UHGV virus genome: UHGV-1353844 | From: a virus | DNA length: 64,000 bases | Strand: one strand, 5' to 3' | Shown: positions 1-64,000 of the stretch, piece by piece | Numbering within the stretch: the first letter of the stretch is position 1 | How the letters are laid out: the number at the start of each line of letters is the position of its first letter | The notes under the pieces: model-generated | Told to the model about the DNA's origin: nothing | The model's input: only the letters and a program-made list of their open reading frames with translations | Databases searched by the model: none | Translations under genes and position numbers: made by a program

Positions 1-558
1 GTCGATTTTCGCACTGTAGAACGTTGCATCTTTCATAAAGCTCGCCATTTCTCGTTGTGCTGCCCGAGACTTGCTTTTAATCCTGGCGTGTGCACCACTT
101 TCACCCCAGTGATAAGCCAATGCAATTTCTGCAATAGTGGGCTTGCGTTTGAGTCGTTTAGTCAACCCCTTTTCTAAATGTTTAACGTAGACGGAAGCCA
201 ATAGCACCGCATTACGAGGATTGTACAAATCCGCATTGCGACTAAGTCCGATTTCGGCACCGTAGAGTTTTAGCAAATTGCGCTTTGTGCTCGGTAGCAT
301 CTGAACCAGACTGTGCGCTTTAGACGTTCGATTATACGCCTTCGGATTAAACCGTGACTCTCGATAGATTAGCGTGGTCATCAAATTAGGATCGACACCC
401 TGCTTTCGAGAGATTTCCACAATCAACGGTTTTACCCGTTCGAAACGGTCTTGAATCATTTCGAATTCACGATGGTGTTTGGCATTGGGCGCGGATTTGG
501 ATGCGTATGCGTTAAACGCGAAAAGTGTTACCAGTAAAAGAAAGAAAATACGAAACAT
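1..558 (-). CDS. secreted lytic transglycosylase (SLT domain); 3' end truncated by window edge
   Basis: ATG at 558 preceded by GGAG; N-terminal signal peptide MFRIFFLLLVTLFAFNAYA; SLT-like catalytic region RESRFNPKAYNRTSKAHSLVQMLPS (E-S...NP...LxQM). ORF runs off position 1. Not in supplied ORF track because partial. Confidence 0.55.
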   Translation of the reverse strand, partial: MFRIFFLLLVTLFAFNAYASKSAPNAKHHREFEMIQDRFERVKPLIVEISRKQGVDPNLMTTLIYRESRFNPKAYNRTSKAHSLVQMLPSTKRNLLKLYGAEIGLSRNADLYNPRNAVLLASVYVKHLEKGLTKRLKRKPTIAEIALAYHWGESGAHARIKSKSRAAQREMASFMKDATFYSAKID

Positions 559-658
559 ACTAGTTCTCCAGTTGGATTTATACATTTCCGTGTTCCGTAG
601 AACGAAATCACGGCGCGGACAGCTGGAACTCCTTTGTTGTGTGCCCTAATGATAATAT

Positions 659-1183
659 CTATTTAAAAAGGTTTGGAATTAAAGGTTTTGCTTCTTGGTA
701 AAGCGTATCGGGTAAATAGAAACAGTATTGTTGTCTCCTTGGTACGAGTTTCTTTTCGATAAACAAAAAGATTTGTTGACGTTCAGCTTTTGTCAACCAA
801 CCGTTAGCCATCCCTAACGGCGGTAAAGCCACCCCACCCTCTAAGTTTTCTGCGGCATCTGCCAACGCGGTGATACCCGCGATAACATAAGAAACCTGGG
901 ATTTCAGTTTCCAATGTGTTTTTGTTGGTAAGAGAATGCAGTTTTCCTCGGGATAAACGTACACATTCCCTATTCGTATTTCGTTAGCGAAGCAACGTTC
1001 TCGGTAGTCCTGATAAAGCTCAGGATAGCGTTCTCTGCACGCTAAAGCGATACCCCGACCCATTGCCCCTACGCAATTTATCGTAACGACCTTGAAGCGC
1101 TCAGGGGCGTTAAACAGGTCGTTGTCAATAACCGATTCTGGAAGTATCGTTAGCATAACGGTCTTACCGAGTGAGGTAAGCAT
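659..1183 (-). CDS. macrodomain protein, TARG1/DarG-like ADP-ribosyl hydrolase family (putative)
   Basis: 174-aa ORF; motif TINCVGAMGRGIALACRERYPELY resembles the TARG1-type 'C-x5-MGAGIA-x2-FKK-F' signature; size typical of a stand-alone macrodomain. Start may be the second Met (MLTILPES). Confidence 0.5.
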   Translation of the reverse strand: MLTSLGKTVMLTILPESVIDNDLFNAPERFKVVTINCVGAMGRGIALACRERYPELYQDYRERCFANEIRIGNVYVYPEENCILLPTKTHWKLKSQVSYVIAGITALADAAENLEGGVALPPLGMANGWLTKAERQQIFLFIEKKLVPRRQQYCFYLPDTLYQEAKPLIPNLFK

Positions 1184-1256
1184 AATTGATGCACAGGGAT
1201 AAACCGCGTTCCGCCAATCGCTAACTCAACCAAAATCGCTATATACGTTTTAGACA

Positions 1257-1631
1257 TTAACGATTCCTTTTCACCCATTGACTGATAACGGACTCTAGCC
1301 CTTCATGCTCGAGACCGAGGCGTTTCATGGCAAGGTGCAATTCCAGCGTGTGCGTAATCTGTTCTCGGGTTTGGGCGTCGTTCATCTTCTCCCAGACCTT
1401 CTCCAGATTAATGTTAAATCTTGACAGCATATACGCTTCACGACACGCACCACGACGCCACAAACTCGGTTTAACGAACGGTAATTCGATTTCTGGAATC
1501 AGCCACAGTAGTTTATTAACCCGCGTAAGTTCACTGCCACCGATTTCGTGACACTGATAACAGATTTGTAAGATGTCGCTGTTATCCAGTGGTTCACTAA
1601 ATAGGTACGGGGTTTGGGTTCCTGGTAACAT
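1257..1631 (-). CDS. hypothetical protein
   Basis: 124-aa ORF in co-directional gene string; no recognisable motif. Confidence 0.4.
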   Translation of the reverse strand: MLPGTQTPYLFSEPLDNSDILQICYQCHEIGGSELTRVNKLLWLIPEIELPFVKPSLWRRGACREAYMLSRFNINLEKVWEKMNDAQTREQITHTLELHLAMKRLGLEHEGLESVISQWVKRNR

Positions 1632-1833
1632 CTGGATTCTCCTTAGGCTCGAAAGGTGATTCAGGTGGCAGCGTTCCTAACGCGCCTTGAATACAGGCCG
1701 TCAGTTCAGGTTTACCAAAACACACCTGACCGATCTTGCCCACGTTGGGATGCTGGAGAAATGCTTTTGCGCGTTCGTATTCTTTCCAGCAAATGCTTGT
1801 ATCCATTCCACCTACACCGAAACTGTTTAACAT
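1597..1833 (-). CDS. hypothetical small protein
   Basis: 78-aa ORF, short overlap with downstream gene; no motif. Confidence 0.3.
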   Translation of the reverse strand: MLNSFGVGGMDTSICWKEYERAKAFLQHPNVGKIGQVCFGKPELTACIQGALGTLPPESPFEPKENPDVTRNPNPVPI

Positions 1834-1899
1834 AAGTAGCTCTCCTGACGTAAAAATCTCACACTCATAGTGAGGAACGTCAAGAGAGCCTTTATTGTT

Positions 1900-2343
1900 T
1901 TAGAAAGTTTTGCTGAAATCCACCCATTCTTTATCGTGAGAATAGGTTGCTTTGTAGCCACGACGAATGAAATACTCTTTCGCTTCTTTGCACTTCGTGT
2001 ACATCCCAATGGCAATTTCACCGAATGCTTCATCAGCGGCTATCGCTTTGAAGATTTCTTTCATTACCCCGCGCTGACGGTAATCAGGCAGCACGTATAA
2101 CGAACGAATTTTGAGTACCCCGTTGCGATTACGGTAACTGCAATAACCTACCGCAACATCGTCGATATAAATCAGAACAACACAGTTGCCTTCGATCAGT
2201 TGACGCACGTTTAATTTCGGTACAGCGGTTTTGATTTTCAGCATCGTTGCTTGGTGATCTAAGTAACGGTAATGGAGTGCGAGTAAATCTTTCGCTTGTT
2301 CTTCACCGATTTTAGAAAGTGCGTTCAACAAATAAATTTCCAT
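1900..2343 (-). CDS. GNAT-family N-acetyltransferase
   Basis: 147 aa; acetyl-CoA binding-like segment LYVLPDYRQRGVMKEIF (R/Q-x-x-G-x-A/G) and size consistent with GNAT fold. Confidence 0.55.
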   Translation of the reverse strand: MEIYLLNALSKIGEEQAKDLLALHYRYLDHQATMLKIKTAVPKLNVRQLIEGNCVVLIYIDDVAVGYCSYRNRNGVLKIRSLYVLPDYRQRGVMKEIFKAIAADEAFGEIAIGMYTKCKEAKEYFIRRGYKATYSHDKEWVDFSKTF

Positions 2344-2375
2344 TTATCAGACCTTACAGACGCAAAAAGATGAAA

Positions 2376-2504
2376 TTAAAACCAACGTCCAATGATAAAA
2401 GCGGCTGCGGCGAGAAGCAGTACGGTAATAAAACCCGCACCCCATGTTAGTTCCGCGTTATATAAAGCGCCGATTGCAGCATTGGTAGTATTGACAACAG
2501 TCAT
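2376..2504 (-). CDS. small hydrophobic membrane protein (42 aa)
   Basis: Hand-called; GAGGG SD upstream of ATG at 2504; product MTVVNTTNAAIGALYNAELTWGAGFITVLLLAAAAFIIGRWF is largely one TM helix. Below ORF-track length cutoff. Confidence 0.3.
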   Translation of the reverse strand: MTVVNTTNAAIGALYNAELTWGAGFITVLLLAAAAFIIGRWF

Positions 2505-2661
2505 GGTTTTCCCTCGTAAAACGCCCTCCCAGTTACCCAGGAGGGGGTTCTAACTTAACTGTGCGTAGAGCCTTTGAAAGCCCATCCGTACTTATTAATC
2601 AGCCAGTTGAGAGATTTCCCAATAACCCACAACGACCCAAGTGTTAACAGAATACCCTCAA

Positions 2662-2862
2662 TCATGACTTCCCTCCAACACACCGCCACTCACATTCGCG
2701 TTGGTGCCAAATTGAACCCCAGGCGAGTCTAATCGCGTACGCTAAGACCACCCATAAAATCGCCGTTATACAAAATAGCACGTACAGAATGGCAACCAGC
2801 ACCATGACGCTAAACCCTAAAACGCTTAGTAACTGACGCCACCAATCAGTTTGCGTAGACAA
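2662..2862 (-). CDS. small membrane protein
   Basis: 66 aa with long hydrophobic stretches; overlaps end of upstream ATPase gene by 17 nt; stop overlaps ATG of a further 36-aa hydrophobic ORF (2555..2665) in ATGA arrangement. Confidence 0.35.
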   Translation of the reverse strand: MSTQTDWWRQLLSVLGFSVMVLVAILYVLFCITAILWVVLAYAIRLAWGSIWHQRECEWRCVGGKS

Positions 2863-5350
2863 TTTTTACTCCTTCGTTGTAAACCGCAGGCAGTGTTACG
2901 CCTTCAGGTTCAATAACACAGTATGCGGCTTCGTTAAGTTTTGAATGAATTTCTGCTTCGTGAGATACCACCAGTAACTGAGAGAACTCACCGGAATTCG
3001 CCAGGGTTTTAATAAACCCGACAAGATTATTTCGGTGTTCCTCATCCATCCCTTCTGACGGTTCATCCAACAGTAGCGGATACTGATGAAGTTTCAGGGC
3101 TTTGTAAGCGGTTAAACGAAACATCAAATTAAAGATGGCCCGCTGCGCTTTCGACCCTTTCCGCACGTCAGGTACCGGTTCAGGATGAGTTTTCAACTGC
3201 ACTGGGAACGTGTAGTCTAAGTCACCGTCGGTTAAGTCACACGGCATGACCCGCATAGGGTAGGTCCAGACTTGTTCGATATATCGCGTCATTAATTCTG
3301 TGATTCTCACGATAGCGTTGTAGAAGTATTTGCGTAATACCCCTTTCTCGGGCGAGAACGCTTGAATCATCAGCTTGTTATTAAATTGCTGCGCTTGTAA
3401 ATCCGATAACTCCTTTTCTAACGCAGTAAGTTGGTTGAGTTCGTTTTCCATCTGACGGTACCTTTCCCGTGCTGTGGTGAACGCATCCAACTTGTTTTCT
3501 CGGGCGTTTAATAACGTTTCGACCACCGTGTTGGTTAATGTTACCTTAACGTCGTTCTCTAAACGCTCAAAAACCGCATTAAAATTGTCTACAGTGACTT
3601 TAAGTTCGTTTAGATAACAAAAGGTATCATTAGCAACTGCGTGCTCTCTACGGCGCTCTGAGAGCGTTTCTGTTGCCTTACCCAAACGTTCCTGCTGGAA
3701 GGCAATTTTCTGCTGTAGTGCACCGTCAACGTTACCTACCGCTGCAACCGCATTTTCCCACTCTTTTTCCGCTTTAGCAAAACGCTGTTTCGTTTCGTGG
3801 TACTCAATTGCGGAATAAAGTTCACGATCGAACTCTGCGCACAGACTGCCAAACTGACTGCGGTTATCCGTAAAGACATTCCGCTCCTGGAGACGTTTAA
3901 AGAACAAACTCAATACCGGGTCTTTCGAGTATGTTAAAACGATTTCCCGTACTTGACGCATGTAATTAACGTCCGACTCTAATTCCGTACGGTCTCGCAA
4001 TACGGAATCAAGTTGAGTCTGTAACGTATTACGTTGCTCCATTTGTCCACGAATGGCTTCTTCCAATTCAGGCAAAGAACGACGGACACCCGGACGGAAT
4101 TTAAATTGACACTGCGGACAATCAACCTCGGCGGTTTCCAAATAGTGATTCCGTTCGTGGTTGAGATTCTGCAATACATTTTCAACACGCTGTAACCTGT
4201 CACGCAACCCAGATGAGTTTTGGTCTAAGGTCAACAGTTTCTCTTCCAGTACGTTCAACCGCTCCGTTGACTTAATAGCATCCAGTGTTGTTCCTAAACG
4301 TTGTCCCCAGACACGCGCATCGGTTGCTGCTTTAAGCTGGTCGATGTTAACGGTCTCTGCAAACAGTTCAGGGAAAAGGTGCTCAGTGTCCCACTGCTTT
4401 ATTAACTCGCGTAGTTTCGCAACCGTGTTTTTTAACCCCTCGTGATTCCGCATCAGGTAATCTTGGCGAGTGGACTCGTCCATCAACAAAGACAAATCTT
4501 TGTTTAGCATGGATAGTTCTGTTTCAGCAGAGACCACCGCTTCACGGGCAGTGGCTTCAATCCGTCGTGCTTCCTCTACTTGTTCTTCCGTAGGTAATCC
4601 GCCACGGTGTTCCAAGATAGCATTAATCGGTGCTTCGATTTTAAGCAATAGCGATTGAATCGTTGCCACCGTAACGTCACGATTCAGACCAGGCAGTTGT
4701 TCAATCTGTTTGTTGAGTTCACGTAAATCCGCTTCTAACGCTTTTAACCGCGTTGCTAATTGCTGACGTTCCTCTTCGTTATCAATTACGCGGGTACGCA
4801 ACTCTGCAATCTTGCGGCTGGTGATTTCAATACCACCGTTTAGCATCGTCAGGTTTTTTCGTAAACGTTGATAAAAACCTAACGCGTAAGTTAAGTCTGA
4901 CGTACTTAAACGGTAGAACCACTTACGGCGCAGTTCCGTTCCTGCATCCGTTAAAAGCACTTCCCCGTTCAGTAACTCTTTAATCTCTTTTGTAATGCCC
5001 GTGATTTCTTCTACGCGAGAGTTATACACTTTCGCATTACCTTGCTCGACGATTTTGGTACCCGTCGTCAGGTTCTCGATATCGCAAACCAATGAGTTGC
5101 CTTTACGTGCAACCTTAAATTTGTAACGATGGTCGTTAACCAAACAGATATTGGTGTAAGAACCCCCGTCACGGAATTCGGATTTCGAAGGTGCGATAGG
5201 TAGAAACACGGACAGTAAGCTGGTCTTACCGCAGCCGTTACCACCGAGGATAATGGTGGTTGGGGAATGGATAGTAAAATCGAAGGTTTCGATTTCGTGT
5301 AACCCCATTCCGGTAAATCCTTTAAGTACAATACGTTCAACTTTTAACAT
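2846..5350 (-). CDS. SMC/Rad50(SbcC)-like ABC ATPase with central coiled coil
   Basis: Walker A GGNGCGKTS near N-terminus; long heptad-rich middle with CPQC (zinc-hook-like); C-terminal signature-like GSKAQRAIF, Walker B LLLDEP and H-loop SHE. Start moved to ATG at 5350 (GGAGG SD 5 nt upstream) rather than GTG at 5368. Confidence 0.6.
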   Translation of the reverse strand: MLKVERIVLKGFTGMGLHEIETFDFTIHSPTTIILGGNGCGKTSLLSVFLPIAPSKSEFRDGGSYTNICLVNDHRYKFKVARKGNSLVCDIENLTTGTKIVEQGNAKVYNSRVEEITGITKEIKELLNGEVLLTDAGTELRRKWFYRLSTSDLTYALGFYQRLRKNLTMLNGGIEITSRKIAELRTRVIDNEEERQQLATRLKALEADLRELNKQIEQLPGLNRDVTVATIQSLLLKIEAPINAILEHRGGLPTEEQVEEARRIEATAREAVVSAETELSMLNKDLSLLMDESTRQDYLMRNHEGLKNTVAKLRELIKQWDTEHLFPELFAETVNIDQLKAATDARVWGQRLGTTLDAIKSTERLNVLEEKLLTLDQNSSGLRDRLQRVENVLQNLNHERNHYLETAEVDCPQCQFKFRPGVRRSLPELEEAIRGQMEQRNTLQTQLDSVLRDRTELESDVNYMRQVREIVLTYSKDPVLSLFFKRLQERNVFTDNRSQFGSLCAEFDRELYSAIEYHETKQRFAKAEKEWENAVAAVGNVDGALQQKIAFQQERLGKATETLSERRREHAVANDTFCYLNELKVTVDNFNAVFERLENDVKVTLTNTVVETLLNARENKLDAFTTARERYRQMENELNQLTALEKELSDLQAQQFNNKLMIQAFSPEKGVLRKYFYNAIVRITELMTRYIEQVWTYPMRVMPCDLTDGDLDYTFPVQLKTHPEPVPDVRKGSKAQRAIFNLMFRLTAYKALKLHQYPLLLDEPSEGMDEEHRNNLVGFIKTLANSGEFSQLLVVSHEAEIHSKLNEAAYCVIEPEGVTLPAVYNEGVKIVYAN

Positions 5351-5380
5351 GTCCACCTCCATATTCACGGAGCGTGGTGT

Positions 5381-5428
5381 AAAAAGAAAAAAAATAAAAG
5401 AGAAGGGAGAGAACCCGAAGGTTCTCTC
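5381..5428 (-). terminator. rho-independent terminator (minus strand) upstream of ATPase gene
   Basis: Stem GAGAGAACC / GGTTCTCTC with 4-nt loop, followed on minus strand by long T-rich run. Confidence 0.5.
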
Positions 5429-5434
5429 GCGGTA

Positions 5435-6043
5435 TTACGGCTGGTAGAGTTTGTAACCCATCTCCTGCCAGTTTTGGATATTTTTCGATTGCTCAACCCA
5501 AGCCTGGCCTGCATCTGACGCAACAACTTCCATCGTCAGTAAACAAATCAGATTGGTAACGGGAACACATTTCCCTGGTGTAACGTCATCCAAATACACC
5601 GGATACAGATATGGCGATTTGATGCTTTGGTACGGATAGGAATAATGTGTTCCTGCAACCCAACCTTCTTCCACTGGGCAGAGGTTAAAGGTACGCGTTT
5701 CTGGGATTTCCCCTTCAGAGATCCAATTTACAACGTCGGCCTTAATACGCCCGTTGTCGATGTAGTAGAACACAACACGTTGTGGGATACCTGCACCCCC
5801 GGTAGGGTCTATTGCTTCCAGCGCTTTAAACGGTGTGGTGTTCAACGTAGTACGGTTATCTAACGCGTACATTAGCTTTTCGTAAGCGGTTGGTGTTTTA
5901 CGTTCAAAATATGCTTTCAAACGCGGGTACGCTAAGAACCCTTCTACTTCTTCTTCCATCAAATCAATAAATAACGGAGAGTGTGGATTAGCTTCGTTTT
6001 GACGCATCGCTTCAATAAAACGAACCAAAGTAATTTCGTTCAT
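5435..6043 (-). CDS. hypothetical protein
   Basis: 202-aa ORF upstream of the ATPase, separated from it by a terminator-like hairpin; no metallophosphatase (Mre11/SbcD) motifs seen. Confidence 0.45.
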   Translation of the reverse strand: MNEITLVRFIEAMRQNEANPHSPLFIDLMEEEVEGFLAYPRLKAYFERKTPTAYEKLMYALDNRTTLNTTPFKALEAIDPTGGAGIPQRVVFYYIDNGRIKADVVNWISEGEIPETRTFNLCPVEEGWVAGTHYSYPYQSIKSPYLYPVYLDDVTPGKCVPVTNLICLLTMEVVASDAGQAWVEQSKNIQNWQEMGYKLYQP

Positions 6044-6060
6044 GTTTCAGTTTCCTTGGG

Positions 6061-6089
6061 CAAAAAAGAAGCCCCGTACACAGCGGGGC
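6061..6089 (-). terminator. rho-independent terminator (minus strand)
   Basis: GCCCCG-TACACAG-CGGGGC hairpin followed on minus strand by TTCTTTTTTG. Confidence 0.5.
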
Positions 6090-6097
6090 CGGGCTAA

Positions 6098-6574
6098 TCA
6101 CAGCCCTAAGTGCGTGAGTGATAAGATAGGCTGTGAGACACCCTGGATAGTAGCGTGGGAACGATACATTTCAGCGTTGGTTGAGAATACCTCGTTAGCG
6201 ATAATGCATTCACCCGTCTCTAAAGATAGGAGATAAATGTAATCGCTCCATACGCTTTGTACCAAGACCCACTCTAAGGATGGACCACAGTCTGATGTTG
6301 CTTGCAAATAGTGGAAATAAGGACGTATCGCATCCACCGCCGCATTAAAGCGACGATGATAAATTCGAGTTAAGTCAAACGACCAAATTGTTTCCAGATC
6401 AATAGGGCGTAAAGTACGCACGGTTTTGATAATAGTTTCCTGGTCGTTGTGTCGTGCTGCATCAGCAATCAATAACAGTTTCCAAGCCACCGTTAAGTTG
6501 TGGCGAATATACTCAGGCTTAGCCGTCAGTTCGTGATGGAATTGGGCCGCTTGATAAACATTAGATAAACGCAT
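6098..6574 (-). CDS. hypothetical protein
   Basis: 158-aa ORF flanked by hairpin terminators. Confidence 0.45.
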   Translation of the reverse strand: MRLSNVYQAAQFHHELTAKPEYIRHNLTVAWKLLLIADAARHNDQETIIKTVRTLRPIDLETIWSFDLTRIYHRRFNAAVDAIRPYFHYLQATSDCGPSLEWVLVQSVWSDYIYLLSLETGECIIANEVFSTNAEMYRSHATIQGVSQPILSLTHLGL

Positions 6575-6602
6575 TTTTAATTCTCCTTTAGGTAAAACAG
6601 GT

Positions 6603-6642
6603 CGTAAAAAGGACCCCGGACGAATCGGAACGAACCGGGGTC
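6603..6642 (-). terminator. terminator-like hairpin (minus strand)
   Basis: GACCCCGG…CCGGGGTC stem (15-nt loop) followed by CTTTTTAC. Confidence 0.4.
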
Positions 6643-6653
6643 AAGACTACACA

Positions 6654-7043
6654 TCAGTAATCTAATTCGATAGCGCCTAGCATCTCACCGCGTTCTTCGA
6701 TGACGATAAGATGACGGTCACGTGATTTGCTTTTCGCAAGCGTTAGTACAACTGTGGGGTCACACGTTTTGGTCGTTACAGGAAGCACCTCTTTTGCTAC
6801 AGCGTCAAGTACGAAATAATAACCCGCAGGGCAGGTTGTTCCGCCGTCTGCTTTTACGAGTATATAGCGTCCATCTGCGCCAACTTCTTGGCACTCGCCT
6901 GCATCGCCTTCGCAGACTTCAAAACCCGGTGGGTTGTAGTGATAGTCTGTGTTCGTTGCCGGGGTAAGTAATAAATCGTCGATGTGTGTAGAAGCCATAA
7001 CTCCGATTGAGAAAAACGCCAACAAAGCGCAGATAAGACGCAT
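6654..7043 (-). CDS. secreted small protein (signal peptide, Cys-containing)
   Basis: N-terminal signal peptide MRLICALLAFFSIGVMA; 6 Cys in mature part; member of 5-gene array of exported proteins. Confidence 0.5.
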   Translation of the reverse strand: MRLICALLAFFSIGVMASTHIDDLLLTPATNTDYHYNPPGFEVCEGDAGECQEVGADGRYILVKADGGTTCPAGYYFVLDAVAKEVLPVTTKTCDPTVVLTLAKSKSRDRHLIVIEERGEMLGAIELDY

Positions 7044-7053
7044 GGTTTACTCC

Positions 7054-7464
7054 TTAGATTTTAAGTTTGTCCTGAGCGACAACGATGGGTGCTCCAGAGG
7101 TGTCGATAACACCTACAGTCGGCACACCATTTTTGATTTTGAAGAACGGTTTGTTTTCGCCTGAACACAGTTGGTTGTCTTTGTATTCAATTTTCTGTGC
7201 TTTCCAAGTTTCCAGATTGAGCACCGACATAGGGCTGTCGTAGCACCAGGCACCGCCTTGCTCAACAACGAAAACATACCTGTTACCTTTGTATTCAAAC
7301 AAATTCTTTGTCTGGCAATACAGACCGTCAATTTCTGTGCAGTAGAATTCGTCGGTACTGTTGACGTATTTGATACCCGCCGGTAGTTTTACTGTTTTTG
7401 CTGCTACGTTAAGAGAGAACAGAACAGTTACAGCAACGAGTAAAGTTTTGATAAACGTTTTCAT
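7054..7464 (-). CDS. secreted small protein (signal peptide)
   Basis: Signal peptide MKTFIKTLLVAVTVLFSLNVAA; several Cys (FYCTEIDGLYC, WCYDSP). Confidence 0.5.
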   Translation of the reverse strand: MKTFIKTLLVAVTVLFSLNVAAKTVKLPAGIKYVNSTDEFYCTEIDGLYCQTKNLFEYKGNRYVFVVEQGGAWCYDSPMSVLNLETWKAQKIEYKDNQLCSGENKPFFKIKNGVPTVGVIDTSGAPIVVAQDKLKI

Positions 7465-7479
7465 GACAGACTCCTTAAA

Positions 7480-7962
7480 TTAGTTAACCGCAGCTACGTA
7501 TTTCTTAACCAGATAGGCGAATTCATTAACGCCGATATCGCCAAACCAAACCAGATAACCTGGGTCGACGTTGTAATAGTAACCTACTACGACATGGGTC
7601 TGAGGGTTATAAAGCGTCGTGATGTATTCCCAACCACAAGCATTGCTTTTGCAAGCGGTAGACTCAAGCCAGACTTTGCCGTTGATTTGCACGGGAATAA
7701 CATCGCCGCCAGGACCATTCATTACACCATCTTTACCGAATAATCCGTCTAGTCCGACCGGTTTCAACGCTTTATCGATTGCGGCTTTATAAGTCGCATC
7801 GTCAGTATAGAGTGTGTTGATATCAGGACACGCTCCAGGTTGTTCAGCCCAGGCTTCCGGGTTACAGCTAAGTGCTTGTTTTACGGTAGCCGCTTCTGCG
7901 TTAAAGGTAAAGCCTGTGAACAGAATAGCCACGAAGAACATCAGGGTATGTAAACGTTTCAT
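7480..7962 (-). CDS. secreted small protein (signal peptide)
   Basis: Signal peptide MKRLHTLMFFVAILFTGFTFNAEA. Confidence 0.5.
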   Translation of the reverse strand: MKRLHTLMFFVAILFTGFTFNAEAATVKQALSCNPEAWAEQPGACPDINTLYTDDATYKAAIDKALKPVGLDGLFGKDGVMNGPGGDVIPVQINGKVWLESTACKSNACGWEYITTLYNPQTHVVVGYYYNVDPGYLVWFGDIGVNEFAYLVKKYVAAVN

Positions 7963-7980
7963 TGTAAATTCTCCATTAAA

Positions 7981-8373
7981 TTATTCAGCGCTACGATTTA
8001 AAGTAATACGGCCAATCAGTTCTGCATTATGGAAGAAGTCCACAGCAGTATAGTTTCCGACCTCTAACGGATGAATACTGACCGACATGACTTTTGGTTG
8101 TTCGCAGGCGATATCCGTCAGACGTTGGTAGACTTGTGCACGGGTGTCGGCAATGAGTAATCCGGTACACGTTTCACCGCGTACTAAGCGATAAACTTGC
8201 AGTTTACCGAAACTGCGCATTAACGTAGGTGACTCGTCCGGGTTGATAATGGGTGAGTCAGGAGCCGGTTCGTAATGGCGGACGTCCGAATCGCCGAAAG
8301 CATAAGTGCCAGTAATACCGATTGCACAGAAAATAATGATGGTATAAAGTATAGTTCTGATATTCATTTTCAC
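7981..8373 (-). CDS. secreted small protein (signal peptide)
   Basis: Signal peptide MKMNIRTILYTIIIFCAIGITGTYA. Confidence 0.5.
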   Translation of the reverse strand: MKMNIRTILYTIIIFCAIGITGTYAFGDSDVRHYEPAPDSPIINPDESPTLMRSFGKLQVYRLVRGETCTGLLIADTRAQVYQRLTDIACEQPKVMSVSIHPLEVGNYTAVDFFHNAELIGRITLNRSAE

Positions 8374-8395
8374 GCACTCTAAAAAAGATTATTAG

Positions 8396-8857
8396 TTATT
8401 TGTTAGGACGGGTGTGTCCACAGTTCTGGAAGAAAGTTTCAGATAAACGATCGCCTTCTACGGTAAAGTTAGCGGCATCGTTACCATTGATACTCACACT
8501 GAAAGTTTTGGCATTACCGATAGCATTAACGAAAGCAACCCAAGCGAGTTCTGCTTTGTCACTACCGTCCACGGTAGGGATGTTATAGGTTTTGCCGTTT
8601 ACGACAATATCCATCGTGTTATCTTCAGCGTTAGTTGCACCTACGGGTTCCCCGTAATACCAAACCATCCGACCGTAAAATTTGCGATTCGCAGTTTCAG
8701 TGTCACAGTTGATAGACAGTCCGTTTCCGGCGGTGTCTTCGATTTCGTAAACTACCTGGCCAGGGTTTTGTATTTGTTCCCAGCTATTGATAGCGGCGTG
8801 TGCGCTATTGAGGCCGAAAGTTAAAATGGTTATTAAGAATGTGGTAAAGGTTTTCAT
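8396..8857 (-). CDS. secreted small protein (signal peptide)
   Basis: Start moved to ATG at 8857 (AAGGAG SD 8 nt upstream), giving signal peptide MKTFTTFLITILTFGLNSAHA; track ORF extended to 8899. Confidence 0.5.
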   Translation of the reverse strand: MKTFTTFLITILTFGLNSAHAAINSWEQIQNPGQVVYEIEDTAGNGLSINCDTETANRKFYGRMVWYYGEPVGATNAEDNTMDIVVNGKTYNIPTVDGSDKAELAWVAFVNAIGNAKTFSVSINGNDAANFTVEGDRLSETFFQNCGHTRPNK

Positions 8858-8903
8858 TGAAATGCTCCTTCGGGTTATGGGGAAGTTCCCACAAAACATG
8901 AAA

Positions 8904-9275
8904 TTAAATAACTGTGTTGGGGAATGCTTTAATCTGCGTATAGCTATCTCCGATACCTCTTATCATCTCCAGACGTTCTTCTGTAGAAAGGCTTTGGTTA
9001 ATGTCTTTGTCAAGATTGAACAGTGTCAAGAGTTTTGCAATTGCAACCGTCAGGTTGTCGGACAGCTGGTTGTTTTTACGCCATTCTTCGTTACGGAAAA
9101 TAGAGATAAGGTCTTTCACCTGGCCTTCAGCGTGTGGTTTGGCTAACTGCGCGTCACGCTGTTCGATAAGGTATGCTTCGTTGGCAAGTAAACGTTTCAG
9201 GTCTTCTGGGTTAGTGGCAGCGCGAGTAACGATCAGTAATACAACAAACGGGTCTTTGAACAATTCGCTTTTCAT
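8904..9275 (-). CDS. hypothetical protein
   Basis: 123 aa; preceded (in coding orientation) by terminator, conserved AT-rich motif, hairpin and AGGAG SD. Confidence 0.45.
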   Translation of the reverse strand: MKSELFKDPFVVLLIVTRAATNPEDLKRLLANEAYLIEQRDAQLAKPHAEGQVKDLISIFRNEEWRKNNQLSDNLTVAIAKLLTLFNLDKDINQSLSTEERLEMIRGIGDSYTQIKAFPNTVI

Positions 9276-9305
9276 CGTTAATACTCCTAAAATGGTTTTA
9301 GTTAA

Positions 9306-9347
9306 GTGAGAGCTTTTGTACTCTCACCTAAGTAATATATATCTGAG
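9306..9347. promoter_or_regulatory. conserved AT-rich motif (CTAAGTAATATATATCTGAG) with adjacent 7-bp-stem hairpin; promoter-like
   Basis: One of five copies; sits between a terminator and the SD of the gene starting at 9275. Confidence 0.45.
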
Positions 9348-9365
9348 ATTATTTTTAATGTTAGA

Positions 9366-9397
9366 GAACAAAAAAAAGGTGGGGTTTACACCCCACC
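9366..9397 (-). terminator. rho-independent terminator (minus strand)
   Basis: GGTGGGGT-TTAC-ACCCCACC hairpin followed on minus strand by T8. Confidence 0.65.
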
Positions 9398-9401
9398 GTT
9401 G

Positions 9402-9980
9402 TTAAACGTCGAATCGATACTGACGAGAATTGATTAAGAATTCTGTATTCAGTTCGATCCATTCGAGCAGGTCACCCAATTGTAAACGGCTTGGGTTTTC
9501 TATCTCGATAGTGGCAACCGGATAAGAGTTTACTAATTCCGTAATTGCCTCGATACCTTCTTGCGTTCCATCGTCTTCTAAGGTAATTATAAACGGCATA
9601 TCGGTACGCTCTGCGTTCGGGTTATACAGACTGACTTTCGTTGCCTGTACAAACGCCGAGTAATCGTCACGTATGATCCTAACGTCAGGCGATAACGTTA
9701 CCCAGAGGTGTTGTCCCGGTTGGAGTTTACGTTTTGCGTAGTTTAAGAACGGATTAGCCGGTAAGTTTTCCAAACCACTGCAAATGTTCCGTAAATGAAT
9801 TCCTCGCGGATCTTTATAGTCCACAGTGAAAATTCCTACCGGCTCACGGTCTGCCTGTTTTACCAGAAAGGCCAATACCGTGTCCGCTCTCTCTGGTAAG
9901 GAAAGCTCTATTCCCTCAAGCTCCCCATCGACGAGGTTTTCCAACCAAACGTCTTTTCTCATTTCTATTAATCGGTACAC
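9402..9980 (-). CDS. hypothetical protein
   Basis: 192-aa ORF followed by strong hairpin+T8 terminator. Confidence 0.45.
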   Translation of the reverse strand: MYRLIEMRKDVWLENLVDGELEGIELSLPERADTVLAFLVKQADREPVGIFTVDYKDPRGIHLRNICSGLENLPANPFLNYAKRKLQPGQHLWVTLSPDVRIIRDDYSAFVQATKVSLYNPNAERTDMPFIITLEDDGTQEGIEAITELVNSYPVATIEIENPSRLQLGDLLEWIELNTEFLINSRQYRFDV

Positions 9981-9992
9981 GGTACCACCTCT

Positions 9993-10766
9993 TTAGTTAT
10001 TGAGATTTACATCTGCGATAAACAGCAATTGTTTGCCGTGCTGCTGTACTTCTTTCCAACCTAACTTCATAGCAGTATCAACAACATCAACCATGCTGTA
10101 ACGGGACATCAAAGATTCTGATTTTGTTCCTGACATTAAGTAAAGTGGCTCATTAGGGCTACGGTCACGTGCGTCAGGAAGTTCACGTACGACTGCCGAG
10201 CCTTCGGGTGCGGTAACAACATGAATCACGGTAAATGGCCTCTTGTGCGTTAAATAGATACGAAATCCAACGTGTTCAGATTCATGAAAGATTTTCTTCA
10301 CAATCACATCTTTCAGTGTTGTTTGAACATCAGCCCCAGGCGATATCATAGACTTGCTGGAAACGAAGCAACGACTATTTTCAATCGTGGAGAAATAATT
10401 ACGTATCGGCAAACTGGCGTTATGATCGCGCAGTTTTTTGCTCAGTAGATCGAAGTTCAGTTCTTTAACTTTTTCTAACCACTCTTTGGCCTGTTGAATG
10501 TAATAACTACCAACAGCGCGATAAGTTAATACTTTACCTGTGCTCACTTTCCAAAGCTTGATGGTTAGTGAGTTTGGCTTATAGCGACGATACTCACCCC
10601 GCGTATGGTTGATGCGCTCGTAGCGCTCTACATCGTTAATCGGTGCAGATTCGACCGATTGTAATTGCAACGTTCGATCTAGTCTATCGGCAAATAGTAG
10701 CGACGTTAGCGGGCCTTCGATCATATACGGTTCGGTTTTAAAGATATCGTCTAAATGGACTTTCAT
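9993..10766 (-). CDS. hypothetical protein, paralog family with conserved C-terminal module
   Basis: C-terminus ...GWKEVQQHGKQLLFIADVNLNN shared with two adjacent genes. Confidence 0.5.
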   Translation of the reverse strand: MKVHLDDIFKTEPYMIEGPLTSLLFADRLDRTLQLQSVESAPINDVERYERINHTRGEYRRYKPNSLTIKLWKVSTGKVLTYRAVGSYYIQQAKEWLEKVKELNFDLLSKKLRDHNASLPIRNYFSTIENSRCFVSSKSMISPGADVQTTLKDVIVKKIFHESEHVGFRIYLTHKRPFTVIHVVTAPEGSAVVRELPDARDRSPNEPLYLMSGTKSESLMSRYSMVDVVDTAMKLGWKEVQQHGKQLLFIADVNLNN

Positions 10767-10833
10767 TTCTATTTCCTTCTTAACAAAAGCCGCGACTAAA
10801 GCGCGGCAGTTAGAGAAAGTGTATTTTCACTTA

Positions 10834-11985
10834 TTAAAGGTCAGCAACAAACAGCAGCTGACTGCCGTACGGTTCGACAGATTTCCAACCGTAATCTTTA
10901 CCGATCGTCGTTAAATGGCCGGTATTTAACTTTTTGTCAACCATCCGCAGACGCATCATTAGCGTATTGGATTCTGCCGCATCGAGTAACAACGCAGGTT
11001 CTTTTTCAGTGCGGTCATCCGCTTTCGGGAAGAAACTGTAATATTGACTTTTGGGCAGATCGATTGACAACGTATAATTTTTCTTTGTAACGAATAACGC
11101 CATCCCTTCGAAATTGCAATCGAAACGATATTCCCAACCCGCTTCTGCTAAAACGTCTTTTAGCATTTCCATGACTTTAAGCTGGTTAACGCTGGGCAGT
11201 CGGTAGATTGCAAGACCACTTGGGAAAATGCGTATACCGTCGACGACACTATCGGTGGTCTCGTCAATAAGTTCAGGATAGCGTTGTGAGAAAATGTGTT
11301 CGCTCTTGCTTTTCTCTTCGACGTCACGAATGAATTGGGCTAATTCGTCTCTTAAGGCAGACATTTGATTTTCTCCTTTGTCTTCAATAATCAGGTGGGG
11401 TTCGCCGCTAATTAAAATGTGGTAAACGAGATCGTCGGTAGAACGGTAAGTGAGCTTGATAGCTTTATCACTTAACATTTCGTAGCGGAAGAAACTTTCG
11501 TACCAGGTCGAGCCGAAATCGTTTCGTGTGAGTTCCTGCTCAACTTTGATGGTTTTTGCTTCAAAACCAATTAACCCACTTAATAACGCGAGTTCTGGTT
11601 TAGTTAAAATAGCTGCACCGTGAAAGGACACTTGCTCAAGCTGAAAACATAAACTACTGACTTTACCGCTTGGGAAGACCTTAAACATAATCTTCCGGCC
11701 GCTACTCTTTTCTCTAACAACGAGTTTACGGTAATTTAGTCCAGAATTTGTGTAAACCTCGAACTGGTAACCTTCAATTTCTTCATCGTAAGTACAGACA
11801 TCGACAGGCGCGATAATCTCATCGTATTCACTCAGTACACAGCAGCCCAAGTTATAACCAAACAACTCGCGTTGTAATGAAGACTCGATGGTTAAGCTTG
11901 GCAGAGGCCAAGTCTGATTATAGCATCTGTCCATCAGTTCTTTTAGGATCTTGACATGTCCTGGTTTAGAAATAATATTTCGCAT
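10834..11985 (-). CDS. hypothetical protein, paralog family with conserved C-terminal module
   Basis: C-terminus ...GWKSVEPYGSQLLFVADL. Confidence 0.5.
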   Translation of the reverse strand: MRNIISKPGHVKILKELMDRCYNQTWPLPSLTIESSLQRELFGYNLGCCVLSEYDEIIAPVDVCTYDEEIEGYQFEVYTNSGLNYRKLVVREKSSGRKIMFKVFPSGKVSSLCFQLEQVSFHGAAILTKPELALLSGLIGFEAKTIKVEQELTRNDFGSTWYESFFRYEMLSDKAIKLTYRSTDDLVYHILISGEPHLIIEDKGENQMSALRDELAQFIRDVEEKSKSEHIFSQRYPELIDETTDSVVDGIRIFPSGLAIYRLPSVNQLKVMEMLKDVLAEAGWEYRFDCNFEGMALFVTKKNYTLSIDLPKSQYYSFFPKADDRTEKEPALLLDAAESNTLMMRLRMVDKKLNTGHLTTIGKDYGWKSVEPYGSQLLFVADL

Positions 11986-12014
11986 TTTTACTCTCCTTTA
12001 GGGTTGTTCGTTAC

Positions 12015-12572
12015 TTAAACGTTATAAGCTAAGAACAACAGTTGCTGACCGAGTTTGCGCACTGTATGCCAACCGTGTGCTTTTGCTGTCCCTACCAATG
12101 TTTCCCAGTCATCAATATCACAACCGTCCTTTTTCAGTTCTGTAAGTAGTGCCTCTGCTTCTTTATCTGTTAGTAGTATTCCTGGGTTACTTAACGTACA
12201 CGTAAGTGGGTTAGGGAAATATGCGTAGCGTCTTGCGAAAGTAAAGTTCACGAGATAACGTGCATCTCCTCTGTCTAGAAGGGTAATAACATTGCCACCG
12301 TAGAACGCACTCGTTACTTTCCATCCGGTACCGGAAAACAGATGACGGAATATTTCGGTAAAACTATCTCCGACACTATGATAATTAAGTCGTGAGAAAC
12401 GGCGTTCCCAAACCACAGCATCTCCATCAAATTCTTCAACTTGAAGACCGGTAATCATTGTACCTGGCCGGATAACGTTAGACTGTATAACGCAAGGATA
12501 ATCAAGTTGGTGTTTACCTGCACCCAGCTTAACAAACTCAATAGCTTGTTGTTTCATTTCGATAGTAATCAT
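12015..12572 (-). CDS. hypothetical protein, paralog family with conserved C-terminal module
   Basis: C-terminus ...GWHTVRKLGQQLLFLAYNV; leader CCATTTTAGGAG shared with genes at 9275 and 45066. Confidence 0.5.
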   Translation of the reverse strand: MITIEMKQQAIEFVKLGAGKHQLDYPCVIQSNVIRPGTMITGLQVEEFDGDAVVWERRFSRLNYHSVGDSFTEIFRHLFSGTGWKVTSAFYGGNVITLLDRGDARYLVNFTFARRYAYFPNPLTCTLSNPGILLTDKEAEALLTELKKDGCDIDDWETLVGTAKAHGWHTVRKLGQQLLFLAYNV

Positions 12573-12631
12573 GATATATTCTCCTAAAATGGAATAAGGG
12601 AGTCACTACGTTCCTCTGGGAAGAGTATGTC

Positions 12632-12690
12632 GGTATACTACGTATACCTCCGCTATTTATATCCGTATACATATTGCCCCCTACCCCCTA
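12632..12690. promoter_or_regulatory. operator-like palindrome GGTATAC-TAC-GTATACC plus tandem CCCCCTA repeats in divergent intergenic region
   Basis: 17-bp perfect palindrome at 12632..12648; CGTATAC half-site again at 12664; tandem CCCCCTA x2 at 12677..12690. Confidence 0.35.
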
Positions 12691-12876
12691 CCGGTATCCC
12701 GAGTAGCAGAATAAAGGGACAATCTGTAAATTTTAAGTAATACTATGATTACCGAGGAATAGCCGGGTTGTAGCGTTTGAACAGTACGATGACTTCGTCC
12801 AATCCGCTTTTCTTCTCAGTAGACATTGGTCTGTCTCCTAATCACATGGTAACTCCGTTTCGAAAGAAACGTGCCC

Positions 12877-12931
12877 ATAGGGGCTGAAGTGCGAGTTCAG
12901 CCCCTATTCACTTAAGTAAAATATATCTGAA
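12877..12931. promoter_or_regulatory. conserved AT-rich motif (CTTAAGTAAAATATATCTGAA) with adjacent 12-bp-stem hairpin; promoter-like
   Basis: Hairpin ATAGGGGCTGAA-GTGCGAG-TTCAGCCCCTAT at 12877..12907; motif at 12911..12931, ~27 nt upstream of ATG at 12959. Confidence 0.4.
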
Positions 12932-12958
12932 TTCATTTCCGATCTAAGGAACGACCTA

Positions 12959-13924
12959 ATGGAGAAATCCAGCGTTGACTTTTTCTCGATTGGTATCGTC
13001 GCGGAAGACAAACCCCGTGGTACAGATCGGGTAAAAGTGATACCAATTGAAACCAACTTTGCGAACCCTACCGTTGTACAATCAGTTTCCTCAACCGCTG
13101 AAAAGGTACACGATACTGGGGGTGCTATCGACAACCTAACGATTAAAACCGGTAACACGATTACTGCAAAGTGGTGGAAATTTAATTCCAACCGAATTAA
13201 TTCCCCAGACGTTAAGCGAGAAGATTACGTTATCTTGCTACGTCTAGGGCAAACTGATATTTATTTTTGGATTGATTTGAATTTCGCTAACGTTAAGCGA
13301 TTAGAGGATGCGGTTTACGCGTGGTCGGCTGACCCGGAAAACCAGATGGCGGATGACTTGTCGAACGCGTATGTGTTAAACGTCTCAACGATTGACAAAC
13401 ACGTTACCCTAAGAACAAGTATGGTGAATGGGGAGAAAGCGGCGTGGTTATTCCAATTCGATAACGCTAACGGGTCGTGGCAGTGCGTTGACCATAAAGG
13501 GAATAAGTATTACATTAACTCGGTGGAAGACGATTTAGGTTTTGAGAACGCGATGCTCTCGAAAGTGAACATCAACAAAGAAGATGCGTTCATTTACGCA
13601 AAACGTTCGATTAACCTGGAAACGAAAACGATTAATGAGAAATGCGAAGTTCGGAATACCGAAGCGTCGAAATCGGTTACCTTTAAAACAGAAACCTGGC
13701 TAACTGAAGCTTCTGGTTCAACAACGTATAAAACGCCGAACTTTAAGCAAGAAGGTAACGAAGCGATGTTCACCGGTAATTTGGAAGTTGCTAAGAACTT
13801 CAAATACGGTGGTACGGGCGAAGGCGTGGGTATCTTTACGGTTAAGGATGCGGTGATTTCCGGTATTACCTTCAGCGTACACATCCACGACGGCGTCCAT
13901 GGCCCAACTTCAGGCCCACGCTGA
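12959..13924 (+). CDS. hypothetical protein, possibly virion-associated (C-terminal H-x-H motif)
   Basis: 321 aa; AAGGA SD; first gene of plus-strand structural-like block; C-terminus ...SVHIHDGVHGPTSGPR. Confidence 0.45.
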   Translation: MEKSSVDFFSIGIVAEDKPRGTDRVKVIPIETNFANPTVVQSVSSTAEKVHDTGGAIDNLTIKTGNTITAKWWKFNSNRINSPDVKREDYVILLRLGQTDIYFWIDLNFANVKRLEDAVYAWSADPENQMADDLSNAYVLNVSTIDKHVTLRTSMVNGEKAAWLFQFDNANGSWQCVDHKGNKYYINSVEDDLGFENAMLSKVNINKEDAFIYAKRSINLETKTINEKCEVRNTEASKSVTFKTETWLTEASGSTTYKTPNFKQEGNEAMFTGNLEVAKNFKYGGTGEGVGIFTVKDAVISGITFSVHIHDGVHGPTSGPR

Positions 13925-13944
13925 TTTCCCCTTTTTCTTACGCT

Positions 13945-13961
13945 GGTATTATATATTGTGA
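13945..13961. promoter_or_regulatory. weaker variant of the conserved AT-rich motif (GGTATTATATATTGTGA)
   Basis: Upstream of the DUF1471 gene; partial match to motif. Confidence 0.25.
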
Positions 13962-14042
13962 CCTGACGTTGGTAAGCTTCTTATCAACACTTTTCTTAAA
14001 CCTCATCGTTTAGTTAAGCAGGCCACTTTTTTCGCGCACTCA

Positions 14043-14080
14043 CTCCTCCCTTCGGGGAGGAGCTATCTTATGCTTTGGTT
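14043..14080 (+). terminator. terminator-like hairpin after 12959..13924
   Basis: CTCCTCCC-TTCG-GGGAGGAG followed by moderately T-rich tail. Confidence 0.4.
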
Positions 14081-14123
14081 GTAACACGATACAGTCCTTC
14101 CTTTCTTTAACTGGAGAGTAGCT

Positions 14124-14333
14124 ATGGCTATTAAAGAATTCTCTTCTGCTGAACACATTCCTGAAGAGTTCAAGAAAATTGGTAACGTAAGCGCTTTCGG
14201 TGATACCGTAGACGACGTTACTGCTAAGCTGGCTGTCGAAGCTGAAAAGATCGGCGGTGAAGCGTTTAAAGTTATCGGTATTTCCGGTAACAACAAACTG
14301 CACGGTAACGCGATTGTCTACAAAAAAGACTAA
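14124..14333 (+). CDS. DUF1471 (YdgH/BhsA/YjfY-like) domain protein, no signal peptide
   Basis: 69 aa; resembles the enterobacterial BhsA/McbA small-protein family (…AKLAVEAEKIGGEAFKVIGISGNNKLHGNAIVYKK); own SD; flanked by hairpin terminators. Confidence 0.5.
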   Translation: MAIKEFSSAEHIPEEFKKIGNVSAFGDTVDDVTAKLAVEAEKIGGEAFKVIGISGNNKLHGNAIVYKKD

Positions 14334-14350
14334 GTGAAAAAAACGTGCTA

Positions 14351-14391
14351 CTCCTACCCTCTTAGAGGGTAGGAGGTTACTTATTTTTTTC
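14351..14391. terminator. rho-independent terminator (bidirectional-like)
   Basis: CTCCTACCCTC-TTAG-AGGGTAGGAG followed by TTATTTTTTTC; lies between convergent genes. Confidence 0.6.
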
Positions 14392-15643
14392 TTGCACGGA
14401 AACGATGCATTTCCAAATAGACTTTTTCCCAGGGACCGAAAGGTCCTACGATTGCCTGTGCATCGTTAATTTTCTTCTGGTTATACCAACGGGCCTCACG
14501 GAACACGTAGTTTTGACTGTCGAATTCCGTGGTGTTAAATACCCATTCCCCTTCTTCCCACGTCGGCCAATAAGCAACGGTTTTACCGAAGCGGTTTAAC
14601 AGATAGCCCAGCTGTTTTTCCCCATCAGGGTCATTAGGATCTTTAAGGTATAAACGTCCCCAGATAGCGTTGTGAGAAACCCCCACAACTTCTTCTTCCA
14701 GATACGGATTATCCACCGTAAAGATAAACGACGACTCGTGGGTTAAAAGCGCCTTTAATGTTTCTGGGTTGCGGATACGCTGTACGCTGGTCGGGGATGA
14801 CAGATCGCCAACACCGATGCTATCCCAGTCGTAATAACGTCGGGTTTCTAACACAGTACGCGCAACGTCAAAGTTCGGTAACGAGACCATAATGGCTTTG
14901 TCGGAGAAGTACCCAGTAACCGGTAACCAGTGTATCAGACCCCCGATAACAAACCCCACGGTTTTACCCGTAATAGATTCCGGTAAAGAAATCATTAACG
15001 TGGAATAATAGTCACGGGTGGTGTCGAGTTTGTTTAGGGTCAAGTTAGCAATGGGGTACGTTTTAACATTCCCCAATTTACTAAAGACCATGCAGCCGAT
15101 ATCCGGTGTCCCTGCACGACGTACTATCTTACCCGCGCCCGGTAAACGTACACCAACTGTATCCGACTGATGTGGTACCCATTGACCGTTGATGTTGTAC
15201 AACACCCCGTTACGGTATTTGTCTTTCCATTTATCTTCGCAAACAATCACAACGTCGTCAGCATCGTCTATACTGAAATCTTGACTGTAATGGTAACCGG
15301 GAGGACACAGGTAGGTTTCTACTGGAACATCGGCATTAATCGATTGGTAGTGTGCCCAATCAAACTCTAACGTCGGTAAACCGTCTTTCAACGCAGAGAT
15401 AACCACACCGGCTTTTTCATTCAGCCAGTCTTGTAACGTATCGGTACGGTTTTGTAAGTCAGCGAGGTGATATTGGCTAATTAACGTATAGTCTTTACCA
15501 AGCGCACTCAGACCGACTTCGAAAATATGGTAATCAGAACACAAGGTTTCTAAGGGTTGCGTGACGTCGATGGCTCCCCAGGTACGGGTCTCTCGAGAGA
15601 AGCCAAAAGCGCTGTCAGGCCGCACTTGATAAGCAGTAGTCAC
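14381..15643 (-). CDS. hypothetical protein
   Basis: Track ORF (to 15859) would overlap the divergent fibre gene by 149 nt; in-frame GTG at 15643 has GAGG ~9 nt upstream, giving a 420-aa product and a 67-nt divergent intergenic region. Confidence 0.4.
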   Translation of the reverse strand: MTTAYQVRPDSAFGFSRETRTWGAIDVTQPLETLCSDYHIFEVGLSALGKDYTLISQYHLADLQNRTDTLQDWLNEKAGVVISALKDGLPTLEFDWAHYQSINADVPVETYLCPPGYHYSQDFSIDDADDVVIVCEDKWKDKYRNGVLYNINGQWVPHQSDTVGVRLPGAGKIVRRAGTPDIGCMVFSKLGNVKTYPIANLTLNKLDTTRDYYSTLMISLPESITGKTVGFVIGGLIHWLPVTGYFSDKAIMVSLPNFDVARTVLETRRYYDWDSIGVGDLSSPTSVQRIRNPETLKALLTHESSFIFTVDNPYLEEEVVGVSHNAIWGRLYLKDPNDPDGEKQLGYLLNRFGKTVAYWPTWEEGEWVFNTTEFDSQNYVFREARWYNQKKINDAQAIVGPFGPWEKVYLEMHRFRARKK

Positions 15644-15710
15644 AGCTCTTTTCCTCAATAGATTCAAGTCATAGTATGAACTCGACGCCCACGGACTATA
15701 GGAGTAGATA

Positions 15711-18700
15711 ATGGCTGTCGTCCTAGACCCACACTTCAAAGAACCGGGGAATAAAATAACCGGTGAAGCGGTCGCCGTCATTGGTACGAAGTACCGAATG
15801 TTGGTACCTGCCCACGCCCCTTTTTTCACCACATCCCTGGTGGTCAAGAGCGGCGGCAAAATACTGACCTTAGGCGACGATTACGTTATTACACACCCGT
15901 ACGAGACCGGTATGTTGCGCACAGCCTATCTCGTGCACGGGATGATTTGGATTGTTAATGACAAATACAAATCGAATTTCACGGTAGATTACCACGCCGT
16001 AGGTTGTGGTGAAGCGACCCAAGAACAGATTACCGCAGAACGCGAACTCAATAAAGATAAATACCCGTCTGCGTGTCAATGGGATACCGTTATCGGCGAA
16101 GTTTACTTTCCACCGGTCGATATTCAGTTCGACTGGGAAAACTGGAAAGGTGAACTGGAATTAATGCAGGCCATTGCAGGCTTAGGTGATTCGTTAGGTA
16201 ACGTGGTGAATCGGGTAGACCCGATTGCACGTAACACGTTAGATATCGAGCATCGTGCTAATGGTACGGTTATCACGTCTGAACAGTACGCAACGTACGA
16301 CAACAAAGGTGGGTATACTTACAATACCGCTAAACGCCGTTTCTCCGTTACGTACAAAACCACCACGTTAAATGAATATTCCCTGTCGATGAAATACCGT
16401 ATTCCGGCTATTTTTCCGAATATGGGGAGTATTAATCCGAACGAACAAATCGATTGGATGTTGTGCTACGCGAACGGTGGCGCAAGTATCCTTCGTCTCC
16501 AATTAAAACAACGTAAAATCAGCCTACGACTGACAGTTGCGTTAGGCAGTGGTTCGACCGATTATGATTATACGTTAATCAACGGTTTGACCGACGATGA
16601 ATTAAAAGGCGAATTAACGTTTAGCGTTGTTCGTCAACCGGGTAACGGTGTATACGTTATCGAGGTGACGACTAACAAACAGTCCATGGACTACACCTTT
16701 AACGTTGACACACCGCCAGACGAATTCTCAGCAGGTTACACCAAAACGGATGTTGCGAAGTGGCTGAAGTACAAAACCAACGTTAACTTAAACTGGTGGG
16801 CGGCTGAGAACGATTATGCTCAATTCCTTGCGTTACCTGGTGCGCCAGAAGCAGACGTAAGTAACGACGTTTATCAGTTAATCGTTAAGTACCATCAGTT
16901 AGTAGAACAGCTCTATCGCAACGCGCCTGCGCACGAACACGTCACCCGTAAGGATAACCCACACGCTGACACCTGGGGTCCGATTCGTGCGTTAGAATTA
17001 AACGGCATTGCATCCGACGCAGCATTAGCCTACGGGAAAACTAAGGAGCAATTAACCGATTACGTAAACGCTAAGTACCCAACGCAGGCAACGTTAACCG
17101 CCCAGAAAAAACTGCTTCGTGAATCAGCGAGCAAGAACGTTAACGGCACGATTACAACGCTCCCCGGCTTTACGTCATTTACTACTGAAGTCGACCCAGT
17201 GTCGATGTCGAAGTACGTGAGTCCTTATTTTAGTGAAAGCTATGTTAGTAGTGGCCACAGATATCACGGTGCGCTTCGTTATACAGGAACGAAAAGCGGT
17301 TTCAGTGCTAACTTTAATGCGGTACCTGCCAACCTGCAAGATATTGACTTTATTGTTACCGGACGTAAAACAGCGTCTGGTAATGAAGCGGTCGGTAGGG
17401 TTGGTTTTCGTTTCTACGAAAATCCCGGTAGTAACTCCGGTAAGTACGTAGAGATTACCGGTGAAGTCTGGTCCGGTACTCTTACTATCGAACTGGCGTT
17501 GCACGGTTACGGTAGTCCTGTACCGGCAGTTCGGTATATTTCGCAAGCTCCTAATCCGGCAATACCGGATGGGGATTTTACGCTACGTTTTCAACTGAAG
17601 CGTACAGGGAATGTGTTTGACGTCGTTATTACCGTAAACAGTAAAACGTATAGCGGTCGGATTAACTTCAATAACATGGACGCTGCGTTAGAAGCATTAG
17701 AGAATCAGCACCACTTTAAATCGCTGATCAATAATGTTGCTGACGGCGTCAATATTAGTTCGCAAAACAAAGGTAACACGGTTACCATTAAGAAAGCACC
17801 TGGCGTTGTTGACGAGAGACGTTTAGGTGCTCAGTTTGTCGTTGATCCGAAATCCATTAAGTTCATCGGTCAAGGTTCTACTGACGTTAACGTGGGTAAC
17901 AACCCGGTAACGTTGCAAGCGGGAGATAACCAGCTTGTGCTATATCCTGATGACCGTGGATTACTGTGGCGCGGTAAGAAACTCTTAGACCCCACTACGG
18001 TAGCGCCGTATTTGCCGGGCAATACCGCAGGCGGTACGGGATTATTCTACGGTGCAACTACAGCTACAGTGGAACTTACGGGTAGCGGGATTAAAGCGTC
18101 GCCGTTTGTCGCAACGTTTATTCTTCCGGTTGCCGAAGACGTTACTACGTTAGCGTGTTGGCAGTTAACGGACGAATTCGGTACGGCTGAAAACCTCGCA
18201 GCAACCCCTGCGTTAATTGAAAAACTGGACGCAGAGTTTACCGGTAAGTTAGTTGCCGCCAAGTCGTACATCAACGACATGCAGCTTACCAGTTCGGTTA
18301 CTATCGACAAAATTACCTTTGGTTTAGGTAACGTTGCGAATACCCCGGACGTTGACTTACCGATTTCTGTTGCACAGCAGACCGAGCTGGACAAATACTC
18401 ACCGAAGGTTCACCAACACCCGTCTTCCGTATTCGGTGTTGCGAACGCAGACACCACGAAACGGGGCCTGATTAAATTCGGTCTGGAAGTGGATGATGCC
18501 ACTTTAGCGCTCGACGGTAGTGTGGTGATGGCGCAGACTTCCCAGATTGAAGATTTGGAGAATACCGTCGGCGGGGTTGACTCGGGTGCGCGCGTTGACA
18601 TTATTCGCTTTGGTAAGTCCGGTAACGACCTAATTGACGTTACGGTTAAAGACAAAATCCTAGTGACACTTCCTGCTTCCACGTATTTCGTTGGCGGCGA

Positions 18701-20033
18701 AACGTACGACGTGCCGTTGATGTCGGTTAACGTCACTGAACGTTTCCCGAATCTGAATAAGGAAATTTACGCAGGGATTTTTGTTGACATTGTCGATAAC
18801 AAAGCGAAGTACATTATTCACGACAGCTACAGTCAGGCTGAAACGGATACCATGACGCGCGTGGGTCTAATCGGTATTAACGACCTTTCTGAAGTGTTCG
18901 TTACTGAACTACGTAACGTGACACGGTTAGGCGATTTCCGTGAGCTGAAAGACCACGTCGCCAATGATAACGCACACATTCAGCGTTCTGCTTCACGTGC
19001 AGTGCTGGGGTTAAGCAATTTAACAGTAGGTGCGCCCTGCTGGGCTTCTGGACTTCAAGCGGTTGTGCGTGGCGAAGCAGACTGGCGTTATGTGGTTGGC
19101 GGTGGATATAAAGCACTCGATGGTGTGAAATACGACCAGCTTGCGTCGAAGTGGGTGTTTGATGCAAAAGGGGTAAGTGATAACGTTCACGGGTTTATCC
19201 ACAACCTGTTCCCGGTATTTAACAATGCGGGGATGCGAGTCAGTTGGGAAACCGAAAGCAACGCAAAAACCGGAACGGTGCTAGAAACCATCCTGGCTTG
19301 CTGGAAAAATACCGAAGACGAGTTTATGCGGTTGTCGTTACTTATCACCCGTGGTTATCGTTTAACCGACAGTAACGGTGAGTATTGTTACGCCGGGTTT
19401 GGTTTAAACTTCGGTAACGGGAAATCCGTGGTGTTAGGTTTCACGCCGACCAAACGCGTTACCCCAGCACCGTGGAGTACGTTACATCCTGACGTATCAT
19501 TTACCCACACGCGTGGTGCGAATAACGAATTAACGTTTAACGCAACGCTGACCTTAGCAGGTACTGTTTACACTATTGTGGTGTATTTGTCTGCGGCAGA
19601 TAAATACGTAAGCTGTACGGCGGCAGGTGGTACTACGCAGAAAATCTCGCTGACCGACCGTTTAACTGGGTTCAACCTCGCGCCTATCGTTAACGATCCG
19701 TACACCCCTATTTACTACGGTTTAGGGGGACTTTATGAGGACGAAGTGCGTGCTAATATCCGTTCTACGACAGACAGCATAACCGGGAACAAACTCTACG
19801 GTACGCTGTTGGATTATATCAGCAACTACTCCTCGTTAAATCGTGTACGCGTCATGGAATTGGCCGGGACAAGCTCAGACCCTGAAACGCTTAATGCGCT
19901 AGTGGCAACCGAGTTTAATAACAGCCTGGCGGATTACGCTGCGTTACCGATACCTCCTTATCTTAACAAGGAGCGCGTAATGTCGTTTATCGACACCAAC
20001 AATAAAGTGCAGGCGGTAATCATTCGCGATTAA
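15711..20033 (+). CDS. large fibre-like structural protein (1440 aa) with shared N-terminal anchor module
   Basis: GGAG SD 8 nt upstream; N-terminus carries the P-F-F ... G-D-Y module shared by the next three genes; size and position suggest tail fibre/tailspike. Confidence 0.55.
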   Translation: MAVVLDPHFKEPGNKITGEAVAVIGTKYRMLVPAHAPFFTTSLVVKSGGKILTLGDDYVITHPYETGMLRTAYLVHGMIWIVNDKYKSNFTVDYHAVGCGEATQEQITAERELNKDKYPSACQWDTVIGEVYFPPVDIQFDWENWKGELELMQAIAGLGDSLGNVVNRVDPIARNTLDIEHRANGTVITSEQYATYDNKGGYTYNTAKRRFSVTYKTTTLNEYSLSMKYRIPAIFPNMGSINPNEQIDWMLCYANGGASILRLQLKQRKISLRLTVALGSGSTDYDYTLINGLTDDELKGELTFSVVRQPGNGVYVIEVTTNKQSMDYTFNVDTPPDEFSAGYTKTDVAKWLKYKTNVNLNWWAAENDYAQFLALPGAPEADVSNDVYQLIVKYHQLVEQLYRNAPAHEHVTRKDNPHADTWGPIRALELNGIASDAALAYGKTKEQLTDYVNAKYPTQATLTAQKKLLRESASKNVNGTITTLPGFTSFTTEVDPVSMSKYVSPYFSESYVSSGHRYHGALRYTGTKSGFSANFNAVPANLQDIDFIVTGRKTASGNEAVGRVGFRFYENPGSNSGKYVEITGEVWSGTLTIELALHGYGSPVPAVRYISQAPNPAIPDGDFTLRFQLKRTGNVFDVVITVNSKTYSGRINFNNMDAALEALENQHHFKSLINNVADGVNISSQNKGNTVTIKKAPGVVDERRLGAQFVVDPKSIKFIGQGSTDVNVGNNPVTLQAGDNQLVLYPDDRGLLWRGKKLLDPTTVAPYLPGNTAGGTGLFYGATTATVELTGSGIKASPFVATFILPVAEDVTTLACWQLTDEFGTAENLAATPALIEKLDAEFTGKLVAAKSYINDMQLTSSVTIDKITFGLGNVANTPDVDLPISVAQQTELDKYSPKVHQHPSSVFGVANADTTKRGLIKFGLEVDDATLALDGSVVMAQTSQIEDLENTVGGVDSGARVDIIRFGKSGNDLIDVTVKDKILVTLPASTYFVGGETYDVPLMSVNVTERFPNLNKEIYAGIFVDIVDNKAKYIIHDSYSQAETDTMTRVGLIGINDLSEVFVTELRNVTRLGDFRELKDHVANDNAHIQRSASRAVLGLSNLTVGAPCWASGLQAVVRGEADWRYVVGGGYKALDGVKYDQLASKWVFDAKGVSDNVHGFIHNLFPVFNNAGMRVSWETESNAKTGTVLETILACWKNTEDEFMRLSLLITRGYRLTDSNGEYCYAGFGLNFGNGKSVVLGFTPTKRVTPAPWSTLHPDVSFTHTRGANNELTFNATLTLAGTVYTIVVYLSAADKYVSCTAAGGTTQKISLTDRLTGFNLAPIVNDPYTPIYYGLGGLYEDEVRANIRSTTDSITGNKLYGTLLDYISNYSSLNRVRVMELAGTSSDPETLNALVATEFNNSLADYAALPIPPYLNKERVMSFIDTNNKVQAVIIRD

Positions 20034-20046
20034 GGAGAATTTTTTG

Positions 20047-23000
20047 ATGAAAGCGTATCCTTACGATCCTCGGGGGACGAAAACCGAGAATCACTTCTTA
20101 GAGGAGCGTATCATCGGGTCAGAAAACAACAACGACCGGGTGGTGATTTTAGACCATCGCCCGTTCTTTGAAGACTTAGTCGTCAGACAACCAGGTTCAA
20201 CCACCCCACTGAGCCGTGGGGTGGATTACGAACTGCAATATCAGCTGACGGAACTGGATGACTCGGTAGCAGCCAACGTGTATTGTGGGGTACACCTTAT
20301 CAACCCATCCATCAAAGGCATTGTAACCTTTGAAGGGCAAATGCTCGGCGGTACGTTCTACGACCCGTTCGTTGACATGCTCGACGAGCTGGTGAAATAT
20401 TTGAATAACCCGGTCAGTGCAGACTGGCTGTTGTTAGACGGTAGACCGTCGTTATACCCGGCTACGCCAGCGGCAACGTCCTGGGCGGACTTGCTGAACA
20501 AAAAATATTTAGCGTCAGCGATTCACGATATCGAGCTGAAAACCGATGATGCTAACCAGCTAATTAAAGATAAATTAGCCGAAGTTAAAGCGCTAGTGGC
20601 TGCGTTGGGGAAAGAAATCGAAGCGTTTAACTACCCAGCACATATCGCCGCGACGAACCCGCACGAAACCACGAGCGCACAAATTAATGCCCATCCCGTT
20701 AACCTGAAAACACCTGACACCTTTATGGCGTACGGGTTAAAATTAAAAGCGTTAACGGAAGAACTGAAAGCGTTTCGTTTACCACAGTCAGTTATTGACA
20801 CGTATATCTCCCACTGGATTTCTTCGGAAGTACGGGGCGTGTTTAACTGTACGGTGTCTGGAAACCGCGCACAGTTCCGTTCGAAAAATGGTGAGTCCGA
20901 AATCATTTTTGCGAATGATGGCTTTACGTTAAAATCCAACGGTTCTGTGGTATTGGCGGTAGGGCATCTGGAAGGCACAGGTGCGGGACGTTACATTAAC
21001 TGGCGTGCGGGTAAAAACACCTTACGTATCGAGTCAACCGGTGACGCTTTAGGGATGAACAAACTCACTCTGAACGGTAACCCGTTGTTGACCACCACAG
21101 CGCTGATGGAGTATCAGCAAGACCCTGATGCTGGCGGGAGTGGCGGTAGCGATCCTGATGACTCCAAAGTGTATATCGAAGGCCGTAACGGGATTAGTTT
21201 TACCGGTAAAGGTTCTCGTGCCGATCCTATCGTGGGGACTATCGACCCGACGAAAGCGACCACCGCTGAAAAAGGTGTTGTTAAACTTAAAACCGGTAAA
21301 GGCACAGAAACGGTTGGGGTTGCTGCAACCCCTGCGTCATTAACGCCGTATTCAACCGACTTATCAGGGTACGTGACTAAAACGACCATGATTAACGGTA
21401 AACCGATGAACGACGGTTCCAGGACAATCACAAAAGCTGACCTGGGATTAGGGCAAGCGGATAACACCGCAGACCTCGACAAACCGTTGTCAACCGCACT
21501 GAATGCTTCGGTTAGTGGTTTAGCAGACGTCGGACACCATCACGACTGGTCAGAGTTAGGCATTTATAAAGCCTCGCAGTCGATTTACGGCATCGGTCGT
21601 TACGCAACTAACCAGAACGGCTTAGTTGAAAACCGTGCGGTGGTACCGAACATCTTAAAAGAGCTTTCAGCCCGTTTAGATGTGGTGGCTGCTGCAATTG
21701 CAAACGCGAAAGAAGGCACGGTAACTGATTTTGCTGCTGTGAAAGGTGCAGACTGGCGCTTTAATAGCCAGGGTACGTCAATCTCCGTTCAGGATTTGAA
21801 ATATTTCTATTTGCTGGACGGGACGAAAGGCGACAGCACCGTTACTGGTGCGATTGACCTGCAAACCACCCCGATGTTTAACTGGTTCTCACCGAATAAC
21901 CAGCTTGAACTGACCTGGCCTACGGGTAAGGTGAGTAACGGTACGGGAATCAACTGGACGGGTATTGAAGAACCGCCGTTGATGGGGTTCCAGTCTGTCC
22001 CGGTAGGTAAAACTGCTACACAGATGGGTGACCAGTCAGTCGTTACGGTTCTGGCAAAAACGCGTGTAAGGGCGTACCAATCGAAGCTCTGGGTTTATGC
22101 CGCAGGGGGCGGACCGGTAACCGTTTATATCAACGGTAACCTAGCAGCTTCAGGCGAATCTCCACTCGTTGCAGTGTATGAAACGTCAGCAGACGTTGAA
22201 AACTACACGATTGCGGTTAAAGCTGAATGTAGTGACACGGCTAAGTCCGCAGCGGTACAGTTTGAAGTTTACGATGGGGATTACCCTGTTTACTTCAGTG
22301 GCCCTGAAACGCGCGTAGAGCTTCTCCAGGAGTTTGTTACCACGCACGTAGGGATTCGTCACTATCTGTACGTTAACATGCTCACAGGCTCTCTGTATTC
22401 GCGTGCTGAACCGATTCAGAGCATCGCAGTTGATCCTGAACGTGGTTATATCGGTTACGTTGATATTGTTGCTGGTGAGAATTACGCGAATAAAACGGTA
22501 GGGTTCGAAACCACGTTTGATTTCGGGAAAAGTGCCGAGGTTAGTGAACACATCGACACGCGTAAAGCACACGGACTCAGTTCTGTGGACTGGGCGTTAA
22601 CGGATAACCCACGTTTGCCGTTATTAAACCGTGCTATTGCCGAACCAAGAGCGTGTATCTTTAGGAAAGCGTTAACAGCCGGAACAGGTGATGTTTTCCA
22701 TCTTGTCAGTCGCGGTCTTTATACTTACGCACACAACCAAAACGTGAAGTCCAGTCTTCAGTACGTTGTGATGCCTGAAGGTGCTACACCGTATTGCTGG
22801 TTTACACCGTTTAACCCGAAAGAAAACAACGCACCGACGTTCGAAGGTTCGTTTGCATTCGATGTTGACGACGTCGGTGGAACACAAGCACTTACTGCCG
22901 CACCAGATTTGGTGCTATGTACGTCAACGCAAGGGGCGAGTGTTAAACGTCGTTATGTACGTATTGACCTGACGGACAAAGCGTGTAAGTTGGGGATTGG

Positions 23001-24228
23001 TTCCCGTTCAGTTTCAGACGTTACTGACATTCCGTTGGTAATGGAAGAGTCTGGGGAAACAGCGGTGAATGCAACGTTTAAGGACGTGTTGTTCAACGGT
23101 GAAGAAACCAACCCCGCGATTCTCGATTTGATTGGCTGGGGTGCCACCCGAGATAAAATCTCTGCAAACCATGCACCTCGTGGGATGATTCGTTACCGTT
23201 ATAACGTAAGTACGCGTGTGTTACGTTTAGCGTTGTCGTTCTCGCAGTTTGGGACGACGACAGTTAAACAACGTCAATTGGAGATTCAATTCCCGTTTGA
23301 CTTGGTGGATTATTTCACCGGTGACGGAATAGGGTTGTCGTTTAAAGAACTGAGCGCGAAATGCCGAGTAACAATTAGCCACGCACTGATTGATCCGGTT
23401 ACGAACAACATCGACATTGATAAGTATCATTACTTACGTTCGTTGTTTGAGTCGTATTTGGATTCATCCGTTGGGTATTTGGCTGATAACAAAGACGCTG
23501 ATTATAGTCAGTCTGTGATTGACCCTGCGACTTATGAGATTAGTCAAAAATACCGTGCCACGGAGAGCATTGCCTTGCCAACTGGTCAGGGAAACGTTGC
23601 GGTTTCTCACGATGGGCAGTTACCTGCGCAGTTCTTTGATCGTAAGCTGTCTCGCGGTGCGCTGATGGCGAAGAAAAACGAACTGCATACTTCCTGGAAC
23701 AACGAGTGGAGTACGACTAAGGCTGCTGCAAGTCGTTATCGTCACAAACTCATTCTCCGTTTTGCACAAGGTGCCGATAAACAACAGTACCGAATTGCAA
23801 AAGTGTCAGGAACGATAAAAAGTAACTGGCCAGGTAAGGTGATTATCGGCGACGCAGGGAAAGACCCATTCTTAGCGTCTACTGATAGCGCAGAGTTTGC
23901 TCTGTCAACCAGTGCTGACGTAGGTAAAGCGATTAGTATCACGGCCACCGACTTACGTGTAGGTCAGGACATCTATATTGTCTTAGACCCGCCGGGTGAT
24001 AATCCCGAAGGTTACGAGCTTAACTTTACCTGTTCGTTAGACGTGACTGATGAGCAAAGCACTCGTCAGGATCAGCTTAATGCGCAGAGCTTCGAACTGC
24101 GTAGCGGTGAAAAGCAGTTCTTAATGGAGAAACGCAATCCGTACCATATCACGAGTAAAGCGTGGAAATGGATACTTTCTGTACTGAAACGTGAACTTAA
24201 CGGGAAGCAGTTAGGGGATCGTACTTAG
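20047..24228 (+). CDS. tail fibre protein (1393 aa) with shared N-terminal anchor module
   Basis: ATG at 20047 with AAGGAG SD (track starts at TTG 20044); N-terminal HRPFFEDLVV...GVDYEL module; canonical tail-fibre motifs ATTAEKGVVKLKT and ITKADLGLGQADNTADLDKPLSTAL. Confidence 0.65.
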   Translation: MKAYPYDPRGTKTENHFLEERIIGSENNNDRVVILDHRPFFEDLVVRQPGSTTPLSRGVDYELQYQLTELDDSVAANVYCGVHLINPSIKGIVTFEGQMLGGTFYDPFVDMLDELVKYLNNPVSADWLLLDGRPSLYPATPAATSWADLLNKKYLASAIHDIELKTDDANQLIKDKLAEVKALVAALGKEIEAFNYPAHIAATNPHETTSAQINAHPVNLKTPDTFMAYGLKLKALTEELKAFRLPQSVIDTYISHWISSEVRGVFNCTVSGNRAQFRSKNGESEIIFANDGFTLKSNGSVVLAVGHLEGTGAGRYINWRAGKNTLRIESTGDALGMNKLTLNGNPLLTTTALMEYQQDPDAGGSGGSDPDDSKVYIEGRNGISFTGKGSRADPIVGTIDPTKATTAEKGVVKLKTGKGTETVGVAATPASLTPYSTDLSGYVTKTTMINGKPMNDGSRTITKADLGLGQADNTADLDKPLSTALNASVSGLADVGHHHDWSELGIYKASQSIYGIGRYATNQNGLVENRAVVPNILKELSARLDVVAAAIANAKEGTVTDFAAVKGADWRFNSQGTSISVQDLKYFYLLDGTKGDSTVTGAIDLQTTPMFNWFSPNNQLELTWPTGKVSNGTGINWTGIEEPPLMGFQSVPVGKTATQMGDQSVVTVLAKTRVRAYQSKLWVYAAGGGPVTVYINGNLAASGESPLVAVYETSADVENYTIAVKAECSDTAKSAAVQFEVYDGDYPVYFSGPETRVELLQEFVTTHVGIRHYLYVNMLTGSLYSRAEPIQSIAVDPERGYIGYVDIVAGENYANKTVGFETTFDFGKSAEVSEHIDTRKAHGLSSVDWALTDNPRLPLLNRAIAEPRACIFRKALTAGTGDVFHLVSRGLYTYAHNQNVKSSLQYVVMPEGATPYCWFTPFNPKENNAPTFEGSFAFDVDDVGGTQALTAAPDLVLCTSTQGASVKRRYVRIDLTDKACKLGIGSRSVSDVTDIPLVMEESGETAVNATFKDVLFNGEETNPAILDLIGWGATRDKISANHAPRGMIRYRYNVSTRVLRLALSFSQFGTTTVKQRQLEIQFPFDLVDYFTGDGIGLSFKELSAKCRVTISHALIDPVTNNIDIDKYHYLRSLFESYLDSSVGYLADNKDADYSQSVIDPATYEISQKYRATESIALPTGQGNVAVSHDGQLPAQFFDRKLSRGALMAKKNELHTSWNNEWSTTKAAASRYRHKLILRFAQGADKQQYRIAKVSGTIKSNWPGKVIIGDAGKDPFLASTDSAEFALSTSADVGKAISITATDLRVGQDIYIVLDPPGDNPEGYELNFTCSLDVTDEQSTRQDQLNAQSFELRSGEKQFLMEKRNPYHITSKAWKWILSVLKRELNGKQLGDRT

Positions 24229-24265
24229 GACAGGCTGCCTGCGGGCAGTTGTGTGTCCGTAGGTA

Positions 24266-24300
24266 ACCCCTCCCTGTAATGGGGAGGGGTATCCATTTTA
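24266..24300 (+). terminator. terminator-like hairpin between fibre genes
   Basis: ACCCCTCCC-TGTAAT-GGGGAGGGGT followed by ATCCATTTTATTT. Confidence 0.45.
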
Positions 24301-24322
24301 TTTAAAAGTAGGAGTCTTTACG

Positions 24323-27300
24323 ATGCCGAGAGAAGACGCGGCGCAGTTTAACGGTACGCTAAGCACAGCGACGTACCCTAACCGATTTAACGTGGTCATT
24401 CCGCCTGAAGGACCTTTTTATCGTATCGGATTAAAACTCACAGTAGCCGACGATACCGCGCCTAACGGACGTCGTACTCTGATTGAGGGGTTGGACTACT
24501 ATTTAGGCTATTACTTTAAAGAACTCGCAGAAGCTGAACAAGATCAGATTTACGGCGGGTTTATGTTGCTTACTGCAACAGAAATCGAATATGAGATTTT
24601 AGGGGTAGCACGTCAATACCGTGTACCGCAATCTGAAATCGGGAAGTTCTTAGTTCGTACTGACCTGAAAGACCCACGTAACGTGGACTGGTCTGAACTA
24701 ATGGCGTATGCGCCGGTTATTCAGCCTATCGACCCGCCTGCTAACTTAGAAGAAGCGATTCTGAGGGATGAGGTTGTTAAGGCGTTAGAAGACATTCGCA
24801 AGAAAATCATCAAACGTTCTACGGAATTAGATGCTGCGTTCAGTGAAGTCACTAACTTGATTTACGAGAACGGTAAAAAGGTTTTCGACGAAGAGTTATA
24901 CCAGCATCACCGTAACCCTAACGCGCATCATTATACCACTGATGACATTGCTGCTCTCCCGGTATTAGGTCGTGCTGTTGACGCTACAAAAGCGTTTGGG
25001 TTGACGATTGACGAGTTGGCTACGCTGATGGGTTCAGCGGGTATTGAGCAATCGGACGTTGACCAGTTAATGGGTGAAGCCCTCGGCACCGTTTACGGTC
25101 GATGGGGTACCACGAACGGTAATGAATTAACGTTTAAAACGTCAGGTGGCCACATCATCAGTATTCGTGGTGATAAGTGGTTAATTACCTCGCCACAACC
25201 GTTGGTGATTAAAGCAGACCAGGACAACAACGAATCGGGTTTAGCGGTTGAATTCAGTGCGGGTCTGAATACGCTTTGGGTTCACTCGGGGTCGGAACAG
25301 GACGTATTAGCGCCAGTTTATAACTCCGTGTACCTGGTTACACCAGAAATGGTGAACATGTATCTGACGTCAGTAACGTTGCTTGAAGCAAACGCGTATT
25401 TCAAAGCGTCAGACACTGTAAAACCGTACGGTACCGCAAAACAGACTAACCCGGTTACGTTAAACGCGAATATTCCCACGGCGTCCGAATCAGTTTATGG
25501 GTTGTTCTCGATTACGAATATCTCTACGTCTGCGGCGTTAGGTACTGCTATCTCCCAGAAAGCTGTAACAGAATTAAAAGACCGCTTGGACTTGTACGTT
25601 GACGATGACTATACCGTTAACGGTAAAGGGTTTGTTAAAACAGGCGACAATATGGTGTTAACCTTAACGAAAACCGATTTCGGTATCGATAAGATGGATA
25701 ACACCATACCGAGTGATAAGCCTGTGACAAAAGCGTTAACGAACGTGTTGAAAAACAAGAGTTTGAAAACGCACACCCACACCACTGCTGACTTGGATAA
25801 CGTCCCGATTGGTAGTGCAACGGTTGACGGTATCTTACAGCTCTGGGATGCAATTGACACCACTAACGATAAAGCTGTCACGTCGCGTCAAGGCTGGTTG
25901 TTCGCAAAAGAGATTAAGAAGGTCTCTGATAAACTGAATACCATCTTACCGGCGTGGACGGTAGGTGGAGCGAAATTCGGTAACAAGAACTTCTTACCTA
26001 TCCCAGCGTTAGGTAACTACGCAGGCTATACCAAAAACCAGTCCTACCAGAAAGGGGTTGTTGGGTATCAGCAGGGTAAGGTTTATTCGCTCCGTAACGG
26101 TTCTAACGGCGTGCCGGGTACGGAAGCTATTTATTACGGCTATGCTGACATTGACACGTCAAACGCGTTTGTAAATCCGCAGCAGACCTCAGTGAAATAT
26201 CACCCTGCCGGGATGAGTAAATATCCTGGGGTGACCCTAATAGCGATATTGATCGGTGGCCAGGAAGCGATTATTTGCCTGGGTTCTGACAATAACCGTT
26301 ATTTGGTGCTGTTTAATGGCTCGATGGACCACACTAAGCACACGGTGGTATGTCGCGTTACGATGCCCGTGTACCGTAACGGCAACCCCAGTGGTACTGT
26401 GGAACAAACCTGGAACCCGTGGCCGGAAGCTGACGATGTCGTGTTGGTTGAGGACTACGTTTATCTTCTCCGTTCAACGGTAAATAACTCCGCTTACGCC
26501 GTAGCAGCTTGGCGTCTACGTAAGGCCGATTTGTCTACTAACACTACGTTAGAATTTGAACGTGTAACTCTAACCGGCGAGATGGGACAATTCGGAGATA
26601 ACCTCTGCTTGCGTATTGGTCAGAAAACCGAAGAGTCGCAAACGGGTCAATTCTTTACATATCTCACACCGGAGGGTCGTGCTAAATGGACGATCGGGCG
26701 TAACTTTGTTCACGGTCCAGAATGTAACCACGCGTGTGCTGTGCGCGATAGCGTGATTCGTGTGAACCATATGCCTACCGTGTGGTTTGCAGCGGCCGAC
26801 GGTACGACGATTAATTTCCTTCAATGGGCAACAAGTTTTACAATCGATACGTTGACGGGCAAGGTTACGTTAGAAGGCCGCGAACGCTTCCCCATCAAGG
26901 CTGATGCTACTACTACACTCTCGTTCGCAGATGGTTCAACTGTAGGAACCAATCGTAAGTGGGGTGGTGGCCAGGCAAACAACCGTTGTTTCGCGACGTA
27001 TGCTAAACCCAACGGTACAGGAATGATGCTTTCCTGTTGGCAAATTGCCGATGCGGACCAAATGCCTAATGTTTCTATTAAGAGTACACAAGGCAGAGAG
27101 CTTTTCGATTATCTGCGTTACGATAACCCAAACAACACCTCGGGCGAAGGAACGTTTACCTGGGATAAAGGCCGTGGCTCCATTTACACCATCGGTTTGT
27201 CTTATCCAGTAGGGATTGGTGGTTCGAATAAGGTCTGGTTATCGAACCCTCGTAACCGTTACACGATCGAAGTGGAAGTTGATCCGAACAAACCTTACGA

Positions 27301-29509
27301 TGTTTCTGGGTATAGTGGGTACGGTCCGAACAACAACCGTCGTGAAGTCGATCCAACGCTTTACGAGCAGCTTAGCTGTATGGCTGCGTGCATGATCCCT
27401 GAGGAGCGTCATGGACAGTTGAACGGCTGGTATTTGACCAAAGCAGAAACGTTCCCGTATCGTAACATCTACGGTAACTTCGCATTGTCTTCCGAACGCT
27501 TAACGCTAGAAGAAGCCGATCGGCAGAAAATGATTCGGATGATCGTTGACGGTGCGCCATCTGGTCAAGCAAATGGTTACGCGAACGAACGTATTAGTGC
27601 TGCACATCAAACCGGTAATGCATTGTTTGCTCTTTGGATGTTGGGTATCAACACCGTGTGCGAATTTGACTTGTTGCAAGTTTCGTGCATGAAAACCTCA
27701 AGTAACGGACGTCGAATTCTTGACATCTATTACTTCATGGTGAGCCCATCTAAAGAGAACGGCTACTTACGTTTCAACTCAGCCACCTTTAAGTTGGTGG
27801 ACTGGTTCTTAGACCTCGATTATGGTTTAAGTTATCAGTCACTAAATGGGGGAGCGGGAGGTAAAACGAGGCGCGTGGGGCAGCCTATTTTTGCATCTGC
27901 GGATGGAACTAACTTCGGTATCTGGTTACCTTATACGTTAACTACCCGAAATATCGGGGACTTAAACGCCCTGGGCTACGCTGCTAAATATACCTTCGAC
28001 CCTGGTTCAGGTTGGACACGCGTTGCAGGTAAATCACAGTTACGGCAGATGGCCCCTGAACATAGACCAGAATCTGGGTGCTATATGGGTGCCGGTGATT
28101 GGGACAAGATGGCGTTGATTTACTCTAAAGCTGACCGTGTTTTCTGTTCAGGTAACGCGTATACAGCCGCAGAGTTCGTTAACGACACGACGTTCTCAAC
28201 CGGAGGTCAGGCGGTTATTATTGCCGGTGTGGAAACAGCGGAAGGTTGGATTCTGTATTTGACAGAAGAAGTCAAATTAGATTTCGGTAGCAGCAGTTAC
28301 ACACTCCCAACGTGGTCTGTGGATTTAAGCAGTGAGTTCCCATCCAATCACGCTAACCAGACGTTCTACGTGCACGCTGAGGTGTCGGGTTCTACCGCGC
28401 AATACCGCATCGGTTTGGAGCAGTTAGCCGATACCTCAACAAGACTGTTCGTTGGGACAGTAACCACCGATTCCAGCCGTATTACTGGTATCAGTATCGA
28501 CAAAGTAAAACGTTTGGGTCGTGTGAAAGAACTGGAAGACCACGCAGCAATTATCGACCAACACGATGTAGCAGCAGCGTTTGACAGAAAGACGGGTCCT
28601 CTATTAACACTGGTTAACAAGCCCGTTAAAGCACCTACGGCGTCTGCGTCGAAAGGTGAAGGGTATGTTGACGGTCAGAAATGGGGTTCACTGTCCGGCA
28701 TTACGACGCGTCCTAAGTTACCAATTCAGGAAACGTATTCGGGTTATAAGAGCGTGGCCAGGGTAGCGTATGAGAACTGCGCTGACCAATTCTGGCAGAA
28801 AGCGGTAGCTGCTAACATTGCGACAGCCACTGCTTCTGAGAACATGCAGGCAGCGTCTGCGAACATGAAATGGATTGGTGCGTATACGAAACCGACTACC
28901 GGAACGAATGCTTACTTAGCATTGAGTTTGCGTGTTCAGGTGCCAGGTAATCCAGGAACGGCGAATCGTGCTCTGAAACTACGACTTGCTGCACCAACCG
29001 GTATTGTTGAAGCTCGGTATGCATTAAACCAGGCCGGTGGTACGATGACTGAACAAACGGTAACGTTAACCGCCAACCAGTACCTGGAAAAAGAGCACAG
29101 TGGGTTTAAACCTGCCGAGGAGGTTCGTGTTCATGTCACGTTCGTTATTCCGAAGAACGAGTATGAAAGTTATCGTACGAAGTTTGGGGCGGTACAGTTG
29201 ATTGACGTTGAATCGAACACCATCGTCAAGCAGGCTGATATCGACACACCGTTCTTTGTCTTTACGGACACTGAACTGGCTGCGCAATCTGGTTTGGTGT
29301 ATAAAGCGGTCAAGGGTCAGTTTGACAATCTCCCGAGTGAACCTACGCTCATTGTCCGAGATGGTCAGACCGGAACTAACCCACCGGTGAAATCGTCTTA
29401 CGCTAACGGTACGCTAACCGTTTACGTAGCGACCGCGTACGATGCCGTGAATCCGGCGGAAACTCGCGATATCGACAAACTCCAGTTCAATCTTATGTTT
29501 ACATCTTAA
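24323..29509 (+). CDS. tail fibre protein (1728 aa) with shared N-terminal anchor module
   Basis: AGGAG SD; N-terminal EGPFYRIGL...GLDYYL module; fibre motifs VYGLFSITNISTSAALGTAIS and DKMDNTIPSDKPVTKAL. Confidence 0.65.
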   Translation: MPREDAAQFNGTLSTATYPNRFNVVIPPEGPFYRIGLKLTVADDTAPNGRRTLIEGLDYYLGYYFKELAEAEQDQIYGGFMLLTATEIEYEILGVARQYRVPQSEIGKFLVRTDLKDPRNVDWSELMAYAPVIQPIDPPANLEEAILRDEVVKALEDIRKKIIKRSTELDAAFSEVTNLIYENGKKVFDEELYQHHRNPNAHHYTTDDIAALPVLGRAVDATKAFGLTIDELATLMGSAGIEQSDVDQLMGEALGTVYGRWGTTNGNELTFKTSGGHIISIRGDKWLITSPQPLVIKADQDNNESGLAVEFSAGLNTLWVHSGSEQDVLAPVYNSVYLVTPEMVNMYLTSVTLLEANAYFKASDTVKPYGTAKQTNPVTLNANIPTASESVYGLFSITNISTSAALGTAISQKAVTELKDRLDLYVDDDYTVNGKGFVKTGDNMVLTLTKTDFGIDKMDNTIPSDKPVTKALTNVLKNKSLKTHTHTTADLDNVPIGSATVDGILQLWDAIDTTNDKAVTSRQGWLFAKEIKKVSDKLNTILPAWTVGGAKFGNKNFLPIPALGNYAGYTKNQSYQKGVVGYQQGKVYSLRNGSNGVPGTEAIYYGYADIDTSNAFVNPQQTSVKYHPAGMSKYPGVTLIAILIGGQEAIICLGSDNNRYLVLFNGSMDHTKHTVVCRVTMPVYRNGNPSGTVEQTWNPWPEADDVVLVEDYVYLLRSTVNNSAYAVAAWRLRKADLSTNTTLEFERVTLTGEMGQFGDNLCLRIGQKTEESQTGQFFTYLTPEGRAKWTIGRNFVHGPECNHACAVRDSVIRVNHMPTVWFAAADGTTINFLQWATSFTIDTLTGKVTLEGRERFPIKADATTTLSFADGSTVGTNRKWGGGQANNRCFATYAKPNGTGMMLSCWQIADADQMPNVSIKSTQGRELFDYLRYDNPNNTSGEGTFTWDKGRGSIYTIGLSYPVGIGGSNKVWLSNPRNRYTIEVEVDPNKPYDVSGYSGYGPNNNRREVDPTLYEQLSCMAACMIPEERHGQLNGWYLTKAETFPYRNIYGNFALSSERLTLEEADRQKMIRMIVDGAPSGQANGYANERISAAHQTGNALFALWMLGINTVCEFDLLQVSCMKTSSNGRRILDIYYFMVSPSKENGYLRFNSATFKLVDWFLDLDYGLSYQSLNGGAGGKTRRVGQPIFASADGTNFGIWLPYTLTTRNIGDLNALGYAAKYTFDPGSGWTRVAGKSQLRQMAPEHRPESGCYMGAGDWDKMALIYSKADRVFCSGNAYTAAEFVNDTTFSTGGQAVIIAGVETAEGWILYLTEEVKLDFGSSSYTLPTWSVDLSSEFPSNHANQTFYVHAEVSGSTAQYRIGLEQLADTSTRLFVGTVTTDSSRITGISIDKVKRLGRVKELEDHAAIIDQHDVAAAFDRKTGPLLTLVNKPVKAPTASASKGEGYVDGQKWGSLSGITTRPKLPIQETYSGYKSVARVAYENCADQFWQKAVAANIATATASENMQAASANMKWIGAYTKPTTGTNAYLALSLRVQVPGNPGTANRALKLRLAAPTGIVEARYALNQAGGTMTEQTVTLTANQYLEKEHSGFKPAEEVRVHVTFVIPKNEYESYRTKFGAVQLIDVESNTIVKQADIDTPFFVFTDTELAAQSGLVYKAVKGQFDNLPSEPTLIVRDGQTGTNPPVKSSYANGTLTVYVATAYDAVNPAETRDIDKLQFNLMFTS

Positions 29510-29549
29510 TGACTCGAGACAAGGACGTCTCGAATAAAGGAGAGTGGCC

Positions 29550-30749
29550 ATGGCCTCCATTGTTTATCAATATCCTTTAGATTTAACGGGCTCGCTAACG
29601 TCTAACGCTGTAGAGCGTCAGATTACGTTAGGTACAGGTAAAGTAAACCGTGCTTTTGCTTTTCCTGACGGCCCGTTCTTTGCGGACACGTTCCGTTTAC
29701 GTGTTGCTAACCGACCGGATGCAACCTACGAACGTGGTACCGATTATGAGTTGATTTTTGCACACCCGACTTATGAAAAGCTGACTAAAAACCGCGAGAT
29801 TGTTATGGCGGTGGTGGTCACTAACACAGCGATTCCAACAGATATTACGGTATCTGCGCAGGTCGTTGGTGGTCCACAGTCTGCGAACATTGTGGCTATC
29901 GAACAGGCGATTGCTGAATTAAACCTCGATAACCGTACGATTGCGTTTAAAGACCTGCGTAACGTACCGGATACATTCCCATCTGCACCGACGTATAAAG
30001 ACGTGGGTGACATCTACGGTTTTGAATATATCATTACCGTATTGGCGGGTATTAAAGATGCGATCAGTTCCGGTGACGCGGTACAGTTAGAGAACATTAA
30101 AGCGATTTTAGAAAGCCTGAAAAATGACTTCTTAGACGCTTTAAATGCACACATCAACGCAACCGGTAACGTTCACCATCTTGATATTCATCAGGTTAAC
30201 GGGTTAACAGAAACTGAAATCCGTGCGCTTATTCGTGACGTCCAGTCTGCCATCGACGCAACGATTACGGAAATCAATGCACTGAAGAAAGCGGACGAAG
30301 CTTTAGGTAAGCGTATTGACGCTGTTGTCAACTCTCTGGAAGCGTGGAACGACCAACTTAACGTGGTTGCTCAAAACTACCAGAAAATGGCCTTAGCGTT
30401 AGCGAACCTGAACTCGTTAGTGTTACAACTGCAAAAGAGCATCAACGATTTAAACACAAAACTGAATCAGGTTATTCAGCGTGTTGCCGCGTTAGAGCAA
30501 CAGGGTCAAGAAACCGATCAGAAAATCGATCAGGTACAACAGAACCTGGATGCGCTTAAACAGCAAGTTAACAATAACACGAACGCAATCAGTCAAGCGA
30601 ACCAGAACCTACAAAACCACATCGCGGCAGATAACCCGCACACCGGTTATCTCCACAAGAGATACGGTGGTGTGGTTCAGGCCCCAGTACACGTTAACGC
30701 TAACCTGACGTCTCGTGATGACGTACAGGCGGAAGCGGGTACGAAATAA
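29550..30749 (+). CDS. fibre-associated protein (399 aa) with shared N-terminal module and C-terminal coiled coil
   Basis: ATG at 29550 with AAAGGAG SD (track starts at GTG 29544); N-terminal DGPFFADTFRL...GTDYEL; C-terminal half Q/N/L-rich heptads. Confidence 0.55.
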   Translation: MASIVYQYPLDLTGSLTSNAVERQITLGTGKVNRAFAFPDGPFFADTFRLRVANRPDATYERGTDYELIFAHPTYEKLTKNREIVMAVVVTNTAIPTDITVSAQVVGGPQSANIVAIEQAIAELNLDNRTIAFKDLRNVPDTFPSAPTYKDVGDIYGFEYIITVLAGIKDAISSGDAVQLENIKAILESLKNDFLDALNAHINATGNVHHLDIHQVNGLTETEIRALIRDVQSAIDATITEINALKKADEALGKRIDAVVNSLEAWNDQLNVVAQNYQKMALALANLNSLVLQLQKSINDLNTKLNQVIQRVAALEQQGQETDQKIDQVQQNLDALKQQVNNNTNAISQANQNLQNHIAADNPHTGYLHKRYGGVVQAPVHVNANLTSRDDVQAEAGTK

Positions 30750-30758
30750 TTTAATTAC

Positions 30759-30803
30759 AGGAGGAACTATGCTTATGGCTGGTTCCTCCTCTATTTTAAT
30801 TTT
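30759..30803 (+). terminator. terminator-like hairpin separating fibre module from Cys-repeat/radical-SAM operon
   Basis: AGGAGGAAC…GTTCCTCCT stem (13-nt loop) followed by CTATTTTAATTTT. Confidence 0.4.
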
Positions 30804-30814
30804 AAGGAAGCGTA

Positions 30815-31207
30815 ATGGCGATTAGTGTTAAACAAATGCGCGATCGGTTAACCACAGTAGAAAATACAGTCGCTACCGGCCCTCGTGTCAATGCGCAGGT
30901 CGCATCGAAAGCGCATAACGCGGCAGATTCGTTTTCCGGTTGGACGCCTTCGCGTTTAGACTGCGGAGGAGCGTGTTCGTGGACATGTTCTAACGGATGT
31001 ACTCACGGTTGCTCGAGCTGTTCAGGAAACTGTTCAGCGTCGTGCGTGGGTAGCTGCTCTTCGTCCTGTGGGGGCAACTGTTCGGGATGCTCTGGCTGCT
31101 CGGGGGCTTGTTCTAGCAGTTGTACAAGTACCTGTACTGGAAGTTGTACTGGGCGTTGTTCGCATAACTGTTCGGGTGCTTGCTCCGGCGGTTGCTCTGG
31201 TCGATAG
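30815..31207 (+). CDS. Cys-repeat protein 1 (130 aa): N-terminal leader-like region + (Cys-x3)n core; candidate radical-SAM substrate
   Basis: AAGGAAG SD; C-terminal ~80 aa has 20 Cys at almost strict 4-residue periodicity separated by S/G/T/A/N (…CSWTCSNGCTHGCSSCSGNCSASC…). Confidence 0.55.
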   Translation: MAISVKQMRDRLTTVENTVATGPRVNAQVASKAHNAADSFSGWTPSRLDCGGACSWTCSNGCTHGCSSCSGNCSASCVGSCSSSCGGNCSGCSGCSGACSSSCTSTCTGSCTGRCSHNCSGACSGGCSGR

Positions 31208-31216
31208 GGGGAAGAA

Positions 31217-31612
31217 ATGGCGGTTGGATTAGCTGAATTAGTAAGACGTCTTAATAACGTCGATAGTATCGCGCTGAAAAACACCACAGGTGTACAGAAC
31301 TACATCCGCAATAAGGCCACGAATAACGCGGACCTGTTCGGTGGTCGGAATCGTGCGCATTATGACTGTGCGGGCACGTGTTCCTTTACCTGCTCGAGTT
31401 GCTCTGGTGGCTGTACAGGGAACGCGTCTGGTGGTTGCGGTTCTTCATGCTCTGCAAACTGTACGTCAGGGTGTTCAAGTAGCTGTTCAGGGTGTTCGGG
31501 GAGTTGTTCGGGTGGGTGCGCTAATGCGTGCTCGGGCACTTGTACGGGCGGCTGTACAGCATCGTGCTCCAGTAGCTGTACCGGTGGCTGCTCGTCGTGC
31601 ACAGGACGATAG
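31217..31612 (+). CDS. Cys-repeat protein 2 (131 aa), paralog of 30815..31207
   Basis: Divergent N-terminal ~50 aa then (Cys-x3)n core (…CSFTCSSCSGGC…CSGSCSGGCANACSGTC…). Confidence 0.55.
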   Translation: MAVGLAELVRRLNNVDSIALKNTTGVQNYIRNKATNNADLFGGRNRAHYDCAGTCSFTCSSCSGGCTGNASGGCGSSCSANCTSGCSSSCSGCSGSCSGGCANACSGTCTGGCTASCSSSCTGGCSSCTGR

Positions 31613-31622
31613 GAGGTGAGAA

Positions 31623-31832
31623 GTGATTTCCCTCAAAAATATTCGAGACAGAATCGGTCAGGTTGAAGGCTACATTAAAACCACAGATGCGAATAACTAT
31701 ATTGCTAATCAGGGTACGGTGTCCTCAACGAATAACTTGGCAGGATTACCGTTAACTCACTATAACTGTAATGGGAGTTGTAGCTGGGCGTGCAGTGGTA
31801 GCTGTAGTAAAGGTGCAGGGGGAGGCAGGTAA
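31623..31832 (+). CDS. Cys-repeat protein 3 (69 aa), short paralog
   Basis: GTG start with AGGAGG SD; N-terminal region similar to the other two, short core CNGSCSWACSGSCS. Confidence 0.45.
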   Translation: MISLKNIRDRIGQVEGYIKTTDANNYIANQGTVSSTNNLAGLPLTHYNCNGSCSWACSGSCSKGAGGGR

Positions 31833-31953
31833 GTCTTCTGGTGGTGGTTCCATACCAAGCCCTTCGAAACCATCCTTGATAACAAAGCTGCTGTTTATGT
31901 TGGGTCTGAGCTAGACGCTAAAGATACTACCCGTGAAATAATTGGAGTAATCA

Positions 31954-32841
31954 ATGAAGAACGATCTACATCTTGCATATACGACAACGTTCAATCATCC
32001 ACTTCACATCTCTTCCCCTGATTCGGTACGTCACCATCTTGCTGATGATGTACGCTTAATTGCCATGATTCCTGGGGAATGGCCGAAAGTGCGTGGTCGT
32101 CATATCGCTAATCGTGACAACTTTACGGTTGAGAATACGTTCAAAATTCGTGATATGGTTGGCGAAAGCATCGTTGTCTTTACCGGTGACAACTCACAAC
32201 GCGGTAAACTTATCGACGGTAAATATTTCTTTAGCGACGGTGTGTTAAATAATACAGTTGACTTAGAACTTATGTTCACACCGTTTGAAGAACTCGATGC
32301 TAAACCAATGGCCCGTCGTTGGTGGAGTCCAGACTACCTGGGTGCGTTCCCTAACTATTACGCGTTGGTTGAAAAAGATACCAAAGAGTATTTTGATACG
32401 GAACCGTATATCGATATTGAAGGCTATCAAGAACTCGGAATTACGCATCTGGCCGACTTAATGGCGTACAGCTATAAGTTCGAATGGATTCGTGAACGTT
32501 CGGTTTGGAAAGCCATCACTGACGAACACGTGATTACGAAACGCATTCGTAAACCGTGGATGCAGCATATGGTTCAGGTACGTTTTGGTCAGAGCCCAGC
32601 TACCGAAGCGGACATTTCCAAACTCGTCAGCTTCTTGCTGTCGAAAGTTAAACTGACTGACGAAGAAGCCGAAGCAGTTAAGCCGATGCTTGACCGTGTT
32701 GTGACCTTAGAAGACCTCAAACGGATGAATAGCCGCTACAACGAACTTAACCGTTTACTGGAAGCGTATAATTCGCCACTGATTTTAAAACCCGGTGTTA
32801 ACTTCGACGAAGATCCTTTATTCGCCATCGATTATATTTAA
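31954..32841 (+). CDS. hypothetical protein in radical-SAM operon
   Basis: 295 aa; GGAG SD; between Cys-repeat genes and radical SAM genes. Confidence 0.5.
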   Translation: MKNDLHLAYTTTFNHPLHISSPDSVRHHLADDVRLIAMIPGEWPKVRGRHIANRDNFTVENTFKIRDMVGESIVVFTGDNSQRGKLIDGKYFFSDGVLNNTVDLELMFTPFEELDAKPMARRWWSPDYLGAFPNYYALVEKDTKEYFDTEPYIDIEGYQELGITHLADLMAYSYKFEWIRERSVWKAITDEHVITKRIRKPWMQHMVQVRFGQSPATEADISKLVSFLLSKVKLTDEEAEAVKPMLDRVVTLEDLKRMNSRYNELNRLLEAYNSPLILKPGVNFDEDPLFAIDYI

Positions 32842-32861
32842 AAATACTGGAGCAACCTGCA

Positions 32862-33779
32862 ATGATAGACAATGTGGAATCCAGGATCTCGACGAAGTTG
32901 TACGATAAACCCACTATATTGTCCGTAGTTACGACGTCTAAGTGTAACCTAGACTGTAGTTTCTGCGGTGGAGCCTACTACATGAATCGTGAAGATTCGT
33001 CTCGTGCTTTTCAACGCGAACGTATCCTGGAATTACTACAAGAGAATCCAGCTATTAAGGAAATACATTGGACGGGTGGTGAACCGCTACTCGTCCAACG
33101 TAAGATTGAGGATTTCGTTAACGAACTGAAAGTGTCTCATCCGCACCTTGAGCATCACTTGTATACCAACGGCTTAAAACTGCGTAAATCGCATCTTACG
33201 CTGCTAAAAGACTTTGAGCATGTGTTTGTATCAATTGATGGCTACAAACGTTCTGAGCGCCCTTTTATGCGCTTTATTGAAGAGGATAGCCACGAAGCAC
33301 TGGAAGCGTTATACGAACTCGATAACTTCCAAACCTGGGCTGTGATTACGCGTGACCAGTTAGCCGATAAGCGCTGGTATGAAGATATTGTGGATTTACA
33401 TCGTGCGATGTACCACTATCGTCCCCGTGCGTTTTCTCTGATGTTTGATGCCCAAATGCCAAAACCGTTGTCTCCCGATCACATCATGAACTTCGTTTAT
33501 GGTTATTTAAAGATTCAGGAGAATATGGAACGGCTGAACGTCCAAACCGGAGAATCGTGCGGCGTGTCTGTCAGCAAGATTTTCGAAAACGAGTGTAATG
33601 TCTGTAGCGAAGAGTTGTATTTGAACGCAGATGGAACAGAACATCAGCTTCAGAATGCACCGGCTATCTTAAACGGTGGGTGCAATCAGCTTGCTTGCTC
33701 TATCGGGGTAGGTGCTTACGAGTACATTAAACGCGTGATTTATGCAGAGCGTAAAAGGATAAGCAAAGATGAGCAATAA
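32862..33779 (+). CDS. radical SAM enzyme
   Basis: CxxxCxxC cluster (SKCNLDCSFCGG) at residues ~27-34; GGE motif (WTGGEPLL); additional C-terminal Cys pairs (CNVCSEE…CNQLAC). Confidence 0.7.
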   Translation: MIDNVESRISTKLYDKPTILSVVTTSKCNLDCSFCGGAYYMNREDSSRAFQRERILELLQENPAIKEIHWTGGEPLLVQRKIEDFVNELKVSHPHLEHHLYTNGLKLRKSHLTLLKDFEHVFVSIDGYKRSERPFMRFIEEDSHEALEALYELDNFQTWAVITRDQLADKRWYEDIVDLHRAMYHYRPRAFSLMFDAQMPKPLSPDHIMNFVYGYLKIQENMERLNVQTGESCGVSVSKIFENECNVCSEELYLNADGTEHQLQNAPAILNGGCNQLACSIGVGAYEYIKRVIYAERKRISKDEQ

Positions 33780-35103
33780 TGAAGCACCACGTTCACAACG
33801 TACTTACCAGGTGGTAACGAACCTGTCTTGTAACTTAGACTGTGAGTATTGTTACGAACGTAAGTATCCGCGTAATAACAAAGCGGCGGATATCGTGGAT
33901 TTCTTACACGCCTGTTTTGAGCGTGATAAAGATATTCCGAACATCGACGTCATTATTGATATCATCGGCGGCGAACCTTTTATGCAACCGAAACTGCTGT
34001 TAGCGGCGTTTGAAACCGCAGAACAGTTGTGTAAGGAGCATAATCGACCGTATATGTTCAGTATCTCCACGAACGGGACGTTGTTAGACCGTCCGTTAAA
34101 CCGTGAGATCGTCGAGCGTTGGAAAGACAAACTCTCCATCGGTGTGTCTATCGACGGGCTGCCAGAAGTCCATGACCGTTATCGTATCTTTACCACGACG
34201 CGTCAGGGTTCTTACGAAGCCGCTGTTCGTGGCTATAACTACTTAAAAGAAGTGGGTATTGCTGAACTGGGTATCAAGGCAACCTTTACAACCGAAACCC
34301 TCCCGCATTACGCGGCGAGTATGAAGTCGTTAATCGATATTGCGGGTGGTGGTACGATTTCGGGTAACGTGACGTACGAAGATATCCTTCCACGGAGCAT
34401 GGCAACGGATATTGCGTTGCAGATGATCGAGGTGATGGATTATTGGATTGAGAAAGGGCTGCACACCAATCCACGTAACGTGTTGTCCCACATCATTCCT
34501 GAAGGTCTGGATTTCCGTCAGATTTGGGACCCAGATTGGCGTGATAAACTGCTGTACGACGACACGCACCGTTATAACCCTGAACGTTTACGTCCGTTCT
34601 GTGGGACGTTGACGTTTATGACTTGTTTAGGTTTTGACCGTAAGGTGTATGGTTGTAACCGATTCATGTCAACGGTAACGTCACGCTCTGCGGTGTTTGA
34701 GTTAGTCGGTCGTGAGTTTGTTAGCTTAGACGGCGGGAAACTGCTGGAAGAGATTCAGACGCAATACACCAACTATCCTGAAACGTGCTTAGGTTGTCCG
34801 ATGAAACACGGTTGTGGGAGCTGTGCAGCTGCTTCCTACGAAAACGGTGAAGGGACACTGGAAGACCGTAAGGCGTACCACGCTGAACGACGTCAATGTG
34901 GTTGGACGACCGCAAAACTGATGGCGGCAGAATACTGGCGTCAACGTACAGGCACCGTCCACGCATCGTCACTGCACGATTCGTCTGTTTGTTACTGTCC
35001 GAAATGTACGCGTGAGCGTGAGCAAGCTAAACGTGCGTTAAATGCACAACCTACTGAGGCAAATAATGAAATCAATTCTGATCCACAATTTTACGAAGCG
35101 TAA
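33769..35103 (+). CDS. radical SAM/SPASM-domain enzyme (peptide-maturase-like)
   Basis: CNLDCEYC near N-terminus, GGEP motif, C-terminal Cys-rich SPASM-like cluster (CLGCPMKHGCGSC…); 11-nt overlap with the preceding radical SAM gene. Confidence 0.7.
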   Translation: MSNNEAPRSQRTYQVVTNLSCNLDCEYCYERKYPRNNKAADIVDFLHACFERDKDIPNIDVIIDIIGGEPFMQPKLLLAAFETAEQLCKEHNRPYMFSISTNGTLLDRPLNREIVERWKDKLSIGVSIDGLPEVHDRYRIFTTTRQGSYEAAVRGYNYLKEVGIAELGIKATFTTETLPHYAASMKSLIDIAGGGTISGNVTYEDILPRSMATDIALQMIEVMDYWIEKGLHTNPRNVLSHIIPEGLDFRQIWDPDWRDKLLYDDTHRYNPERLRPFCGTLTFMTCLGFDRKVYGCNRFMSTVTSRSAVFELVGREFVSLDGGKLLEEIQTQYTNYPETCLGCPMKHGCGSCAAASYENGEGTLEDRKAYHAERRQCGWTTAKLMAAEYWRQRTGTVHASSLHDSSVCYCPKCTREREQAKRALNAQPTEANNEINSDPQFYEA

Positions 35104-35632
35104 ACTCCACCTGGTTGAGCGTTTTCTGCGCAAACACAAACTCTATAACGTTCACGCCATTATCCCTGGTGAAGACTTTACAGATGAGATTAAACCTCTG
35201 TTGATTAAGTACGGGCTAAACGTGATGATTCCCGTTTACTGTACAGAGACAGGCCATGAGTCCGTTGTGGAAATCGAAAAACGTAATCCGGGTTTCGAAC
35301 AACGCGTACTGGATTACCCACGCCACAAGATCGAATTGCTTCGTTATTCTGCGGAGAATCCGAGTAGCGCATCTATTGCTGCATTAGCGGTGTCTTTCCC
35401 GCGTCTGCCAATCCGTTGCTTGCGTTCTACGTCTATCTACGATGCTTATTACGTAGAGCATCAGACGTTCAACGAAAATGTGTTACCACAGTTAACGGAT
35501 GAAGAACGCGACATTGCAAACGTGGTGTGGTCAAACGATCTCTCTGAAACCTTCCAGTTGGTTGATTTTGGCTTGCTGCAAGAATTAGGTATGGTTGGAG
35601 AAGAAGAATGTCTGCTTCTAACAAAAGCTTAA
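35066..35632 (+). CDS. hypothetical protein in radical-SAM operon
   Basis: Start moved to ATG at 35066 (GAGG SD) rather than 35042. Confidence 0.4.
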   Translation: MKSILIHNFTKRKLHLVERFLRKHKLYNVHAIIPGEDFTDEIKPLLIKYGLNVMIPVYCTETGHESVVEIEKRNPGFEQRVLDYPRHKIELLRYSAENPSSASIAALAVSFPRLPIRCLRSTSIYDAYYVEHQTFNENVLPQLTDEERDIANVVWSNDLSETFQLVDFGLLQELGMVGEEECLLLTKA

Positions 35633-36282
35633 CGAAAGAAGAGATTCGGGCGCGTTATTTCGCGCACGATCTGCCAATTGACCGCCACGGTAACTACATG
35701 GAACGTGTAGGTAACGAAGACCGTGGTCGTACGGGGTTCTGTGCATTACTGCACTATAAGTTGATTGAAGGGATGAGTGATGAAGAAGCTTTAGCTCAGA
35801 TGCAAACTTACGAAATGTCTCCTATTGAGGCGAAGTTTACACTGAACAAAGCAAAAGAATTCATTACTGACGTTCTGGAGATTAACCTGGACGAGATTCG
35901 TTCGAATATGCGCTCGACGTCTCGCTATATCTATTTAGATATCCAGAAAATCATGTTGGAAATTGAACACCGATACGAAGACCAGCGTCACGGTTATATC
36001 GAAGTTGACGGCCATCATTTCCAAGCGGATGAAACCTCTCGTCAGATGCTGGGTCAATATATCCAGTCTGAAACTGCACCGGATTATTGGCTGGACACGT
36101 CGAATACACGTATAGAACCGTTTACGCTGGAGCAATGTAAAGCGTTAATGGCGGCTATTGTGAAACGTGACCAACAGCTACACAACGCGATGTCTGCCCA
36201 GAAAAGTGAAATTCGTCAGTACGCCGAACAGCGTGACTACGACACGATCCGTGCACTTGCGCTGGAAATGGGATTAGAATAA
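35608..36282 (+). CDS. hypothetical protein, last gene of radical-SAM operon
   Basis: 224 aa; GGAG SD; followed by bidirectional terminator. Confidence 0.5.
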   Translation: MSASNKSLTKEEIRARYFAHDLPIDRHGNYMERVGNEDRGRTGFCALLHYKLIEGMSDEEALAQMQTYEMSPIEAKFTLNKAKEFITDVLEINLDEIRSNMRSTSRYIYLDIQKIMLEIEHRYEDQRHGYIEVDGHHFQADETSRQMLGQYIQSETAPDYWLDTSNTRIEPFTLEQCKALMAAIVKRDQQLHNAMSAQKSEIRQYAEQRDYDTIRALALEMGLE

Positions 36283-36286
36283 AAAA

Positions 36287-36329
36287 TACCTACCTCCGTA
36301 AAGGAGGTAGGTAAACTTATTATTTTTTG
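36287..36329. terminator. bidirectional rho-independent terminator
   Basis: TACCTACCTCC-GTAAA-GGAGGTAGGTA flanked by A-run upstream and T-run downstream; between convergent genes. Confidence 0.65.
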
Positions 36330-36350
36330 TTATAGTAGTTGACTTAGCGG

Positions 36351-36881
36351 TTAAGCAGTAAAACCGTCCAATTCACCGTCGGTGGTGGCCAGGTCAATAC
36401 GATTATCGACTACCTTCGGTGTAATTACGAAAGTTGCCATTACACCCGGTTTATAACGGAGGTTCTGTTCAGTAACGGTGCATGTCACGGTACGCAGAGT
36501 GACGTTTTCATGTTCGTCTTTCTGGTCTTCGGTGCTGTACACAACGTCACCTGGCGCGATAGCGTCGTCAGGTTTTACTTTGTTGATGTATAGCTGTAAC
36601 CAAGCGCGGAGTTCATTTTCTTGAACCCAACGAGACAGATCGTCAGTTAGTTCAATCCGTCCTACAACACCCGGCTCCAGACGATCGTAATGCAGTTCGA
36701 TTTCGCCTTTGAAATTCTCAGAACCCGGTAGTGCGGTCATGGTAACTTTGGTATTCTTACTTTCGCCTTCCAGCGCAGTAGGGAGACCAAAGGACACTTC
36801 TTTATCTGTAATCTGATGCGGTAGCTCAGCGTTAGCAGCATTATAAAGCGCGACCAACATCATCTGGTTAGTAGCGGCCAT
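36351..36881 (-). CDS. hypothetical protein, paralog pair (C-terminus ...ELDGFTA)
   Basis: 176 aa; shares N-terminal pattern and C-terminal GELDGFTA with 36951..37487. Confidence 0.5.
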   Translation of the reverse strand: MAATNQMMLVALYNAANAELPHQITDKEVSFGLPTALEGESKNTKVTMTALPGSENFKGEIELHYDRLEPGVVGRIELTDDLSRWVQENELRAWLQLYINKVKPDDAIAPGDVVYSTEDQKDEHENVTLRTVTCTVTEQNLRYKPGVMATFVITPKVVDNRIDLATTDGELDGFTA

Positions 36882-36916
36882 TATCTTAGGTCCTTAATAG
36901 AACAAGTTAGAGAAAT

Positions 36917-36942
36917 ATCGGGGGAGGTCACCCCCCCCGATT
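36917..36942. repeat. homopolymeric C8 tract (G8 on coding strand) within imperfect hairpin; shared flank TCA-Cn-GATT
   Basis: ATCGGGGGAGG-TCA-CCCCCCCCGAT between the two ELDGFTA paralogs. Confidence 0.5.
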
Positions 36943-36950
36943 TAACTTAC

Positions 36951-37487
36951 TTAGCCACCGACACCCGGTGCAGTGAAGCCATCAAGTTCACCTTCCAGAC
37001 CGCTCAGCGCTACCTTCTCAGGAGCTGGGTTGGAATAAGTGAAGGTGGCAATAGTACCAGCCAGGAATTTAATGTGTGCATCGTTTACTTTGACAGTGTA
37101 AACTTTAGCACCACTATCCCCGTCAGTTTTCTCAATGGTCAGTTCGCTTTCAGCGAAATAGTCATCGACATAACCTTTAGTAACCATTTCTTCGTTCAGT
37201 TTGGTTACAATGGCAGAGTTTTCCAGATCGAGGCTACCGGCTTTTTCGTAAGCTTTGGCACCGATCAGGTCTTGAGAAGCCAGACGAATGTAGTGGAATT
37301 CTTTCTCGCCTTTGAAGTTCTGGCTTTCTGCCTTGGCGGTCAGCGTAATTTTGGTGTTACGACCACCGGTACCGCTGTGCGCTTCGACAGCACCAAAATC
37401 GACATCATCAACCGTCAGATTAGAAGCGGTTCCTGGGTTTTTAGCAATTACAGCTTCGACGAACTGCAGTTTGAAGGTTTTAGCCAT
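36951..37487 (-). CDS. hypothetical protein, paralog pair (C-terminus ...ELDGFTAPGVGG)
   Basis: 178 aa paralog. Confidence 0.5.
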   Translation of the reverse strand: MAKTFKLQFVEAVIAKNPGTASNLTVDDVDFGAVEAHSGTGGRNTKITLTAKAESQNFKGEKEFHYIRLASQDLIGAKAYEKAGSLDLENSAIVTKLNEEMVTKGYVDDYFAESELTIEKTDGDSGAKVYTVKVNDAHIKFLAGTIATFTYSNPAPEKVALSGLEGELDGFTAPGVGG

Positions 37488-37625
37488 CTTTTTACCTCGT
37501 AAGTGGTAGGGGTGGATTGCATAAGAATGTTATTTTAGACATTTCCTAAAATATAGATATGACGGTTGGCAGTAGGCGCTAACCTGAAAAAATTAATTTT
37601 TCTTAATTTTAATAAGGGTGAGATT

Positions 37626-38105
37626 ATGCTAAAACGCATTCTCGTGGTCGTTGCTTTTGTAATGACATTGGCAAGTTGTGCTATTCAGCCGAACGCAGAA
37701 GGTCAGTTCTCCACCGTACCTGTTGACCAACACGATATGGTCATTTACACCTGTACAGCTGCTTCTCAAGAATTCGACGATTTTAAACCGGTACCGTCTA
37801 GCCTAAAACTGATGCCCCTTTCGGTGTTAGTCATGGATACAGGGGCGAATTGGGTCGCTACATGGGACGAAGGTAAAATTGAATCTCCGCAACTTTATAA
37901 AGACCTGTTAGGCAAGGTGGACGGTAACTTAAACGTTGTTACCGGTGAGCGCTATTACCGTGTAAACGGGTTACTGTCGAAAACCCCAACGTTTGCGTAT
38001 TCTACCGTCAACTACAAAACGGGTGAAGGTAAAGGTGTAACGTTCTTCAGATGTCACGAAGGCAGCATTCCGGATACCGGCACTATGTTGCACCCGGTAG
38101 AATAA
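37626..38105 (+). CDS. lipoprotein (signal peptide with lipobox L-A-S-C)
   Basis: ATG at 37626 with AAGGGTGAG SD; MLKRILVVVAFVMTLASC…; only plus-strand gene in a minus-strand region; own terminator. Confidence 0.55.
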   Translation: MLKRILVVVAFVMTLASCAIQPNAEGQFSTVPVDQHDMVIYTCTAASQEFDDFKPVPSSLKLMPLSVLVMDTGANWVATWDEGKIESPQLYKDLLGKVDGNLNVVTGERYYRVNGLLSKTPTFAYSTVNYKTGEGKGVTFFRCHEGSIPDTGTMLHPVE

Positions 38106-38110
38106 TAAAT

Positions 38111-38145
38111 ACCCTCCTGCTTAGCAGGAGGGTAGGCTTATTTTG
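38111..38145 (+). terminator. rho-independent terminator after lipoprotein gene
   Basis: ACCCTCCTGC-TTA-GCAGGAGGGT followed by AGGCTTATTTTG. Confidence 0.55.
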
Positions 38146-38225
38146 TCCGTAAAACGCTCTAGAATGCGTTCTAAGACAGTTTATACAAAATAATGTACAA
38201 TCACCCTAAGTTAAGGATTATGCGC

Positions 38226-38741
38226 TTAGATTTTAACTAAGGCGCTCCAATCGATAGGGCTTTGTTTCACGACTTTCACAGTACCGCGATTCGGTGACCA
38301 GAACGTGATATTCGGTTGGTTACGAACGTCGATATGTAACCAACTGATGTCGCATTCGATAAAGTGAATGAACGGAAATTCGTCAGGATTAGCGGCGATA
38401 TAGTCGTGGACTTGTTTTACCGTTGAGTCTAACAGTGTTGCGTCAAATGCATTACCGAACTTGTGCTGACTCCCTGAATCAGAGTAGAGTTGTAACGCAC
38501 GTTGTTTATAGTTACCACCCTTAGGCTTTTCTTGGTTGATGAAAAAGTCTAAGGTTCTTAGGCCACGCTGTTGCGCAGCAGACGAGTTAATCACCATTCT
38601 GCCGAAACGGTTACGAATCTGTTGTAGCGAAATCATTAACAACGGGTTCATAAACCGAATTGCAGAATCACCGTATTTGGCGATGTACGATTGTGGTACT
38701 AACTCTTTGAGTTTAAAGTTACTCGGATTTGGATGAAACAT
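38226..38741 (-). CDS. peptidase M15-family peptidoglycan hydrolase (T5-endolysin-like)
   Basis: Zn-binding H-x6-D motif (SQHKFGNAFDA) and downstream His (WLHIDV), as in M15 phage endopeptidases. Confidence 0.55.
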   Translation of the reverse strand: MFHPNPSNFKLKELVPQSYIAKYGDSAIRFMNPLLMISLQQIRNRFGRMVINSSAAQQRGLRTLDFFINQEKPKGGNYKQRALQLYSDSGSQHKFGNAFDATLLDSTVKQVHDYIAANPDEFPFIHFIECDISWLHIDVRNQPNITFWSPNRGTVKVVKQSPIDWSALVKI

Positions 38742-39384
38742 CTTCCCTCCCAGACAGAAAAGCCCGTTTGATGTTCAAGTATTTGACATTAACGGGACAA
38801 CCTGTGGTGATATCAACACGTTCGTGGTCAGGAATAGCAGGCTCCTTAAACTCACGAACGAACAAATAGTTTCGATTGTAATCTAACGTACGGTAATCGT
38901 TAGTGGTATAAGACGGCTTCGCGTTAGGGTCTACGTAAGCATCCCAACCGAACCCCGCCACGGCTTTATAAAATGTTTGGCAGATATACGGCGAGATTTC
39001 CAACGACTGCATAATACGCAGGAATGTTAAGTCAGAGAACTCTTTATCGATAATACGCGAAACGTTACCACCCGGTGTCATGGGATAGCTACGCTCCGTG
39101 TTACATTTTTGATAGAGTAAGTCGTGAATGCAGGCCGCAGGTGCCCACGGTCCGTCAGGATGGAAAATTCCCTGTAAGTGTTCAGGAATTGACGCTAAAT
39201 CGGTAACGAACCCTTTCGGAGCGGTTAACCACAGTTGCGTGTCAGGTAATACACCGGTTAAATAAACCGCACGGTCTAAGTGTACGTGGTCGTGATAAAT
39301 CTCACGTAACGTAAACGGATAATGGTAATCCTCCGTTAATACAAACCACTTATTATCTAAACGTTTATATTGAAGCTTTTCCAT
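38719..39384 (-). CDS. DUF1353 domain protein
   Basis: Segment GFVTDLASIPEHLQGIF…AACIHDLLYQ resembles DUF1353; ATG at 39384 with AAGGAAAGG SD (track begins at GTG 39393). Confidence 0.45.
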   Translation of the reverse strand: MEKLQYKRLDNKWFVLTEDYHYPFTLREIYHDHVHLDRAVYLTGVLPDTQLWLTAPKGFVTDLASIPEHLQGIFHPDGPWAPAACIHDLLYQKCNTERSYPMTPGGNVSRIIDKEFSDLTFLRIMQSLEISPYICQTFYKAVAGFGWDAYVDPNAKPSYTTNDYRTLDYNRNYLFVREFKEPAIPDHERVDITTGCPVNVKYLNIKRAFLSGREDVSSKSE

Positions 39385-39399
39385 TACCCACACCTTTCC

Positions 39400-39504
39400 T
39401 TACAAAAACCAGAAGAACTCTTGTCCACGTTTTTCGTCTTTACGTTTCCGTCCAGACGTTAACGCTTTCCACAATAACGCTAAGAGTTTAGCAAACCAGT
39501 TCAT
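39400..39504 (-). CDS. small ORF (34 aa), start overlaps the endolysin stop (ATGA)
   Basis: Hand-called: MNWFAKLLALLWKALTSGRKRKDEKRGQEFFWFL; hydrophobic N-terminus, basic C-terminus. Confidence 0.25.
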   Translation of the reverse strand: MNWFAKLLALLWKALTSGRKRKDEKRGQEFFWFL

Positions 39505-40091
39505 TTTACTAACCCCGCTTTTACCGCATAATCTGCCATTTCTCTGAAGACGCGGCCGTACCAACCGTAGGTGTATTTCTCGTTTCTCTTACGTTTTTCG
39601 GAGATTTCCGTGTAGTAAGTTACTTGGTGCGAGATTAACGCAAAGATTAAAATGCTTAGCCCTTCATCTTTACGATATTTCAGGTACGCGTTCAACGCGC
39701 CCAGCGTTTTAGGCCCCATACCGCCGTCGGTATCGATGTCCGCGTAGAGTTTACCTTCGTTGTTCAACACGTTGAGAATACGCTGTAGCGATTTCACGCA
39801 GTTGGCACGACCTGCGTTAATACCAAAATCAAACATCCGGTCCGCGAGTAACGGTGAGATAGCGAAAATCTCATCAAGTTTGAGCTTCTTCCACCAACCG
39901 CGATCGTAGATATCGAATGCTTGTGCACGGGTAAGGTCTTTCATCTTCCCTGTGTAACCGTACTCACGTGCAGTCGTTACCGTGATACCGTGGTTCGTTT
40001 CTGCACCTAAGTCGTCAGGGTCGTTGACGTACCCGCCTTCCAAATCGGTTTTGGATTCAATGATACCTTCTTTAGACCAACGTTCAGCCAT
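39501..40091 (-). CDS. endolysin, GH108-family muramidase with PG_binding_3-like domain
   Basis: N-terminal EGGYVNDPDDLGAETNHGIT (GH108 signature) and DGGMGPKTLGAL (peptidoglycan-binding motif). Confidence 0.65.
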   Translation of the reverse strand: MAERWSKEGIIESKTDLEGGYVNDPDDLGAETNHGITVTTAREYGYTGKMKDLTRAQAFDIYDRGWWKKLKLDEIFAISPLLADRMFDFGINAGRANCVKSLQRILNVLNNEGKLYADIDTDGGMGPKTLGALNAYLKYRKDEGLSILIFALISHQVTYYTEISEKRKRNEKYTYGWYGRVFREMADYAVKAGLVK

Positions 40092-40110
40092 TTTCGTTTA
40101 ACTCCTCTTT

Positions 40111-40150
40111 TACACAAAAAAGAAAAGAGGGTGGGGATTACCCCCACCCT
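40111..40150 (-). terminator. rho-independent terminator (minus strand)
   Basis: AGGGTGGGG-ATTA-CCCCACCCT hairpin with T-rich runs on both sides. Confidence 0.55.
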
Positions 40151-40154
40151 GTAA

Positions 40155-40634
40155 TTATTTTTTCTTCTTAGCGCGTGATGGCTTAGCTGGCGGTGTTTCA
40201 ACAGCCGGTTTACGTGCAACACGCACCGTAAAACCGCCGACCCAAGTCAGACACTCAGGACGGAAGAAAATACCGTGTTCGATTGCGCTACCGTCCAACG
40301 GTAACTCACCAACCTGTTCTACCCACACGTCGTCTTCTGTAAGGGTTAGGCTGTACTGCTCGTTAATGACGGGCAGTAAGTCAGCGGTAGTCGTTGCAGA
40401 TTCTACCAACAGTTTCGGTAATACGTTCAGGAAATACAAACCTGCGTCAATGCGGTTATACTGGAACGTTTGTTCGTTAGTGTAACCGAGATTCTTAATT
40501 GACGCAACTGTGATTTCGGTATTGTAAGTACCGGTGGTCACAACCGGATCGCCCAGCGTGACTTTGGTGGTGTCGAACTCAGCGTCCGGGTTAGCCTTTT
40601 TAATAAGGTCGAAGATAGTTTCTTGATTGGTCAT
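40155..40634 (-). CDS. hypothetical protein (lysine-rich C-terminal tail)
   Basis: 159 aa, ends ...PPAKPSRAKKKK; N-terminal pattern resembles the small-protein family at 36351/36951. Confidence 0.45.
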   Translation of the reverse strand: MTNQETIFDLIKKANPDAEFDTTKVTLGDPVVTTGTYNTEITVASIKNLGYTNEQTFQYNRIDAGLYFLNVLPKLLVESATTTADLLPVINEQYSLTLTEDDVWVEQVGELPLDGSAIEHGIFFRPECLTWVGGFTVRVARKPAVETPPAKPSRAKKKK

Positions 40635-40647
40635 TACTGTAATCCTC

Positions 40648-41496
40648 TTAATCTAAGAATCCCGGTAAGACCGGATTAGTCTGTGCTAATTCAATCTTCG
40701 ACTTCGGACGATCGGTACCGTTAAAGTGAATTAACAGGTTACCGGTCAGGTTAGAACACAGCGGGCTGAGCGTTAGCACCAACACACGAGTGAACTTCGT
40801 ATTTGCGCCTTCGTAACCTGCGGTTGGACCATCGTAAATAACTTTAGCACCGTACAGGTTGTTAGCCGCGTTCTTAGGTACACTTACCCATTTCTCATCA
40901 ACGACGCCATCCAGTTTAGAGGCTAACTCTACCAAGTCTACGGTGTCGTTGATAGTAATCGGGTCAAGGTAATCTTTTTCTGCGGTGAAATCAATCGGGT
41001 GTGAATAAACCGCAGCGTTACCTTTCTTAGTGGACGGATACTCTACCAGATTCTCTAATTGAGTAACTGGTAAAAGTTCAGTCAGGTCAATAGGATCATG
41101 CAGCGTAAGCGTTACTACACCGCACCACTCGTAAGATTTCTCGTTAGCGGTAAGCTGATGGGTTTCGCCTTCAACTTTTGCGTCAACGATATCCGAGGGT
41201 AAAATATTTAGGCTGTATTTTGCGTTGATCGCATTAAGCAAATCTGATGCGGTTACCACACTGTCGTTACCGAATACCAACTCACCGGTTAAGTAGTCAG
41301 GTAAATTACGACGGTGGTAAGTCACTGTTAAAGTAGTAGACTCATCGCCTTTGAGTTTAGAGGTCAGAACCACCTGGGTATCAACCCCAGTACCGGTAGG
41401 TTCTCCGATATCAACATCACTGAAAGTCAACGGTGGACTAATATTGTTTTCAGTGTTGATGAGTTTTAGCAGTTTCTGTTTTGACGTAAGAGACAT
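40648..41496 (-). CDS. hypothetical protein
   Basis: 282-aa ORF; N-terminal LLKLINTEN…FSDVDIGEPTGTG pattern. Confidence 0.45.
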   Translation of the reverse strand: MSLTSKQKLLKLINTENNISPPLTFSDVDIGEPTGTGVDTQVVLTSKLKGDESTTLTVTYHRRNLPDYLTGELVFGNDSVVTASDLLNAINAKYSLNILPSDIVDAKVEGETHQLTANEKSYEWCGVVTLTLHDPIDLTELLPVTQLENLVEYPSTKKGNAAVYSHPIDFTAEKDYLDPITINDTVDLVELASKLDGVVDEKWVSVPKNAANNLYGAKVIYDGPTAGYEGANTKFTRVLVLTLSPLCSNLTGNLLIHFNGTDRPKSKIELAQTNPVLPGFLD

Positions 41497-41662
41497 CGCG
41501 TTAACTCACAGTAAGTAAAAAGGTTTAAGAGGTCGTTTTACATCCCTCAGCCAGCATAGGAATAGTCGGGTAGGGTGTAAGTAAAGTAGCGTCAAAATAA
41601 CAAAAAAGAAAAGGGAAAGAAAATTAATTCCGCTATAGACCGAAGCCTATAGCGGAGAGAGG

Positions 41663-42094
41663 TTAGCGAACGTTGTGTGCTAGGTACATCAGGGTCCGGG
41701 TGTCGATATCACGAGAAGTTTGCGACATCTGACTCAGTAGAGTGCTGGCAGTAGGGTCGTTGTAAACACGACTTAACCACTCGTCAACCATTTCTGGTAC
41801 AGTGTCGACTAAAAGCGGATAGTTAAGATTTTCCAGTGTGTATTCAACGAATTCGTGCATCAGATTCTGGTCACGATGCATAGAGTCGCCTAATTCACCT
41901 GCGGGATACTCTTCACGAGGACGTTTACCCCAGCTACAGATGTGCATGTAGTTAGTATTCACAATTTCCTGATATTCTTCTAACTTAACTAAATCGAAAT
42001 CAGTATTTGGACGACAGAAACCTGCTAAAACGCCCAGGGCAATCGGGTTGTTGCGAATGTAGTTACGGATATCATCTTTTAATACGAAAAACAT
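41663..42094 (-). CDS. hypothetical protein, paralog of 43352..43783
   Basis: 143 aa; shared N-terminal pattern L..D(I/L)R(N/D)YIR..P. Confidence 0.45.
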   Translation of the reverse strand: MFFVLKDDIRNYIRNNPIALGVLAGFCRPNTDFDLVKLEEYQEIVNTNYMHICSWGKRPREEYPAGELGDSMHRDQNLMHEFVEYTLENLNYPLLVDTVPEMVDEWLSRVYNDPTASTLLSQMSQTSRDIDTRTLMYLAHNVR

Positions 42095-42163
42095 TTTAAT
42101 GCTCCTTTAGGTAAATACAATAATAGAGGGGTGGTTTACCACCCCTTGGACGATTTTAGTTAA

Positions 42164-43330
42164 TTAGCGATGCTTCTGACAGTTAGGGCAGTTGCAACCT
42201 ACGCCAGAAGATATTTCTCTAAAGTACGCGTCGAGTAAGTGCTCGTTATTATTAAGAAAACGAACTGACCACAAGTCACGCAGATGAGTTTTTAACTTTC
42301 CAATAATACCGGGTTCATAGTTGAGTAGAATGGTAAGTGTATCGTTTTTGTAAGTCCACTGACGGACTTTCTCAGGAAACCAACGAGTGATATCACGCAT
42401 AAACGTATCGGCATCTTCTTTCCCAATAGTAGTGATTGTTAGAAGACGTAGACGGTTGTCAACAATCTCATTAATGAGACTATGAATTTCTTCTTCAAAA
42501 GCAATGTTCCACCATTTCCATTTAAAGGTGAGTTTTTCGCCCTCGAGTTTGGTCTCTACCTTGGTAGAATAGAATGCTGTCAAAGTGTCATTAATCGCTT
42601 CGGCATCTGGACCAGTGTATGTAAAGGCTTTCAACACATCGGACTCTTCACGCGGTTGCTCCCCTTCTTCGAGTTGGTTAAGAAAAATTTTCTTTGTTAA
42701 CTTACGCATACAGATGTTCAGTTGATTAATAACAACAGGGTCATTATCAACAAGCACAGTTAGAGTATCGCCAGCATAATTAGACTGGCGAATTTTCTCC
42801 TTGTGTTCGTGAACAACTATACGCATGAATTCGTCCGCTTCACCTTTTCCGATACCTTGAAACGAAATAAGTCGAACGGTGTCGTTATCGATCAGCTCAG
42901 CGACAGAACGTACTTCTTCCATGAGGTTACGATCGTCATTCTTCAATCGAACGACGAGTTTGCTGTTATCCCAGTAAATGCCTAAATCATCGGGATAGAA
43001 GGTCTCTAACGCCTCTTTAATATCCTTAATCTTTTCGCCTTCGTACCAGAGGACGTGCGGTTCGTCTTTCTGCTGCTCTTCGACTTTCGGTTGCTCTGTC
43101 TCGGTTGTTTCTACCGGGTTGAGCAACTCACCGATTTCCACCGCGATAGTGTCGCAAAGGTAATCGTTGCTGTGAGTCCAGTAGAACACGATGCTTTCAT
43201 CGTTGACTTGTTCTACACGGAAATGCACACCTTTATCCAGGAATATACGATAAAGTTGATCGAGTAACTGTGCTTCAGGAACCGGACGGATTTCAGTTTT
43301 AACGAGCGGTGTAATCTCAATATTAAACAT
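42164..43330 (-). CDS. hypothetical protein with internal tandem domain duplication and C-terminal Cys cluster
   Basis: 388 aa; two similar ~80-aa segments; ends ...GCNCPNCQKHR. Confidence 0.45.
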   Translation of the reverse strand: MFNIEITPLVKTEIRPVPEAQLLDQLYRIFLDKGVHFRVEQVNDESIVFYWTHSNDYLCDTIAVEIGELLNPVETTETEQPKVEEQQKDEPHVLWYEGEKIKDIKEALETFYPDDLGIYWDNSKLVVRLKNDDRNLMEEVRSVAELIDNDTVRLISFQGIGKGEADEFMRIVVHEHKEKIRQSNYAGDTLTVLVDNDPVVINQLNICMRKLTKKIFLNQLEEGEQPREESDVLKAFTYTGPDAEAINDTLTAFYSTKVETKLEGEKLTFKWKWWNIAFEEEIHSLINEIVDNRLRLLTITTIGKEDADTFMRDITRWFPEKVRQWTYKNDTLTILLNYEPGIIGKLKTHLRDLWSVRFLNNNEHLLDAYFREISSGVGCNCPNCQKHR

Positions 43331-43351
43331 GGTACTTTTCCTTTTGGTAAA

Positions 43352-43783
43352 TTATTCGTAGTTGTGCTTAAGGAACTCTAAAGCACGTTGGTCATTGGTT
43401 AATGCTACCGCCGACATTTTCTTTAAGGCTTGACGACAGTAAGCGTCACTCACAATACGTTGCTGCCAAGCATTAACAATTTCCGTGACTGTTTCTCCTT
43501 CTACAGCCGTATTGAGTTTATCGATAAAGTGACGTCCCATCAGATACGCAACTGCGTAGTCTGTGAACATCTCTGTACCGAAATCGCCGTCTGGGTAGTC
43601 AGCACGTTTCCGCACTGACATATCGGTAACAATTTGATACGACGACTTCACCACTTCGTGGAATTTTTCTACCGTTAAGGTATTAAGGTCCATACCCGAT
43701 AAAGAGAGTGAAGCCAGTACCGGAATACTGGCTGGGTATTTACGAATGTAATCACGCAAATCAGAATTTAGGGTTTTCATCAA
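43352..43783 (-). CDS. hypothetical protein, paralog of 41663..42094
   Basis: 143 aa. Confidence 0.45.
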   Translation of the reverse strand: MMKTLNSDLRDYIRKYPASIPVLASLSLSGMDLNTLTVEKFHEVVKSSYQIVTDMSVRKRADYPDGDFGTEMFTDYAVAYLMGRHFIDKLNTAVEGETVTEIVNAWQQRIVSDAYCRQALKKMSAVALTNDQRALEFLKHNYE

Positions 43784-44525
43784 TTAATCCTGCCTTTATC
43801 CAATTTAAATAGTTAACACCAACTTTTACCGGAGTAAGTTTGTCGAGTTCCTTTATTAGCAGATCGTAGACGCGACGACCGACGCGGTTGTCACAAGTGA
43901 ACGAAGTTAATCCGTTAGCTCTTACAGTCACGCAAAACATTTCGCGAGTTTGTAAGTAGTCGTCATTGATTTTGTCTACAATTCCTTTGATCTCTTCGTA
44001 ATTGTAATAAGCAATCCGATCTTTGTGTAATAAGAACCATTCCGTAGCCTCGAATCTTCCCGGTACATGCGGAATATAGTCATAACGAATAAGGTTGTTA
44101 GGATGTACTTTTCCGTCGTAAGCGAGGGTGTAAAGATCTACGCAGTATGAAGGGTTGTGTTCAAAAAACTCTCTGAGTTTAGTGAGGTTTTTCTTTGGAG
44201 AATGCTTAAAATAAACAATATAGTTATTGCTATCAACCTCAACGATACCGTATAGTTTCTCAGAAACTGCCATAAATAACTTCTCGGCAGACTTTATGTC
44301 TTCTCCAGGTTTAACAAAGTTCAGAACTAAACAGGTAGCTTCGTCGGCAATAACGTCGGTAATGAATTCGTTTGCCCTATTTAATTCAACTTCATCAAAA
44401 CCGGCAATCTTAAGTTCGTTCCCGTAGAATTGATAAGCTAAATGCGGTGTAGAATTTTTCAGGAAGCTCGTGATAATGTGTCCTTGCTCGCGTACGTTGC
44501 TGTTTTTGAATTCGATAGTTTTCAT
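43761..44525 (-). CDS. hypothetical protein
   Basis: 254-aa ORF. Confidence 0.45.
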   Translation of the reverse strand: MKTIEFKNSNVREQGHIITSFLKNSTPHLAYQFYGNELKIAGFDEVELNRANEFITDVIADEATCLVLNFVKPGEDIKSAEKLFMAVSEKLYGIVEVDSNNYIVYFKHSPKKNLTKLREFFEHNPSYCVDLYTLAYDGKVHPNNLIRYDYIPHVPGRFEATEWFLLHKDRIAYYNYEEIKGIVDKINDDYLQTREMFCVTVRANGLTSFTCDNRVGRRVYDLLIKELDKLTPVKVGVNYLNWIKAGLIDENPKF

Positions 44526-44571
44526 TTTTATTTTTCCTTTTAGATTTACAAGTCGAAGTGTTAATTTAGGT

Positions 44572-45066
44572 TTAGAGATGTTTTCCGATAACTTCCGAAA
44601 CTAATTCGTAAAGGTCATCGTCACTACACACATCCACACTAATTCCGATATCGATACTACGACTACGGAACCCTACTTTGAGCGATTTACCGAATTCGGT
44701 TTGGAGGGCTTTGTAGAGGATGTTCTTATCTTCTTCTGTGAGGTGTGCAGGTAGTCTAACGGTGAACTTGTAATGCTCTTTCGAAACAAGTTCGTTGGAA
44801 TAATTAAGACGATTAGCTCCACGCGTTCCGATAATCTGTGTTACCAGCTTAAACATTTCTTCATCGGTATACGCTGTTGCGCTGTAACCGATATCAATAG
44901 TGTTTCTGCGGAAACCTGCGCAGAACAAAGCACCGAACTGCTCACGGAATTCTTTGTGCAGAACATCTTTTTCTACGTCCAGTAATCCGTAACCCAAGTC
45001 AACGGTGAATTTGTATTTTTCTTTGTCAACTAATTCGTTAGTGTAATCAAGTCTAGTGAAGTTCAT
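44572..45066 (-). CDS. hypothetical protein with internal tandem duplication
   Basis: 164 aa composed of two ~80-aa repeats (RLDYTNELVDKEKYKFTV… / RLNYSNELVSKEHYKFTV…). Confidence 0.5.
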   Translation of the reverse strand: MNFTRLDYTNELVDKEKYKFTVDLGYGLLDVEKDVLHKEFREQFGALFCAGFRRNTIDIGYSATAYTDEEMFKLVTQIIGTRGANRLNYSNELVSKEHYKFTVRLPAHLTEEDKNILYKALQTEFGKSLKVGFRSRSIDIGISVDVCSDDDLYELVSEVIGKHL

Positions 45067-45096
45067 GGTATATGCTCCTAAAATGGTTTTAGTTAA

Positions 45097-45138
45097 GTGA
45101 GAGTAGCTGAACTCTCACCTAGGTAATATATATCTGAA
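45097..45138. promoter_or_regulatory. conserved AT-rich motif (CTAGGTAATATATATCTGAA) with adjacent hairpin; promoter-like
   Basis: ~80 bp here nearly identical to 9276..9347, including hairpin and leader CCATTTTAGGAG. Confidence 0.45.
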
Positions 45139-45148
45139 ATTATTTTTA

Positions 45149-45430
45149 TTAAAACCCCGCAATAAAGCTACCTAACGAAAGCCGCTGTAGGTATTTTGGC
45201 TTACGTGCCAGGTAACAGTTCTTAGGATTACCTATCGCCATCTGTGCAACCGCACGTTCTAAACGCGGTGCTTCTAAGATAGCACGATAGTTCCCTTCGT
45301 AATGCATTAACCATGCACACTCTTCAACAAAACGTTTTGCTTCTCGGTATTCTAACGTACGAATACGTTTCTTACCACGATACAAAACCACATCACCATT
45401 ACTACGAAATACAACCGTTTCACGCTTCAT
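45149..45430 (-). CDS. hypothetical protein
   Basis: 93-aa ORF. Confidence 0.4.
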   Translation of the reverse strand: MKRETVVFRSNGDVVLYRGKKRIRTLEYREAKRFVEECAWLMHYEGNYRAILEAPRLERAVAQMAIGNPKNCYLARKPKYLQRLSLGSFIAGF

Positions 45431-45773
45431 TAATAACCTCCCAATTCGCTCTTATAACTTCACGTTTATAATCATCAATTTCTTTACGGTAGAACTCTGT
45501 TTTTTCTTTTAATAATTTTAATATCTCTTCTTTAGGTAATTTTCCCTCACAACCCAATTCAGCAATAGCACAAACAAGGATGGTCAGATATTCCACTGAA
45601 CCGGTTTTCGCGCGGTATTCAGAGATAAGTTCTTTTTGCGTTTCAACTGTTTCTTCTAATAACTTGATATATTCTTCGTGCTTTGCACACTCTTTGCATT
45701 TTCCGAAACCTAACAATTTAAAAACCATTGTTACCACCGTTAGCAATCCAGGTTGCAACACGAACGTGTGCAT
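45420..45773 (-). CDS. hypothetical protein
   Basis: 117-aa ORF; two CxxC-like pairs (CKEC… CAIAELGCEG). Confidence 0.4.
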   Translation of the reverse strand: MHTFVLQPGLLTVVTMVFKLLGFGKCKECAKHEEYIKLLEETVETQKELISEYRAKTGSVEYLTILVCAIAELGCEGKLPKEEILKLLKEKTEFYRKEIDDYKREVIRANWEVINEA

Positions 45774-46026
45774 TGTGAAAGTTAGAGACTAAGAGTATCA
45801 CGCCACCTAACGTACGTGGAACACGTAAGGCTTCGAAACGACGACAGTAAGAACGTACGCAATACTCAGAACCCAAGATAACGACTTCGCAGTATTCTGA
45901 ACGAATCGGCAGTAGTTGAGAAACGAGTTTATCGCACGTTTCTTTATTGTCTTCTAACAATCCGCCACTGAGAATATAGTTGACAATGTTCTCAGGTGCT
46001 GATGTGTTCGTGATTTTACTTTCCAT
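45718..46026 (-). CDS. hypothetical protein
   Basis: 102-aa ORF, 56-nt overlap with downstream ORF; start uncertain. Confidence 0.3.
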   Translation of the reverse strand: MESKITNTSAPENIVNYILSGGLLEDNKETCDKLVSQLLPIRSEYCEVVILGSEYCVRSYCRRFEALRVPRTLGGVILLVSNFHNAHVRVATWIANGGNNGF

Positions 46027-46029
46027 CTT

Positions 46030-46404
46030 TTAAATCTCCACCGTAGTTCGTTCAGTTTCTTTAATAAATCTATGGACCGACTCACCTAATTTCTTTACAC
46101 TATTACTAAGTTTAATAAGCGTATCGAAATAGTGTTGCGCTGTTCGACCAAATAACATCGGTCCTGCTTTCAGTTCCAATGCAGAAACCAGATAGAGTTC
46201 GGGAAGAAAAATAGCACCGCCTTTACGACCTATCCTGACGGTGATATTGCGTACCTGAACATTAATTAGTTTACCGTCAGGGAGTACCACAATTTCGGTA
46301 TACCAGTCTGTTGCTTTAACGATCGTTCTGACATTCTCACCACAAGCCCAGGTTTTAAACGAGGTGTCTAGCCAACATCTGAATTTGTATAACAGTAATG
46401 ACAT
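46030..46404 (-). CDS. hypothetical protein
   Basis: 124-aa ORF. Confidence 0.4.
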   Translation of the reverse strand: MSLLLYKFRCWLDTSFKTWACGENVRTIVKATDWYTEIVVLPDGKLINVQVRNITVRIGRKGGAIFLPELYLVSALELKAGPMLFGRTAQHYFDTLIKLSNSVKKLGESVHRFIKETERTTVEI

Positions 46405-46446
46405 ATTGTTACTCCACCCTCTCAGGAATTCCTGAGAGGGGTTATA

Positions 46447-46728
46447 TCACAGCTTCTCTTCTATTGTGTCGATTCGAACTAACGCGTCGTGACTGACTTT
46501 CCGTGCGTGTCCAATCGTACTGCCTAAAGCTTTTGTTGTTGGGTCTAAGGTATTCAGACGGTGATACTGATAATCGATATCGCGTATACAGCGCGCCTGT
46601 TGTTTTACCATCCGAATTAACTGTCGTTTGGTTTGACGATTGTTACTAAGCTGCTGCCGTAACCGCGTGTTTTCTTTATAAAGCTCCTGTTGACGTGAGT
46701 TAATTAAACCCAACAACCAATCTAACAT
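46447..46728 (-). CDS. hypothetical protein (coiled-coil-like)
   Basis: 93 aa, Q/R/L-rich. Confidence 0.4.
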   Translation of the reverse strand: MLDWLLGLINSRQQELYKENTRLRQQLSNNRQTKRQLIRMVKQQARCIRDIDYQYHRLNTLDPTTKALGSTIGHARKVSHDALVRIDTIEEKL

Positions 46729-46730
46729 TT

Positions 46731-47246
46731 TTACCCCCGGTGCAAGAAAATACGGTTAGTGTTTTCGAATTTCGGTTCTGTCCACTCTAGTTCCCAGTAA
46801 GCCTGGTTAATATCGCGAGACGTAAGTTTCAGATTCGAAACATTGGGGATATCGCACATTTGAAGTAAACGGATAATCGTCACCAGCTCTTTACGAGGTC
46901 GGTCCCAGATAACCTCCAGATATTCTTTTAAACGTTCTGGATAAGCGACAGGACGAATATAGACCATACCCGACGGATACTCAATCGCTGAAGGTGTTTT
47001 AGGGACTAACCAAACCCAGTCTTTTAATACTGGGCCAGGATGATAATTCGAGAGCTGGGTAAGTGCGTTGGCGACAGAACGGCAACGGAAATACATGATG
47101 TCCCAGTCTTTCTCGAAACAGTTGTGTGCGACAACGACTTTTAATGGGTCGATAGGTTTACCGTCAATCGTAGTAACACCTGGCTGATTAGCCAAGATTT
47201 GACGTTCACGTTTGGTATAAAGATTCATGTTGATTGTTACAGACAT
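46731..47246 (-). CDS. hypothetical protein
   Basis: 171-aa ORF. Confidence 0.45.
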   Translation of the reverse strand: MSVTINMNLYTKRERQILANQPGVTTIDGKPIDPLKVVVAHNCFEKDWDIMYFRCRSVANALTQLSNYHPGPVLKDWVWLVPKTPSAIEYPSGMVYIRPVAYPERLKEYLEVIWDRPRKELVTIIRLLQMCDIPNVSNLKLTSRDINQAYWELEWTEPKFENTNRIFLHRG

Positions 47247-47288
47247 TTAATGCTCCTTTAGGTAAATAGTGGGGTAATTAAGCCTTCG

Positions 47289-48131
47289 TTATTTAAGATT
47301 CCGAACTTCTCTCATCTCGTTACAAAATCTATCAAACAGCTGGGCGTATTCGCCAACGTGAGCTTCTAGCTGTCCAAAAAAGTGGCGTGAAAGTCGTTCG
47401 CTGATTTCTTTTTCGTATTTCTTGAGAACGTGTTTAAAATATTCACCATCTCTCTTAATTTTCTGCGCAAGGGGTTCCAGAACTTTAAGAACCCATGGTT
47501 TGTTTGGGATCAAGAGATTCAGGTTACCTTCAAGATATTTGCTTTGATAAATTATAAATAGATGGTGTTCGTGTTCATCTTTCACTGCGCGAATAAACTC
47601 GGCAGCATCGGCCTCGCTAATATCCTCAACTGTAAATAGCAGAATATTTTCTTTCTCTATGTCATTCAATAGGTTATTTAAAAAAGCGCGATAAGTAGCA
47701 CCTTCATAGTTCACTTTAAGCACGTTGTTTTCAACCAGATAAGTGAATTTGTCGTTGTAAAAAAGGTATAATATCGAACCGATTTTACCTGCCTGTTTGG
47801 GGGTAAGTGGAATCTCGTCTGTGAAGTAAGCGACGTCTTTCGCAGTTGGCTTGTCTTTTAGCCTACAAGTCATTTGATCCGGAATTTCTGGATCTTTAGG
47901 CGTCTCAACAGCCCGTACTAAAATATCCATAACCGCACTAATGAGCTTGTTAGGGAAATCGACCTCGCCTTCTACCCAGAAAATGTTAAACGCTTCTGAT
48001 TTAACTTTATAGTAAAACGTGTACGTGTTTTGTAGCTCAGTGATTTCTTTAATTTGATCCTCAGTAGGGATAGGGGAAATTTTAAACTTGTTGATAACCT
48101 TTTCTTCTTCGGTGAGTTCGAACTGAAACAT
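47289..48131 (-). CDS. hypothetical protein (shares a domain with 42164..43330)
   Basis: 280 aa; segment …ILLFTVEDISEADAAEFIRAVKDEHEHHLFIIY… resembles repeated module of the 388-aa protein. Confidence 0.45.
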   Translation of the reverse strand: MFQFELTEEEKVINKFKISPIPTEDQIKEITELQNTYTFYYKVKSEAFNIFWVEGEVDFPNKLISAVMDILVRAVETPKDPEIPDQMTCRLKDKPTAKDVAYFTDEIPLTPKQAGKIGSILYLFYNDKFTYLVENNVLKVNYEGATYRAFLNNLLNDIEKENILLFTVEDISEADAAEFIRAVKDEHEHHLFIIYQSKYLEGNLNLLIPNKPWVLKVLEPLAQKIKRDGEYFKHVLKKYEKEISERLSRHFFGQLEAHVGEYAQLFDRFCNEMREVRNLK

Positions 48132-48142
48132 GCTACTCCTCC

Positions 48143-48586
48143 TTAAATCATTGCTGGGAATTCGAAATCAATCTTATTTACGATCCCGTAATCTTCTTTT
48201 AGTTGAATGTTTAATGTTCCCTGAAATAACTCAAGAGAACCGATGAAGAACGCTGTGTAACAGTTTCCACGAACAGAAAAGGCAAGATCCAATCCCCTTA
48301 AACAGCGTTTTAAGGTATCGTGTTCTTCTTTACTACCGAACAACTGGAAATTGATAACGGTAATCCGTTTGTTAATGATTGCCATTAACCAATCTTTAAT
48401 TCTTCTCGTGGTTATACTCTCTTTAAAATCGTTAGCTTCTGGTAGCCAGGTAACGTGAACAAACGGTGCAGCATAGTCCACGCAAACCTTTTGCTGCCAA
48501 CGTACTTGCATCAAACCACGAATACGATTTGCTAACGTTTCAGAATCACAAAGTAACATAATGCCGTTAGTAGTATTTGGTTTCAT
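48143..48586 (-). CDS. hypothetical protein
   Basis: 147 aa; first gene downstream of terminator + conserved motif. Confidence 0.45.
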   Translation of the reverse strand: MKPNTTNGIMLLCDSETLANRIRGLMQVRWQQKVCVDYAAPFVHVTWLPEANDFKESITTRRIKDWLMAIINKRITVINFQLFGSKEEHDTLKRCLRGLDLAFSVRGNCYTAFFIGSLELFQGTLNIQLKEDYGIVNKIDFEFPAMI

Positions 48587-48711
48587 AATTGTCCCTCTTT
48601 CTTAACGTAGTCTTCAACTAATTTATCAAACACGATTTTTTATCTTCACCCAATTCACCAGAACAGATAATACGGGTGATAGAACTAATCCTCCTTTCGG
48701 CTATAACTAAT

Positions 48712-48757
48712 AGAGCGAATGTAAATTTCGCTCTCCCCTAGGTAATATATATCTGAG
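48712..48757. promoter_or_regulatory. conserved AT-rich motif (CTAGGTAATATATATCTGAG) with adjacent hairpin; promoter-like
   Basis: Immediately follows (minus orientation) the terminator at 48758..48801. Confidence 0.45.
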
Positions 48758-48801
48758 AAAAAATAAAAAAGAAAGGTAGTAGGGGCTTAGCCCCTACTAC
48801 C
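48758..48801 (-). terminator. rho-independent terminator (minus strand)
   Basis: GGTAGTAGGGGC-TTA-GCCCCTACTACC followed on minus strand by TTTCTTTTTTATTTTTT. Confidence 0.65.
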
Positions 48802-48960
48802 TAATATTTATTTCATTCCGTTCTGAGAAAGCGTTGTCCCTGTAAGATGCGTAATAACGATCTTAACAGGCAATAGACGCTAACACCACCACACCAGTGA
48901 TGTCTTCTGAAAGTGTCGGTAGCTCGCGAATGCGTACCTTTCCTACCAGTTCAGCCACTA

Positions 48961-49473
48961 TTAACCACCAAAGGTTAAGACGCGATTATCTGCGGTAACG
49001 ATTAAATCGTTGTCTTTTACTACAGCGGCTTCTTCGTCGTTACCGAAAACCAGAACGGAGAATTGGCCTTTATAACCTAACGAGTTGGGTGAAACCTGTA
49101 ACGTTACAGCGTCTTTCCCTACGGTAAATGATTCGTCGGTAAGATCGTCGGGTTGTAAATTACAACCGCAAGCCGCGTTAATTCCGTCGATTAGATCGTG
49201 TGCGGTAAAACCATTACCGGAAACCTTTACCAGAATAGGTTGCTGGTTTAACCACCGCTCTGCGGTTAAACGGTTGTAATAGATTTGTAACGTTCTGTTA
49301 CCAGGACGTTTTATCTTTACAACAGCAGTGGTGTCACGATCCATTTCGTTACTGGTCTTTACGTCGCTGACTTCAACCTCGTTCTCTTGCAGGTCGAGCT
49401 GGAGGTCATGGTTAACCAGTGAAATAACCATGTTAAGTGAAGTTAACGACAAATCAGGCGTGAATTGTTCCAC
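48961..49473 (-). CDS. hypothetical protein, paralog of 58897..59460
   Basis: 170 aa; N-terminus PDLSLTSLNMVISLVNHD… and internal …CG(C/T)NLQP(D/E)DL… shared with the 187-aa protein. Confidence 0.45.
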   Translation of the reverse strand: MEQFTPDLSLTSLNMVISLVNHDLQLDLQENEVEVSDVKTSNEMDRDTTAVVKIKRPGNRTLQIYYNRLTAERWLNQQPILVKVSGNGFTAHDLIDGINAACGCNLQPDDLTDESFTVGKDAVTLQVSPNSLGYKGQFSVLVFGNDEEAAVVKDNDLIVTADNRVLTFGG

Positions 49474-49525
49474 GTATGGTTACCTCCTATGATTGGGGAG
49501 ACATAAAATGTTGGCTAAAAACATT

Positions 49526-49542
49526 TCACCCCCCCCCCGATT
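49526..49542. repeat. homopolymeric C10 tract (G10 on coding strand); shared flank TCA-Cn-GATT
   Basis: TTTCACCCCCCCCCCGATTA in the leader of gene 48961..49473. Confidence 0.5.
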
Positions 49543-49572
49543 ACGTTTTCAAGCACATTCGCTTGAAAATTA

Positions 49573-50076
49573 TTAACTAATCTTCAAATCTCTTAATGTG
49601 CCGGTTGATTTCATCACGTTTTGGAAAGCAGTGCTAATGTTAGAGGTCCAGTAATAATGTTGACCATTAATAACCTGCTGATAGGCTACCGTACAAGTGT
49701 TGCCGCCTAGATTTACGGTGATGTTAGAAGCTCTCCCACCTTGTAAATAGACCGCTAAACTTGGTTTTGCATCAGCAGCCAATGTGATCAATAGTAGTTG
49801 GATACCAATAAGTGTGCCTACGCCGCAGCTACCAGGATTCTGAATAGTCCCTTTATTTTTCTGCGCTAACGGCCAGTTTGGTCCCACCGCACCCCAAAAT
49901 TTAGCCATTGAATCGCTATATGCAGCAGTTGCGATTTTACAGCCAAGAGATCGGCCCACCATTTGACTCATCATAAAAGGTCTACCCAATCCTAATTTAC
50001 TACCAGCAGCACTCATCCATTGTTCGCCCGTTTCGTTCTTGGCCGAAGAACCGACCCATCCAGATGCTACCCCCAT
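49573..50076 (-). CDS. gp38-like adhesin paralog (shared N-terminal fibre-binding module, distinct C-terminus)
   Basis: N-terminus MGVASGWVGSSAKNETGEQWMSAAG… matches N-terminus of adjacent glycine-rich adhesin; no glycine-rich region. Confidence 0.45.
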   Translation of the reverse strand: MGVASGWVGSSAKNETGEQWMSAAGSKLGLGRPFMMSQMVGRSLGCKIATAAYSDSMAKFWGAVGPNWPLAQKNKGTIQNPGSCGVGTLIGIQLLLITLAADAKPSLAVYLQGGRASNITVNLGGNTCTVAYQQVINGQHYYWTSNISTAFQNVMKSTGTLRDLKIS

Positions 50077-50136
50077 TATACCCTATCCTTTTGAAAGGTG
50101 TGAGGAGGGGAGTGAGTATCCCCATACTTTTTCAAA

Positions 50137-50919
50137 TTAAACACGTGAACCATATATTGCACCTACTGCGTCCCATCTTGGCGCATTACCTCTAACGGCT
50201 GCACCAGCGGCTCCGCCGTTATATTCTGTACCGTTACCATGAGTATTACATCTTCCTCCAGCAGCACCGACATTACCACCCGAACCGCCTGTATATGCAC
50301 TAAGAGACCCCTCACCAACAGATCCTCTACCAGGAGCGGAAATAGTACCAGCAGCTGCACCGGAACTCATATGTGAGGAAGACCCACCAGCACCGAATGG
50401 GCGACCACCGCCACCACCAAATATTAGTCTACCCCTGTTACCGCCGCCACCGCCGCCACCGCCTCCGGCAATAGCGCCACGGTTGGTTATACGCAGTCTG
50501 TTTCCTATTCCGTTCTGTATTGCGGTTCCACCTGCACCGCCTGGTGAGTTAGAACCGCCGTTGCCTCCTCTGCCGTATACTGTAACCCCAGGATTGATGA
50601 TGAGTGTAATATACGAATTTGGAAGATTGCTAGGGAATTCTAAACAAGGAACCCCGCTACTATAAGACACTAAATCCCCTGTAATGGTCACAACGACAGC
50701 ATTAGAGCCTATAGAACGTAAATAGTTAATAAGCGTATCTTTATTGTAATTGTGATTAGCCCCGATCGAATACTGAACCTCTTTTGATTTTCCCGCCAAT
50801 TGCGACATCCAGCCTGGAACCGGCACACCAAGTGTGCGCATCGCGCCAGACATCCAATCGTTACCAGTTTCAGCTTTTGCTGAAGAACCAATCCAACCAC
50901 CTACGCCGACAACTGCCAT
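50137..50919 (-). CDS. gp38-like tail-fibre adhesin (T2-type, glycine-rich motifs)
   Basis: N-terminus MAVVGVGGWIGSSAKAETGNDWMS… and poly-Gly tracts (GGGGGGGGGN, GGGGGRPFGAGGSS) typical of T2/T6-type gp38; immediately downstream of the long tail fibre gene (TAATG overlap). Confidence 0.55.
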   Translation of the reverse strand: MAVVGVGGWIGSSAKAETGNDWMSGAMRTLGVPVPGWMSQLAGKSKEVQYSIGANHNYNKDTLINYLRSIGSNAVVVTITGDLVSYSSGVPCLEFPSNLPNSYITLIINPGVTVYGRGGNGGSNSPGGAGGTAIQNGIGNRLRITNRGAIAGGGGGGGGGNRGRLIFGGGGGRPFGAGGSSSHMSSGAAAGTISAPGRGSVGEGSLSAYTGGSGGNVGAAGGRCNTHGNGTEYNGGAAGAAVRGNAPRWDAVGAIYGSRV

Positions 50920-53900
50920 TAGGATCTTCCTTTAATTTCGTTAACCTCTTGACGCAACGCTTTCATACCCTCTACTAACAGCGCAATAACGCCATTGTAG
51001 TTTAGACGTAAACGTTTTTCGCCTGAAATGGCATCATCATCCTCAGACACAAGTTCAGGTAACGCTTCTAATGCGTCTTGAGCAATTAGACCTACCGAAG
51101 TGTTCCAACCGTCGTCTGGATGTTGAACCTCGTACAGATAGCCGGTAAGCGCTTCTAACCGATCCAAAGCCTTATCCAGCTTCACCAGATTACGTTTGTT
51201 GCGACGGTCAGAACGAATCTGTACGTCGTTAAACGAACCGTTACCGTTGCTAGAAATGTTATGACCAAAGGTTACTTGACCGTTAGAGTTATTAAAATAC
51301 AACGGACGTAGTCCGTTCCAGGAACCCGTTGCGGCTTGTCCGGAGTCGGTTACTAAGAAATAGGTATTGGCACCATCATTACGTAAAATGAAACCGCAGC
51401 TACCGTAAGCGATTCGGAAATCAGCATACTTCGTAACCAGTTTACCGTTAACCGTTAAATCGCCAGTGACAGTACCGCCGCTGTTCTTCAAAAACAGCGC
51501 ATCAATCCAGCCTGCAAATCCTGACTTATTGATGTATAAATTTCCATCATTTGCCAGAATGCCGCCACCCGGCGTCTTGAGAGGCTGACTCACATTTTGC
51601 AGCGTCAGCACACCATTCAATTGACCGCCAGATAATGGCAACGCCCCAACATCCGCAGCAGTTGGCTTGTTTTTCGTATTGTAAGCGCGACGCCAACCTG
51701 GTGAGTAAGCATCACCGTTATTTACGTAGATAAACTCCGCATTAGTGAGTGCGCCGCCGACGCTCGTCGTTGTGGGGGTCGTTATACGGATCGTGTAGTT
51801 GTTTGCGCTGTTACTAATCACTTCTATAACAGCCCCAGCTAACGGAATAACACCACAACCCGTCTCGCTGTTCGGTATGGACGCACTAGCAGCATAAGCC
51901 CATGCACAGCGAGCAACCCATGATTTTGTGGTAAACGCGCCGTTATTTTGCAATAACGTCACTAGCTGTGCTGTAGTTATTGCGCCGCCGTCTTTACCAG
52001 TCTCCAACCAACCAGTGGGCGAAGCCGGACAACCTATATCGGCAGGCCCTAACGATATATTTCTAGTACCGTCAAATGCGATACCGTTAATGGTACGCGC
52101 TGTCTGCAACTTTGTTGCCGTGGCTGCGTTTCCGGTAGTCGACTGATTACCCGTCTGGTTTACACCGGGCAGACTAATGTCTTGCGAACCGTCAAAGTTA
52201 ACACCGCCGATCTTACGTGCTGTTTGTAACTTAGTAGCGGTCGCTGCATTACCTGTCGTATTCTGGTTGCCTTGCTGGTTAACCCCCGGTAAATTGATAT
52301 CCCCAGTACCGTCAAAGGTAACGCCGCCGATTCTGCGAGCGGTTTTCAGTTTCGTCGCGGTAGCGGCATTGCCAGTAGTATCCTGATTACCGGTGGTATT
52401 TACACCAGGAATACTGTCACGGGCAGTATAAACTTGTGCCCAATCTGACCACGGCGCATCAGCCGTATCGCGTCGACTACGAATATAAACGGGTGCGTGT
52501 GCACCACTCGTGCCCGACCAACCAATTAACAACTCACCTTCGCCTAGCGCATTAGCACCACCTAAGTGCAGCAAGTTACCATAGGCGGTTGGATAACCGT
52601 TATTGTAAACTTCGTACATCTGGATACCAGGTGTACCCTTGTTCGACCCGGTCAGAGCGGTAACCCGTCCACGACCTACCAAGGTGTTGATATTGATGTC
52701 TCCAGAGCCATCGAATTTCACACCGTTAATATTTCTGGCGGTTTGAAGTTTAGTGGCTGTCGCGGCGTTACCTGTGGTGTTTTGATTACCTTGTTGGTTA
52801 ACACCTGGGAGGTTAACGTCGCCGCTGCCGTCGAAAGCGACCCCGCCAATTCTACGCGCAGTCTGGAGCTTAGTGGCGGTTGAAGCATTGCCGGTTAACT
52901 CACCTGCTAACCCTTTTGCAAAGGTCTGTTTCTCTGCCCAAGTGTGGGCTGCGTTCAACACAGGCATCTGTCGTGGCGTAATCGTACGGCTACCCTTCTC
53001 GCCAGCGATACGTACTGCAAAGAAGCGATAGTTAGCAGTAGACACTGTACCGCGCCAGACCAACATACTCCGACCAGTACCGGTGTCCTCTGACGCCCCT
53101 ACGAGAATACTGACCAAGTTACCGTCAATAACACCCCAATCCATTCCCGCAGGAATGTTTTTCATGGTATTCAACGGTGTACTTATCATCTGGCCAGGAA
53201 CGAAATCGAAGGTTTGCCAGTCTAACGGATCGACCTTGGCAGCAACCCCACCGATCCCTAAAGCCAACGGGAGTGAATAGGATGTGAAAATCTCTCGCCA
53301 TTCGCTCCAGGCGTTTCCTGTACGAATTCGTTGGAACTTGCGACCTTTCGTAGTTGCGCCTGTACCGTATGTGGTATAATTTTGTTCAACGCCTGAACCG
53401 TCTAAGCGTAAGGTAACTTCGCAAACACCTAACAAGGTTGCGCCAGCAGAGTCTGTTAACGGACCGTCAGTAGCCTCACCGGTAACACTAAAACGACCAG
53501 GTTTAGTTAAGTCATTAAAGCTACCCTTATAGTAGGCACCGTCTACCTGATACCCAACTTGAATCCAATCTTCCCACTGTGGATTAGACGCATCCCAAGT
53601 CGCAGTCAACCCACGGACATACATCGTACCACGACGAGTGGTGTAACGTTGCATACGTCCGTAGAGACCACCTTCCATTACTTCTAATACACCTTGAGCA
53701 TTACCACCTTCTTCGGGATAATGACGATCGAACGTCGCAAGAGAAGAACTGGAGTTACGCCACTGACCCATGTGTTCAACACCACCTAAAGTGTTAAGGT
53801 CAATAGTGGTGGAGAGCGGACGGTTCGCGGTAGTTGTCATTCTCCAGGGCGACCAAGGGCCGTTAGTACCGTTCCAGGTTCCTGTTAAACGACGAGTATA

Positions 53901-55385
53901 GACGTTACCGTTACGTATGGTAAAACGTTGGCTTCCGCTGTAGTTACCTGCTTTGAATACCTCTAAGTAACCAACTGCATCGTCTTCCGGGAAGTTCTTT
54001 GCAATTGTTGCATTCGTAGACGTGGCTTTAGACCAGACACCCATAAACGCTTCGACTGGGCCGAAGGTGTTGATATCCGCATCTACTGCCATTTCCCCAT
54101 TAAACTTCAAATACGTCTCTGCTGACAACCCGATGTTCTTCGCGAAGGTGACTTTATCTGGAATATCGGCACCGTTAGAACTGCGTTGCATAGCACCCGC
54201 AGCTTTATCAACAGTGGTTTTCAAACCCAGGAAGTTAATGATATCTGCCGTCGACCCTTTCGCTAACAAATCACGCGCAGTCGAGGTGAAATCCGCTAAC
54301 CCTACCTGATTACTACCGGTAAAGTAAGGGAGTTTGTTTGCAGCGGTGGTGACTGCGGCAATCGCTGTCAGTAACGGACTTAACGGCTGTTTACCCGCGA
54401 GTTGGTTCGTCATCGTTGTCGCAAAGTTAGGATCGTTTCCTAACGCAGCTGCAATTTCTGATAACGTATCTAACGTCTCGGGTGAAGAGTCCACTAATTC
54501 AGCAATCGCTTGCCGTACCCATGCGGTCGTTGAGACGCTCGTGTCGTTAGAATCCGAAGCAGGTGTTGGTGCTTTTACCACACCGGTAAAAGTTGGGTTG
54601 TGACGGTTTGCTTTTAACTGCAAATCTTCATTTAACTGCTTAACCGTTGACGGCGTAGCCGCTTCAGTAACAGAGTCACTGCTTAAGGTATTATTAAGTC
54701 TAACGATACCTTTACTGGTCGTTGTTGCATCAACGTTACCTTTTGCAGCGATTTCTTCTGCACGCTTAGCCGCTGCCTCAGAACGCGTTGCCGCATTCTC
54801 TGCGGTTTCTTTGTCTGTGGTAACTTGCGTTGCTGTAGCTTCTACAGCGGCTTTTGACGACTCTACCGACGCGACAGCTTCGTTAACTGCCGTAAGCGAC
54901 TGTTCGACTTGACCGGCTTGTGTGGCAACAGTTTCTGCTTTCTTCGTAACGGTAGTCACCGCTTGTGTGACGTTGGCCTCGCTTGCCGCTACCGCTTGCG
55001 CTTTCTCATTAACGGACACAACCTGGGTATCTACCGCCGTTTTCGCGGCTAACACTTCAGTGTGTTTTGTACCGACTTCAGTTGCTTTTTCGGTTACAGT
55101 TTGCGCTTGTTGAGCAACTGTAGCCGCAACGGTGTCAGTTTGTTGTTTTGCTGTTTCTGCTAAATTCTTTGCTTGTGTAGCCTGAGTTGCAGCTTCTTGT
55201 GATTGTGTTGCTGCTGTTTGTGCATCAGACACCGCATTACGTACGGTGTCAATATCTGCAACGATCTCACGGACAGGTAACTTATAATCTTTCTCATCCT
55301 TGGAAAAAAGTAAAACACCTTCACCTATATCCCCGGTGTATGGACGTAAATCGTGTAAACGAATTTTCTTTACCGCTTTAGCCAT
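50919..55385 (-). CDS. long tail fibre protein with C-terminal intramolecular chaperone (peptidase S74) domain
   Basis: 1488 aa: N-terminal anchor, Ala/Thr/Gln-rich coiled coil, six Phage_fiber_2-type repeats (TGNAATATKLQTAR-I-G--FDGS), C-terminal SDRRNKRNL…GLIAQDALEALPELV matching auto-cleaving chaperone domain. Confidence 0.75.
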   Translation of the reverse strand: MAKAVKKIRLHDLRPYTGDIGEGVLLFSKDEKDYKLPVREIVADIDTVRNAVSDAQTAATQSQEAATQATQAKNLAETAKQQTDTVAATVAQQAQTVTEKATEVGTKHTEVLAAKTAVDTQVVSVNEKAQAVAASEANVTQAVTTVTKKAETVATQAGQVEQSLTAVNEAVASVESSKAAVEATATQVTTDKETAENAATRSEAAAKRAEEIAAKGNVDATTTSKGIVRLNNTLSSDSVTEAATPSTVKQLNEDLQLKANRHNPTFTGVVKAPTPASDSNDTSVSTTAWVRQAIAELVDSSPETLDTLSEIAAALGNDPNFATTMTNQLAGKQPLSPLLTAIAAVTTAANKLPYFTGSNQVGLADFTSTARDLLAKGSTADIINFLGLKTTVDKAAGAMQRSSNGADIPDKVTFAKNIGLSAETYLKFNGEMAVDADINTFGPVEAFMGVWSKATSTNATIAKNFPEDDAVGYLEVFKAGNYSGSQRFTIRNGNVYTRRLTGTWNGTNGPWSPWRMTTTANRPLSTTIDLNTLGGVEHMGQWRNSSSSLATFDRHYPEEGGNAQGVLEVMEGGLYGRMQRYTTRRGTMYVRGLTATWDASNPQWEDWIQVGYQVDGAYYKGSFNDLTKPGRFSVTGEATDGPLTDSAGATLLGVCEVTLRLDGSGVEQNYTTYGTGATTKGRKFQRIRTGNAWSEWREIFTSYSLPLALGIGGVAAKVDPLDWQTFDFVPGQMISTPLNTMKNIPAGMDWGVIDGNLVSILVGASEDTGTGRSMLVWRGTVSTANYRFFAVRIAGEKGSRTITPRQMPVLNAAHTWAEKQTFAKGLAGELTGNASTATKLQTARRIGGVAFDGSGDVNLPGVNQQGNQNTTGNAATATKLQTARNINGVKFDGSGDININTLVGRGRVTALTGSNKGTPGIQMYEVYNNGYPTAYGNLLHLGGANALGEGELLIGWSGTSGAHAPVYIRSRRDTADAPWSDWAQVYTARDSIPGVNTTGNQDTTGNAATATKLKTARRIGGVTFDGTGDINLPGVNQQGNQNTTGNAATATKLQTARKIGGVNFDGSQDISLPGVNQTGNQSTTGNAATATKLQTARTINGIAFDGTRNISLGPADIGCPASPTGWLETGKDGGAITTAQLVTLLQNNGAFTTKSWVARCAWAYAASASIPNSETGCGVIPLAGAVIEVISNSANNYTIRITTPTTTSVGGALTNAEFIYVNNGDAYSPGWRRAYNTKNKPTAADVGALPLSGGQLNGVLTLQNVSQPLKTPGGGILANDGNLYINKSGFAGWIDALFLKNSGGTVTGDLTVNGKLVTKYADFRIAYGSCGFILRNDGANTYFLVTDSGQAATGSWNGLRPLYFNNSNGQVTFGHNISSNGNGSFNDVQIRSDRRNKRNLVKLDKALDRLEALTGYLYEVQHPDDGWNTSVGLIAQDALEALPELVSEDDDAISGEKRLRLNYNGVIALLVEGMKALRQEVNEIKGRS

Positions 55386-55417
55386 GATATTTAATTCTCT
55401 ATCGGGAGCTAAAAGAT

Positions 55418-55444
55418 CTGGGGGAGGTAAAGCACCTCCCCCAA
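55418..55444 (-). terminator. hairpin between 1001-aa gene and long tail fibre gene (possible partial terminator)
   Basis: TGGGGGAGGT-AAAGC-ACCTCCCCCA; weak T-run on minus strand. Confidence 0.35.
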
Positions 55445-55463
55445 CATTTTTATAAGCGGGTTA

Positions 55464-58400
55464 TTATTGCTCCGGTTTTAATGGAACATCTTCTATCGTT
55501 AACGTAACGTCTAAGACCGCTTGACTGTGGTCAGTAATCGCTAAGTCACGATAAATATTAGCGTTGGGTCCGTAGGTTTTATAAGTAACGTAGAGACCTA
55601 ACGCACGTAGCACTTCTCCAGTGTAGAACCCATAAGCCATTCCGTTATCAGAAGACTCTCGAGCGGCTGGAGACCACGCTCCATTAATCGGCTTATTCGG
55701 AATTGAGGTAATCGTAAACCCTTCACCTAACTCCTTAATTGCCGCATTAACCACTTTTTCGTAGTTCGGATTCGTTGCACCGGCGAGTAATGCCCAGCAA
55801 CACCCTGCTAACCACAACCCACACATATGTGCGGTGAAGTCGTTTTCCACCCAAACAGCTTTATCCGGTGCTGTAGGGAACTCGTTAGGAGTGTGGCCGT
55901 TAAACCGATCCACAAACCCACCTAGCCAATTCACCCAGTTGTCAATATAGGTTGTTAACGCCTCGGGAACGTCTTTACCTCGCAGTTTCAGTTCGTACCA
56001 ACACCGACACGCAGCATGAAACGCGCGAGGCTGATACCCTGCCCAAGGATGGTCATCACCCCAATGGAACGTCGTCCAGGTATCCGCTTCTCCGTAGCTG
56101 TAGTTGTCCCAACGGTTCCAGATATAAGCTGCGCAACCAGGTCCTAATTCCCCAATTTGCTGTTGGTAAGCCAACTGCGAATCGTGCAGGAATTGAATCT
56201 GGTTATCTAACCACAACTTATACCGGTCGTCTTTGTGGATACTGTACATAAACGGATACTGATAACCTGGATAAGGCATCCCGTGCCAAGCACCTAACTG
56301 TTCTGAACCTTCTAAGTAGCTGTTCGTGAACGGTATCGTACCCGGACAGTACGCTAACGAATCCAATCGGTAATCTACAATCGTACAATCACCCACCTTT
56401 GCATCAAACTCTGCACCACCGCGTAAGGCAATACGGAAGGTTAAAATATAACCATCGTCTTTATTAAAGACCGGTGGGACATCGTTAACACAATAGTAAG
56501 CAAAGTGTGCATGGTCAACTGTGGAGTCAGGAAGAATCGTGACCTGATCCACCTTATCGAAATTCGGTGCTGAAGGTTTAGGGTCAGCGTCTGTGTGGTC
56601 TGGCTGATAACCGGAAAGTGTGGCTTCATCCGGATTCAACGTTACCTGACGCCATTCGTTGTTTGTGTTGGGTAACATCCACCACCAAAGCCAGTTATCA
56701 CTGTCGACTAAACGCAAGTTAAAATCTGCGTCTGCACGGTAAACAATAGAAACGGGTTTTACCTTCTCTTCAGCGGTTAACCAAAACCCGATAATAAACC
56801 CGGCACTGTCATCAGGAAATTCCGCTTCTACCACGGTACCCGCGCGACCATCGTAAATGCTATCCTCAAAACGTTCTTCCCACGTACAACCACCGTAGTC
56901 CGAACACGCACGGGCTTCAGCTATCAGGTAGTCTCCCCCTTCTGGGGTGGTAATACGGGAAAGTTGGCCTAAGTCAACATCGTACTGTTTAACGGTATTT
57001 ACCGTAGACCGAGGTAAGGTTAAACCGTACCAGTTTACCTCCTCGGTATCAGCTTTCGCAGGGTTAATGTTCACCATCACTTTACAGTAGACAGGATCGC
57101 CATTCTTACAAACTCCACCGTACGTGACACGTAGTTTAGAGTCTTTGTTAATCCTGAACCTAACCGCTTTTTGCTCCATAAAGTGCTGCGCCGCTTCAGG
57201 CACGTGGATGGTAATGTCTCCATTCTCATCACGGCCGTAGGTGGCACTTACGGTATCTGGGTAATCGAAATCGTACGAAATACCGTCAGTAAACGGTGTA
57301 TCCGCAGCGGTAGAACGACGGAAGAATTTATCTGTCGCATCAATATACGTGTACTCATGTGCGGTGTAGAAAGCACAGTCTAATGCTTGTTTGTATTTCT
57401 CTTCACCTGTGATTCGCCACAGCAAATAACAGGCGTCGATAAACCACAGTTCAGCATCAGCGGCGTTACCGTATTGGTTTTTCGACCCTAAGAACGGTGT
57501 GTGGACCGGACGGTTGTGCCACGGCTCATTACGTTTAAATTCGTAACCGCCGTGTTCGACAGGAAGTTTTACCGCGTAGTTAATTAAATAGACACCGTTT
57601 AACTGTGTGTCTTTTAACTGTACGGTACCTTTATCAGCGTCTGCTAATCCCGTCTCAATAATTTCACCATCCTGGATTTTGTTACCCGTCCAGGCAATTA
57701 TCCAGTCAACGTCGTGTTTAGGAGCTTTTGTTGCAGAGCCGCCCCAAAGCGGGGTGTAACCTGTAGTATTATTTAGCAGTGTTGGCCAATCGACCCAAGC
57801 TGTGCTTTCGTAAGGCTTATCAGGATTAGTAATAACGTGAGTTAAAACGTCTTCCCAATTAATCGACCCTTCTTTGTCTTCCTTGATAATCTGTACATCT
57901 GCGTTAATCGCGGCCCAGGCAGGGTGGCCACGATATGCAAACGTACAGATATCCAAATACTCTCCCCAGAAAGGTGCACCGTGCGGTATCTTACATTGGC
58001 CATTTGTAAACCTTACAGGAACACATTTATACCCGCCGTTGGTAGGTTCCGTAGGGTGAATAGGATAGTGTGCTAATACCGGTTCTTTCCCGTTTACTAA
58101 CCAGTTACAAATCCGACGCTGGGGTGTTGTCGGAATAGGCTGTCCGGCGTAGAAGTACGTGTTGTACGCATCCCAGGCGTGTTTCGCAGCATCTAACCAT
58201 CTTTCGTCTTTTGTTGCGATATACATGTGGCAATAACCGATAATGTGTAACGACTGACCCTCGGTCGTTGCGTCACCGTTCGGTTGGTATTCCGCCATGG
58301 TATCAGCGATGAAATGACGGTTATTCGACAGAACACCTTCTTCGTTTTGAATGTAATGATCGATATGTGCGTCGTTAGTCGTTCCCGTATTCCGGGTAAC

Positions 58401-58469
58401 GAAGGATTGGTGACCGTAAGCTAACGATAACGCGTAGCTAATCGCGTGACGCTGAAAATGTTTTCTCAT
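55464..58469 (-). CDS. large Trp/aromatic-rich protein (1001 aa), putative receptor-binding enzyme (tailspike/depolymerase-like)
   Basis: Start codon immediately follows stop of the small anchor-bearing gene (TAAATG); function inferred only from context and composition. Confidence 0.4.
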   Translation of the reverse strand: MRKHFQRHAISYALSLAYGHQSFVTRNTGTTNDAHIDHYIQNEEGVLSNNRHFIADTMAEYQPNGDATTEGQSLHIIGYCHMYIATKDERWLDAAKHAWDAYNTYFYAGQPIPTTPQRRICNWLVNGKEPVLAHYPIHPTEPTNGGYKCVPVRFTNGQCKIPHGAPFWGEYLDICTFAYRGHPAWAAINADVQIIKEDKEGSINWEDVLTHVITNPDKPYESTAWVDWPTLLNNTTGYTPLWGGSATKAPKHDVDWIIAWTGNKIQDGEIIETGLADADKGTVQLKDTQLNGVYLINYAVKLPVEHGGYEFKRNEPWHNRPVHTPFLGSKNQYGNAADAELWFIDACYLLWRITGEEKYKQALDCAFYTAHEYTYIDATDKFFRRSTAADTPFTDGISYDFDYPDTVSATYGRDENGDITIHVPEAAQHFMEQKAVRFRINKDSKLRVTYGGVCKNGDPVYCKVMVNINPAKADTEEVNWYGLTLPRSTVNTVKQYDVDLGQLSRITTPEGGDYLIAEARACSDYGGCTWEERFEDSIYDGRAGTVVEAEFPDDSAGFIIGFWLTAEEKVKPVSIVYRADADFNLRLVDSDNWLWWWMLPNTNNEWRQVTLNPDEATLSGYQPDHTDADPKPSAPNFDKVDQVTILPDSTVDHAHFAYYCVNDVPPVFNKDDGYILTFRIALRGGAEFDAKVGDCTIVDYRLDSLAYCPGTIPFTNSYLEGSEQLGAWHGMPYPGYQYPFMYSIHKDDRYKLWLDNQIQFLHDSQLAYQQQIGELGPGCAAYIWNRWDNYSYGEADTWTTFHWGDDHPWAGYQPRAFHAACRCWYELKLRGKDVPEALTTYIDNWVNWLGGFVDRFNGHTPNEFPTAPDKAVWVENDFTAHMCGLWLAGCCWALLAGATNPNYEKVVNAAIKELGEGFTITSIPNKPINGAWSPAARESSDNGMAYGFYTGEVLRALGLYVTYKTYGPNANIYRDLAITDHSQAVLDVTLTIEDVPLKPEQ

Positions 58470-58934
58470 TTAGTAACCCGCTGCAAGAAGAGAACCTTTC
58501 CAAGTGGCACCCCCGTCAAGGGTATAAAGCGACAGAGTGTCTTCCGCATTTGCCGTGTAGGATAAAACCGGTTTTGCACCGTGAGGCCACTTAACGTTTT
58601 CAGGCCAGGTTACTTTATTCGCCCCTGTTCCCTGCTTAAACGTTAGCATTACTTCGAAACGGGTATTTTCCGCAACGTTAGTAAGGGCTGCGAACGTCAC
58701 CGTAGTAGTGGGATCGTTTAACACCAGAATAATGTCAGTGCTGGTATTGAAATCCAACGTGGCGGCATTATTCGAACCGTTAACCGTGGTGACTGTCGCA
58801 ACCGGGGCTAACTTATCAACATCAATTTTATATTCTTTATTGTCTTTGCTATACAGCAGTACCCCGCCCTGCGGTGTGCCTGCGTAGCTTTCGAGCTCAT
58901 GGAGTCTCGTCTTCTTCAGTGCTGTCGCCATCTG
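58470..58934 (-). CDS. small protein with N-terminal long-tail-fibre-like anchor
   Basis: Start set to ATG at 58934 (GAGG SD): MATALKKTRLHELESYAGTPQGGVLLYSKDNKEYKIDV parallels fibre N-terminus MAKAVKKIRLHDLRPYTGDIGEGVLLFSKDEKDYKLPV. Confidence 0.45.
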   Translation of the reverse strand, partial: QMATALKKTRLHELESYAGTPQGGVLLYSKDNKEYKIDVDKLAPVATVTTVNGSNNAATLDFNTSTDIILVLNDPTTTVTFAALTNVAENTRFEVMLTFKQGTGANKVTWPENVKWPHGAKPVLSYTANAEDTLSLYTLDGGATWKGSLLAAGY

Positions 58935-59460
58935 TAACCTCGAATGTAAGAACGGCATTGTCACCAATACAGAAGATTGCATCTTCTTCGTTTGCTAATG
59001 CCCGTTCGGTTGTATCAAACAACGTCACCATAAACGCGTTCATCCACGCAGGAGAATCGTCGGCAACGTTAACGGAAATGGGATCGTTACCTAAAGTGAT
59101 ATCTGAAGCACGTAAATCCTCGGGTTGTAAGTTCGTTCCGCAGAATTCATTTACAACACTAAGAATGTCACGAACGTTGTCTTCAGTACCGTCTAACGAA
59201 ATCAGAATGGGTTCATACGTTAATACTTCATCTGCGTCGAGTCTGTCGTAATAAACCACAACAGACGCACCATCTGGTTTTCTGATTTTACTGATTTCGG
59301 TAATGGTGTTACGACGCGAAGTTGTTGGAGATGAGTTTGTTACGGTCCCGCTAATACGTATTTCGTTTAGCGTAAGCTGTAACCCATTATCGTGATTGAT
59401 TAAAGCGACCACTAGCTCTGCTGAGGTCAGACTCAAATCAGGTACGTATGGTGTGGCCAC
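58897..59460 (-). CDS. hypothetical protein, paralog of 48961..49473
   Basis: 187 aa; GTG start with GGAGGG SD; acidic C-terminal tail. Confidence 0.45.
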   Translation of the reverse strand: MATPYVPDLSLTSAELVVALINHDNGLQLTLNEIRISGTVTNSSPTTSRRNTITEISKIRKPDGASVVVYYDRLDADEVLTYEPILISLDGTEDNVRDILSVVNEFCGTNLQPEDLRASDITLGNDPISVNVADDSPAWMNAFMVTLFDTTERALANEEDAIFCIGDNAVLTFEVTDGDSTEEDETP

Positions 59461-59474
59461 TTAACCCTCCGAGA

Positions 59475-59520
59475 TCAAAAAAAAATAAAACACCTACCGC
59501 CCATAGAATCGGGCGGTAGG
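59475..59520 (-). terminator. rho-independent terminator (minus strand)
   Basis: CCTACCGCCC-ATAGAATC-GGGCGGTAGG hairpin followed on minus strand by GTTTTATTTTTTTTTG. Confidence 0.6.
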
Positions 59521-59586
59521 AGACTATTCTGTAGTTAAAAATCAAGAATGATTAGTGATTTTTCCGGAAGATTTCGATAGAATTTT

Positions 59587-59961
59587 TTATTCGGTTAATT
59601 CTCCACACAACACAACGTCGATACCAAACATCATTCCCACTTCTTGAAGTTTGTTCGCCAGTAAGTGTCGATGACAAAACTTACCTGCGGGACAATAACA
59701 CATCAAAACCAAGTCATCGTGTCTGAGTAACGACACTAAAACTTCGGCATCAGTATCTAACAGTCGTTCGAGTTTGTACAAATACTTTATCGTGTACTCA
59801 CGTTCAGCGGCAGCGTCCTTGACAGAAGATTTATACGCCATTAGGAAATCCCAGTCGGGGGCGAGTTCCTTTCGACCTGACTTCACGGTGATATCCACCG
59901 CGTGAAATCCTTTCTGCTTAGCTAACCGCCACTTAGCGAGTTGTAGCGTCCAGATACGCAT
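59587..59961 (-). CDS. DUF488-like protein (putative)
   Basis: 124 aa; C-terminal motif LVLMCYCPAGKFCHRHLLANKL resembles DUF488 (YeaO-like) signature C-x-C…C-H-R-x-L-L-A. Confidence 0.4.
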   Translation of the reverse strand: MRIWTLQLAKWRLAKQKGFHAVDITVKSGRKELAPDWDFLMAYKSSVKDAAAEREYTIKYLYKLERLLDTDAEVLVSLLRHDDLVLMCYCPAGKFCHRHLLANKLQEVGMMFGIDVVLCGELTE

Positions 59962-60158
59962 TAGGAGCGAGTCTGCGATTCAGCCATCAACGCACAACTT
60001 TTTACAGCTTGTGCATGAAGCTCTGTACCCGGTGTATAATCCTTTATACAGTCCTGGTACAATTCACGTTTCGTTTCTAAAGTACGGCTATCTAACTCAG
60101 CACTTGCGAGTGCCCCTGCAATAACGATAAAAACTAGAATCGGCAACCAAATTTTCAT
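59961..60158 (-). CDS. small secreted/membrane-anchored protein
   Basis: 65 aa; N-terminal hydrophobic segment MKIWLPILVFIVIAGALASA; two Cys. Confidence 0.4.
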   Translation of the reverse strand: MKIWLPILVFIVIAGALASAELDSRTLETKRELYQDCIKDYTPGTELHAQAVKSCALMAESQTRS

Positions 60159-60367
60159 TTCCCTCCTCCCATTCGATTAGCGTATTCCGTACACGCCATT
60201 ACTAATTCAGCGTAGCGTGGATTATCTACAGTAGTGCCTGACATACATTCACGATAAAGGGAGTCTCTACGTGATTCGTCAGACGTCTTAACGTAGAACA
60301 TCAACATCGCTACAATCAACGCAGTTGAAACGATTGCTGAAATGATATATCCGTCATTTATTTTCAT
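60155..60367 (-). CDS. small membrane-anchored protein
   Basis: 70 aa; TM segment ISAIVSTALIVAMLMFYV; Cys pattern similar to neighbour. Confidence 0.4.
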   Translation of the reverse strand: MKINDGYIISAIVSTALIVAMLMFYVKTSDESRRDSLYRECMSGTTVDNPRYAELVMACTEYANRMGGGK

Positions 60368-60884
60368 CTATAAAACACCAAGGTTCCGGATAAAAGTCTG
60401 TAAGTAAATCAACGTAAAAACTACGTAAATTTGTTAGCCTTATAACACACCCTAACAAATCCTGATCAGTGCGATGATAAATCACCACAGAAGTTTCTGA
60501 TAATCGTTTAACATGTATAAACCCATCATCTTTTATTCTGCGATACAGCATCTTAAAATCGATTTCACCTACCGTATCAGGTTCACCTACGACGGAAAAC
60601 CGAATATGTGGCCGTTCGCTACCTTGGGTTGATAAAAATTCCTCTGTCGTCATTGCATAAACCTGCCCTAAAAAGGATAGGTGTGGAATTACTTCTTTAC
60701 GCAACTCGCTGCTCGAAATCTTAGCAAAAACCTGACGTTCCGTTAAGCGCATTAATCCACCTAATCTCTTCAAGTCTTTGTTATATCTCAAAAAAAGAGC
60801 CACTTTCTCGTCATGCGTAATAGGCGGCCATTCGACCGCCTTTGCACGACATTGCTTAAACCAACCCACAAGTCGTGCTATCAC
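60354..60884 (-). CDS. hypothetical protein
   Basis: 176-aa ORF. Confidence 0.45.
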   Translation of the reverse strand: MIARLVGWFKQCRAKAVEWPPITHDEKVALFLRYNKDLKRLGGLMRLTERQVFAKISSSELRKEVIPHLSFLGQVYAMTTEEFLSTQGSERPHIRFSVVGEPDTVGEIDFKMLYRRIKDDGFIHVKRLSETSVVIYHRTDQDLLGCVIRLTNLRSFYVDLLTDFYPEPWCFIDENK

Positions 60885-60886
60885 GT

Positions 60887-61579
60887 TTAGTAATCCTCAA
60901 TCTGGTTTACTACACTTTGAATACGTGTTGCGACTTCATTAGTGTCCAGGTCAGTTTCGTCTACTTTATCCACGAGTTTCTGTACTTTACGTACATGTGG
61001 CTCGGTGATATCAAAACGACCACGGTCGGCTAACAGCAACGTTACCATATCCTTACGCGAAACCATCAGTTCCTCTTCAGGTAAGTGTAAGGATTTGTCT
61101 AATAGTCCAGAATGCATGAAGTTTTCCAGTAAGCGTTCTTCTCCCTGGTCGAAATCATAGCGTTCATTAGGCGCAGCAACGAAAGCATAGCCGAAGTAGT
61201 TTTCTTCTGTCTCACGTAGCGACTTGATGATTTTGTCGCCGTGCTGACAGAAGTCACTTAACGTGTAGTCGTCAAGCGTGGCCACGACGGTTTCTGCTTG
61301 TACACCATTATCTGTTTCGTACAGATGCGCAACCCAGAGTTTCCAGTTACGTGGTTCGTCAAACAAACCACCGATTAACATATCAGTCGCTGCCATGCGC
61401 ATACGCGGTGACGTTGTGAACTGGAAACCACGACCTGCGTACGGACCAATAGGACGAATAGAGCTACCGACGAAAGTAATACGGTTTAGCGCATTTTCAG
61501 CAATGGTGTGCGCAGTACGGTTAGCAGCCGCTTTCGGGTTATACTTTTTGTTACGAGGTTTCTTTTGTTTGGTAGCCAT
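60887..61579 (-). CDS. hypothetical protein
   Basis: 230-aa ORF; basic N-terminus (KQKKPRNKK). Confidence 0.45.
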   Translation of the reverse strand: MATKQKKPRNKKYNPKAAANRTAHTIAENALNRITFVGSSIRPIGPYAGRGFQFTTSPRMRMAATDMLIGGLFDEPRNWKLWVAHLYETDNGVQAETVVATLDDYTLSDFCQHGDKIIKSLRETEENYFGYAFVAAPNERYDFDQGEERLLENFMHSGLLDKSLHLPEEELMVSRKDMVTLLLADRGRFDITEPHVRKVQKLVDKVDETDLDTNEVATRIQSVVNQIEDY

Positions 61580-62061
61580 TATTTATTCTCAACTAATACT
61601 GTGTGAAATGCTTTGTAAAGAGCTTGACGTGCTTCAATTAATACAGGCCGATTAATCAAGCACATGTATCCGATTTTCCAAGACCAGTAAGACGTGTCAT
61701 CGGTATTTAATCCATAGTCAGGTTCAAGATATACCAAATCCGTGTATGCGTCTGGTATATAAAGACGACACAAACTAAGATTCCAGAAATTCGGTAAATC
61801 TGATTTTGCAAGTTCGGTCATAACCTGCATTGGAATCTGACTTCCAATAGCGTCTGTTGCAAAAACGATATGCAGATTTCCAGGTGACTTAGAATACATA
61901 CCGTGACCTTCACAGCTCCACATTGTCGCCAGGTGCGGATGGTCGTTGATTAGTTTACAGGTATCACGAACACCTTTCTCAATGTAACCGTTTTTGATTG
62001 CAGACTGAGCACGTTCTTTAAACGACGCCAGTCTTTCTGCGCCAACAGAAAATTGAATCAT
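61579..62061 (-). CDS. hypothetical protein
   Basis: 160-aa ORF. Confidence 0.45.
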   Translation of the reverse strand: MIQFSVGAERLASFKERAQSAIKNGYIEKGVRDTCKLINDHPHLATMWSCEGHGMYSKSPGNLHIVFATDAIGSQIPMQVMTELAKSDLPNFWNLSLCRLYIPDAYTDLVYLEPDYGLNTDDTSYWSWKIGYMCLINRPVLIEARQALYKAFHTVLVENK

Positions 62062-62522
62062 GACGGACTCTTCCCTAAAATTATCTCACGCATTTCCAGG
62101 TAGGTGTCAAACGGCACCACGGTGTCTTTATAACGCAACGTTACGTAGGTTACGAAGTGTTGCGGTGCCAGGAAAGCACGTTTTGGCGACCCGTCGTGGT
62201 TGTAATACTGTTTCGGACGATAATTGTTGAAAATATCTTCCCGTGGGAACAGCGATTTCTGAATAACCACTTCCCAACGATGTGGTGTTTCCAAAAGCGC
62301 AATACGACCCAGTATGTCATCTACCCAACGTTCCTTGTTTTCAGTTAATACGAAACTGATGTGGTGATGTTGAACTTCTGCTAATGCAATTTCGGGTTCT
62401 TTATCCAGTTTCAGCAATACCGCAAACAGAGGACGGTAATCGGAATCGTACAAGTCACGGAAAGTGGTTTTCTCACGCTGTTTAAACAACTCAACAATTT
62501 CTTTAGATTCGAAGCAATTCAT
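62058..62522 (-). CDS. hypothetical protein
   Basis: Start set to ATG at 62522, overlapping upstream stop as ATGA (track ORF extends to 62564). Confidence 0.4.
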   Translation of the reverse strand: MNCFESKEIVELFKQREKTTFRDLYDSDYRPLFAVLLKLDKEPEIALAEVQHHHISFVLTENKERWVDDILGRIALLETPHRWEVVIQKSLFPREDIFNNYRPKQYYNHDGSPKRAFLAPQHFVTYVTLRYKDTVVPFDTYLEMREIILGKSPS

Positions 62523-62914
62523 TTTGAAATCCCCAATTCGTAAGTAACTAAATCGAACAAACACATTTCCAGCATTGCCTGATACAAGGTGTGTTCTCCA
62601 TTACCTACAAAACCGTTGGTCAACATTTTATACGTATCTTTCCCAAACATCGTCATGGTGTCAATAGGACGTTTTTCGATAATACGTAGTAGCGAAATTT
62701 CCATTACAATCCAATAAGCAGGTTCAACCCTAATTCTAAATAACGGATCAATTTTACTTATTGTTTTATCCCAAATCCTAAACCAACGAACCCATTCTGT
62801 GCTATTCTGGGGTATACGCAATCTAAGACGCGTATACGGTGAGTTGTTATATTGGTCAATAAATGTCTCAATGACATCAGCTTTTCTTGACATTATACCT
62901 AATATTGCGGTCAT
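62519..62914 (-). CDS. hypothetical protein
   Basis: 131-aa ORF. Confidence 0.45.
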   Translation of the reverse strand: MTAILGIMSRKADVIETFIDQYNNSPYTRLRLRIPQNSTEWVRWFRIWDKTISKIDPLFRIRVEPAYWIVMEISLLRIIEKRPIDTMTMFGKDTYKMLTNGFVGNGEHTLYQAMLEMCLFDLVTYELGISK

Positions 62915-62960
62915 CTCTATATTCTCCTAATCATTAAAATAGCCGCAGTTGTAAAAAAGA

Positions 62961-63482
62961 CTACGGGTTAAAAGGTAGCGGCTTGCAATCCCGCTTTTTC
63001 AACTCTTCTACTAACTCAGGTAATGTACACCAACGTTTAAATTTGTTGTTGGCTTTAAAGTGGCCGAGAATCTCCTCTACGCGTTCAATAGACCACTTCC
63101 CTTTACCCACGTTATCCAAATCTTTACGTACCGAGAGCGTCTCAATGGTAAACGCTAACTCTGAACTATCCGAGTGGTCGTACAACAATCTTACTGGTGT
63201 AGATTGGTGTAGCGTAACACGCCACCCTGACTCTTTAGCCCAGTAGACGTCTTTAATTCGACCACTGACGTCAATTACGGAACTGATATAAGTCCAGTCA
63301 TCTTCCAGTTTATTCTCTTCAGCAGTTAATGCTTCTTCTAATCGTAAAGAGTTAGGAGTCGGAATCCACCAACCGTATTTACTGTAATAGTCGTCTACTA
63401 CAGTAATACCTTCGTAATACAGATATTGTGTTTTTGTATTAACGAAAATTTCATCGCCAATTAAGACAGCGTTTATCTTCAT
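62961..63482 (-). CDS. hypothetical protein
   Basis: 173-aa ORF. Confidence 0.45.
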   Translation of the reverse strand: MKINAVLIGDEIFVNTKTQYLYYEGITVVDDYYSKYGWWIPTPNSLRLEEALTAEENKLEDDWTYISSVIDVSGRIKDVYWAKESGWRVTLHQSTPVRLLYDHSDSSELAFTIETLSVRKDLDNVGKGKWSIERVEEILGHFKANNKFKRWCTLPELVEELKKRDCKPLPFNP

Positions 63483-63970
63483 CGTAAGTGCTTCCTGTAA
63501 AATAAGTCGTACGTTTGTGATGAAGCTGTATCAATCGAACCTACTAAGGGAATGATATTCTTTTCGGTTATACCTGTTGCCCATGCTGCTCGAGCAAAAC
63601 CTTGACCCGAACCCGTTGCCCAAACCGTGTTTTTATTCAGTACACGAGATTCAAATTTACCCTCTAGCAGCCCGAGCCAGTGTGTTTCCTTAGCTGTAAA
63701 AATGATAACCTGATCGAAAAGTTGTTCTTTTTCGATAAGATCTTTAAATATCTCTTCAACCTTAGTTCGCTTTTCTTCGATCAAATATTTTTCTGCTCCG
63801 GACATTATCGTCGTTTTCCAGAGATCCGAGTCCAATACACGTTCCCCAGTGTAAACAACGAATTTGTTTTTGTATTTGTGTAATTTAGGAAGCTCTTTAA
63901 CTGTGCCGCCGTAATCAACCAACCGATCAGCTAAAATGTAATCCTTTGTTACTAATACCGTTGTCATCAC
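63479..63970 (-). CDS. hypothetical protein
   Basis: 163-aa ORF; ATGA overlap with downstream gene. Confidence 0.45.
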   Translation of the reverse strand: MMTTVLVTKDYILADRLVDYGGTVKELPKLHKYKNKFVVYTGERVLDSDLWKTTIMSGAEKYLIEEKRTKVEEIFKDLIEKEQLFDQVIIFTAKETHWLGLLEGKFESRVLNKNTVWATGSGQGFARAAWATGITEKNIIPLVGSIDTASSQTYDLFYRKHLR

Positions 63971-64000
63971 ACACCTCGAAGAAAAATAAAAGTACCCTCT

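Follow-up and report, generated by a model that had tools for sequence, protein, structure and literature searches.

The window analysed here, a stretch of 64,000 nucleotides, comes from an SPN3US-like Salmonella jumbo phage and carries three tandem genes, referred to below as A, B and C, whose late-gene products have C-terminal runs with a cysteine at nearly every fourth residue. The genes are conserved in related jumbo phages, their products resemble a family that databases define as targets of radical-SAM enzymes, similar proteins recur beside such enzymes and within the tail modules of unrelated phages, and in some prophages the module is fused to the end of a tail fibre. From these sequence relationships we consider it, on balance, probable that A, B and C are fibre-associated structural modules which radical-SAM enzymes would cross-link while they are still in the cytoplasm.

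Three genes with a conserved cysteine periodicity

All three genes lie on the + strand and each is preceded by a Shine-Dalgarno-like sequence. Gene A (30815-31207) encodes a protein of 130 aa with the C-terminus CSGR, gene B (31217-31612) a 131-aa paralogue with the C-terminus CTGR, and gene C (31623-31832), which has a GTG start, a short paralogue of 69 aa with 4 cysteines (NCNGSCSWACSGSC). All belong to PHROG 6085, a group of phage proteins with no assigned function; the match to phrog_6085 is full-length for A (E 1.6e-36) and B (E 1.6e-42), and for C covers profile positions 2-66, the first half (E 1.6e-25). In protein A an N-terminal helix and a junction of a type found in fibres occupy residues 1-49, and 21 cysteines follow between residues 50 and 127; the repeat unit of both A and B is C-[S/T]-[G/S]-x, and protein C has the N-terminal region and junction of the other two.

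The spacing is C-x3 in 17/20 intervals of protein A and C-x2 in the other 3/20, so that the pattern described in an earlier note on this DNA stands, with a count of 21 rather than the 20 cysteines given there. As that note had also said, the 131-aa paralogue has the same pattern (20 cysteines, 15/19 spacings C-x3), with a single C-x7 gap and a conserved alanine that fills one cysteine slot (CTGNASGGC), and the third is a short version in which all 4 cysteines are spaced C-x3; the N-termini are indeed free of cysteine, over 49, 50 and 48 residues in A, B and C respectively. The periodicity of A and B exceeds chance by far: among 100,000 shuffles of each cysteine-rich core the number of C-x3 neighbours had a mean of 2.2 and a maximum of 11 for gene A, where 17 are observed, and a mean of 2.1 and a maximum of 9 for gene B, where 15 are observed. 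Autocorrelation of the cysteine positions, a check that the earlier note had suggested, gives peaks at lags 4, 8 and 12 for both proteins and zero at lags 1 and 2, the motifs CC and CxC being absent from both. No fold is predicted for protein A by AF2, the model made from a 6-sequence alignment having a pLDDT of 38.8 and helices only at residues 5-21 and 27-33.

A core that is 27% cysteine with small flanking residues might also be read as metal-binding, in which case the ladder would hold Zn, Fe, Cu or an Fe-S cluster, either as a metal-thiolate rod within a fibre or as a store of clusters or sulfur on which the radical-SAM enzymes draw, with no C-S cross-links. The absence of a predicted fold fits metal-dependent folding, and phage fibres do use metal sites, such as the His-coordinated Fe in T4 gp37. 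The lack of CC and CxC, which are the hallmark of metallothioneins, speaks against this reading, to which we return below with the genomic evidence.

Equivalent ORFs occur in SPN3US, STsAS, Huxley, phiEaH2 and ~20 other loci, which dispels the worry that a frameshift or misreading had created the periodicity, and even the short gene C is kept in SPN3US, STsAS and Huxley. In five pairwise comparisons all cysteines are retained (21/21 in A, 20/20 in B) whilst 7-15 of their codons per comparison, about half, have switched synonymously between TGT and TGC; the SPN3US-like jumbo phages in which every cysteine is kept span three genera, and the count in gene A is 21 in every related jumbo phage. Where dS is unsaturated, dN/dS is ~0.1-0.2. 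Since all cysteines are conserved across genera despite synonymous codon changes, and dN/dS is low, A, B and C are, on this comparative evidence, real genes under selection.

The existing annotations nevertheless illustrate how such genes can be overlooked, as further frames of this region, some of them antisense, are also open. In SPN3US the wrong frame was chosen for the trio (gp166 is an out-of-frame ORF), in Huxley it was called on the antisense strand (gp176 and gp177), and in STsAS it was left out altogether. It could therefore be argued that the trio are not genes and that G+C-rich, low-complexity DNA is simply open in several frames by chance. We reject this as next to impossible, because across genera only the + frame keeps the start, the stop, the ribosome-binding site, all cysteines and the N-terminal domain, with half of the cysteine codons switched synonymously and a low dN/dS, and because the PHROG 6085 HMM matches lie between 1e-25 and 1e-42. 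Skipping of such ORFs by gene callers is probably also the reason why a homologue search with protein A returned 8 proteins only. In the SPN3US record (L001) the corrected trio lies at 5097-5489, 5500-5904 and 5920-6126. Because these ORFs were missing from the annotation used, their products were undetectable in the published SPN3US virion proteomics; tryptic peptides of the cysteine-free N-terminus of SPN3US A include VQIVEANMATGPR and IDAQVASK.

The gene block and its radical-SAM enzymes

The trio is part of a fibre block whose genes all lie on the + strand. The block opens with a 1728-aa tail protein (24323-29509), a homologue of SPN3US gp168 by synteny with SPN3US_0168; gp168 is described as a tail protein with similarity to phiKZ gp131, a protein of the baseplate periphery or of fibres (PMC5105663), and published proteomics detected gp168 in SPN3US virions. 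Next comes a 401-aa virion structural protein of coiled-coil type (29544-30749), the homologue of gp167, with coiled-coil-type matches and a match to phrog_2163 (E 7e-103), whose label is "virion structural protein"; according to the SPN3US proteomics gp167 is an abundant non-head virion protein. Between this fibre gene and A, which begins the trio directly 3' of the two tail proteins, there is a stable + strand hairpin with a U-rich tract (30759-30790; -19.8 kcal/mol, z -3.3), and hairpins of differing stem sequence occupy the matching position in SPN3US (-23.7 kcal/mol) and Huxley (-19.0 kcal/mol).

Downstream of the trio come a 295-aa accessory protein (31954-32841; phrog_8030), which is a conserved partner in the cassette, and two radical-SAM enzymes, rSAM-1 of 305 aa (32862-33779; PF04055 8e-15, phrog_1802), with twitch-like C-terminal cysteines, and rSAM-2 of 444 aa (33769-35103), which is of the radical-SAM/SPASM peptide-maturase type, overlaps rSAM-1 by 11 nt and lies within the same block as the trio, 1.9 kb downstream of it. 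A 196-aa protein (35042-35632; phrog_7988) overlaps the end of rSAM-2, has no Pfam or NCBIfam match and is of uncertain membership in the cassette, and a 224-aa DUF4376 protein (35608-36282; PF14301 6e-11, phrog_8169), with weaker matches to tail and tail-fibre PHROGs, is the last gene before a bidirectional terminator-like hairpin (36287-36313; 11-bp stem, -20.4 kcal/mol, z -6.9) closes the block. A scan for sigma-70 promoters and terminators did no better than on shuffled sequence, as expected of a phiKZ-like phage. Neither the radical-SAM enzymes nor gp165 are in the SPN3US virion list, which is to be expected of enzymes and is uninformative.

The best family for rSAM-2 is TIGR04115, described as "radical SAM peptide maturase, CXXX-repeat target family", with 124.8 bits against a cut-off of 350, and the second is PapB (NF047865) with 110.8 bits against a cut-off of 340; its best relative of solved structure is CteB (PDB 5WGG, E 1.3e-12, over the radical-SAM core). 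The radical-SAM cysteines C21/25/28 (CxxxCxxC) and a complete SPASM motif of seven cysteines (C278, 296, 340, 343, 349, 352 and 377) are invariant in 10/10 aligned homologues. As the radical-SAM motif starts at residue 21, rSAM-2 has no N-terminal RRE domain. In rSAM-1, C28/C32/C35 and C245/C248/C274 are invariant in 6/6 homologues, and its NCBIfam matches are weak, HxsC being among the best. The annotation of SPFM2 names a homologue of these enzymes "albA".

The corresponding substrate family is TIGR04114 ("tSAM_targ_Cxxx"), which A and B miss marginally with 19.5 and 17.6 bits against a cut-off of 20; gene C gave no match to it, and scans against a Pfam set without PF27846 gave none for the trio or for the accessory protein of 295 aa. 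The earlier note had thought the array longer than in any precursor; this does not hold, as targets of the CXXX-repeat kind are already defined in databases (TIGR04114, TIGR04117, PF27846) and members on viral contigs reach at least 77 cysteines. The radical-SAM link implied in the same note gains from the near-match to TIGR04114, from a neighbouring enzyme whose best family is TIGR04115 and whose best solved relative is CteB, and from the recurrent pairing with radical-SAM genes described below, and by sequence it is very probable that the adjacent enzymes have the trio as their substrates. Literature searches found no paper on the chemistry or role of the CXXX-repeat family (TIGR04114/TIGR04115), nothing relevant that links radical SAM to jumbo phages, SPN3US or tail fibres, and none on phage ranthipeptides.

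One of the closest known systems is that of TIGR04114/PF27846 with TIGR04115 (and also TIGR04117), in which, as in the trio, cysteines recur at four-residue intervals through long stretches of small residues and the adjoining gene is for a SPASM radical-SAM enzyme without an N-terminal RRE. This family has a bioinformatic definition only. In the two annotated loci with TIGR04115 proper, L131 and L076, the genes also lie in tail modules, but these loci are without the second, smaller radical-SAM enzyme and the 250-295-aa accessory protein (phrog_8030) of the lineage studied here, in which the targets are, moreover, three small paralogues with fixed numbers of cysteines. PapB is the best family for the enzymes of a Deferribacter prophage and of locus L023. 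Its product freyrasin contains six C-x3-D repeats, in each of which a thioether joins Cys to Asp, in the same four-residue register as the trio; the trio repeats, however, contain no Asp or Glu, have a cysteine at position i+4 and number ~20 units rather than 6, and unlike ranthipeptide systems the trio shows no evident leader or RRE logic.

The CteB/SCIFF system (PDB 5WGG, 5WHY; TIGR03974) is similar in that its SPASM enzyme makes a thioether from Cys, and is the sole structure matched by sequence. In the alignment the radical-SAM core starts at residue 106 of CteB but at residue 20 of rSAM-2, which accordingly lacks an N-terminal extension of ~85 residues. In CteB this extension is an RRE domain; SCIFF peptides are of ~45 aa, with six cysteines that are not periodic. 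The His-Xaa-Ser system (HxsB, HxsC, HxsD; TIGR03978, TIGR03977) likewise combines a substrate of short-period tandem repeats with two radical-SAM enzymes, a large SPASM-type and a smaller one, and rSAM-2 scores 74 bits against HxsB whilst rSAM-1 and its prophage homologues score 47-49 bits against HxsC; these scores are far under the cut-offs, the repeat is HxS and not Cxxx, and we know of no phage association for that system. Sactipeptides (subtilosin/AlbA, thuricin) share x3-spaced cysteine donors and a SPASM radical-SAM maturase, but their 3-4 cysteines face hairpin acceptors, and they come with a leader as well as a protease and an exporter; we see none of these features here.

CXXX proteins in tail modules and fibres

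In some prophages the module is part of a fibre. In a P2-like prophage of Campylobacter pinnipediorum the C-terminus of a tail fibre (PF12571, E 1.8e-40) is a CXXX run, with genes for a 250-aa protein, two radical-SAM enzymes and a DUF1353 protein downstream. In a Deferribacter prophage a fibre with HxH...DxRYYTE repeats has the end "...KATNADQLGGQAGSYYRCSDCSWTCSSSC..." with 29 cysteines, matches phrog_6085 (4e-12) over both junction and repeats, and has genes for a phrog_8030 homologue and two radical-SAM enzymes downstream. In both prophages these downstream genes include counterparts, by homology, of the accessory protein, rSAM-1 and rSAM-2. Inside such tail-fibre proteins the CXXX run is preceded by a junction, "KATNxAD-LGG...Y-C-G-CSW-CS" (consensus K-A-T-N-x-A-D-x-F/L-x-G ... 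Y-x-C-x-G-x-C-S-W/F-x-C-S), that is homologous to the cysteine-free N-termini of the trio. These N-termini had been likened to leader or targeting regions, a comparison that is not borne out for classic leader peptides, as they correspond to an internal segment of tail-fibre proteins; no protease, exporter or RRE was found.

This bears on whether the trio could be a classical RiPP system, in which leader-plus-core precursors carried on an auxiliary cassette would give a diffusible thioether-bridged peptide, a bacteriocin or signal, freed at lysis. Several features are those of a RiPP cluster, namely a cysteine-free region ahead of a cysteine-rich one, tandem precursor paralogues, the lack of an intrinsic fold in the AF2 model, and a SPASM maturase that is kin to PapB, CteB and TIGR04115. 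It would seem unlikely all the same, as the "leader" has its homologue within fibres and the CXXX module is fused to fibre C-termini, the genes of the block from 29544 to 36282 matched no peptidase or transporter family, and no immunity gene or RRE domain was found in the block. Furthermore the number of cysteines is strictly fixed at 21, the position in a tail module is conserved among unrelated phages, and some members (L136, L078) have a further ~120-155 C-terminal residues beyond the CXXX run, which gives the run the look of a spacer or shaft and not of a RiPP core.

The tail-module context of CXXX proteins is a new finding. The order in L131 is structural protein, tail fibre, CXXX protein, radical-SAM enzyme and, further on, endolysin; in L076 it is baseplate wedge, baseplate, tail fibre, CXXX protein, radical-SAM enzyme and a tail-fibre-like protein. 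In L007 and L008 the CXXX gene comes after Sheath_initiator and Phage_Wedge1, and a position in the tail or fibre module is common to these four loci and to L150 and L151. In L155 the CXXX gene lies two genes (423 and 178 aa) after one for a GDPD protein.

Viral contigs were scanned for nine successive TGY-N9 units and the hits filtered by unit diversity and composition, most matches being off-frame tandem repeats such as the "CGAP" repeats on 55-60-kb contigs, which were filtered out. Among the matches listed, and with the SPN3US group set aside, ~19 are genuine CXXX proteins, and for 15 of these an rSAM-2 homologue is encoded no more than ~1-3 kb away; some of the exceptions are short loci or genes at the edge of a locus. 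Homologues lacking an associated radical-SAM enzyme, which the earlier note had named as a possible outcome, are rare among these matches. At least six of the enzymes on viral contigs (L071, L131, L074, L138, L077 and L145) pass the TIGR04115 cut-off, with 383-654 bits. Among the loci listed, homologues of the 401-aa, 295-aa, 196-aa and DUF4376 proteins are absent from the viral contigs, and the conserved core is the CXXX protein with one radical-SAM enzyme only.

The pairing also bears on the two readings in which the cysteines would stay free of thioethers. In one of these the trio would be fibre proteins held by disulfides formed after lysis only, and the radical-SAM enzymes would have some other target, for instance a nucleotide, a cofactor or a different fibre protein. 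The location in a tail module and the score of rSAM-2 below its family cut-off would allow this, but CXXX proteins are paired with rSAM-2-type enzymes in many phages that are unrelated and differ in their other genes, which is hard to explain other than by a direct relation, and we regard the disulfide reading as very improbable. The metal-binding reading set out above we consider improbable: the genomic coupling is strict, and is to the SPASM peptide-maturase clade and not to metal-handling genes, and curators model the family as a radical-SAM target (TIGR04114). What the earlier note offered as a metallothionein-like alternative is weakened by this linkage and by the missing CC and CxC motifs, whilst the cysteine-rich core itself stays compatible with it. 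At least one member of the family, the bacterial relative P0007, has a Tat/Sec-like signal peptide, Tat-like signals being typical of cofactor-loaded exported proteins, and its locus is not phage-like, from which it follows that a fibre role is not universal among CXXX proteins.

Proposed role and its implications

The reading that we favour, that of fibre modules cross-linked by radical-SAM chemistry, can be set out as follows. Each protein consists of a short N-terminal helix, a fibre-type junction and a C-[S/T]-[G/S]-x run, which offers 21 cysteine slots in both A and B but 4 in the shorter C. The ladder would be modified post-translationally by the co-transcribed SPASM-type rSAM-2, with rSAM-1 and the 295-aa accessory protein assisting in some way, and by analogy with the nearest enzyme relatives each thiol would form a thioether with a carbon atom of some nearby residue, either in its own chain or in another. 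A featureless tail rich in Gly, Ser and Thr would in this manner become a covalently stapled, redox-insensitive rod, made while still in the cytoplasm, which is reducing and does not allow disulfides, and the rod may then join or attach to the baseplate-fibre apparatus made of the upstream gp167- and gp168-like proteins. This is close to one idea of the earlier note, that of an inter-chain thioether ladder. Several points weigh against it: rSAM-2 scores far under the TIGR04115 cut-off and A and B slightly under that of TIGR04114, AF2 predicts no fold for A, and the repeats are devoid of Asp and Glu, which serve PapB and QhpD as thioether acceptors. Phage virions are known to be reinforced by other means, as in the isopeptide "chainmail" of the HK97 capsid and the His-metal sites of the T4 gp37 and gp12 fibres; there too an extracellular phage structure is strengthened by bonds that are independent of disulfides, although the chemistry is wholly different and no dedicated radical-SAM enzymes are involved.

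A wider reading, which we put forward tentatively as a possibility, is that many tailed phages, including jumbo myoviruses, P2-like and siphovirus-like prophages and phages of Gram-positives, install covalent cysteine-derived cross-links in a "cysteine-ladder" of their fibres, before these leave the reducing cytoplasm, by means of radical-SAM/SPASM enzymes, so that TIGR04114/TIGR04115 would largely be a system of virion-structural maturation. In this wider reading each cysteine of the ladder might be donor and acceptor at once, in an i/i+4 register, giving a continuous thioether zipper.

Should the cross-linking reading be wrong, the trio would still be a well-conserved phage member of an unstudied family of radical-SAM targets. 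If it is right, a chemistry ascribed to peptide natural products would also serve in the building of viruses, covalently reinforced extracellular fibres could be made inside a reducing cell, and the "radical SAM" genes that recur unexplained in phage genomes would be given a function. It would also mean that virion-associated proteins of model giant phages, SPN3US among them, have escaped notice through annotation in the wrong frame or on the wrong strand, and the uncharacterised CXXX system of NCBIfam would become tractable by experiment, with Salmonella or E. coli as host. Finally, fibres of this kind could affect both host range and particle stability, which would make them relevant to phage therapy and engineering.

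The cysteine ladder of genes A, B and C

Three tandem genes on the + strand, A (30815-31207, 130 aa), B (31217-31612, 131 aa) and C (31623-31832, 69 aa, GTG start), are each preceded by a Shine-Dalgarno-like sequence. An earlier note had described a near-perfect four-residue cysteine periodicity in their products, with 20 Cys in A; the ladder stands and the number does not, as A has 21 Cys, all within residues 50-127 and spaced by 17 C-x3 and 3 C-x2, with 20 Cys in B and four in C. When the Cys-rich cores of A and B were each shuffled 100,000 times with composition preserved and adjacent C-x3 spacings were counted, the shuffled mean was ~2 and the maximum 11, against 17 observed in A and 15 in B. 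This excess, together with an autocorrelation of Cys positions that has its maxima at lags of 4, 8 and 12 and vanishes at lags 1 and 2, and a repeat unit of C-[S/T]-[G/S]-x, means that the periodicity was correctly observed. Of the 32 four-residue units in A and B, 26 have Ser or Thr at the +1 position, and neither Asp nor Glu occurs in the repeats. B contains one C-x7-C gap (residues 66-74), where a conserved Ala (CTGNASGGC) occupies the expected Cys slot, thus both proteins have 21 "slots"; in the Wellington-like and L054 phages the Ala slot is a Cys. AlphaFold2 (AF2) modelling of A yielded no fold.

The window has ~70-75% nucleotide identity to SPN3US and comes from a SPN3US-like (Seoulvirus-related) jumbo phage, and one stretch matches an IMG/VR contig at 100% identity. 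All three ORFs recur in SPN3US, STsAS, Huxley, phiEaH2 and some 20 other loci, A homologues always having exactly 21 Cys, B homologues either 20, with the conserved Ala in place of one, or in certain lineages 21-23, and C homologues four. The Wellington-like Erwinia phages (L019-L021) have an A with 21 Cys and a longer B with 23, and a Cys-run scan of these found no short paralogue C. Every Cys is kept in five pairwise comparisons, in each of which 7-15 Cys codons swap between TGT and TGC. Where measurable, dN/dS lies at about 0.1-0.2, and all three proteins match PHROG 6085 (E 1e-25 to 1e-42).

A, B and C are real genes that have been overlooked by annotators. The SPN3US record has an out-of-frame ORF instead (gp166/ACQ60_gp100; L001 5573-5908), that of Huxley has two antisense ORFs (gp177 and gp176; L004 7159-7482 and 7603-7896) and that of STsAS has nothing over these genes (L002 4964-5985), therefore proteomic searches built on such annotation could not detect the true products. 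Indeed, the SPN3US virion proteome lists gp167-173 and not gp163-166, and the Cys-rich ORFs were outside its search database (PMC5694885), which makes their absence from it uninformative.

Candidate maturase genes and their neighbourhood

The trio lies within one co-directional block closed by a strong hairpin (36287-36313). Upstream are homologues of SPN3US gp168, a tail protein resembling phiKZ gp131, which is located either on fibres or at the edge of the baseplate (PMC5105663), and of gp167, an abundant protein of the virion outside the head (PMC5694885 Supplementary Table 1). Between the 401-aa fibre gene and A there is a stable hairpin followed by a U-rich tract (30759-30790), equivalents of which occur in SPN3US (L001 about 5039-5075) and Huxley (L004 about 7006-7037) with differing stem sequences and z of -3.3 to -4.5 over the three phages; it may be a terminator, attenuator or mRNA-end stabiliser that sets the fibre gene apart from those for the Cys ladder and the maturases. 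Downstream of the trio follow a 295-aa accessory protein (phrog_8030; 31954-32841), two radical-SAM genes, rSAM-1 (305 aa; 32862-33779) and rSAM-2 (444 aa; 33769-35103), a 196-aa protein and a DUF4376 protein. Overlaps of 11 nt between the rSAM genes (33769-33779), 62 nt between rSAM-2 and the 196-aa ORF (35042-35103) and 25 nt between the latter and the DUF4376 gene (35608-35632) suggest that translation is coupled from one maturation gene to the next.

Among NCBIfam models, rSAM-2 scores highest with TIGR04115, "radical SAM peptide maturase, CXXX-repeat target family" (CXXX being a Cys at every fourth residue), at 124.8 bits against a cut-off of 350, followed by PapB at 110.8 bits. Similarly, A reaches 19.5 and B 17.6 bits with TIGR04114 ("tSAM_targ_Cxxx"; cut-off 20), and with scores under the curated cut-offs the system is not a formal member of either family. 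This kind of system is already modelled in databases (TIGR04114, TIGR04115 and TIGR04117; Pfam PF27846), and a literature search found no paper on it. At the family level these similarities favour the proposal of the earlier note that the ladder proteins may be radical-SAM substrates.

By sequence, rSAM-2 has a sole solved relative, CteB (5WGG), which forms thioethers. The CxxxCxxC motif of rSAM-2 and its seven SPASM Cys are all kept in 10/10 homologues, and an extra C-terminal C-x-C-x2-C cluster (residues 408-413, SVCYCPKC) shows conservation in the jumbo-phage group alone, being absent from prophage and TIGR04115-type homologues. In rSAM-1, which has a twitch-like look, three additional C-terminal Cys are kept. 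The accessory gave a confident predicted model that matched no known fold, and its family is tiny, with 42 representatives among 1.84 billion proteins.

An NCBI protein 100% identical to rSAM-2 is filed under Salmonella enterica serovar Chester, on contigs up to 226 kb (P0009), and contigs of 226-245 kb with rSAM-2 or close relatives are found in Salmonella, E. coli and "[Curtobacterium] plantarum" assemblies; such jumbo phages have evidently been sequenced along with bacterial isolates.

Cysteine repeats in tail fibres and viral contigs

Prophages of Campylobacter pinnipediorum and Deferribacter abyssi were reached through two more distant homologues of rSAM-2. The former, which is P2-like, encodes Baseplate_J, Tail_P2_I and a 384-aa tail fibre (PF12571, E 1.8e-40) whose C-terminus is a CXXX run, then a 250-aa protein, two rSAMs and a DUF1353 protein. 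In D. abyssi a 302-aa protein downstream of a GpJ-like tail-tip protein, its sole Pfam match being a weak one to PF12789 (phage tail repeat), is taken as a tail fibre from its HxH...DxRYYTE repeats and its position; it has 29 Cys, ends "...KATNADQLGGQAGSYYRCSDCSWTCSSSCTGSC..." and is likewise followed by a 250-aa protein and two rSAMs. This fibre matches phrog_6085 at 4e-12, and its junction is the same as in B (KATNNADLFGGRNRAHYDCAGTCSFTCSSC), with a weaker form in A and C. The 250-aa proteins are homologous to the accessory (BLASTP 6e-12 and 4e-10; phrog_8030 at 1.9e-11). The shared junction and accessory homology thus define a conserved variant cassette, made up of a fibre or a part of one with CXXX repeats at its end, then an accessory and two rSAMs, and in jumbo phages the CXXX module is turned into three small stand-alone proteins. 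A gene near the jumbo-phage cassette (38719-39393, - strand) encodes a DUF1353 protein (phrog_1158, labelled "tail assembly chaperone"), and a DUF1353 protein also comes directly after the two rSAMs of the Campylobacter prophage (L150 11068-11433); it may be a further conserved partner.

Viral contigs were scanned for nine TGY codons 12 nt apart, with off-frame tandem repeats then removed. Most false matches came from "CGAP/CGAL" 12-nt tandem repeats (L030-L048 and others, on 55-60-kb viral contigs), which are off-frame and unrelated to the CXXX family. The earlier note had proposed looking for such proteins beside rSAM genes, and among the matches listed, ~19 were genuine CXXX proteins from phages other than the SPN3US group, 15 of which do have a homologue of rSAM-2 about 1-3 kb away or closer, those that do not including short loci and genes at locus edges. 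Six neighbouring rSAMs, among the matches listed, pass the TIGR04115 cut-off (383-654 bits). This tight coupling of ladder genes to a peptide-maturase clade, and the absence of CC and CxC motifs from A and B, weaken the alternative in that note of metallothionein-like metal binding by the ladder.

At the loci whose neighbours were annotated, the cassette sits in the tail module. A 408-aa CXXX protein with 77 Cys follows a virion structural protein and a tail fibre, and precedes an rSAM and, further on, an endolysin (L131); another lies after a baseplate wedge, a baseplate protein and a tail fibre, and before an rSAM and a tail-fibre-like protein (L076). Elsewhere the CXXX gene comes after Sheath_initiator and Phage_Wedge1 (L007, L008) or two genes after a GDPD-domain protein (L155), or the cassette is ahead of an amidase (L006). 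In L007 (9447-10558) and L008 (5952-7063) the gene is split across two overlapping frames with 21 and 42 Cys, its L076 homologue being a single ORF of 367 aa, and the split could reflect either misassembly of the repeat or a genuine frameshift. A further 120-155 residues follow the repeats in L136 and L078, as would be expected of a shaft or spacer. The same genomic logic with another periodicity is seen in L023 (4075-4543) and L024 (6471-6939), where two small C-x2-repeat proteins with Q/N/D/F fillers have a PapB-like rSAM (209 bits) directly downstream; the phage is temperate, carries an integrase and in L023 has this variant between a minor-tail-like protein and an amidase.

A CXXX-repeat protein of 177 aa, P0007, carries a Tat/Sec-like signal peptide and adjoins a 413-aa rSAM on short metagenomic contigs (L152-L154) where no obvious phage genes were seen and one neighbour is Sua5/YciO/YrdC. 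Its signal and non-phage-like locus suggest that cells, too, have an exported form of the system; the module is therefore not exclusive to phage fibres.

A possible cross-linked fibre module

The earlier note had also likened the N-termini of A, B and C to leader or targeting regions. A leader-peptide reading does not fit well, as they are fibre-type sequence, the block contains no RRE, protease or exporter, and the Cys number is fixed in jumbo phages, with runs of 11 to 77 Cys across the wider family. On balance we lean towards A, B and C being fibre-associated structural modules, the Cys ladder of which would be cross-linked by rSAM-2, most likely via thioethers, with rSAM-1 and the accessory assisting. 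Cross-linking would take place in the reducing cytoplasm, where disulfides are unavailable, and the product would be a stable rod for an extracellular particle; we infer the enzyme-substrate relation, the chemistry and the virion incorporation alike.

The three proteins are better described as belonging to a divergent variant, with paired rSAMs, of the CXXX-repeat system that databases define, embedded in phage tail-fibre modules, and both the tail-fibre link and the fibre fusions of the CXXX module appear to be unreported so far. The Cys-ladder genes are systematically mis-annotated in model phages, and the hypothesis of a cross-linked fibre is directly testable in Salmonella or E. coli.

Follow-up and report, generated by a model that had tools for sequence, protein, structure and literature searches.

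Base composition of the Cys-repeat genes in the tail-fibre module of an SPN3US-like jumbo phage follows from the amino acids they encode

The Cys-repeat genes and their radical SAM cassette

The locus lies in a 64,000-nucleotide stretch of a viral genome (UHGV-1353844), referred to below as the window, and its features are on the plus strand unless stated otherwise. The ORF list contains three adjacent genes for Cys-rich proteins: cysA (30815..31207, 130 aa), its paralogue cysB (31217..31612, 131 aa) and the short paralogue cysC (31623..31832, 69 aa), which starts with GTG. All three match phrog_6085 (E 1.6e-36, 1.6e-42 and 1.6e-25, respectively), and each is preceded by a ribosome-binding site, AAGGAAG located 5 nt upstream in case of cysA, GGGGGAAG in case of cysB and a strong one, AGGAGGTGA, in case of cysC. 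In the cysA product an N-terminal region of approx. 48 aa is followed by an 82-aa core of Cys-Xaa3 repeats with 21 Cys; the core of cysB holds 20 Cys and cysC has only 4. Cys makes up approx. 24% of the core and is regularly spaced: in cysA a distance of 4 residues occurs 17 times and one of 3 residues three times, and 35 of the 42 Cys-Cys intervals of the Cys-repeat cores measure 4 residues. Lys and Arg are absent from the cores and Asp and Glu nearly so (2 Asp in 186 residues). Since the cysC orthologues have kept a length of 66-69 aa in all four related genera (L001-L004, 52-79% identical), cysC is not a decayed copy.

The AF2 model of cysB, built on an 18-sequence alignment, had a pLDDT of 47, with helices predicted at residues 5-36. 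Its core was not obtained as a confident structure (pLDDT <50), thus no structural argument is drawn for cysB. Repeat expansion at the DNA level was rejected as the origin of the cores, since the repeats are only short and imperfect (at most 21 nt, 76-83% identity); the protein repeats of the cores are old and their codons have since diversified. The N-termini of the Cys proteins were also considered as copies of the C-terminus of the upstream tail protein, but the BLASTP matches were not significant (E 0.7-4). The two regions have an 'H-x-A-A-D ... G-G' stretch in common, with a 15-nt match at the DNA level. A derivation of the N-termini from that C-terminus could be kept as a weak lead.

The upstream gene encodes a 401-aa coiled-coil tail protein (29544..30749; phrog_2163, E 7e-103), the orthologue of SPN3US gp167 with 77% identity and a possible partner of the Cys proteins in the fibre; three unrelated viral contigs likewise have a phrog_2163 member upstream of their Cys-repeat genes. 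RNA folding revealed a hairpin with a T-rich run between this gene and cysA (30759..30792, -20 kcal/mol, z -2.9 against shuffles), which may be an attenuating terminator or a processing site. It was missed by the consensus promoter and terminator scan because its loop is longer than 8 nt, and the matches of that scan were no commoner than in shuffled sequence.

Downstream of cysC the cassette continues with the gene of a 295-aa accessory protein (31954..32841), which always occurs with the two radical SAM genes, followed by those of a small, 305-aa radical SAM enzyme with the cluster motif CNLDCSFC (32862..33779; PF04055, E 8e-15) and of a 444-aa radical SAM/SPASM enzyme (33769..35103), the last two overlapping by 11 nt. 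The small enzyme matched no NCBIfam family at cutoff; its weak homologues stand beside the SPASM enzyme in one homologous locus (L021) and are fused to it in another (L005), and the window SPASM enzyme is 33-35% identical to the maturases of these two loci. In a 27-sequence alignment of the SPASM enzyme C21, C25, C28, C296, C340, C343, C349, C352 and C377 are invariant and C278 is kept in at least 90% of the sequences. All the cassette proteins fall in PHROGs 6085, 8030 and 1802 with significant full-length matches (E 1e-138 for phrog_8030, 1e-61 and 8e-114 for phrog_1802); the first two families are labelled 'unknown function' and the third only 'radical SAM domain-containing protein'. Family scans found no peptidase, exporter or immunity gene in the operon.

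The cassette is directly downstream of gp168-170-like and gp167-like genes, that is, within the tail-fibre module, and a tail-like or DUF4376 gene comes after it. In Salmonella phage SPN3US the corresponding locus (gp163-gp166) has the same genes in the same order. The encoded proteins, counted from the 401-aa tail protein through the last cassette gene, share 67-83% of their amino acids with those of the window, and 36-50% identity was obtained for the large fibre genes that lie farther upstream. At the nucleotide level the identity is approx. 72% over 46% of the query, and the window phage is a species distinct from SPN3US.

Source of the GC rise

The earlier note had taken a local shift in GC content and codon usage over the Cys-repeat genes as a suggestion of recent acquisition. 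The Cys-repeat DNA is indeed richer in GC than its flanks: the value for 30815-31612 is 0.544, compared with a mean of 0.455 (sd 0.032) for all 798-bp segments of the window, a deviation of about +9 points or roughly 2.8 sd. Only 0.09% of the 798-bp positions reach 0.544 and all of these start at 30805-30878, with the global maximum (0.549) at 30837; in the 500-bp profile of the window 31001-31500 is the top bin (0.536). G alone is in excess (0.321 versus 0.225), while C is not raised (0.223 versus 0.229) and A is 0.192 versus 0.267. The rise is restricted to the repeat cores of cysA and cysB (0.565 and 0.589); the N-terminal approx. 50 codons of the two genes have a GC of 0.51 and 0.47, and the neighbouring cassette genes show no anomaly (0.44-0.48, z 0.2-2.0).

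Within the cores the excess sits wholly at codon position 2. GC1/GC2/GC3 were 0.33/0.90/0.46 in the cysA core and 0.32/0.94/0.51 in the cysB core, compared with 0.52/0.39/0.46 in the reference genes, and GC3 of the Cys-repeat genes, 0.46-0.50, is close to the expected 0.44-0.47. The codons of Cys, Ser, Gly and Thr (TGY, TCN/AGY, GGN, ACN) each bring a G or C to position 2, and since these residues make up approx. 80% of the cores, GC2 is driven to 0.9. The GC expected from the amino-acid sequence was calculated under the window's own synonymous codon usage, with the 57 other genes of the window as reference. It amounted to 0.542 for cysA (observed 0.546, z 0.3) and to 0.523 for cysB (observed 0.545, z 1.5), and the z values of observed against expected GC, 0.3 to 1.7, were inside the calibration sd of 1.68. 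Synonymous choice was not shifted either, as judged by chi-square tests (p = 0.71 for Cys, 0.40 for Ser, 0.075 for Gly, 0.38 for Thr and 0.33 for Ala) and by the synonymous-usage likelihood (z -1.2, -1.4 and -1.3, compared with a mean of -0.23 and an sd of 1.71 in the other 57 genes). Thus the codon-usage shift described in the note exists as far as the encoded amino acids are concerned, but not in the choice among synonymous codons, and the note's second suggestion, a composition constraint from TGY/GGN/TCN codons, proved both correct and sufficient, the observed GC being equal to the expected one.

The same pattern was found in 69 distinct Cys-repeat cores from contigs of 29-63% GC. GC1 (0.33) and GC2 (0.83) are flat across these cores, GC3 follows the flanking GC (slope 1.7, r 0.89), and the mean GC bump is +8.4 points. 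The locus resembles the genomic islands that mark horizontal transfer in its local GC deviation of about 9 points and differs from them in that the deviation is limited to codon position 2, while nothing atypical of the genome is seen in GC3, synonymous usage, phyletic distribution or divergence. The GC rise is a by-product of the encoded amino acids and no sign of foreign origin.

The composition of the Cys-repeat genes also has consequences in the other reading frames. The two long antisense ORFs reported over them are present as placed, both P/E/Q-rich and on the minus strand (31003..31287, 94 aa, and 31360..31602, 80 aa), and a 109-aa, A/V/R-rich ORF covers cysB in the +2 frame (31290..31619, plus strand). 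Off-frame ORFs of such length recur in random back-translations of the same proteins (for the stop-free runs of the antisense ORFs, P of a simulated run at least as long as observed 0.2-1.0), in agreement with the view that such ORFs are a hallmark of biased codons: the Cys/Ser/Gly/Thr composition keeps the other frames free of stops and thereby gives rise to the spurious antisense and +2-frame ORFs. The annotated equivalent of the +2-frame ORF is gp166 of SPN3US. That the off-frame ORFs are the true genes and the Cys frame the artefact could be argued from their length (80-109 aa) and from the +2-frame ORFs called over the Cys genes in the public annotations of SPN3US, Derbicus and Wellington; it is refuted by the codon-position pattern of the substitutions. 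The differences between phages concentrate at third positions when read in the Cys frame, with 26/14/84 differences at positions 1/2/3 of cysA relative to SPAsTU and 27/17/74 relative to SPN3US; in case of cysB the numbers are 33/27/76 and 32/28/76. Together with the ribosome-binding site in front of each Cys-frame gene, the invariance of every Cys position in distant homologues and the fact that such ORFs are expected by chance from the Cys-repeat composition, this leaves the off-frame genes with practically no probability. In the SPN3US annotation cysA and cysC are absent and gp166 is called in the wrong frame, and in the public genomes of SPN3US, SPAsTU, Derbicus and Wellington the Cys genes are unannotated or in the wrong frame.

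Age and conservation of the cassette

The suggestion of a recent acquisition supposes a GC-richer donor whose base composition and codon usage are still visible. The position of 30815-31612 as the GC maximum of the window speaks for it, and transfer of the module in deep time is clear, since it is seen in jumbo myoviruses and in T7-like, P2-like and siphovirus-type phages. The findings described above argue against a recent event: the amino-acid sequence predicts the whole GC excess, GC3 and synonymous usage are typical of the genome, the adjoining cassette genes have no GC anomaly, and the same bump accompanies the 69 homologous cores regardless of the GC of the phage that carries them.

The distribution of the cassette points in the same direction. 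Related phages lacking it had been proposed as a comparison, but it was present at the same position and with identical gene order in all four SPN3US-like jumbo phages examined (SPN3US, SPAsTU, Wellington and Derbicus). In INPHARED the cysA leader matched 60 records, all of the same clade. For the radical SAM/SPASM protein there were 63 matching records, 62 of which covered 80% or more of it, and for the upstream tail protein there were 64 full-length ones, again of the same clade. The more distant jumbo phages pVa-21, Goslar, 201phi2-1 and RP12 are without the cassette. The divergence of the Cys genes parallels that of their flanks, with 73-79% identity in the Seoulvirus phages (flanks 70-83%) and 50-57% in Wellington and Derbicus (flanks 31-63%), and their synonymous sites are heavily diverged while the protein is kept. 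Family scans of the window proteins found no integrase or transposase, and no bounding repeats were found around the cassette, only short chance repeats. Judged from these sequence comparisons, the Cys-repeat genes are ancestral to the SPN3US-like jumbo-phage clade and under purifying selection. Since the codon composition of Cys, Gly and Ser accounts for the whole sliding-window GC deviation and the cassette is retained throughout the phage lineage, recent acquisition was rejected and is in our judgement highly improbable.

Proposed function of the Cys proteins

Homologous modules were found in the tail regions of T7-like podophages, a P2/Mu-like phage, a Campylobacter P2-like prophage and a Deferribacter siphovirus-type prophage. 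The last three carry the Cys repeats at the C-terminal end of a tail-fibre-like protein of 302-401 aa (L021, L023 and L024). The L021 protein, of 401 aa, matches tail-fibre PHROGs and that of L023 matches PF12571; in two further loci (L097 and L099) unannotated proteins of 931 and 1120 aa end in the Cys domain. In L005 a neighbouring paralogue has collagen repeats in place of the Cys repeats; it shares the N-terminal domain of the Cys protein, and a tail-fibre PHROG is matched by the two alike. Among distant homologues, P0015 and P0008 match the tail-fibre family phrog_5073 with their N-domains (E 6e-7 and 2e-4). The functionally labelled PHROG neighbours upstream of Cys-repeat ORFs are tail or virion structural genes with one exception, a phosphodiesterase. 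With these fibre-like homologues the approx. 50-aa N-termini of the window Cys proteins share only the junction motif before the first Cys, and the free-standing Cys proteins of the window had no significant similarity to a known fibre domain.

Among the families of known or predicted maturation systems, the closest likeness is to the curated target-maturase pair TIGR04114/TIGR04115. The targets, TIGR04114 ('Cys-rich repeat-containing protein', CXXX-repeat radical SAM target), likewise carry a Cys at every fourth residue among small residues, and no window protein other than cysA and cysB touches this model; the two score 19.5 and 17.6 bits, below the cutoff of 20. The best NCBIfam match of the adjacent SPASM enzyme is TIGR04115 ('radical SAM peptide maturase, CXXX-repeat target family'), with a score far under the cutoff (124.8 versus 350 bits). 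Bona fide TIGR04115 members, with 434-474 bits, are present in viral contigs of IMG/VR, and most of the labelled genes that precede their Cys-repeat genes are for tail fibres or other tail parts. Of four tier-2 viral maturases that were scored, three fell in this range and one reached 295.9 bits; a tier-2 viral target homologue reached 39.8 bits with TIGR04114. The bona fide loci differ from the window clade in being without the second, smaller radical SAM enzyme and the 295-aa accessory protein, and in their N-terminal regions ('ISDEDFxxLK...RR' versus 'NADxLxG...HYDC' in the window). No experimental characterisation of TIGR04114 or TIGR04115 was found in the literature searched, and no paper on the present Cys-repeat genes was found either. 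In a cyanophage paper a radical SAM gene is only listed, under 'antibiotic synthesis'.

The next NCBIfam match of the SPASM enzyme is PapB (NF047865, 110.8 bits, cutoff 340), and geopeptide and SCIFF maturases are also among its matches. The PapB-type ranthipeptide maturases and the SCIFF/sactipeptide enzymes share with it the CX3CX2C motif and the full set of SPASM cysteines, and the PapB substrate motif also recurs with a Cys-Xaa3 period. PapB links Cys to an Asp or Glu three residues away, whereas the window cores are nearly devoid of such acceptors. The window substrates further differ from those of PapB and SCIFF in being proteins of 69-131 aa or, in the homologues, whole fibre proteins and not short peptides, and the operon differs from ranthipeptide and sactipeptide clusters in having no leader peptidase or exporter.

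On this basis cysA, cysB and cysC would be the substrates of the accessory protein and the two radical SAM enzymes. The enzymes would most likely introduce intramolecular cross-links, for which thioethers derived from Cys, as known from ranthipeptides and sactipeptides, are a plausible form. The Cys ladder would thereby be made rigid and resistant to proteases and redox conditions, as a domain that constitutes or decorates the distal part of the tail fibre in the virion. The accessory protein may act like a tail-fibre assembly chaperone or a RiPP recognition factor, either as a chaperone or as a factor that presents the substrate; its fold showed no detectable similarity to known chaperones. 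Tail-fibre assembly chaperones are encoded just downstream of the fibre gene, and in two homologous loci (L023 and L028) the accessory gene is directly 3' of the fibre gene. Like the repeat-built fibres with collagen-like Gly-X-Y repeats, the window cassette belongs to a tail-fibre module; we know of no fibre with a Cys-Xaa3 ladder or with dependence on radical SAM enzymes. One related locus, L025, runs counter to this reading, as a Cys-repeat ORF is absent there although the three maturation genes, for the accessory protein and the two radical SAM enzymes, are present.

A different fate of the same modification would be a diffusible RiPP, in which cysA, cysB and cysC are leader-plus-core precursors, and the product leaves the cell at lysis as a peptide for antimicrobial action, signalling or anti-defence and is no part of the virion. 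The architecture of the proteins agrees with this, since an N-terminal region of approx. 50 aa, predicted to be helical as in many leaders, precedes a repetitive Cys core beside SPASM-type peptide maturases, RiPP maturases (TIGR04115, PapB, geopeptide and SCIFF) head the family matches, several paralogous precursors are typical for RiPP clusters, and the SPASM enzyme of SPN3US was scored as non-virion. However, the operon has no leader peptidase, exporter or immunity gene, and in some homologues the same Cys domain ends proteins of 302-1120 aa, which cannot be leader peptides. Moreover, the cassette is inside the tail module in all phage types examined, and the corresponding slot of the related jumbo phage pVa-21 holds a gene annotated as 'putative tail fiber assembly protein'. 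We regard a diffusible product as rather unlikely.

The Cys ladders might also serve metal binding, as metallothionein-like sponges or as scaffolds for metals or Fe-S clusters, for example along a trimer axis, the radical SAM enzymes having some other substrate. The high content and regular spacing of Cys in the cores and the failure of AF2 to fold the apo monomer are compatible with this, and in some phage fibres, such as T4 gp37, metal ions are coordinated by repeated residues. But a same-strand Cys-repeat ORF was present within approx. 3 kb in 69 of the 80 IMG/VR loci with a related maturase, and this co-occurrence, together with the curation of TIGR04114 and TIGR04115 as a target-maturase pair, argues that the Cys repeats are the substrate of the enzymes. 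Metal binding as the function of the ladders is thus considered improbable.

Mass spectrometry of the SPN3US virion scored gp167 as 'Tail' (PMC10052503, Table S2), and the virion proteomics assigned gp167-170 to the tail and gp163 to the non-virion proteins (PMC10052503). gp164-166 are absent from the virion list (PMC10052503). The database that was searched either lacked the true Cys ORFs or had them in the wrong frame. Since these ORFs were outside the database and the cores contain no Lys or Arg, the tryptic sites, the SPN3US proteomics says little either way.

Taking base composition and gene context together, we hold the overall reading with high confidence: the GC bump is compositional, and the Cys proteins are the probable substrates of the radical SAM cassette, likely representing a fibre-associated domain that is cross-linked by radical SAM chemistry. 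A wider model can be put forward more tentatively, as one that may well not hold in full: in all three tailed-phage morphotypes RiPP-type radical SAM chemistry would act on a virion protein, and dedicated radical SAM/SPASM enzymes encoded by the phage would, with an accessory chaperone, cross-link a Cys-Xaa3 ladder, either fused to the C-terminus of the tail fibre or, in the SPN3US-like phages, split into three proteins, into a hyper-stable fibre tip or decoration, affecting adsorption or environmental robustness.

The GC finding in itself is ordinary. It demonstrates that a skewed amino-acid repertoire alone can give a GC bump of approx. 9 points and long antisense ORFs, and since the bump is purely driven by amino acids, calls of horizontal transfer should use GC3 or synonymous usage and not raw GC. 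The composition bias also has a cost in annotation, as proteomic searches built on those public annotations could not have found the Cys proteins. Beyond this, the cassette ties a computationally defined radical SAM/CXXX-repeat family, apparently uncharacterised, to phage tail-fibre modules. If the reading of a cross-linked fibre is true, it would represent an enzymatically cross-linked structural element of the phage virion, it would give the so far uncharacterised CXXX-repeat/TIGR04115 family a physiological role, and it would raise a testable question on how phages stabilise or diversify their receptor-binding apparatus.

GC content and reading frames of the Cys-repeat genes

The GC-rich patch described in the earlier note is real. 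The interval 30815-31612, which covers cysA (30815..31207) and cysB (31217..31612) on the plus strand, has a GC content of 0.544 compared with an average of 0.455 (sd 0.032) over all windows of 798 bp; values this high occurred at just 0.09% of the 798-bp window positions, every one of which overlapped the interval, and the global maximum was obtained at start position 30837. The excess is in G, not in C, A is depleted, and the rise is restricted to the Cys-Xaa3 repeat cores, the first approx. 50 codons of each gene being close to the genome average. The 186 core residues include 51 Ser, 45 Cys, 41 Gly, 15 Thr and 12 Ala, and the Cys-to-Cys spacing is four residues in 35 of 42 intervals. A second GC peak of the window (50001-50500; GC 0.534, GC skew markedly negative at -0.266) lies near the 3' end of a minus-strand gene encoding 1488 amino acids (50919-55385) and over a 260-aa gene (50137-50919).

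The expected GC was calculated by coding the three Cys protein sequences with the window's own synonymous usage, using a reference codon table of 57 other long ORFs of the window (18,197 codons). The observed and expected values were 0.546 and 0.542 for cysA (z 0.3), 0.545 and 0.523 for cysB (z 1.5), and 0.454 and 0.473 for the short paralogue cysC (31623..31832; z -0.9), on a scale where z had an sd of 1.68 across the other genes. No GC anomaly was found by the same test in the neighbouring cassette genes. The GC1, GC2 and GC3 values of the cores were 0.32-0.33, 0.90-0.94 and 0.46-0.51, as compared with 0.52, 0.39 and 0.46 in the reference genes. The synonymous choice for Cys, Ser, Gly, Thr and Ala showed no difference from the rest of the window (p 0.08-0.71), and the synonymous-likelihood scores of the three genes were around the 30th percentile of the other genes. 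Since the observed GC approximates the expected one, and both GC3 and synonymous choice are typical, it is the encoded amino acids that are shifted; the codon-usage shift proposed previously stands in that sense only, the synonymous usage itself being unshifted.

The two antisense ORFs reported before (31003-31287 and 31360-31602) were indeed found. When cysA and cysB were back-translated 2000 times under the window codon usage and the stop-free runs were scored in the other five frames, the simulated runs reached or exceeded the observed lengths with a probability of 0.2-1.0; in ordinary gene segments of 130 codons the +2-frame stop-free runs were much shorter. Thus the antisense and +2-frame ORFs are by-products of composition. 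The Cys frame was settled as the coding one by the differences at the three codon positions, which were 26/14/84 (SPAsTU) and 27/17/74 (SPN3US) for cysA, and 33/27/76 and 32/28/76, respectively, for cysB. Each cys gene is preceded by its own ribosome-binding site.

The same stop-free off-frame effect is behind the mis-annotation of cys genes in public records. SPN3US gp166 (RefSeq gp100; L002:9477-9812) is a +2-frame A/V/R-rich ORF on top of the real cysB, and the SPN3US cysA and cysC (L002:9001-9393, 9824-10021) lack annotation, as do all three cys genes of SPAsTU (L001:7964-8985). Judged by coordinates, Derbicus gp162 and gp161 (L004:9017-9415, 9550-9822) and Wellington gp118 (L003:8700-9029) are one base off the Cys frame.

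Genomic setting and age of the cassette

The window belongs to an SPN3US-like jumbo phage. DNA matches to Salmonella phages SPAsTU and STsAS and Erwinia phage pEa_SNUABM_29 are weak (72% identity across 46% of a 4.5-kb query), and the IMG/VR contig IMGVR_UViG_3300045988_095954 is 100% identical to it. The radical SAM/SPASM protein (33769-35103) has 100% identical counterparts in Salmonella enterica assemblies, listed as 'radical SAM protein [Salmonella enterica serovar Chester]' in a cluster of 111 member sequences on contigs of up to 226 kb. Bacterial assembly records thus seem to contain this jumbo phage genome, which suggests Salmonella as the host.

The flagged interval lies at the end of the tail-fibre block. 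It is preceded upstream by three paralogous genes of very large size (15711-29509) and by the gene of a 401-aa coiled-coil protein (29544-30749) matching SPN3US gp167; the adjoining large gene (24323-29509) matches gp168 and the preceding one (20044-24228), more weakly, gp169. SPN3US gp167-170 were identified as tail proteins by virion mass spectrometry (PMC10052503). Between the 401-aa protein gene and cysA there is a strong hairpin with a T-run after it (30759-30792, -20 kcal/mol, z -2.9), which may set the expression of the Cys genes relative to the fibre genes. Another hairpin, with a perfect 11-bp stem (36287-36313), scans as a terminator on both strands and marks the boundary where the plus-strand tail-fibre/cassette block meets converging minus-strand genes.

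One gene order is common to SPN3US, SPAsTU, Wellington and Derbicus: a large fibre gene, an approx. 400-aa tail protein, two Cys-repeat genes of about 130 aa, a short paralogue of about 68 aa, a protein of about 295-310 aa, a small radical SAM enzyme, a radical SAM/SPASM enzyme and two small genes. In INPHARED the N-terminal leader of cysA matched 60 records, the SPASM enzyme 63 (in 62 of them across 80% or more of its length) and the upstream tail protein 64 at full length, essentially one and the same clade; in more distant jumbo phages the tail protein homologues are partial and the cassette is absent. In Vibrio phage pVa-21 the cassette slot is occupied by a gene annotated as 'putative tail fiber assembly protein' (L106:8411-8839), directly after a longer, 465-aa homologue of the 401-aa protein, an arrangement that fits a cassette placed in a fibre-tip-plus-chaperone slot.

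In amino-acid identity the Cys genes keep pace with their neighbours in every comparison, and neither bounding repeats nor mobility genes turned up. The intragenic DNA-level repeats are short and imperfect, which indicates that the protein repeats are old. A 15-nt near-repeat (30618-30632/30914-30928) codes for H-x-A-A-D in both the C-terminal part of the 401-aa protein and the N-terminal region of cysA, and residues 5-30 of cysB are collinear with residues 335-360 of the former; the likeness of the cysA and cysB N-termini to this protein was not significant (E 0.7-4).

The composition check was extended to 69 distinct cores of this Cys-repeat type, taken from phage contigs with flanks of 29% to 63% GC. 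GC1 (0.33) and GC2 (0.83) were flat against flank GC, GC3 tracked it (slope 1.7, r 0.89), and the mean GC bump was +8.4 points, bigger in AT-rich genomes. Thus the bump is a signature of the protein family wherever it is present. The suggestion of recent acquisition is therefore rejected, given the typical GC3 and synonymous usage, the gene order shared with relatives and the divergence in step with the neighbours, and its alternative, a composition constraint from Cys/Gly/Ser codons, is accepted; it accounts for both the agreement of observed and expected GC and the bump across the 69 cores. The GC observation is ordinary and fully explained.

Cassette proteins and their counterparts in other phages

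All three Cys proteins belong to phrog_6085, a family without known function. Against the NCBIfam model TIGR04114 (CXXX-repeat target; cutoff 20 bits) cysA and cysB fell just short, with 19.5 and 17.6 bits. Downstream are the 295-aa accessory protein (31954..32841; phrog_8030), a 305-aa radical SAM enzyme (32862..33779) and, overlapping the latter by 11 nt, the 444-aa radical SAM/SPASM enzyme, which carries a CX3CX2C motif and the SPASM cysteines. Among NCBIfam families, the CXXX-repeat-target maturase TIGR04115 scored highest for this enzyme (124.8 bits, below the cutoff of 350), followed by PapB (110.8 bits). The accessory protein gave a confident structure model, for which no fold relatives were detectable.

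With cysB, the SPASM enzyme and the accessory protein as queries, the same components were found in unrelated phages, and all Cys positions are invariant across the distant homologues. In T7-like podophages (L005-L007, L011) the series begins with a protein that bears the N-terminal domain of the T7 tail fibre, followed by a small collagen-repeat protein and an approx. 210-aa Cys-repeat protein, both matching a tail-fibre PHROG; next come an accessory homologue and a fused double radical SAM enzyme in L005-L007, and directly a single 270-aa radical SAM gene in L011. A P2/Mu-like phage (L021) has a collagen-like fibre protein of 401 aa ending with '...NGQAPDYYRCANGCSWTC...' and then Cys repeats; the gene of this protein is followed by radical SAM, accessory, radical SAM/SPASM and tail sheath genes. 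The same three cassette genes follow a PF12571 tail fibre with a short Cys-repeat tail in a Campylobacter P2-like prophage, and a 302-aa fibre-like protein with 29 Cys in a Deferribacter siphovirus-type prophage. Another locus (L025:5291-10281) combines a T7-type tail fibre with an accessory homologue, a radical SAM/SPASM gene and a small radical SAM gene; at the position of the last, the source gene calls had an antisense ORF. No Cys-repeat ORF was found at this locus; its substrate is either elsewhere or different.

Of 80 IMG/VR loci with a related SPASM enzyme, 69 had a same-strand Cys-repeat ORF within approx. 3 kb, the largest Cys count being 92 (in 480 aa). The accessory protein was present in all six closest loci and a separate small radical SAM gene in four of them, and the SPASM ORF of L030 is long enough for a fusion. 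At the distant loci no accessory protein was found, and a second radical SAM gene gave weak matches in only a few of them. Three of the four distant maturases tested are bona fide TIGR04115 (434-474 bits), the fourth (295.9) being under the cutoff. The labelled upstream neighbours (PHROG) were tail fibre, tail collar fibre, central tail fibre J, tail protein and virion structural protein, with a phosphodiesterase as the one exception; the virion structural label comes from phrog_2163, to which the window's 401-aa protein also belongs. Very large Cys-Xaa3-repeat proteins lie beside related maturases at L032:5807-7249, L036:3587-4672, L099:4627-7989 and L100:9115-11790 (maturases of L032 and L036, 434 and 296 bits against TIGR04115); one has 92 Cys in 480 aa, another 88 Cys in 891 aa, and a 1120-aa protein carries C-terminal CQxxCQxxCE repeats.

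Proposed role of the Cys repeats

In the simplest reading, the SPASM enzyme and its partner would use the Cys ladder as their substrate and introduce cross-links that make it a rigid domain, located at the distal end of a tail fibre or attached there. The 295-aa protein would take the place usual for a fibre chaperone and would present the substrate. The main rival, according to which the product is a classical released RiPP, seems unlikely, since a peptidase and an exporter are missing and there are homologues with the Cys domain at the end of a fibre-like protein. The published SPN3US proteomics is uninformative on virion presence, as cysA and cysC were unannotated, gp166 is in the wrong frame and the cores have no tryptic sites; no paper on this cassette was found in the searchable library. 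The cassette can be described as a divergent version, with four components, of the CXXX-repeat/radical SAM system that was defined computationally; it is embedded in tail-fibre modules.

Follow-up and report, generated by a model that had tools for sequence, protein, structure and literature searches.

The 64-kb window analysed here, a stretch of the virus genome UHGV-1353844, contains two long runs of cytosine, C8 and C10, located between genes, and the question raised by these tracts is whether they act as switches whose state depends on the number of bases or whether they are present for another reason. An earlier reading made from the letters and open reading frames (the sequence-only reading) considered them as hot spots of polymerase slippage, which could work as length-variable switches or as RNA structural or processing signals. 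The analysis described below leads us to favour, with moderate confidence, the explanation that the runs, which are of guanine in the transcripts, are the 5′ arms of terminator or leader hairpins, and that they would be homopolymers formed as a by-product of these structures, prone to slippage and nearly neutral in their length.

The Phage and Its Virion Module

Judging from its gene content, the window covers the module for virion and tail-fibre proteins in the ~225-kb genome of an uncultured jumbo phage: matches to PHROG and Pfam comprise very large virion proteins, a 1488-aa long tail fibre, two Gp38-type adhesins and an endolysin. The closest cultured phages, at ~38% amino-acid identity, are CR5, the Erwinia Agrican-type phages and the Salmonella Seoulvirus jumbo phages, and the source phage appears to be a distant relative of SPN3US, CR5 and the Erwinia Agrican-type phages; megablast and blastn searches against 50,697 phage records returned no DNA-level relative. 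Close relatives, with 89-99% protein identity, are represented only by metagenomic contigs of ~225 kb, and it is in metagenomic relatives that the tracts were compared.

Position and Rarity of the Two Tracts

Direct inspection of the plus strand gives TCA (36928-36930), C8 (36931-36938) and GATT (36939-36942) at the first tract (site 1), and TCA (49526-49528), C10 (49529-49538) and GATT (49539-49542) at the second one (site 2), exactly in the positions and in the TCA-Cn-GATT form described by the sequence-only reading. The neighbouring genes are all on the minus strand, so that the transcripts carry AAUC-Gn-UGA (AATC-Gn-TGA in the sense DNA). The tracts had been described as rare and as lying upstream of genes for small proteins; indeed, no other G or C run in the 64-kb window reaches six bases, and the genes that start at 36881 and 49473 belong to the DUF7941 family (Table 1).

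A first-order Markov model, used as an analytic estimate for the 64-kb window, predicts 10.2 G/C runs of at least six bases and 0.47 of at least eight, against the two observed in both cases, while the expectation for G10 is 0.02; by count alone, the excess represented by C8 and C10 is modest. The tracts are clearly non-random because both are intergenic, both lie as G-runs on the sense (minus) strand, both have the same 4 + 3-nt flanks and both recur in independent assemblies; the occurrence of the AATC...TGA flanks at two sites has a probability of ~1 in 16,000 by chance. As a separate observation, G/C runs of 6-7 bases are completely missing from the window, where ~10 runs of at least six are expected; this suggests that G/C homopolymers are generally avoided and that selection acts against them in the coding sequence of this phage.

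In a complete 225-kb relative, AATC-G8+-TGA is found at the two sites only, and a genome-wide repeat or mobile element was rejected, since the motif occurs just twice per related 225-kb genome. The 58 other matches in IMG/VR are in unrelated contexts; one look-alike, on an unrelated contig (L015/L053) upstream of a primase-helicase gene, was dismissed as chance. Two other unrelated IMG/VR contigs, L028 and L055, carry AATC-G8-TGACGAAAGTCGCCCCCC-TTTTGC, that is a G-run/C-run hairpin followed by a U tail, indicating that homopolymer-armed terminators are not unique to this lineage.

Table 1. Coordinates of the tracts, hairpins, genes and repeated motifs in the window.
Feature	Position	Strand	Remarks
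G8 tract, 5′ arm of site 1 hairpin	36931-36938	minus	C8 on plus strand
Site 1 hairpin, AUCGGGGGGGG-UGA-CCUCCCCCGAU	36917-36941	minus	11 bp, one G.U, 3-nt loop
U-rich tail of site 1, AUUUCUCUAAC, conserved	36906-36916	minus	5 U in first 8 nt; includes TTCTCTAAC
Upstream DUF7941 virion-protein paralog, 178 aa	36951-37487	minus	First gene of two-gene unit
Downstream DUF7941 paralog, 176 aa	36351-36881	minus	29% identical to gene 36951-37487
G10 tract, 5′ arm of site 2 outer stem	49529-49538	minus	C10 on plus strand
Site 2 composite hairpin	49495-49537	minus	7-bp outer stem around 10-bp A/U-rich inner stem
DUF7941 virion structural gene, 170 aa, GTG start	48961-49473	minus	Last before terminator 48774-48802
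Separate 9-bp hairpin, UUUUCAAGC-GAAUGU-GCUUGAAAA	49546-49569	minus	Just past adhesin stop codon
Gp38_N-type tail-fibre adhesin gene	49573-50076	minus	Upstream of site 2
Third hairpin, UUGGGGGAGGUG-CUU-UACCUCCCCCAG, tail AUCUUUUAGC	55418-55444	minus	Upstream of 1488-aa tail-fibre gene
15-mer TCAGATATATATTAC	9332-9346, 45123-45137, 48742-48756 (exact); 12916-12930 (1 mismatch)	minus	Four intergenic regions
TTCTCTAAC copies	9360-9368, 10809-10817, 36906-36914; 11710-11718; 30086-30094	minus; plus; minus	

Hairpins Formed by the Tracts

Both tracts are arms of strand-specific RNA hairpins, as anticipated by the sequence-only reading, which had proposed an RNA structural signal and, at site 1, a hairpin with a G-U wobble in the minus-strand RNA. 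The latter is found at 36917-36941, with one G.U and eight G-C pairs among its 11 bp, and it folds at -21.1 kcal/mol in the sense RNA (z = -3.1), as compared to -17.3 kcal/mol for the antisense. At site 2, seven of the 10 Gs pair with UCUCCCC, including two G.U pairs, to form the outer stem, and the corresponding values are -23.0 kcal/mol (z = -3.5) and -15.5 kcal/mol. The antisense folds are weaker because the G.U pairs become A.C mismatches; the stability of the sense strand at both sites thus points to a function in the sense RNA rather than in the DNA.

Both sites have, in the sense RNA, a GC-rich stem of ~5-14 bp with a short loop, as required for an intrinsic terminator, and both, like the third hairpin at 55418-55444, follow a stop codon in the direction of transcription: the distance is 9 nt at site 1, where the stop codon is that of gene 36951-37487, while it is 34 nt for site 2 and 19 nt for the hairpin at 55444. 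Directly 3′ of the site 1 stem is AUAUUUCUCU, in which five of the eight bases are U and which is conserved in 12 relatives; this tail is above the threshold of the scan, although weak, and is inferior to those of the best terminators in the window, site 1 having rank 3 among the terminator-like sites in 20 kb. The downstream paralog, gene 36351-36881, has no recognisable promoter of its own, and therefore termination at site 1 must be partial. In CR5, the intergenic region homologous to site 1 contains an ordinary hairpin with a U tail. The nonamer TTCTCTAAC, which is part of the site 1 tail, occurs exactly five times in the window against ~0.5 expected, and three of the five copies are in minus-sense intergenic regions adjoining terminator-like hairpins.

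Site 2 differs, as a U tail was sought 3′ of its stem and is absent, the sequence there being AAUCAUAGGAGG. Eight nucleotides separate the end of the hairpin from GGAGG, the Shine-Dalgarno (SD) sequence of gene 48961-49473, and its G-run has a surplus, with 9-11 G against an opposite arm of 7 nt. The Gp38_N adhesin cassette that precedes it (49540-50136) is replaced by a different one in L008, L010 and L086, and the homology between the window and these three relatives restarts exactly at the AATC-G tract; the separate hairpin at 49546-49569 moves with the adhesin cassette and is missing where the cassette is swapped. Since site 2 stays with the downstream gene when the cassette changes, and lacks a U tail, it fits better with a leader element than with a terminator.

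Two further features were noted in this region. The GTG start of gene 48961-49473 is inside a small predicted hairpin (CGUGGAACAAUUCACG, 49459-49474, minus strand), with an unpaired probability near 0. The adhesin gene starts with ATG-G5-TA (50068-50076), and in L007 (2396-2410) the same start reads ATG-G8-TA, corresponding to one additional glycine in frame; this is a second length-changing G-run, located inside a host-recognition gene.

The third tract-bearing hairpin, at 55418-55444, is homologous to that of site 1, with which it has the arms GGGGGAGGTG and ACCTCCCCC in common. Its 5′ arm is GGGGGAGG in the window and in L062, and an uninterrupted G10 in the relative L089 (about 85-125). 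A search with GGGGRGG-N5-CCYCCCC identified five intergenic loci, site 1 among them, and the 13 matches compare with 1.9 expected, none of 100 shuffles reaching this number. The window thus contains at least five purine-first G/C hairpins, site 1 included, besides many further intergenic hairpins with polypurine and polypyrimidine arms.

Promoters and Transcription Units

The search for promoters considered a sigma-70-like class and a phage promoter-like 15-mer (Table 1). No sigma-70-like promoter extends across either tract, and promoters of this type show no enrichment; the 15-mer is absent from both tract-containing intergenic regions, indicating that both hairpins are internal to transcription units. 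The units that hold sites 1 and 2 end at stronger terminators, at 48774-48802 for site 2 and at 36287-36313 for site 1, the latter being a strong bidirectional terminator-like hairpin that follows gene 36351-36881 and closes the two-gene unit. Neither tract is within an ORF or a recognisable promoter spacer, and a role as promoter spacer was rejected, since no sigma-70-like site lies across the tracts and the 15-mer is found elsewhere. Read-through of the stop codon or frameshifting into the tract was also rejected, as a second in-frame stop follows at both sites, and so was an excisable segment of 12.6 kb flanked by direct repeats, as synteny and spacing between the two sites are conserved in four relatives and the endolysin gene is inside the segment. 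A scan with the covariance models of Rfam 15, at E values up to 1, gave no match at either site.

Concerning the 15-mer itself, two of its copies (in 9276-9401 and 45067-45148) precede a leader of ~55 nt that is nearly identical in the two places, with a hairpin (UUAGGUGAGAG...CUCUCACUUAA) and a ribosome-binding region common to both; from its sequence, the whole looks like a phage-specific promoter plus 5′ leader cassette. An identical leader, UUUACCUAAAGGAG, is also present before three different genes (6575-6653, 42095-42163 and 47247-47288).

Conservation and Length Variation

The site 1 hairpin and its ATATTTCTYTAAC tail are found in 12 of 14 relatives; the other two, L005 and L080, have a different intergenic region devoid of the element. 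In the window and 11 relatives, the tract length is G7 in one case, G8 in two, G9 in two, G10 in five and G11 in two, with the caution that homopolymer lengths from metagenome assemblies may carry errors; in the twelfth relative, L076, an apparent G11 derives from a T-to-G change in the loop. Four intergenic regions with identical flanks have G8, G8, G9 and G10. The C-run of the 3′ arm also differs in length (C4 to C6), the loop reads either TGA or TAA, and AATC is replaced by AACC in one relative; the flanks, which had been proposed as conserved, are therefore identical at the two sites of the window, but are less strictly maintained in the lineage. The gene upstream of site 1 has a 3′ end that is mosaic among relatives.

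Site 2 is present in nine of 10 related loci, L009 lacking the element. The uninterrupted tracts are G9 (one), G10 (four) and G11 (two), and L008 and L086 have an interrupted form, GGAGGGGG. In L008, bases are altered in both stems and the fold is kept, at -24.9 kcal/mol; here the A of GGAGGGGG pairs with the U that in the window forms a G.U pair, resulting in a perfect 9-bp outer stem. L085 and L087, which derive from separate sequencing runs within a single study, match over 2574 bp save for one G in the tract. Covariation lends little support, since almost every pair is an invariant G-C, and MAFFT alignments of such indel-rich tracts are unreliable for counting it.

Thus, the comparison with related phages that the sequence-only reading had recommended indicates that the tracts are conserved and variable in length in metagenomic relatives, and the proposed susceptibility to slippage is borne out by the ranges of G7-G11 at site 1 and G9-G11 at site 2 and by the L085/L087 pair: at both sites, a homopolymer above the slippage threshold differs in length between assemblies of close relatives. 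An origin of the tracts from assembly error, which had been named as a possible refutation, does not agree with their recurrence, at unchanged positions, in over 15 assemblies made independently by several pipelines; together with the pairing of both tracts to complementary arms, this makes chance or an assembly artefact an extremely improbable explanation, despite the error-prone nature of homopolymers and the modest excess, by count alone, of the two runs of at least eight bases over the 0.47 expected.

Predicted Effect of Tract Length

When the site 1 hairpin is folded with tracts of different length, the predicted energy is -18.6 kcal/mol for G7, -21.1 kcal/mol for G8 and ~-23.4 kcal/mol (±0.4) from G9 to G14; as compared to G9 or longer, G8 is 2.3 kcal/mol weaker and G7 4.8 kcal/mol weaker. 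Similarly, site 2 has a plateau at ~-24 kcal/mol from G9. In this series the 3′ arm and its spacing to the tail are not moved by tract length, and the natural variants all fold, at -19 to -23.6 kcal/mol. Since the 3′ arm is fixed and the surplus Gs join the loop, variation above ~8-9 G is expected to be nearly neutral, and the plateau at G9 or more implies that natural lengths never abolish the hairpin. At site 2, the predicted probability that the SD sequence is unpaired is ~0.1 with up to 5-6 G and ~0.5-0.6 with at least 7 G, flat from G7 to G14; none of the relatives has an uninterrupted site 2 tract short enough (below ~7 G) to change SD accessibility. On the basis of these folding predictions, the natural variation in length is probably near-neutral and a binary switch is unlikely, so that the length-variable switch of the sequence-only reading is the part that the analysis does not support.

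Proposed Role and Origin of the Tracts

The only consistent property of the tracts is the pairing with a fixed pyrimidine arm. According to the explanation that we favour, each minus-strand G-run forms the 5′ arm of an RNA hairpin rich in G/C, whose 3′ arm is the fixed (C)CUCCCC(C). Site 1 and the hairpin at 55418-55444 are most likely leaky intrinsic terminators or 3′-stabilising hairpins in late structural operons; site 1 in particular, placed between two paralogous virion-protein genes, may be a leaky factor-independent terminator or a hairpin stabilising the 3′ end, and the extent of its leak could set the expression ratio of the two DUF7941 paralogs. For site 2, which lies in the leader of the gene that closes the tail-fibre operon, the most likely role is that of a non-canonical structure for termination, processing or stability, and its G arm might keep CUCCCC off the nearby SD sequence. 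A generic hairpin role accounts neither for the surplus Gs at site 2 nor for the AATC/TGA flanks that the two sites share.

The coexistence of GGGGGAGG with G10 at the third hairpin, and of GGAGGGGG with G9-11 at site 2, suggests how the homopolymers may have originated. The ancestral state would be an arm of the GGGGGAGG type, in which an interrupting A is opposite to U; a change from A to G would then be tolerated as a wobble, and the resulting uninterrupted run could expand and contract by replication slippage. The interrupting A is dispensable because a G.U pair replaces A-U and the stem remains unbroken.

Alternative Explanations

A role of the hairpins as RNA processing or stability elements, being either substrates of host RNases or barriers to them, like the RNase III sites between T7 genes, is unlikely. 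The hairpins would cut the polycistronic late mRNA and protect its upstream segment. Consistently, site 2 is situated between cistrons of one operon and forms a two-tier helix of ~17 bp, which is interrupted by an internal loop of one nucleotide and lacks a U tail; however, 17 bp is at the lower limit for RNase III. Expression of the gene downstream of site 1 must get past the hairpin, as processing would allow; site 1 and 55418-55444, on the other hand, have the classical form of terminators, with a short stem, a 3-nt loop and a U-rich tail. In phiKZ, many of the mapped 3′ ends are hairpins that are not predicted as intrinsic terminators (PMC10914365), a situation that would be compatible with this possibility.

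Decidedly unlikely, in our opinion, is that the tracts are intergenic contingency loci working as rheostats, in which slippage of the G-run shifts loop size or stem register and thereby tunes read-through or mRNA stability. A phage population would consequently contain variants that differ in the dose of the DUF7941 virion proteins and, in certain relatives, also in that of the tail fibre. Tract length is in fact the fastest-changing character of these regions, as illustrated by the sole difference between L085 and L087 and by the four identically flanked site 1 regions; moreover, all three tract-bearing hairpins are upstream of virion or tail-fibre genes, and the hairpin is predicted to be less stable with G8 and G7 than with longer tracts. 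Phage contingency loci, a few of them intergenic, have recently been shown in T2/T4 (10.1101/2025.10.21.683753). Against such tuning are the flat energies from G9 to G14, the independence of the 3′ arm and of the tail distance from tract length, the flat SD accessibility from G7 to G14, the location of the tracts in neither an ORF nor a recognisable promoter spacer, the absence of the site 1 element from L005 and L080, and the coexistence in the lineage of interrupted, stabilised forms such as GGAGGGGG and GGGGGAGG. That the G-run arms are true contingency loci, with read-through subpopulations providing graded, heritable and reversible variation of virion composition, is very improbable.

Translational control at site 2, which is very unlikely, could take two forms. 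In the first, the G arm is an anti-sequestrator, in the absence of which CUCCCC would mask the GGAGG SD of gene 48961-49473; in the second, the G-run with UGA (GGGGGUGA) is itself the SD of a 14-codon ORF located upstream (49480-49524), the stop codon of this ORF and the SD region of the main gene overlapping. The in silico jump in SD accessibility between ≤5 G and ≥7 G agrees with the former, but all natural lengths are on the plateau. With regard to the latter, GGGGGUGA can pair with the tail of the 16S rRNA when one wobble is admitted, an AUG follows it after 4 nt, and a short ORF is open also in the divergent L008; however, the hairpin buries the AUG together with the SD-like run, the peptide is not conserved (MFLANILCLPNHRR versus MLLETFHPLP), an open frame of 14 codons arises by chance about half the time, and site 1 and 55418-55444 have no such ORF.

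A function at the DNA level, either as recombination hot spots that bound exchangeable modules or as another protein-binding DNA site, is still less credible. It would explain why homology to L008, L010 and L086 restarts precisely at the AATC-G tract, the mosaic 3′ end of the gene upstream of site 1, the three copies with common arms of 9-10 nt and the AATC and TGA flanks shared by both sites. Nevertheless, owing to its G.U pairs the structure is specific to one strand in the RNA, AATC-G8+-TGA occurs just twice per 225-kb genome, synteny and inter-site spacing are conserved in four relatives, and crossovers at any conserved patch would give the same picture.

Significance

If the hairpin explanation is correct, the longest G/C homopolymers of the window are accounted for as arms of ordinary terminator or leader hairpins and not as gene or promoter switches, and hypermutable tracts may arise as a side effect of RNA structure, passing from a GGGGGAGG arm through an A-to-G change to a pure run subject to slippage. 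In practical terms, three positions are flagged at which assemblies of this lineage will disagree, and annotators gain a purine-first variant of the phiKZ-style terminator for the uncultured SPN3US-like clade. To our knowledge, known phage contingency loci act via frameshifts in ORFs; should tract length tune read-through, phage contingency loci would be extended to non-coding RNA structures, and the rheostat, if true, would represent a mode of phage bet-hedging not yet described.

Comparison with Known Systems

With its GC-rich stem of 11 bp, closed by a 3-nt loop and followed by a U-rich tail, site 1 resembles the rho-independent terminators and attenuators of phage late operons, such as T7 T-phi after gene 10; like T-phi, it is placed between the first and the second structural gene, so that termination must be partial. 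As compared to classical rho-independent terminators, its U tract is interrupted (5/8), and the polymerase involved is probably the phage's own multisubunit enzyme, as deduced from the SPN3US-type relationship.

With the contingency loci of Neisseria, Haemophilus and Campylobacter, of Campylobacter phage (polyG) and of T2/T4, the tracts share a G/C homopolymer of 8-11 bases and a length that differs between otherwise identical genomes. Unlike them, they are outside any coding frame or promoter spacer, have no predicted ON/OFF effect, and their length is buffered by the geometry of the hairpin.

In the attenuation of Bacillus subtilis pyrG, a poly-G 5′ extension, whose Gs come from reiterative transcription in response to CTP, pairs with the C/U-rich arm of the terminator. 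There, as in the phage, poly-G pairs with a CU-rich stretch, including G.U wobbles, and decides which structure forms; in the phage, however, the Gs are encoded by the template and form the hairpin itself. PeSL (promoter-early stem-loop) cassettes, in which a repeated intergenic stem-loop edges exchangeable gene cassettes of T4-type phages, are similar for the presence of a repeated intergenic stem-loop at the edge of an exchangeable cassette, and differ in that here no promoter is attached, the copies are three and the arms are of ~10 nt.

The closest parallel concerns phiKZ, where 61 experimentally mapped intrinsic terminators share the motif BCCYCCCC-HWWD-GGGRRGG-BYTTAT (PMC10914365); the main terminator motif of 201phi2-1 (motif A) resembles it (PMC11512511). 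Searching the window for the phiKZ motif with up to three mismatches gave matches at 14043, 24270, 56933 and 57739 and at neither tract site, and the pyrimidine-first copies at 24266-24290 and 14043-14062 fit it loosely. The tract hairpins match instead a mirrored pattern: the purine arm comes first in all three tract-bearing hairpins and is a pure G homopolymer of variable length, ATATTTCT or ATCTTTTA takes the place of YTTAT in the tail, site 2 possesses an additional inner stem while lacking T-rich sequence behind it, and the terminator activity is predicted, whereas that of the phiKZ sites was mapped. In both cases, the hairpins are intergenic and just past stop codons, with a G/C stem made of a polypurine (GGGRRGG) and a polypyrimidine (CCYCCCC) arm, a short loop and, except at site 2, a T-rich sequence after the stem, and they are present in many copies per genome, with read-through that is common in phiKZ and would be so here.
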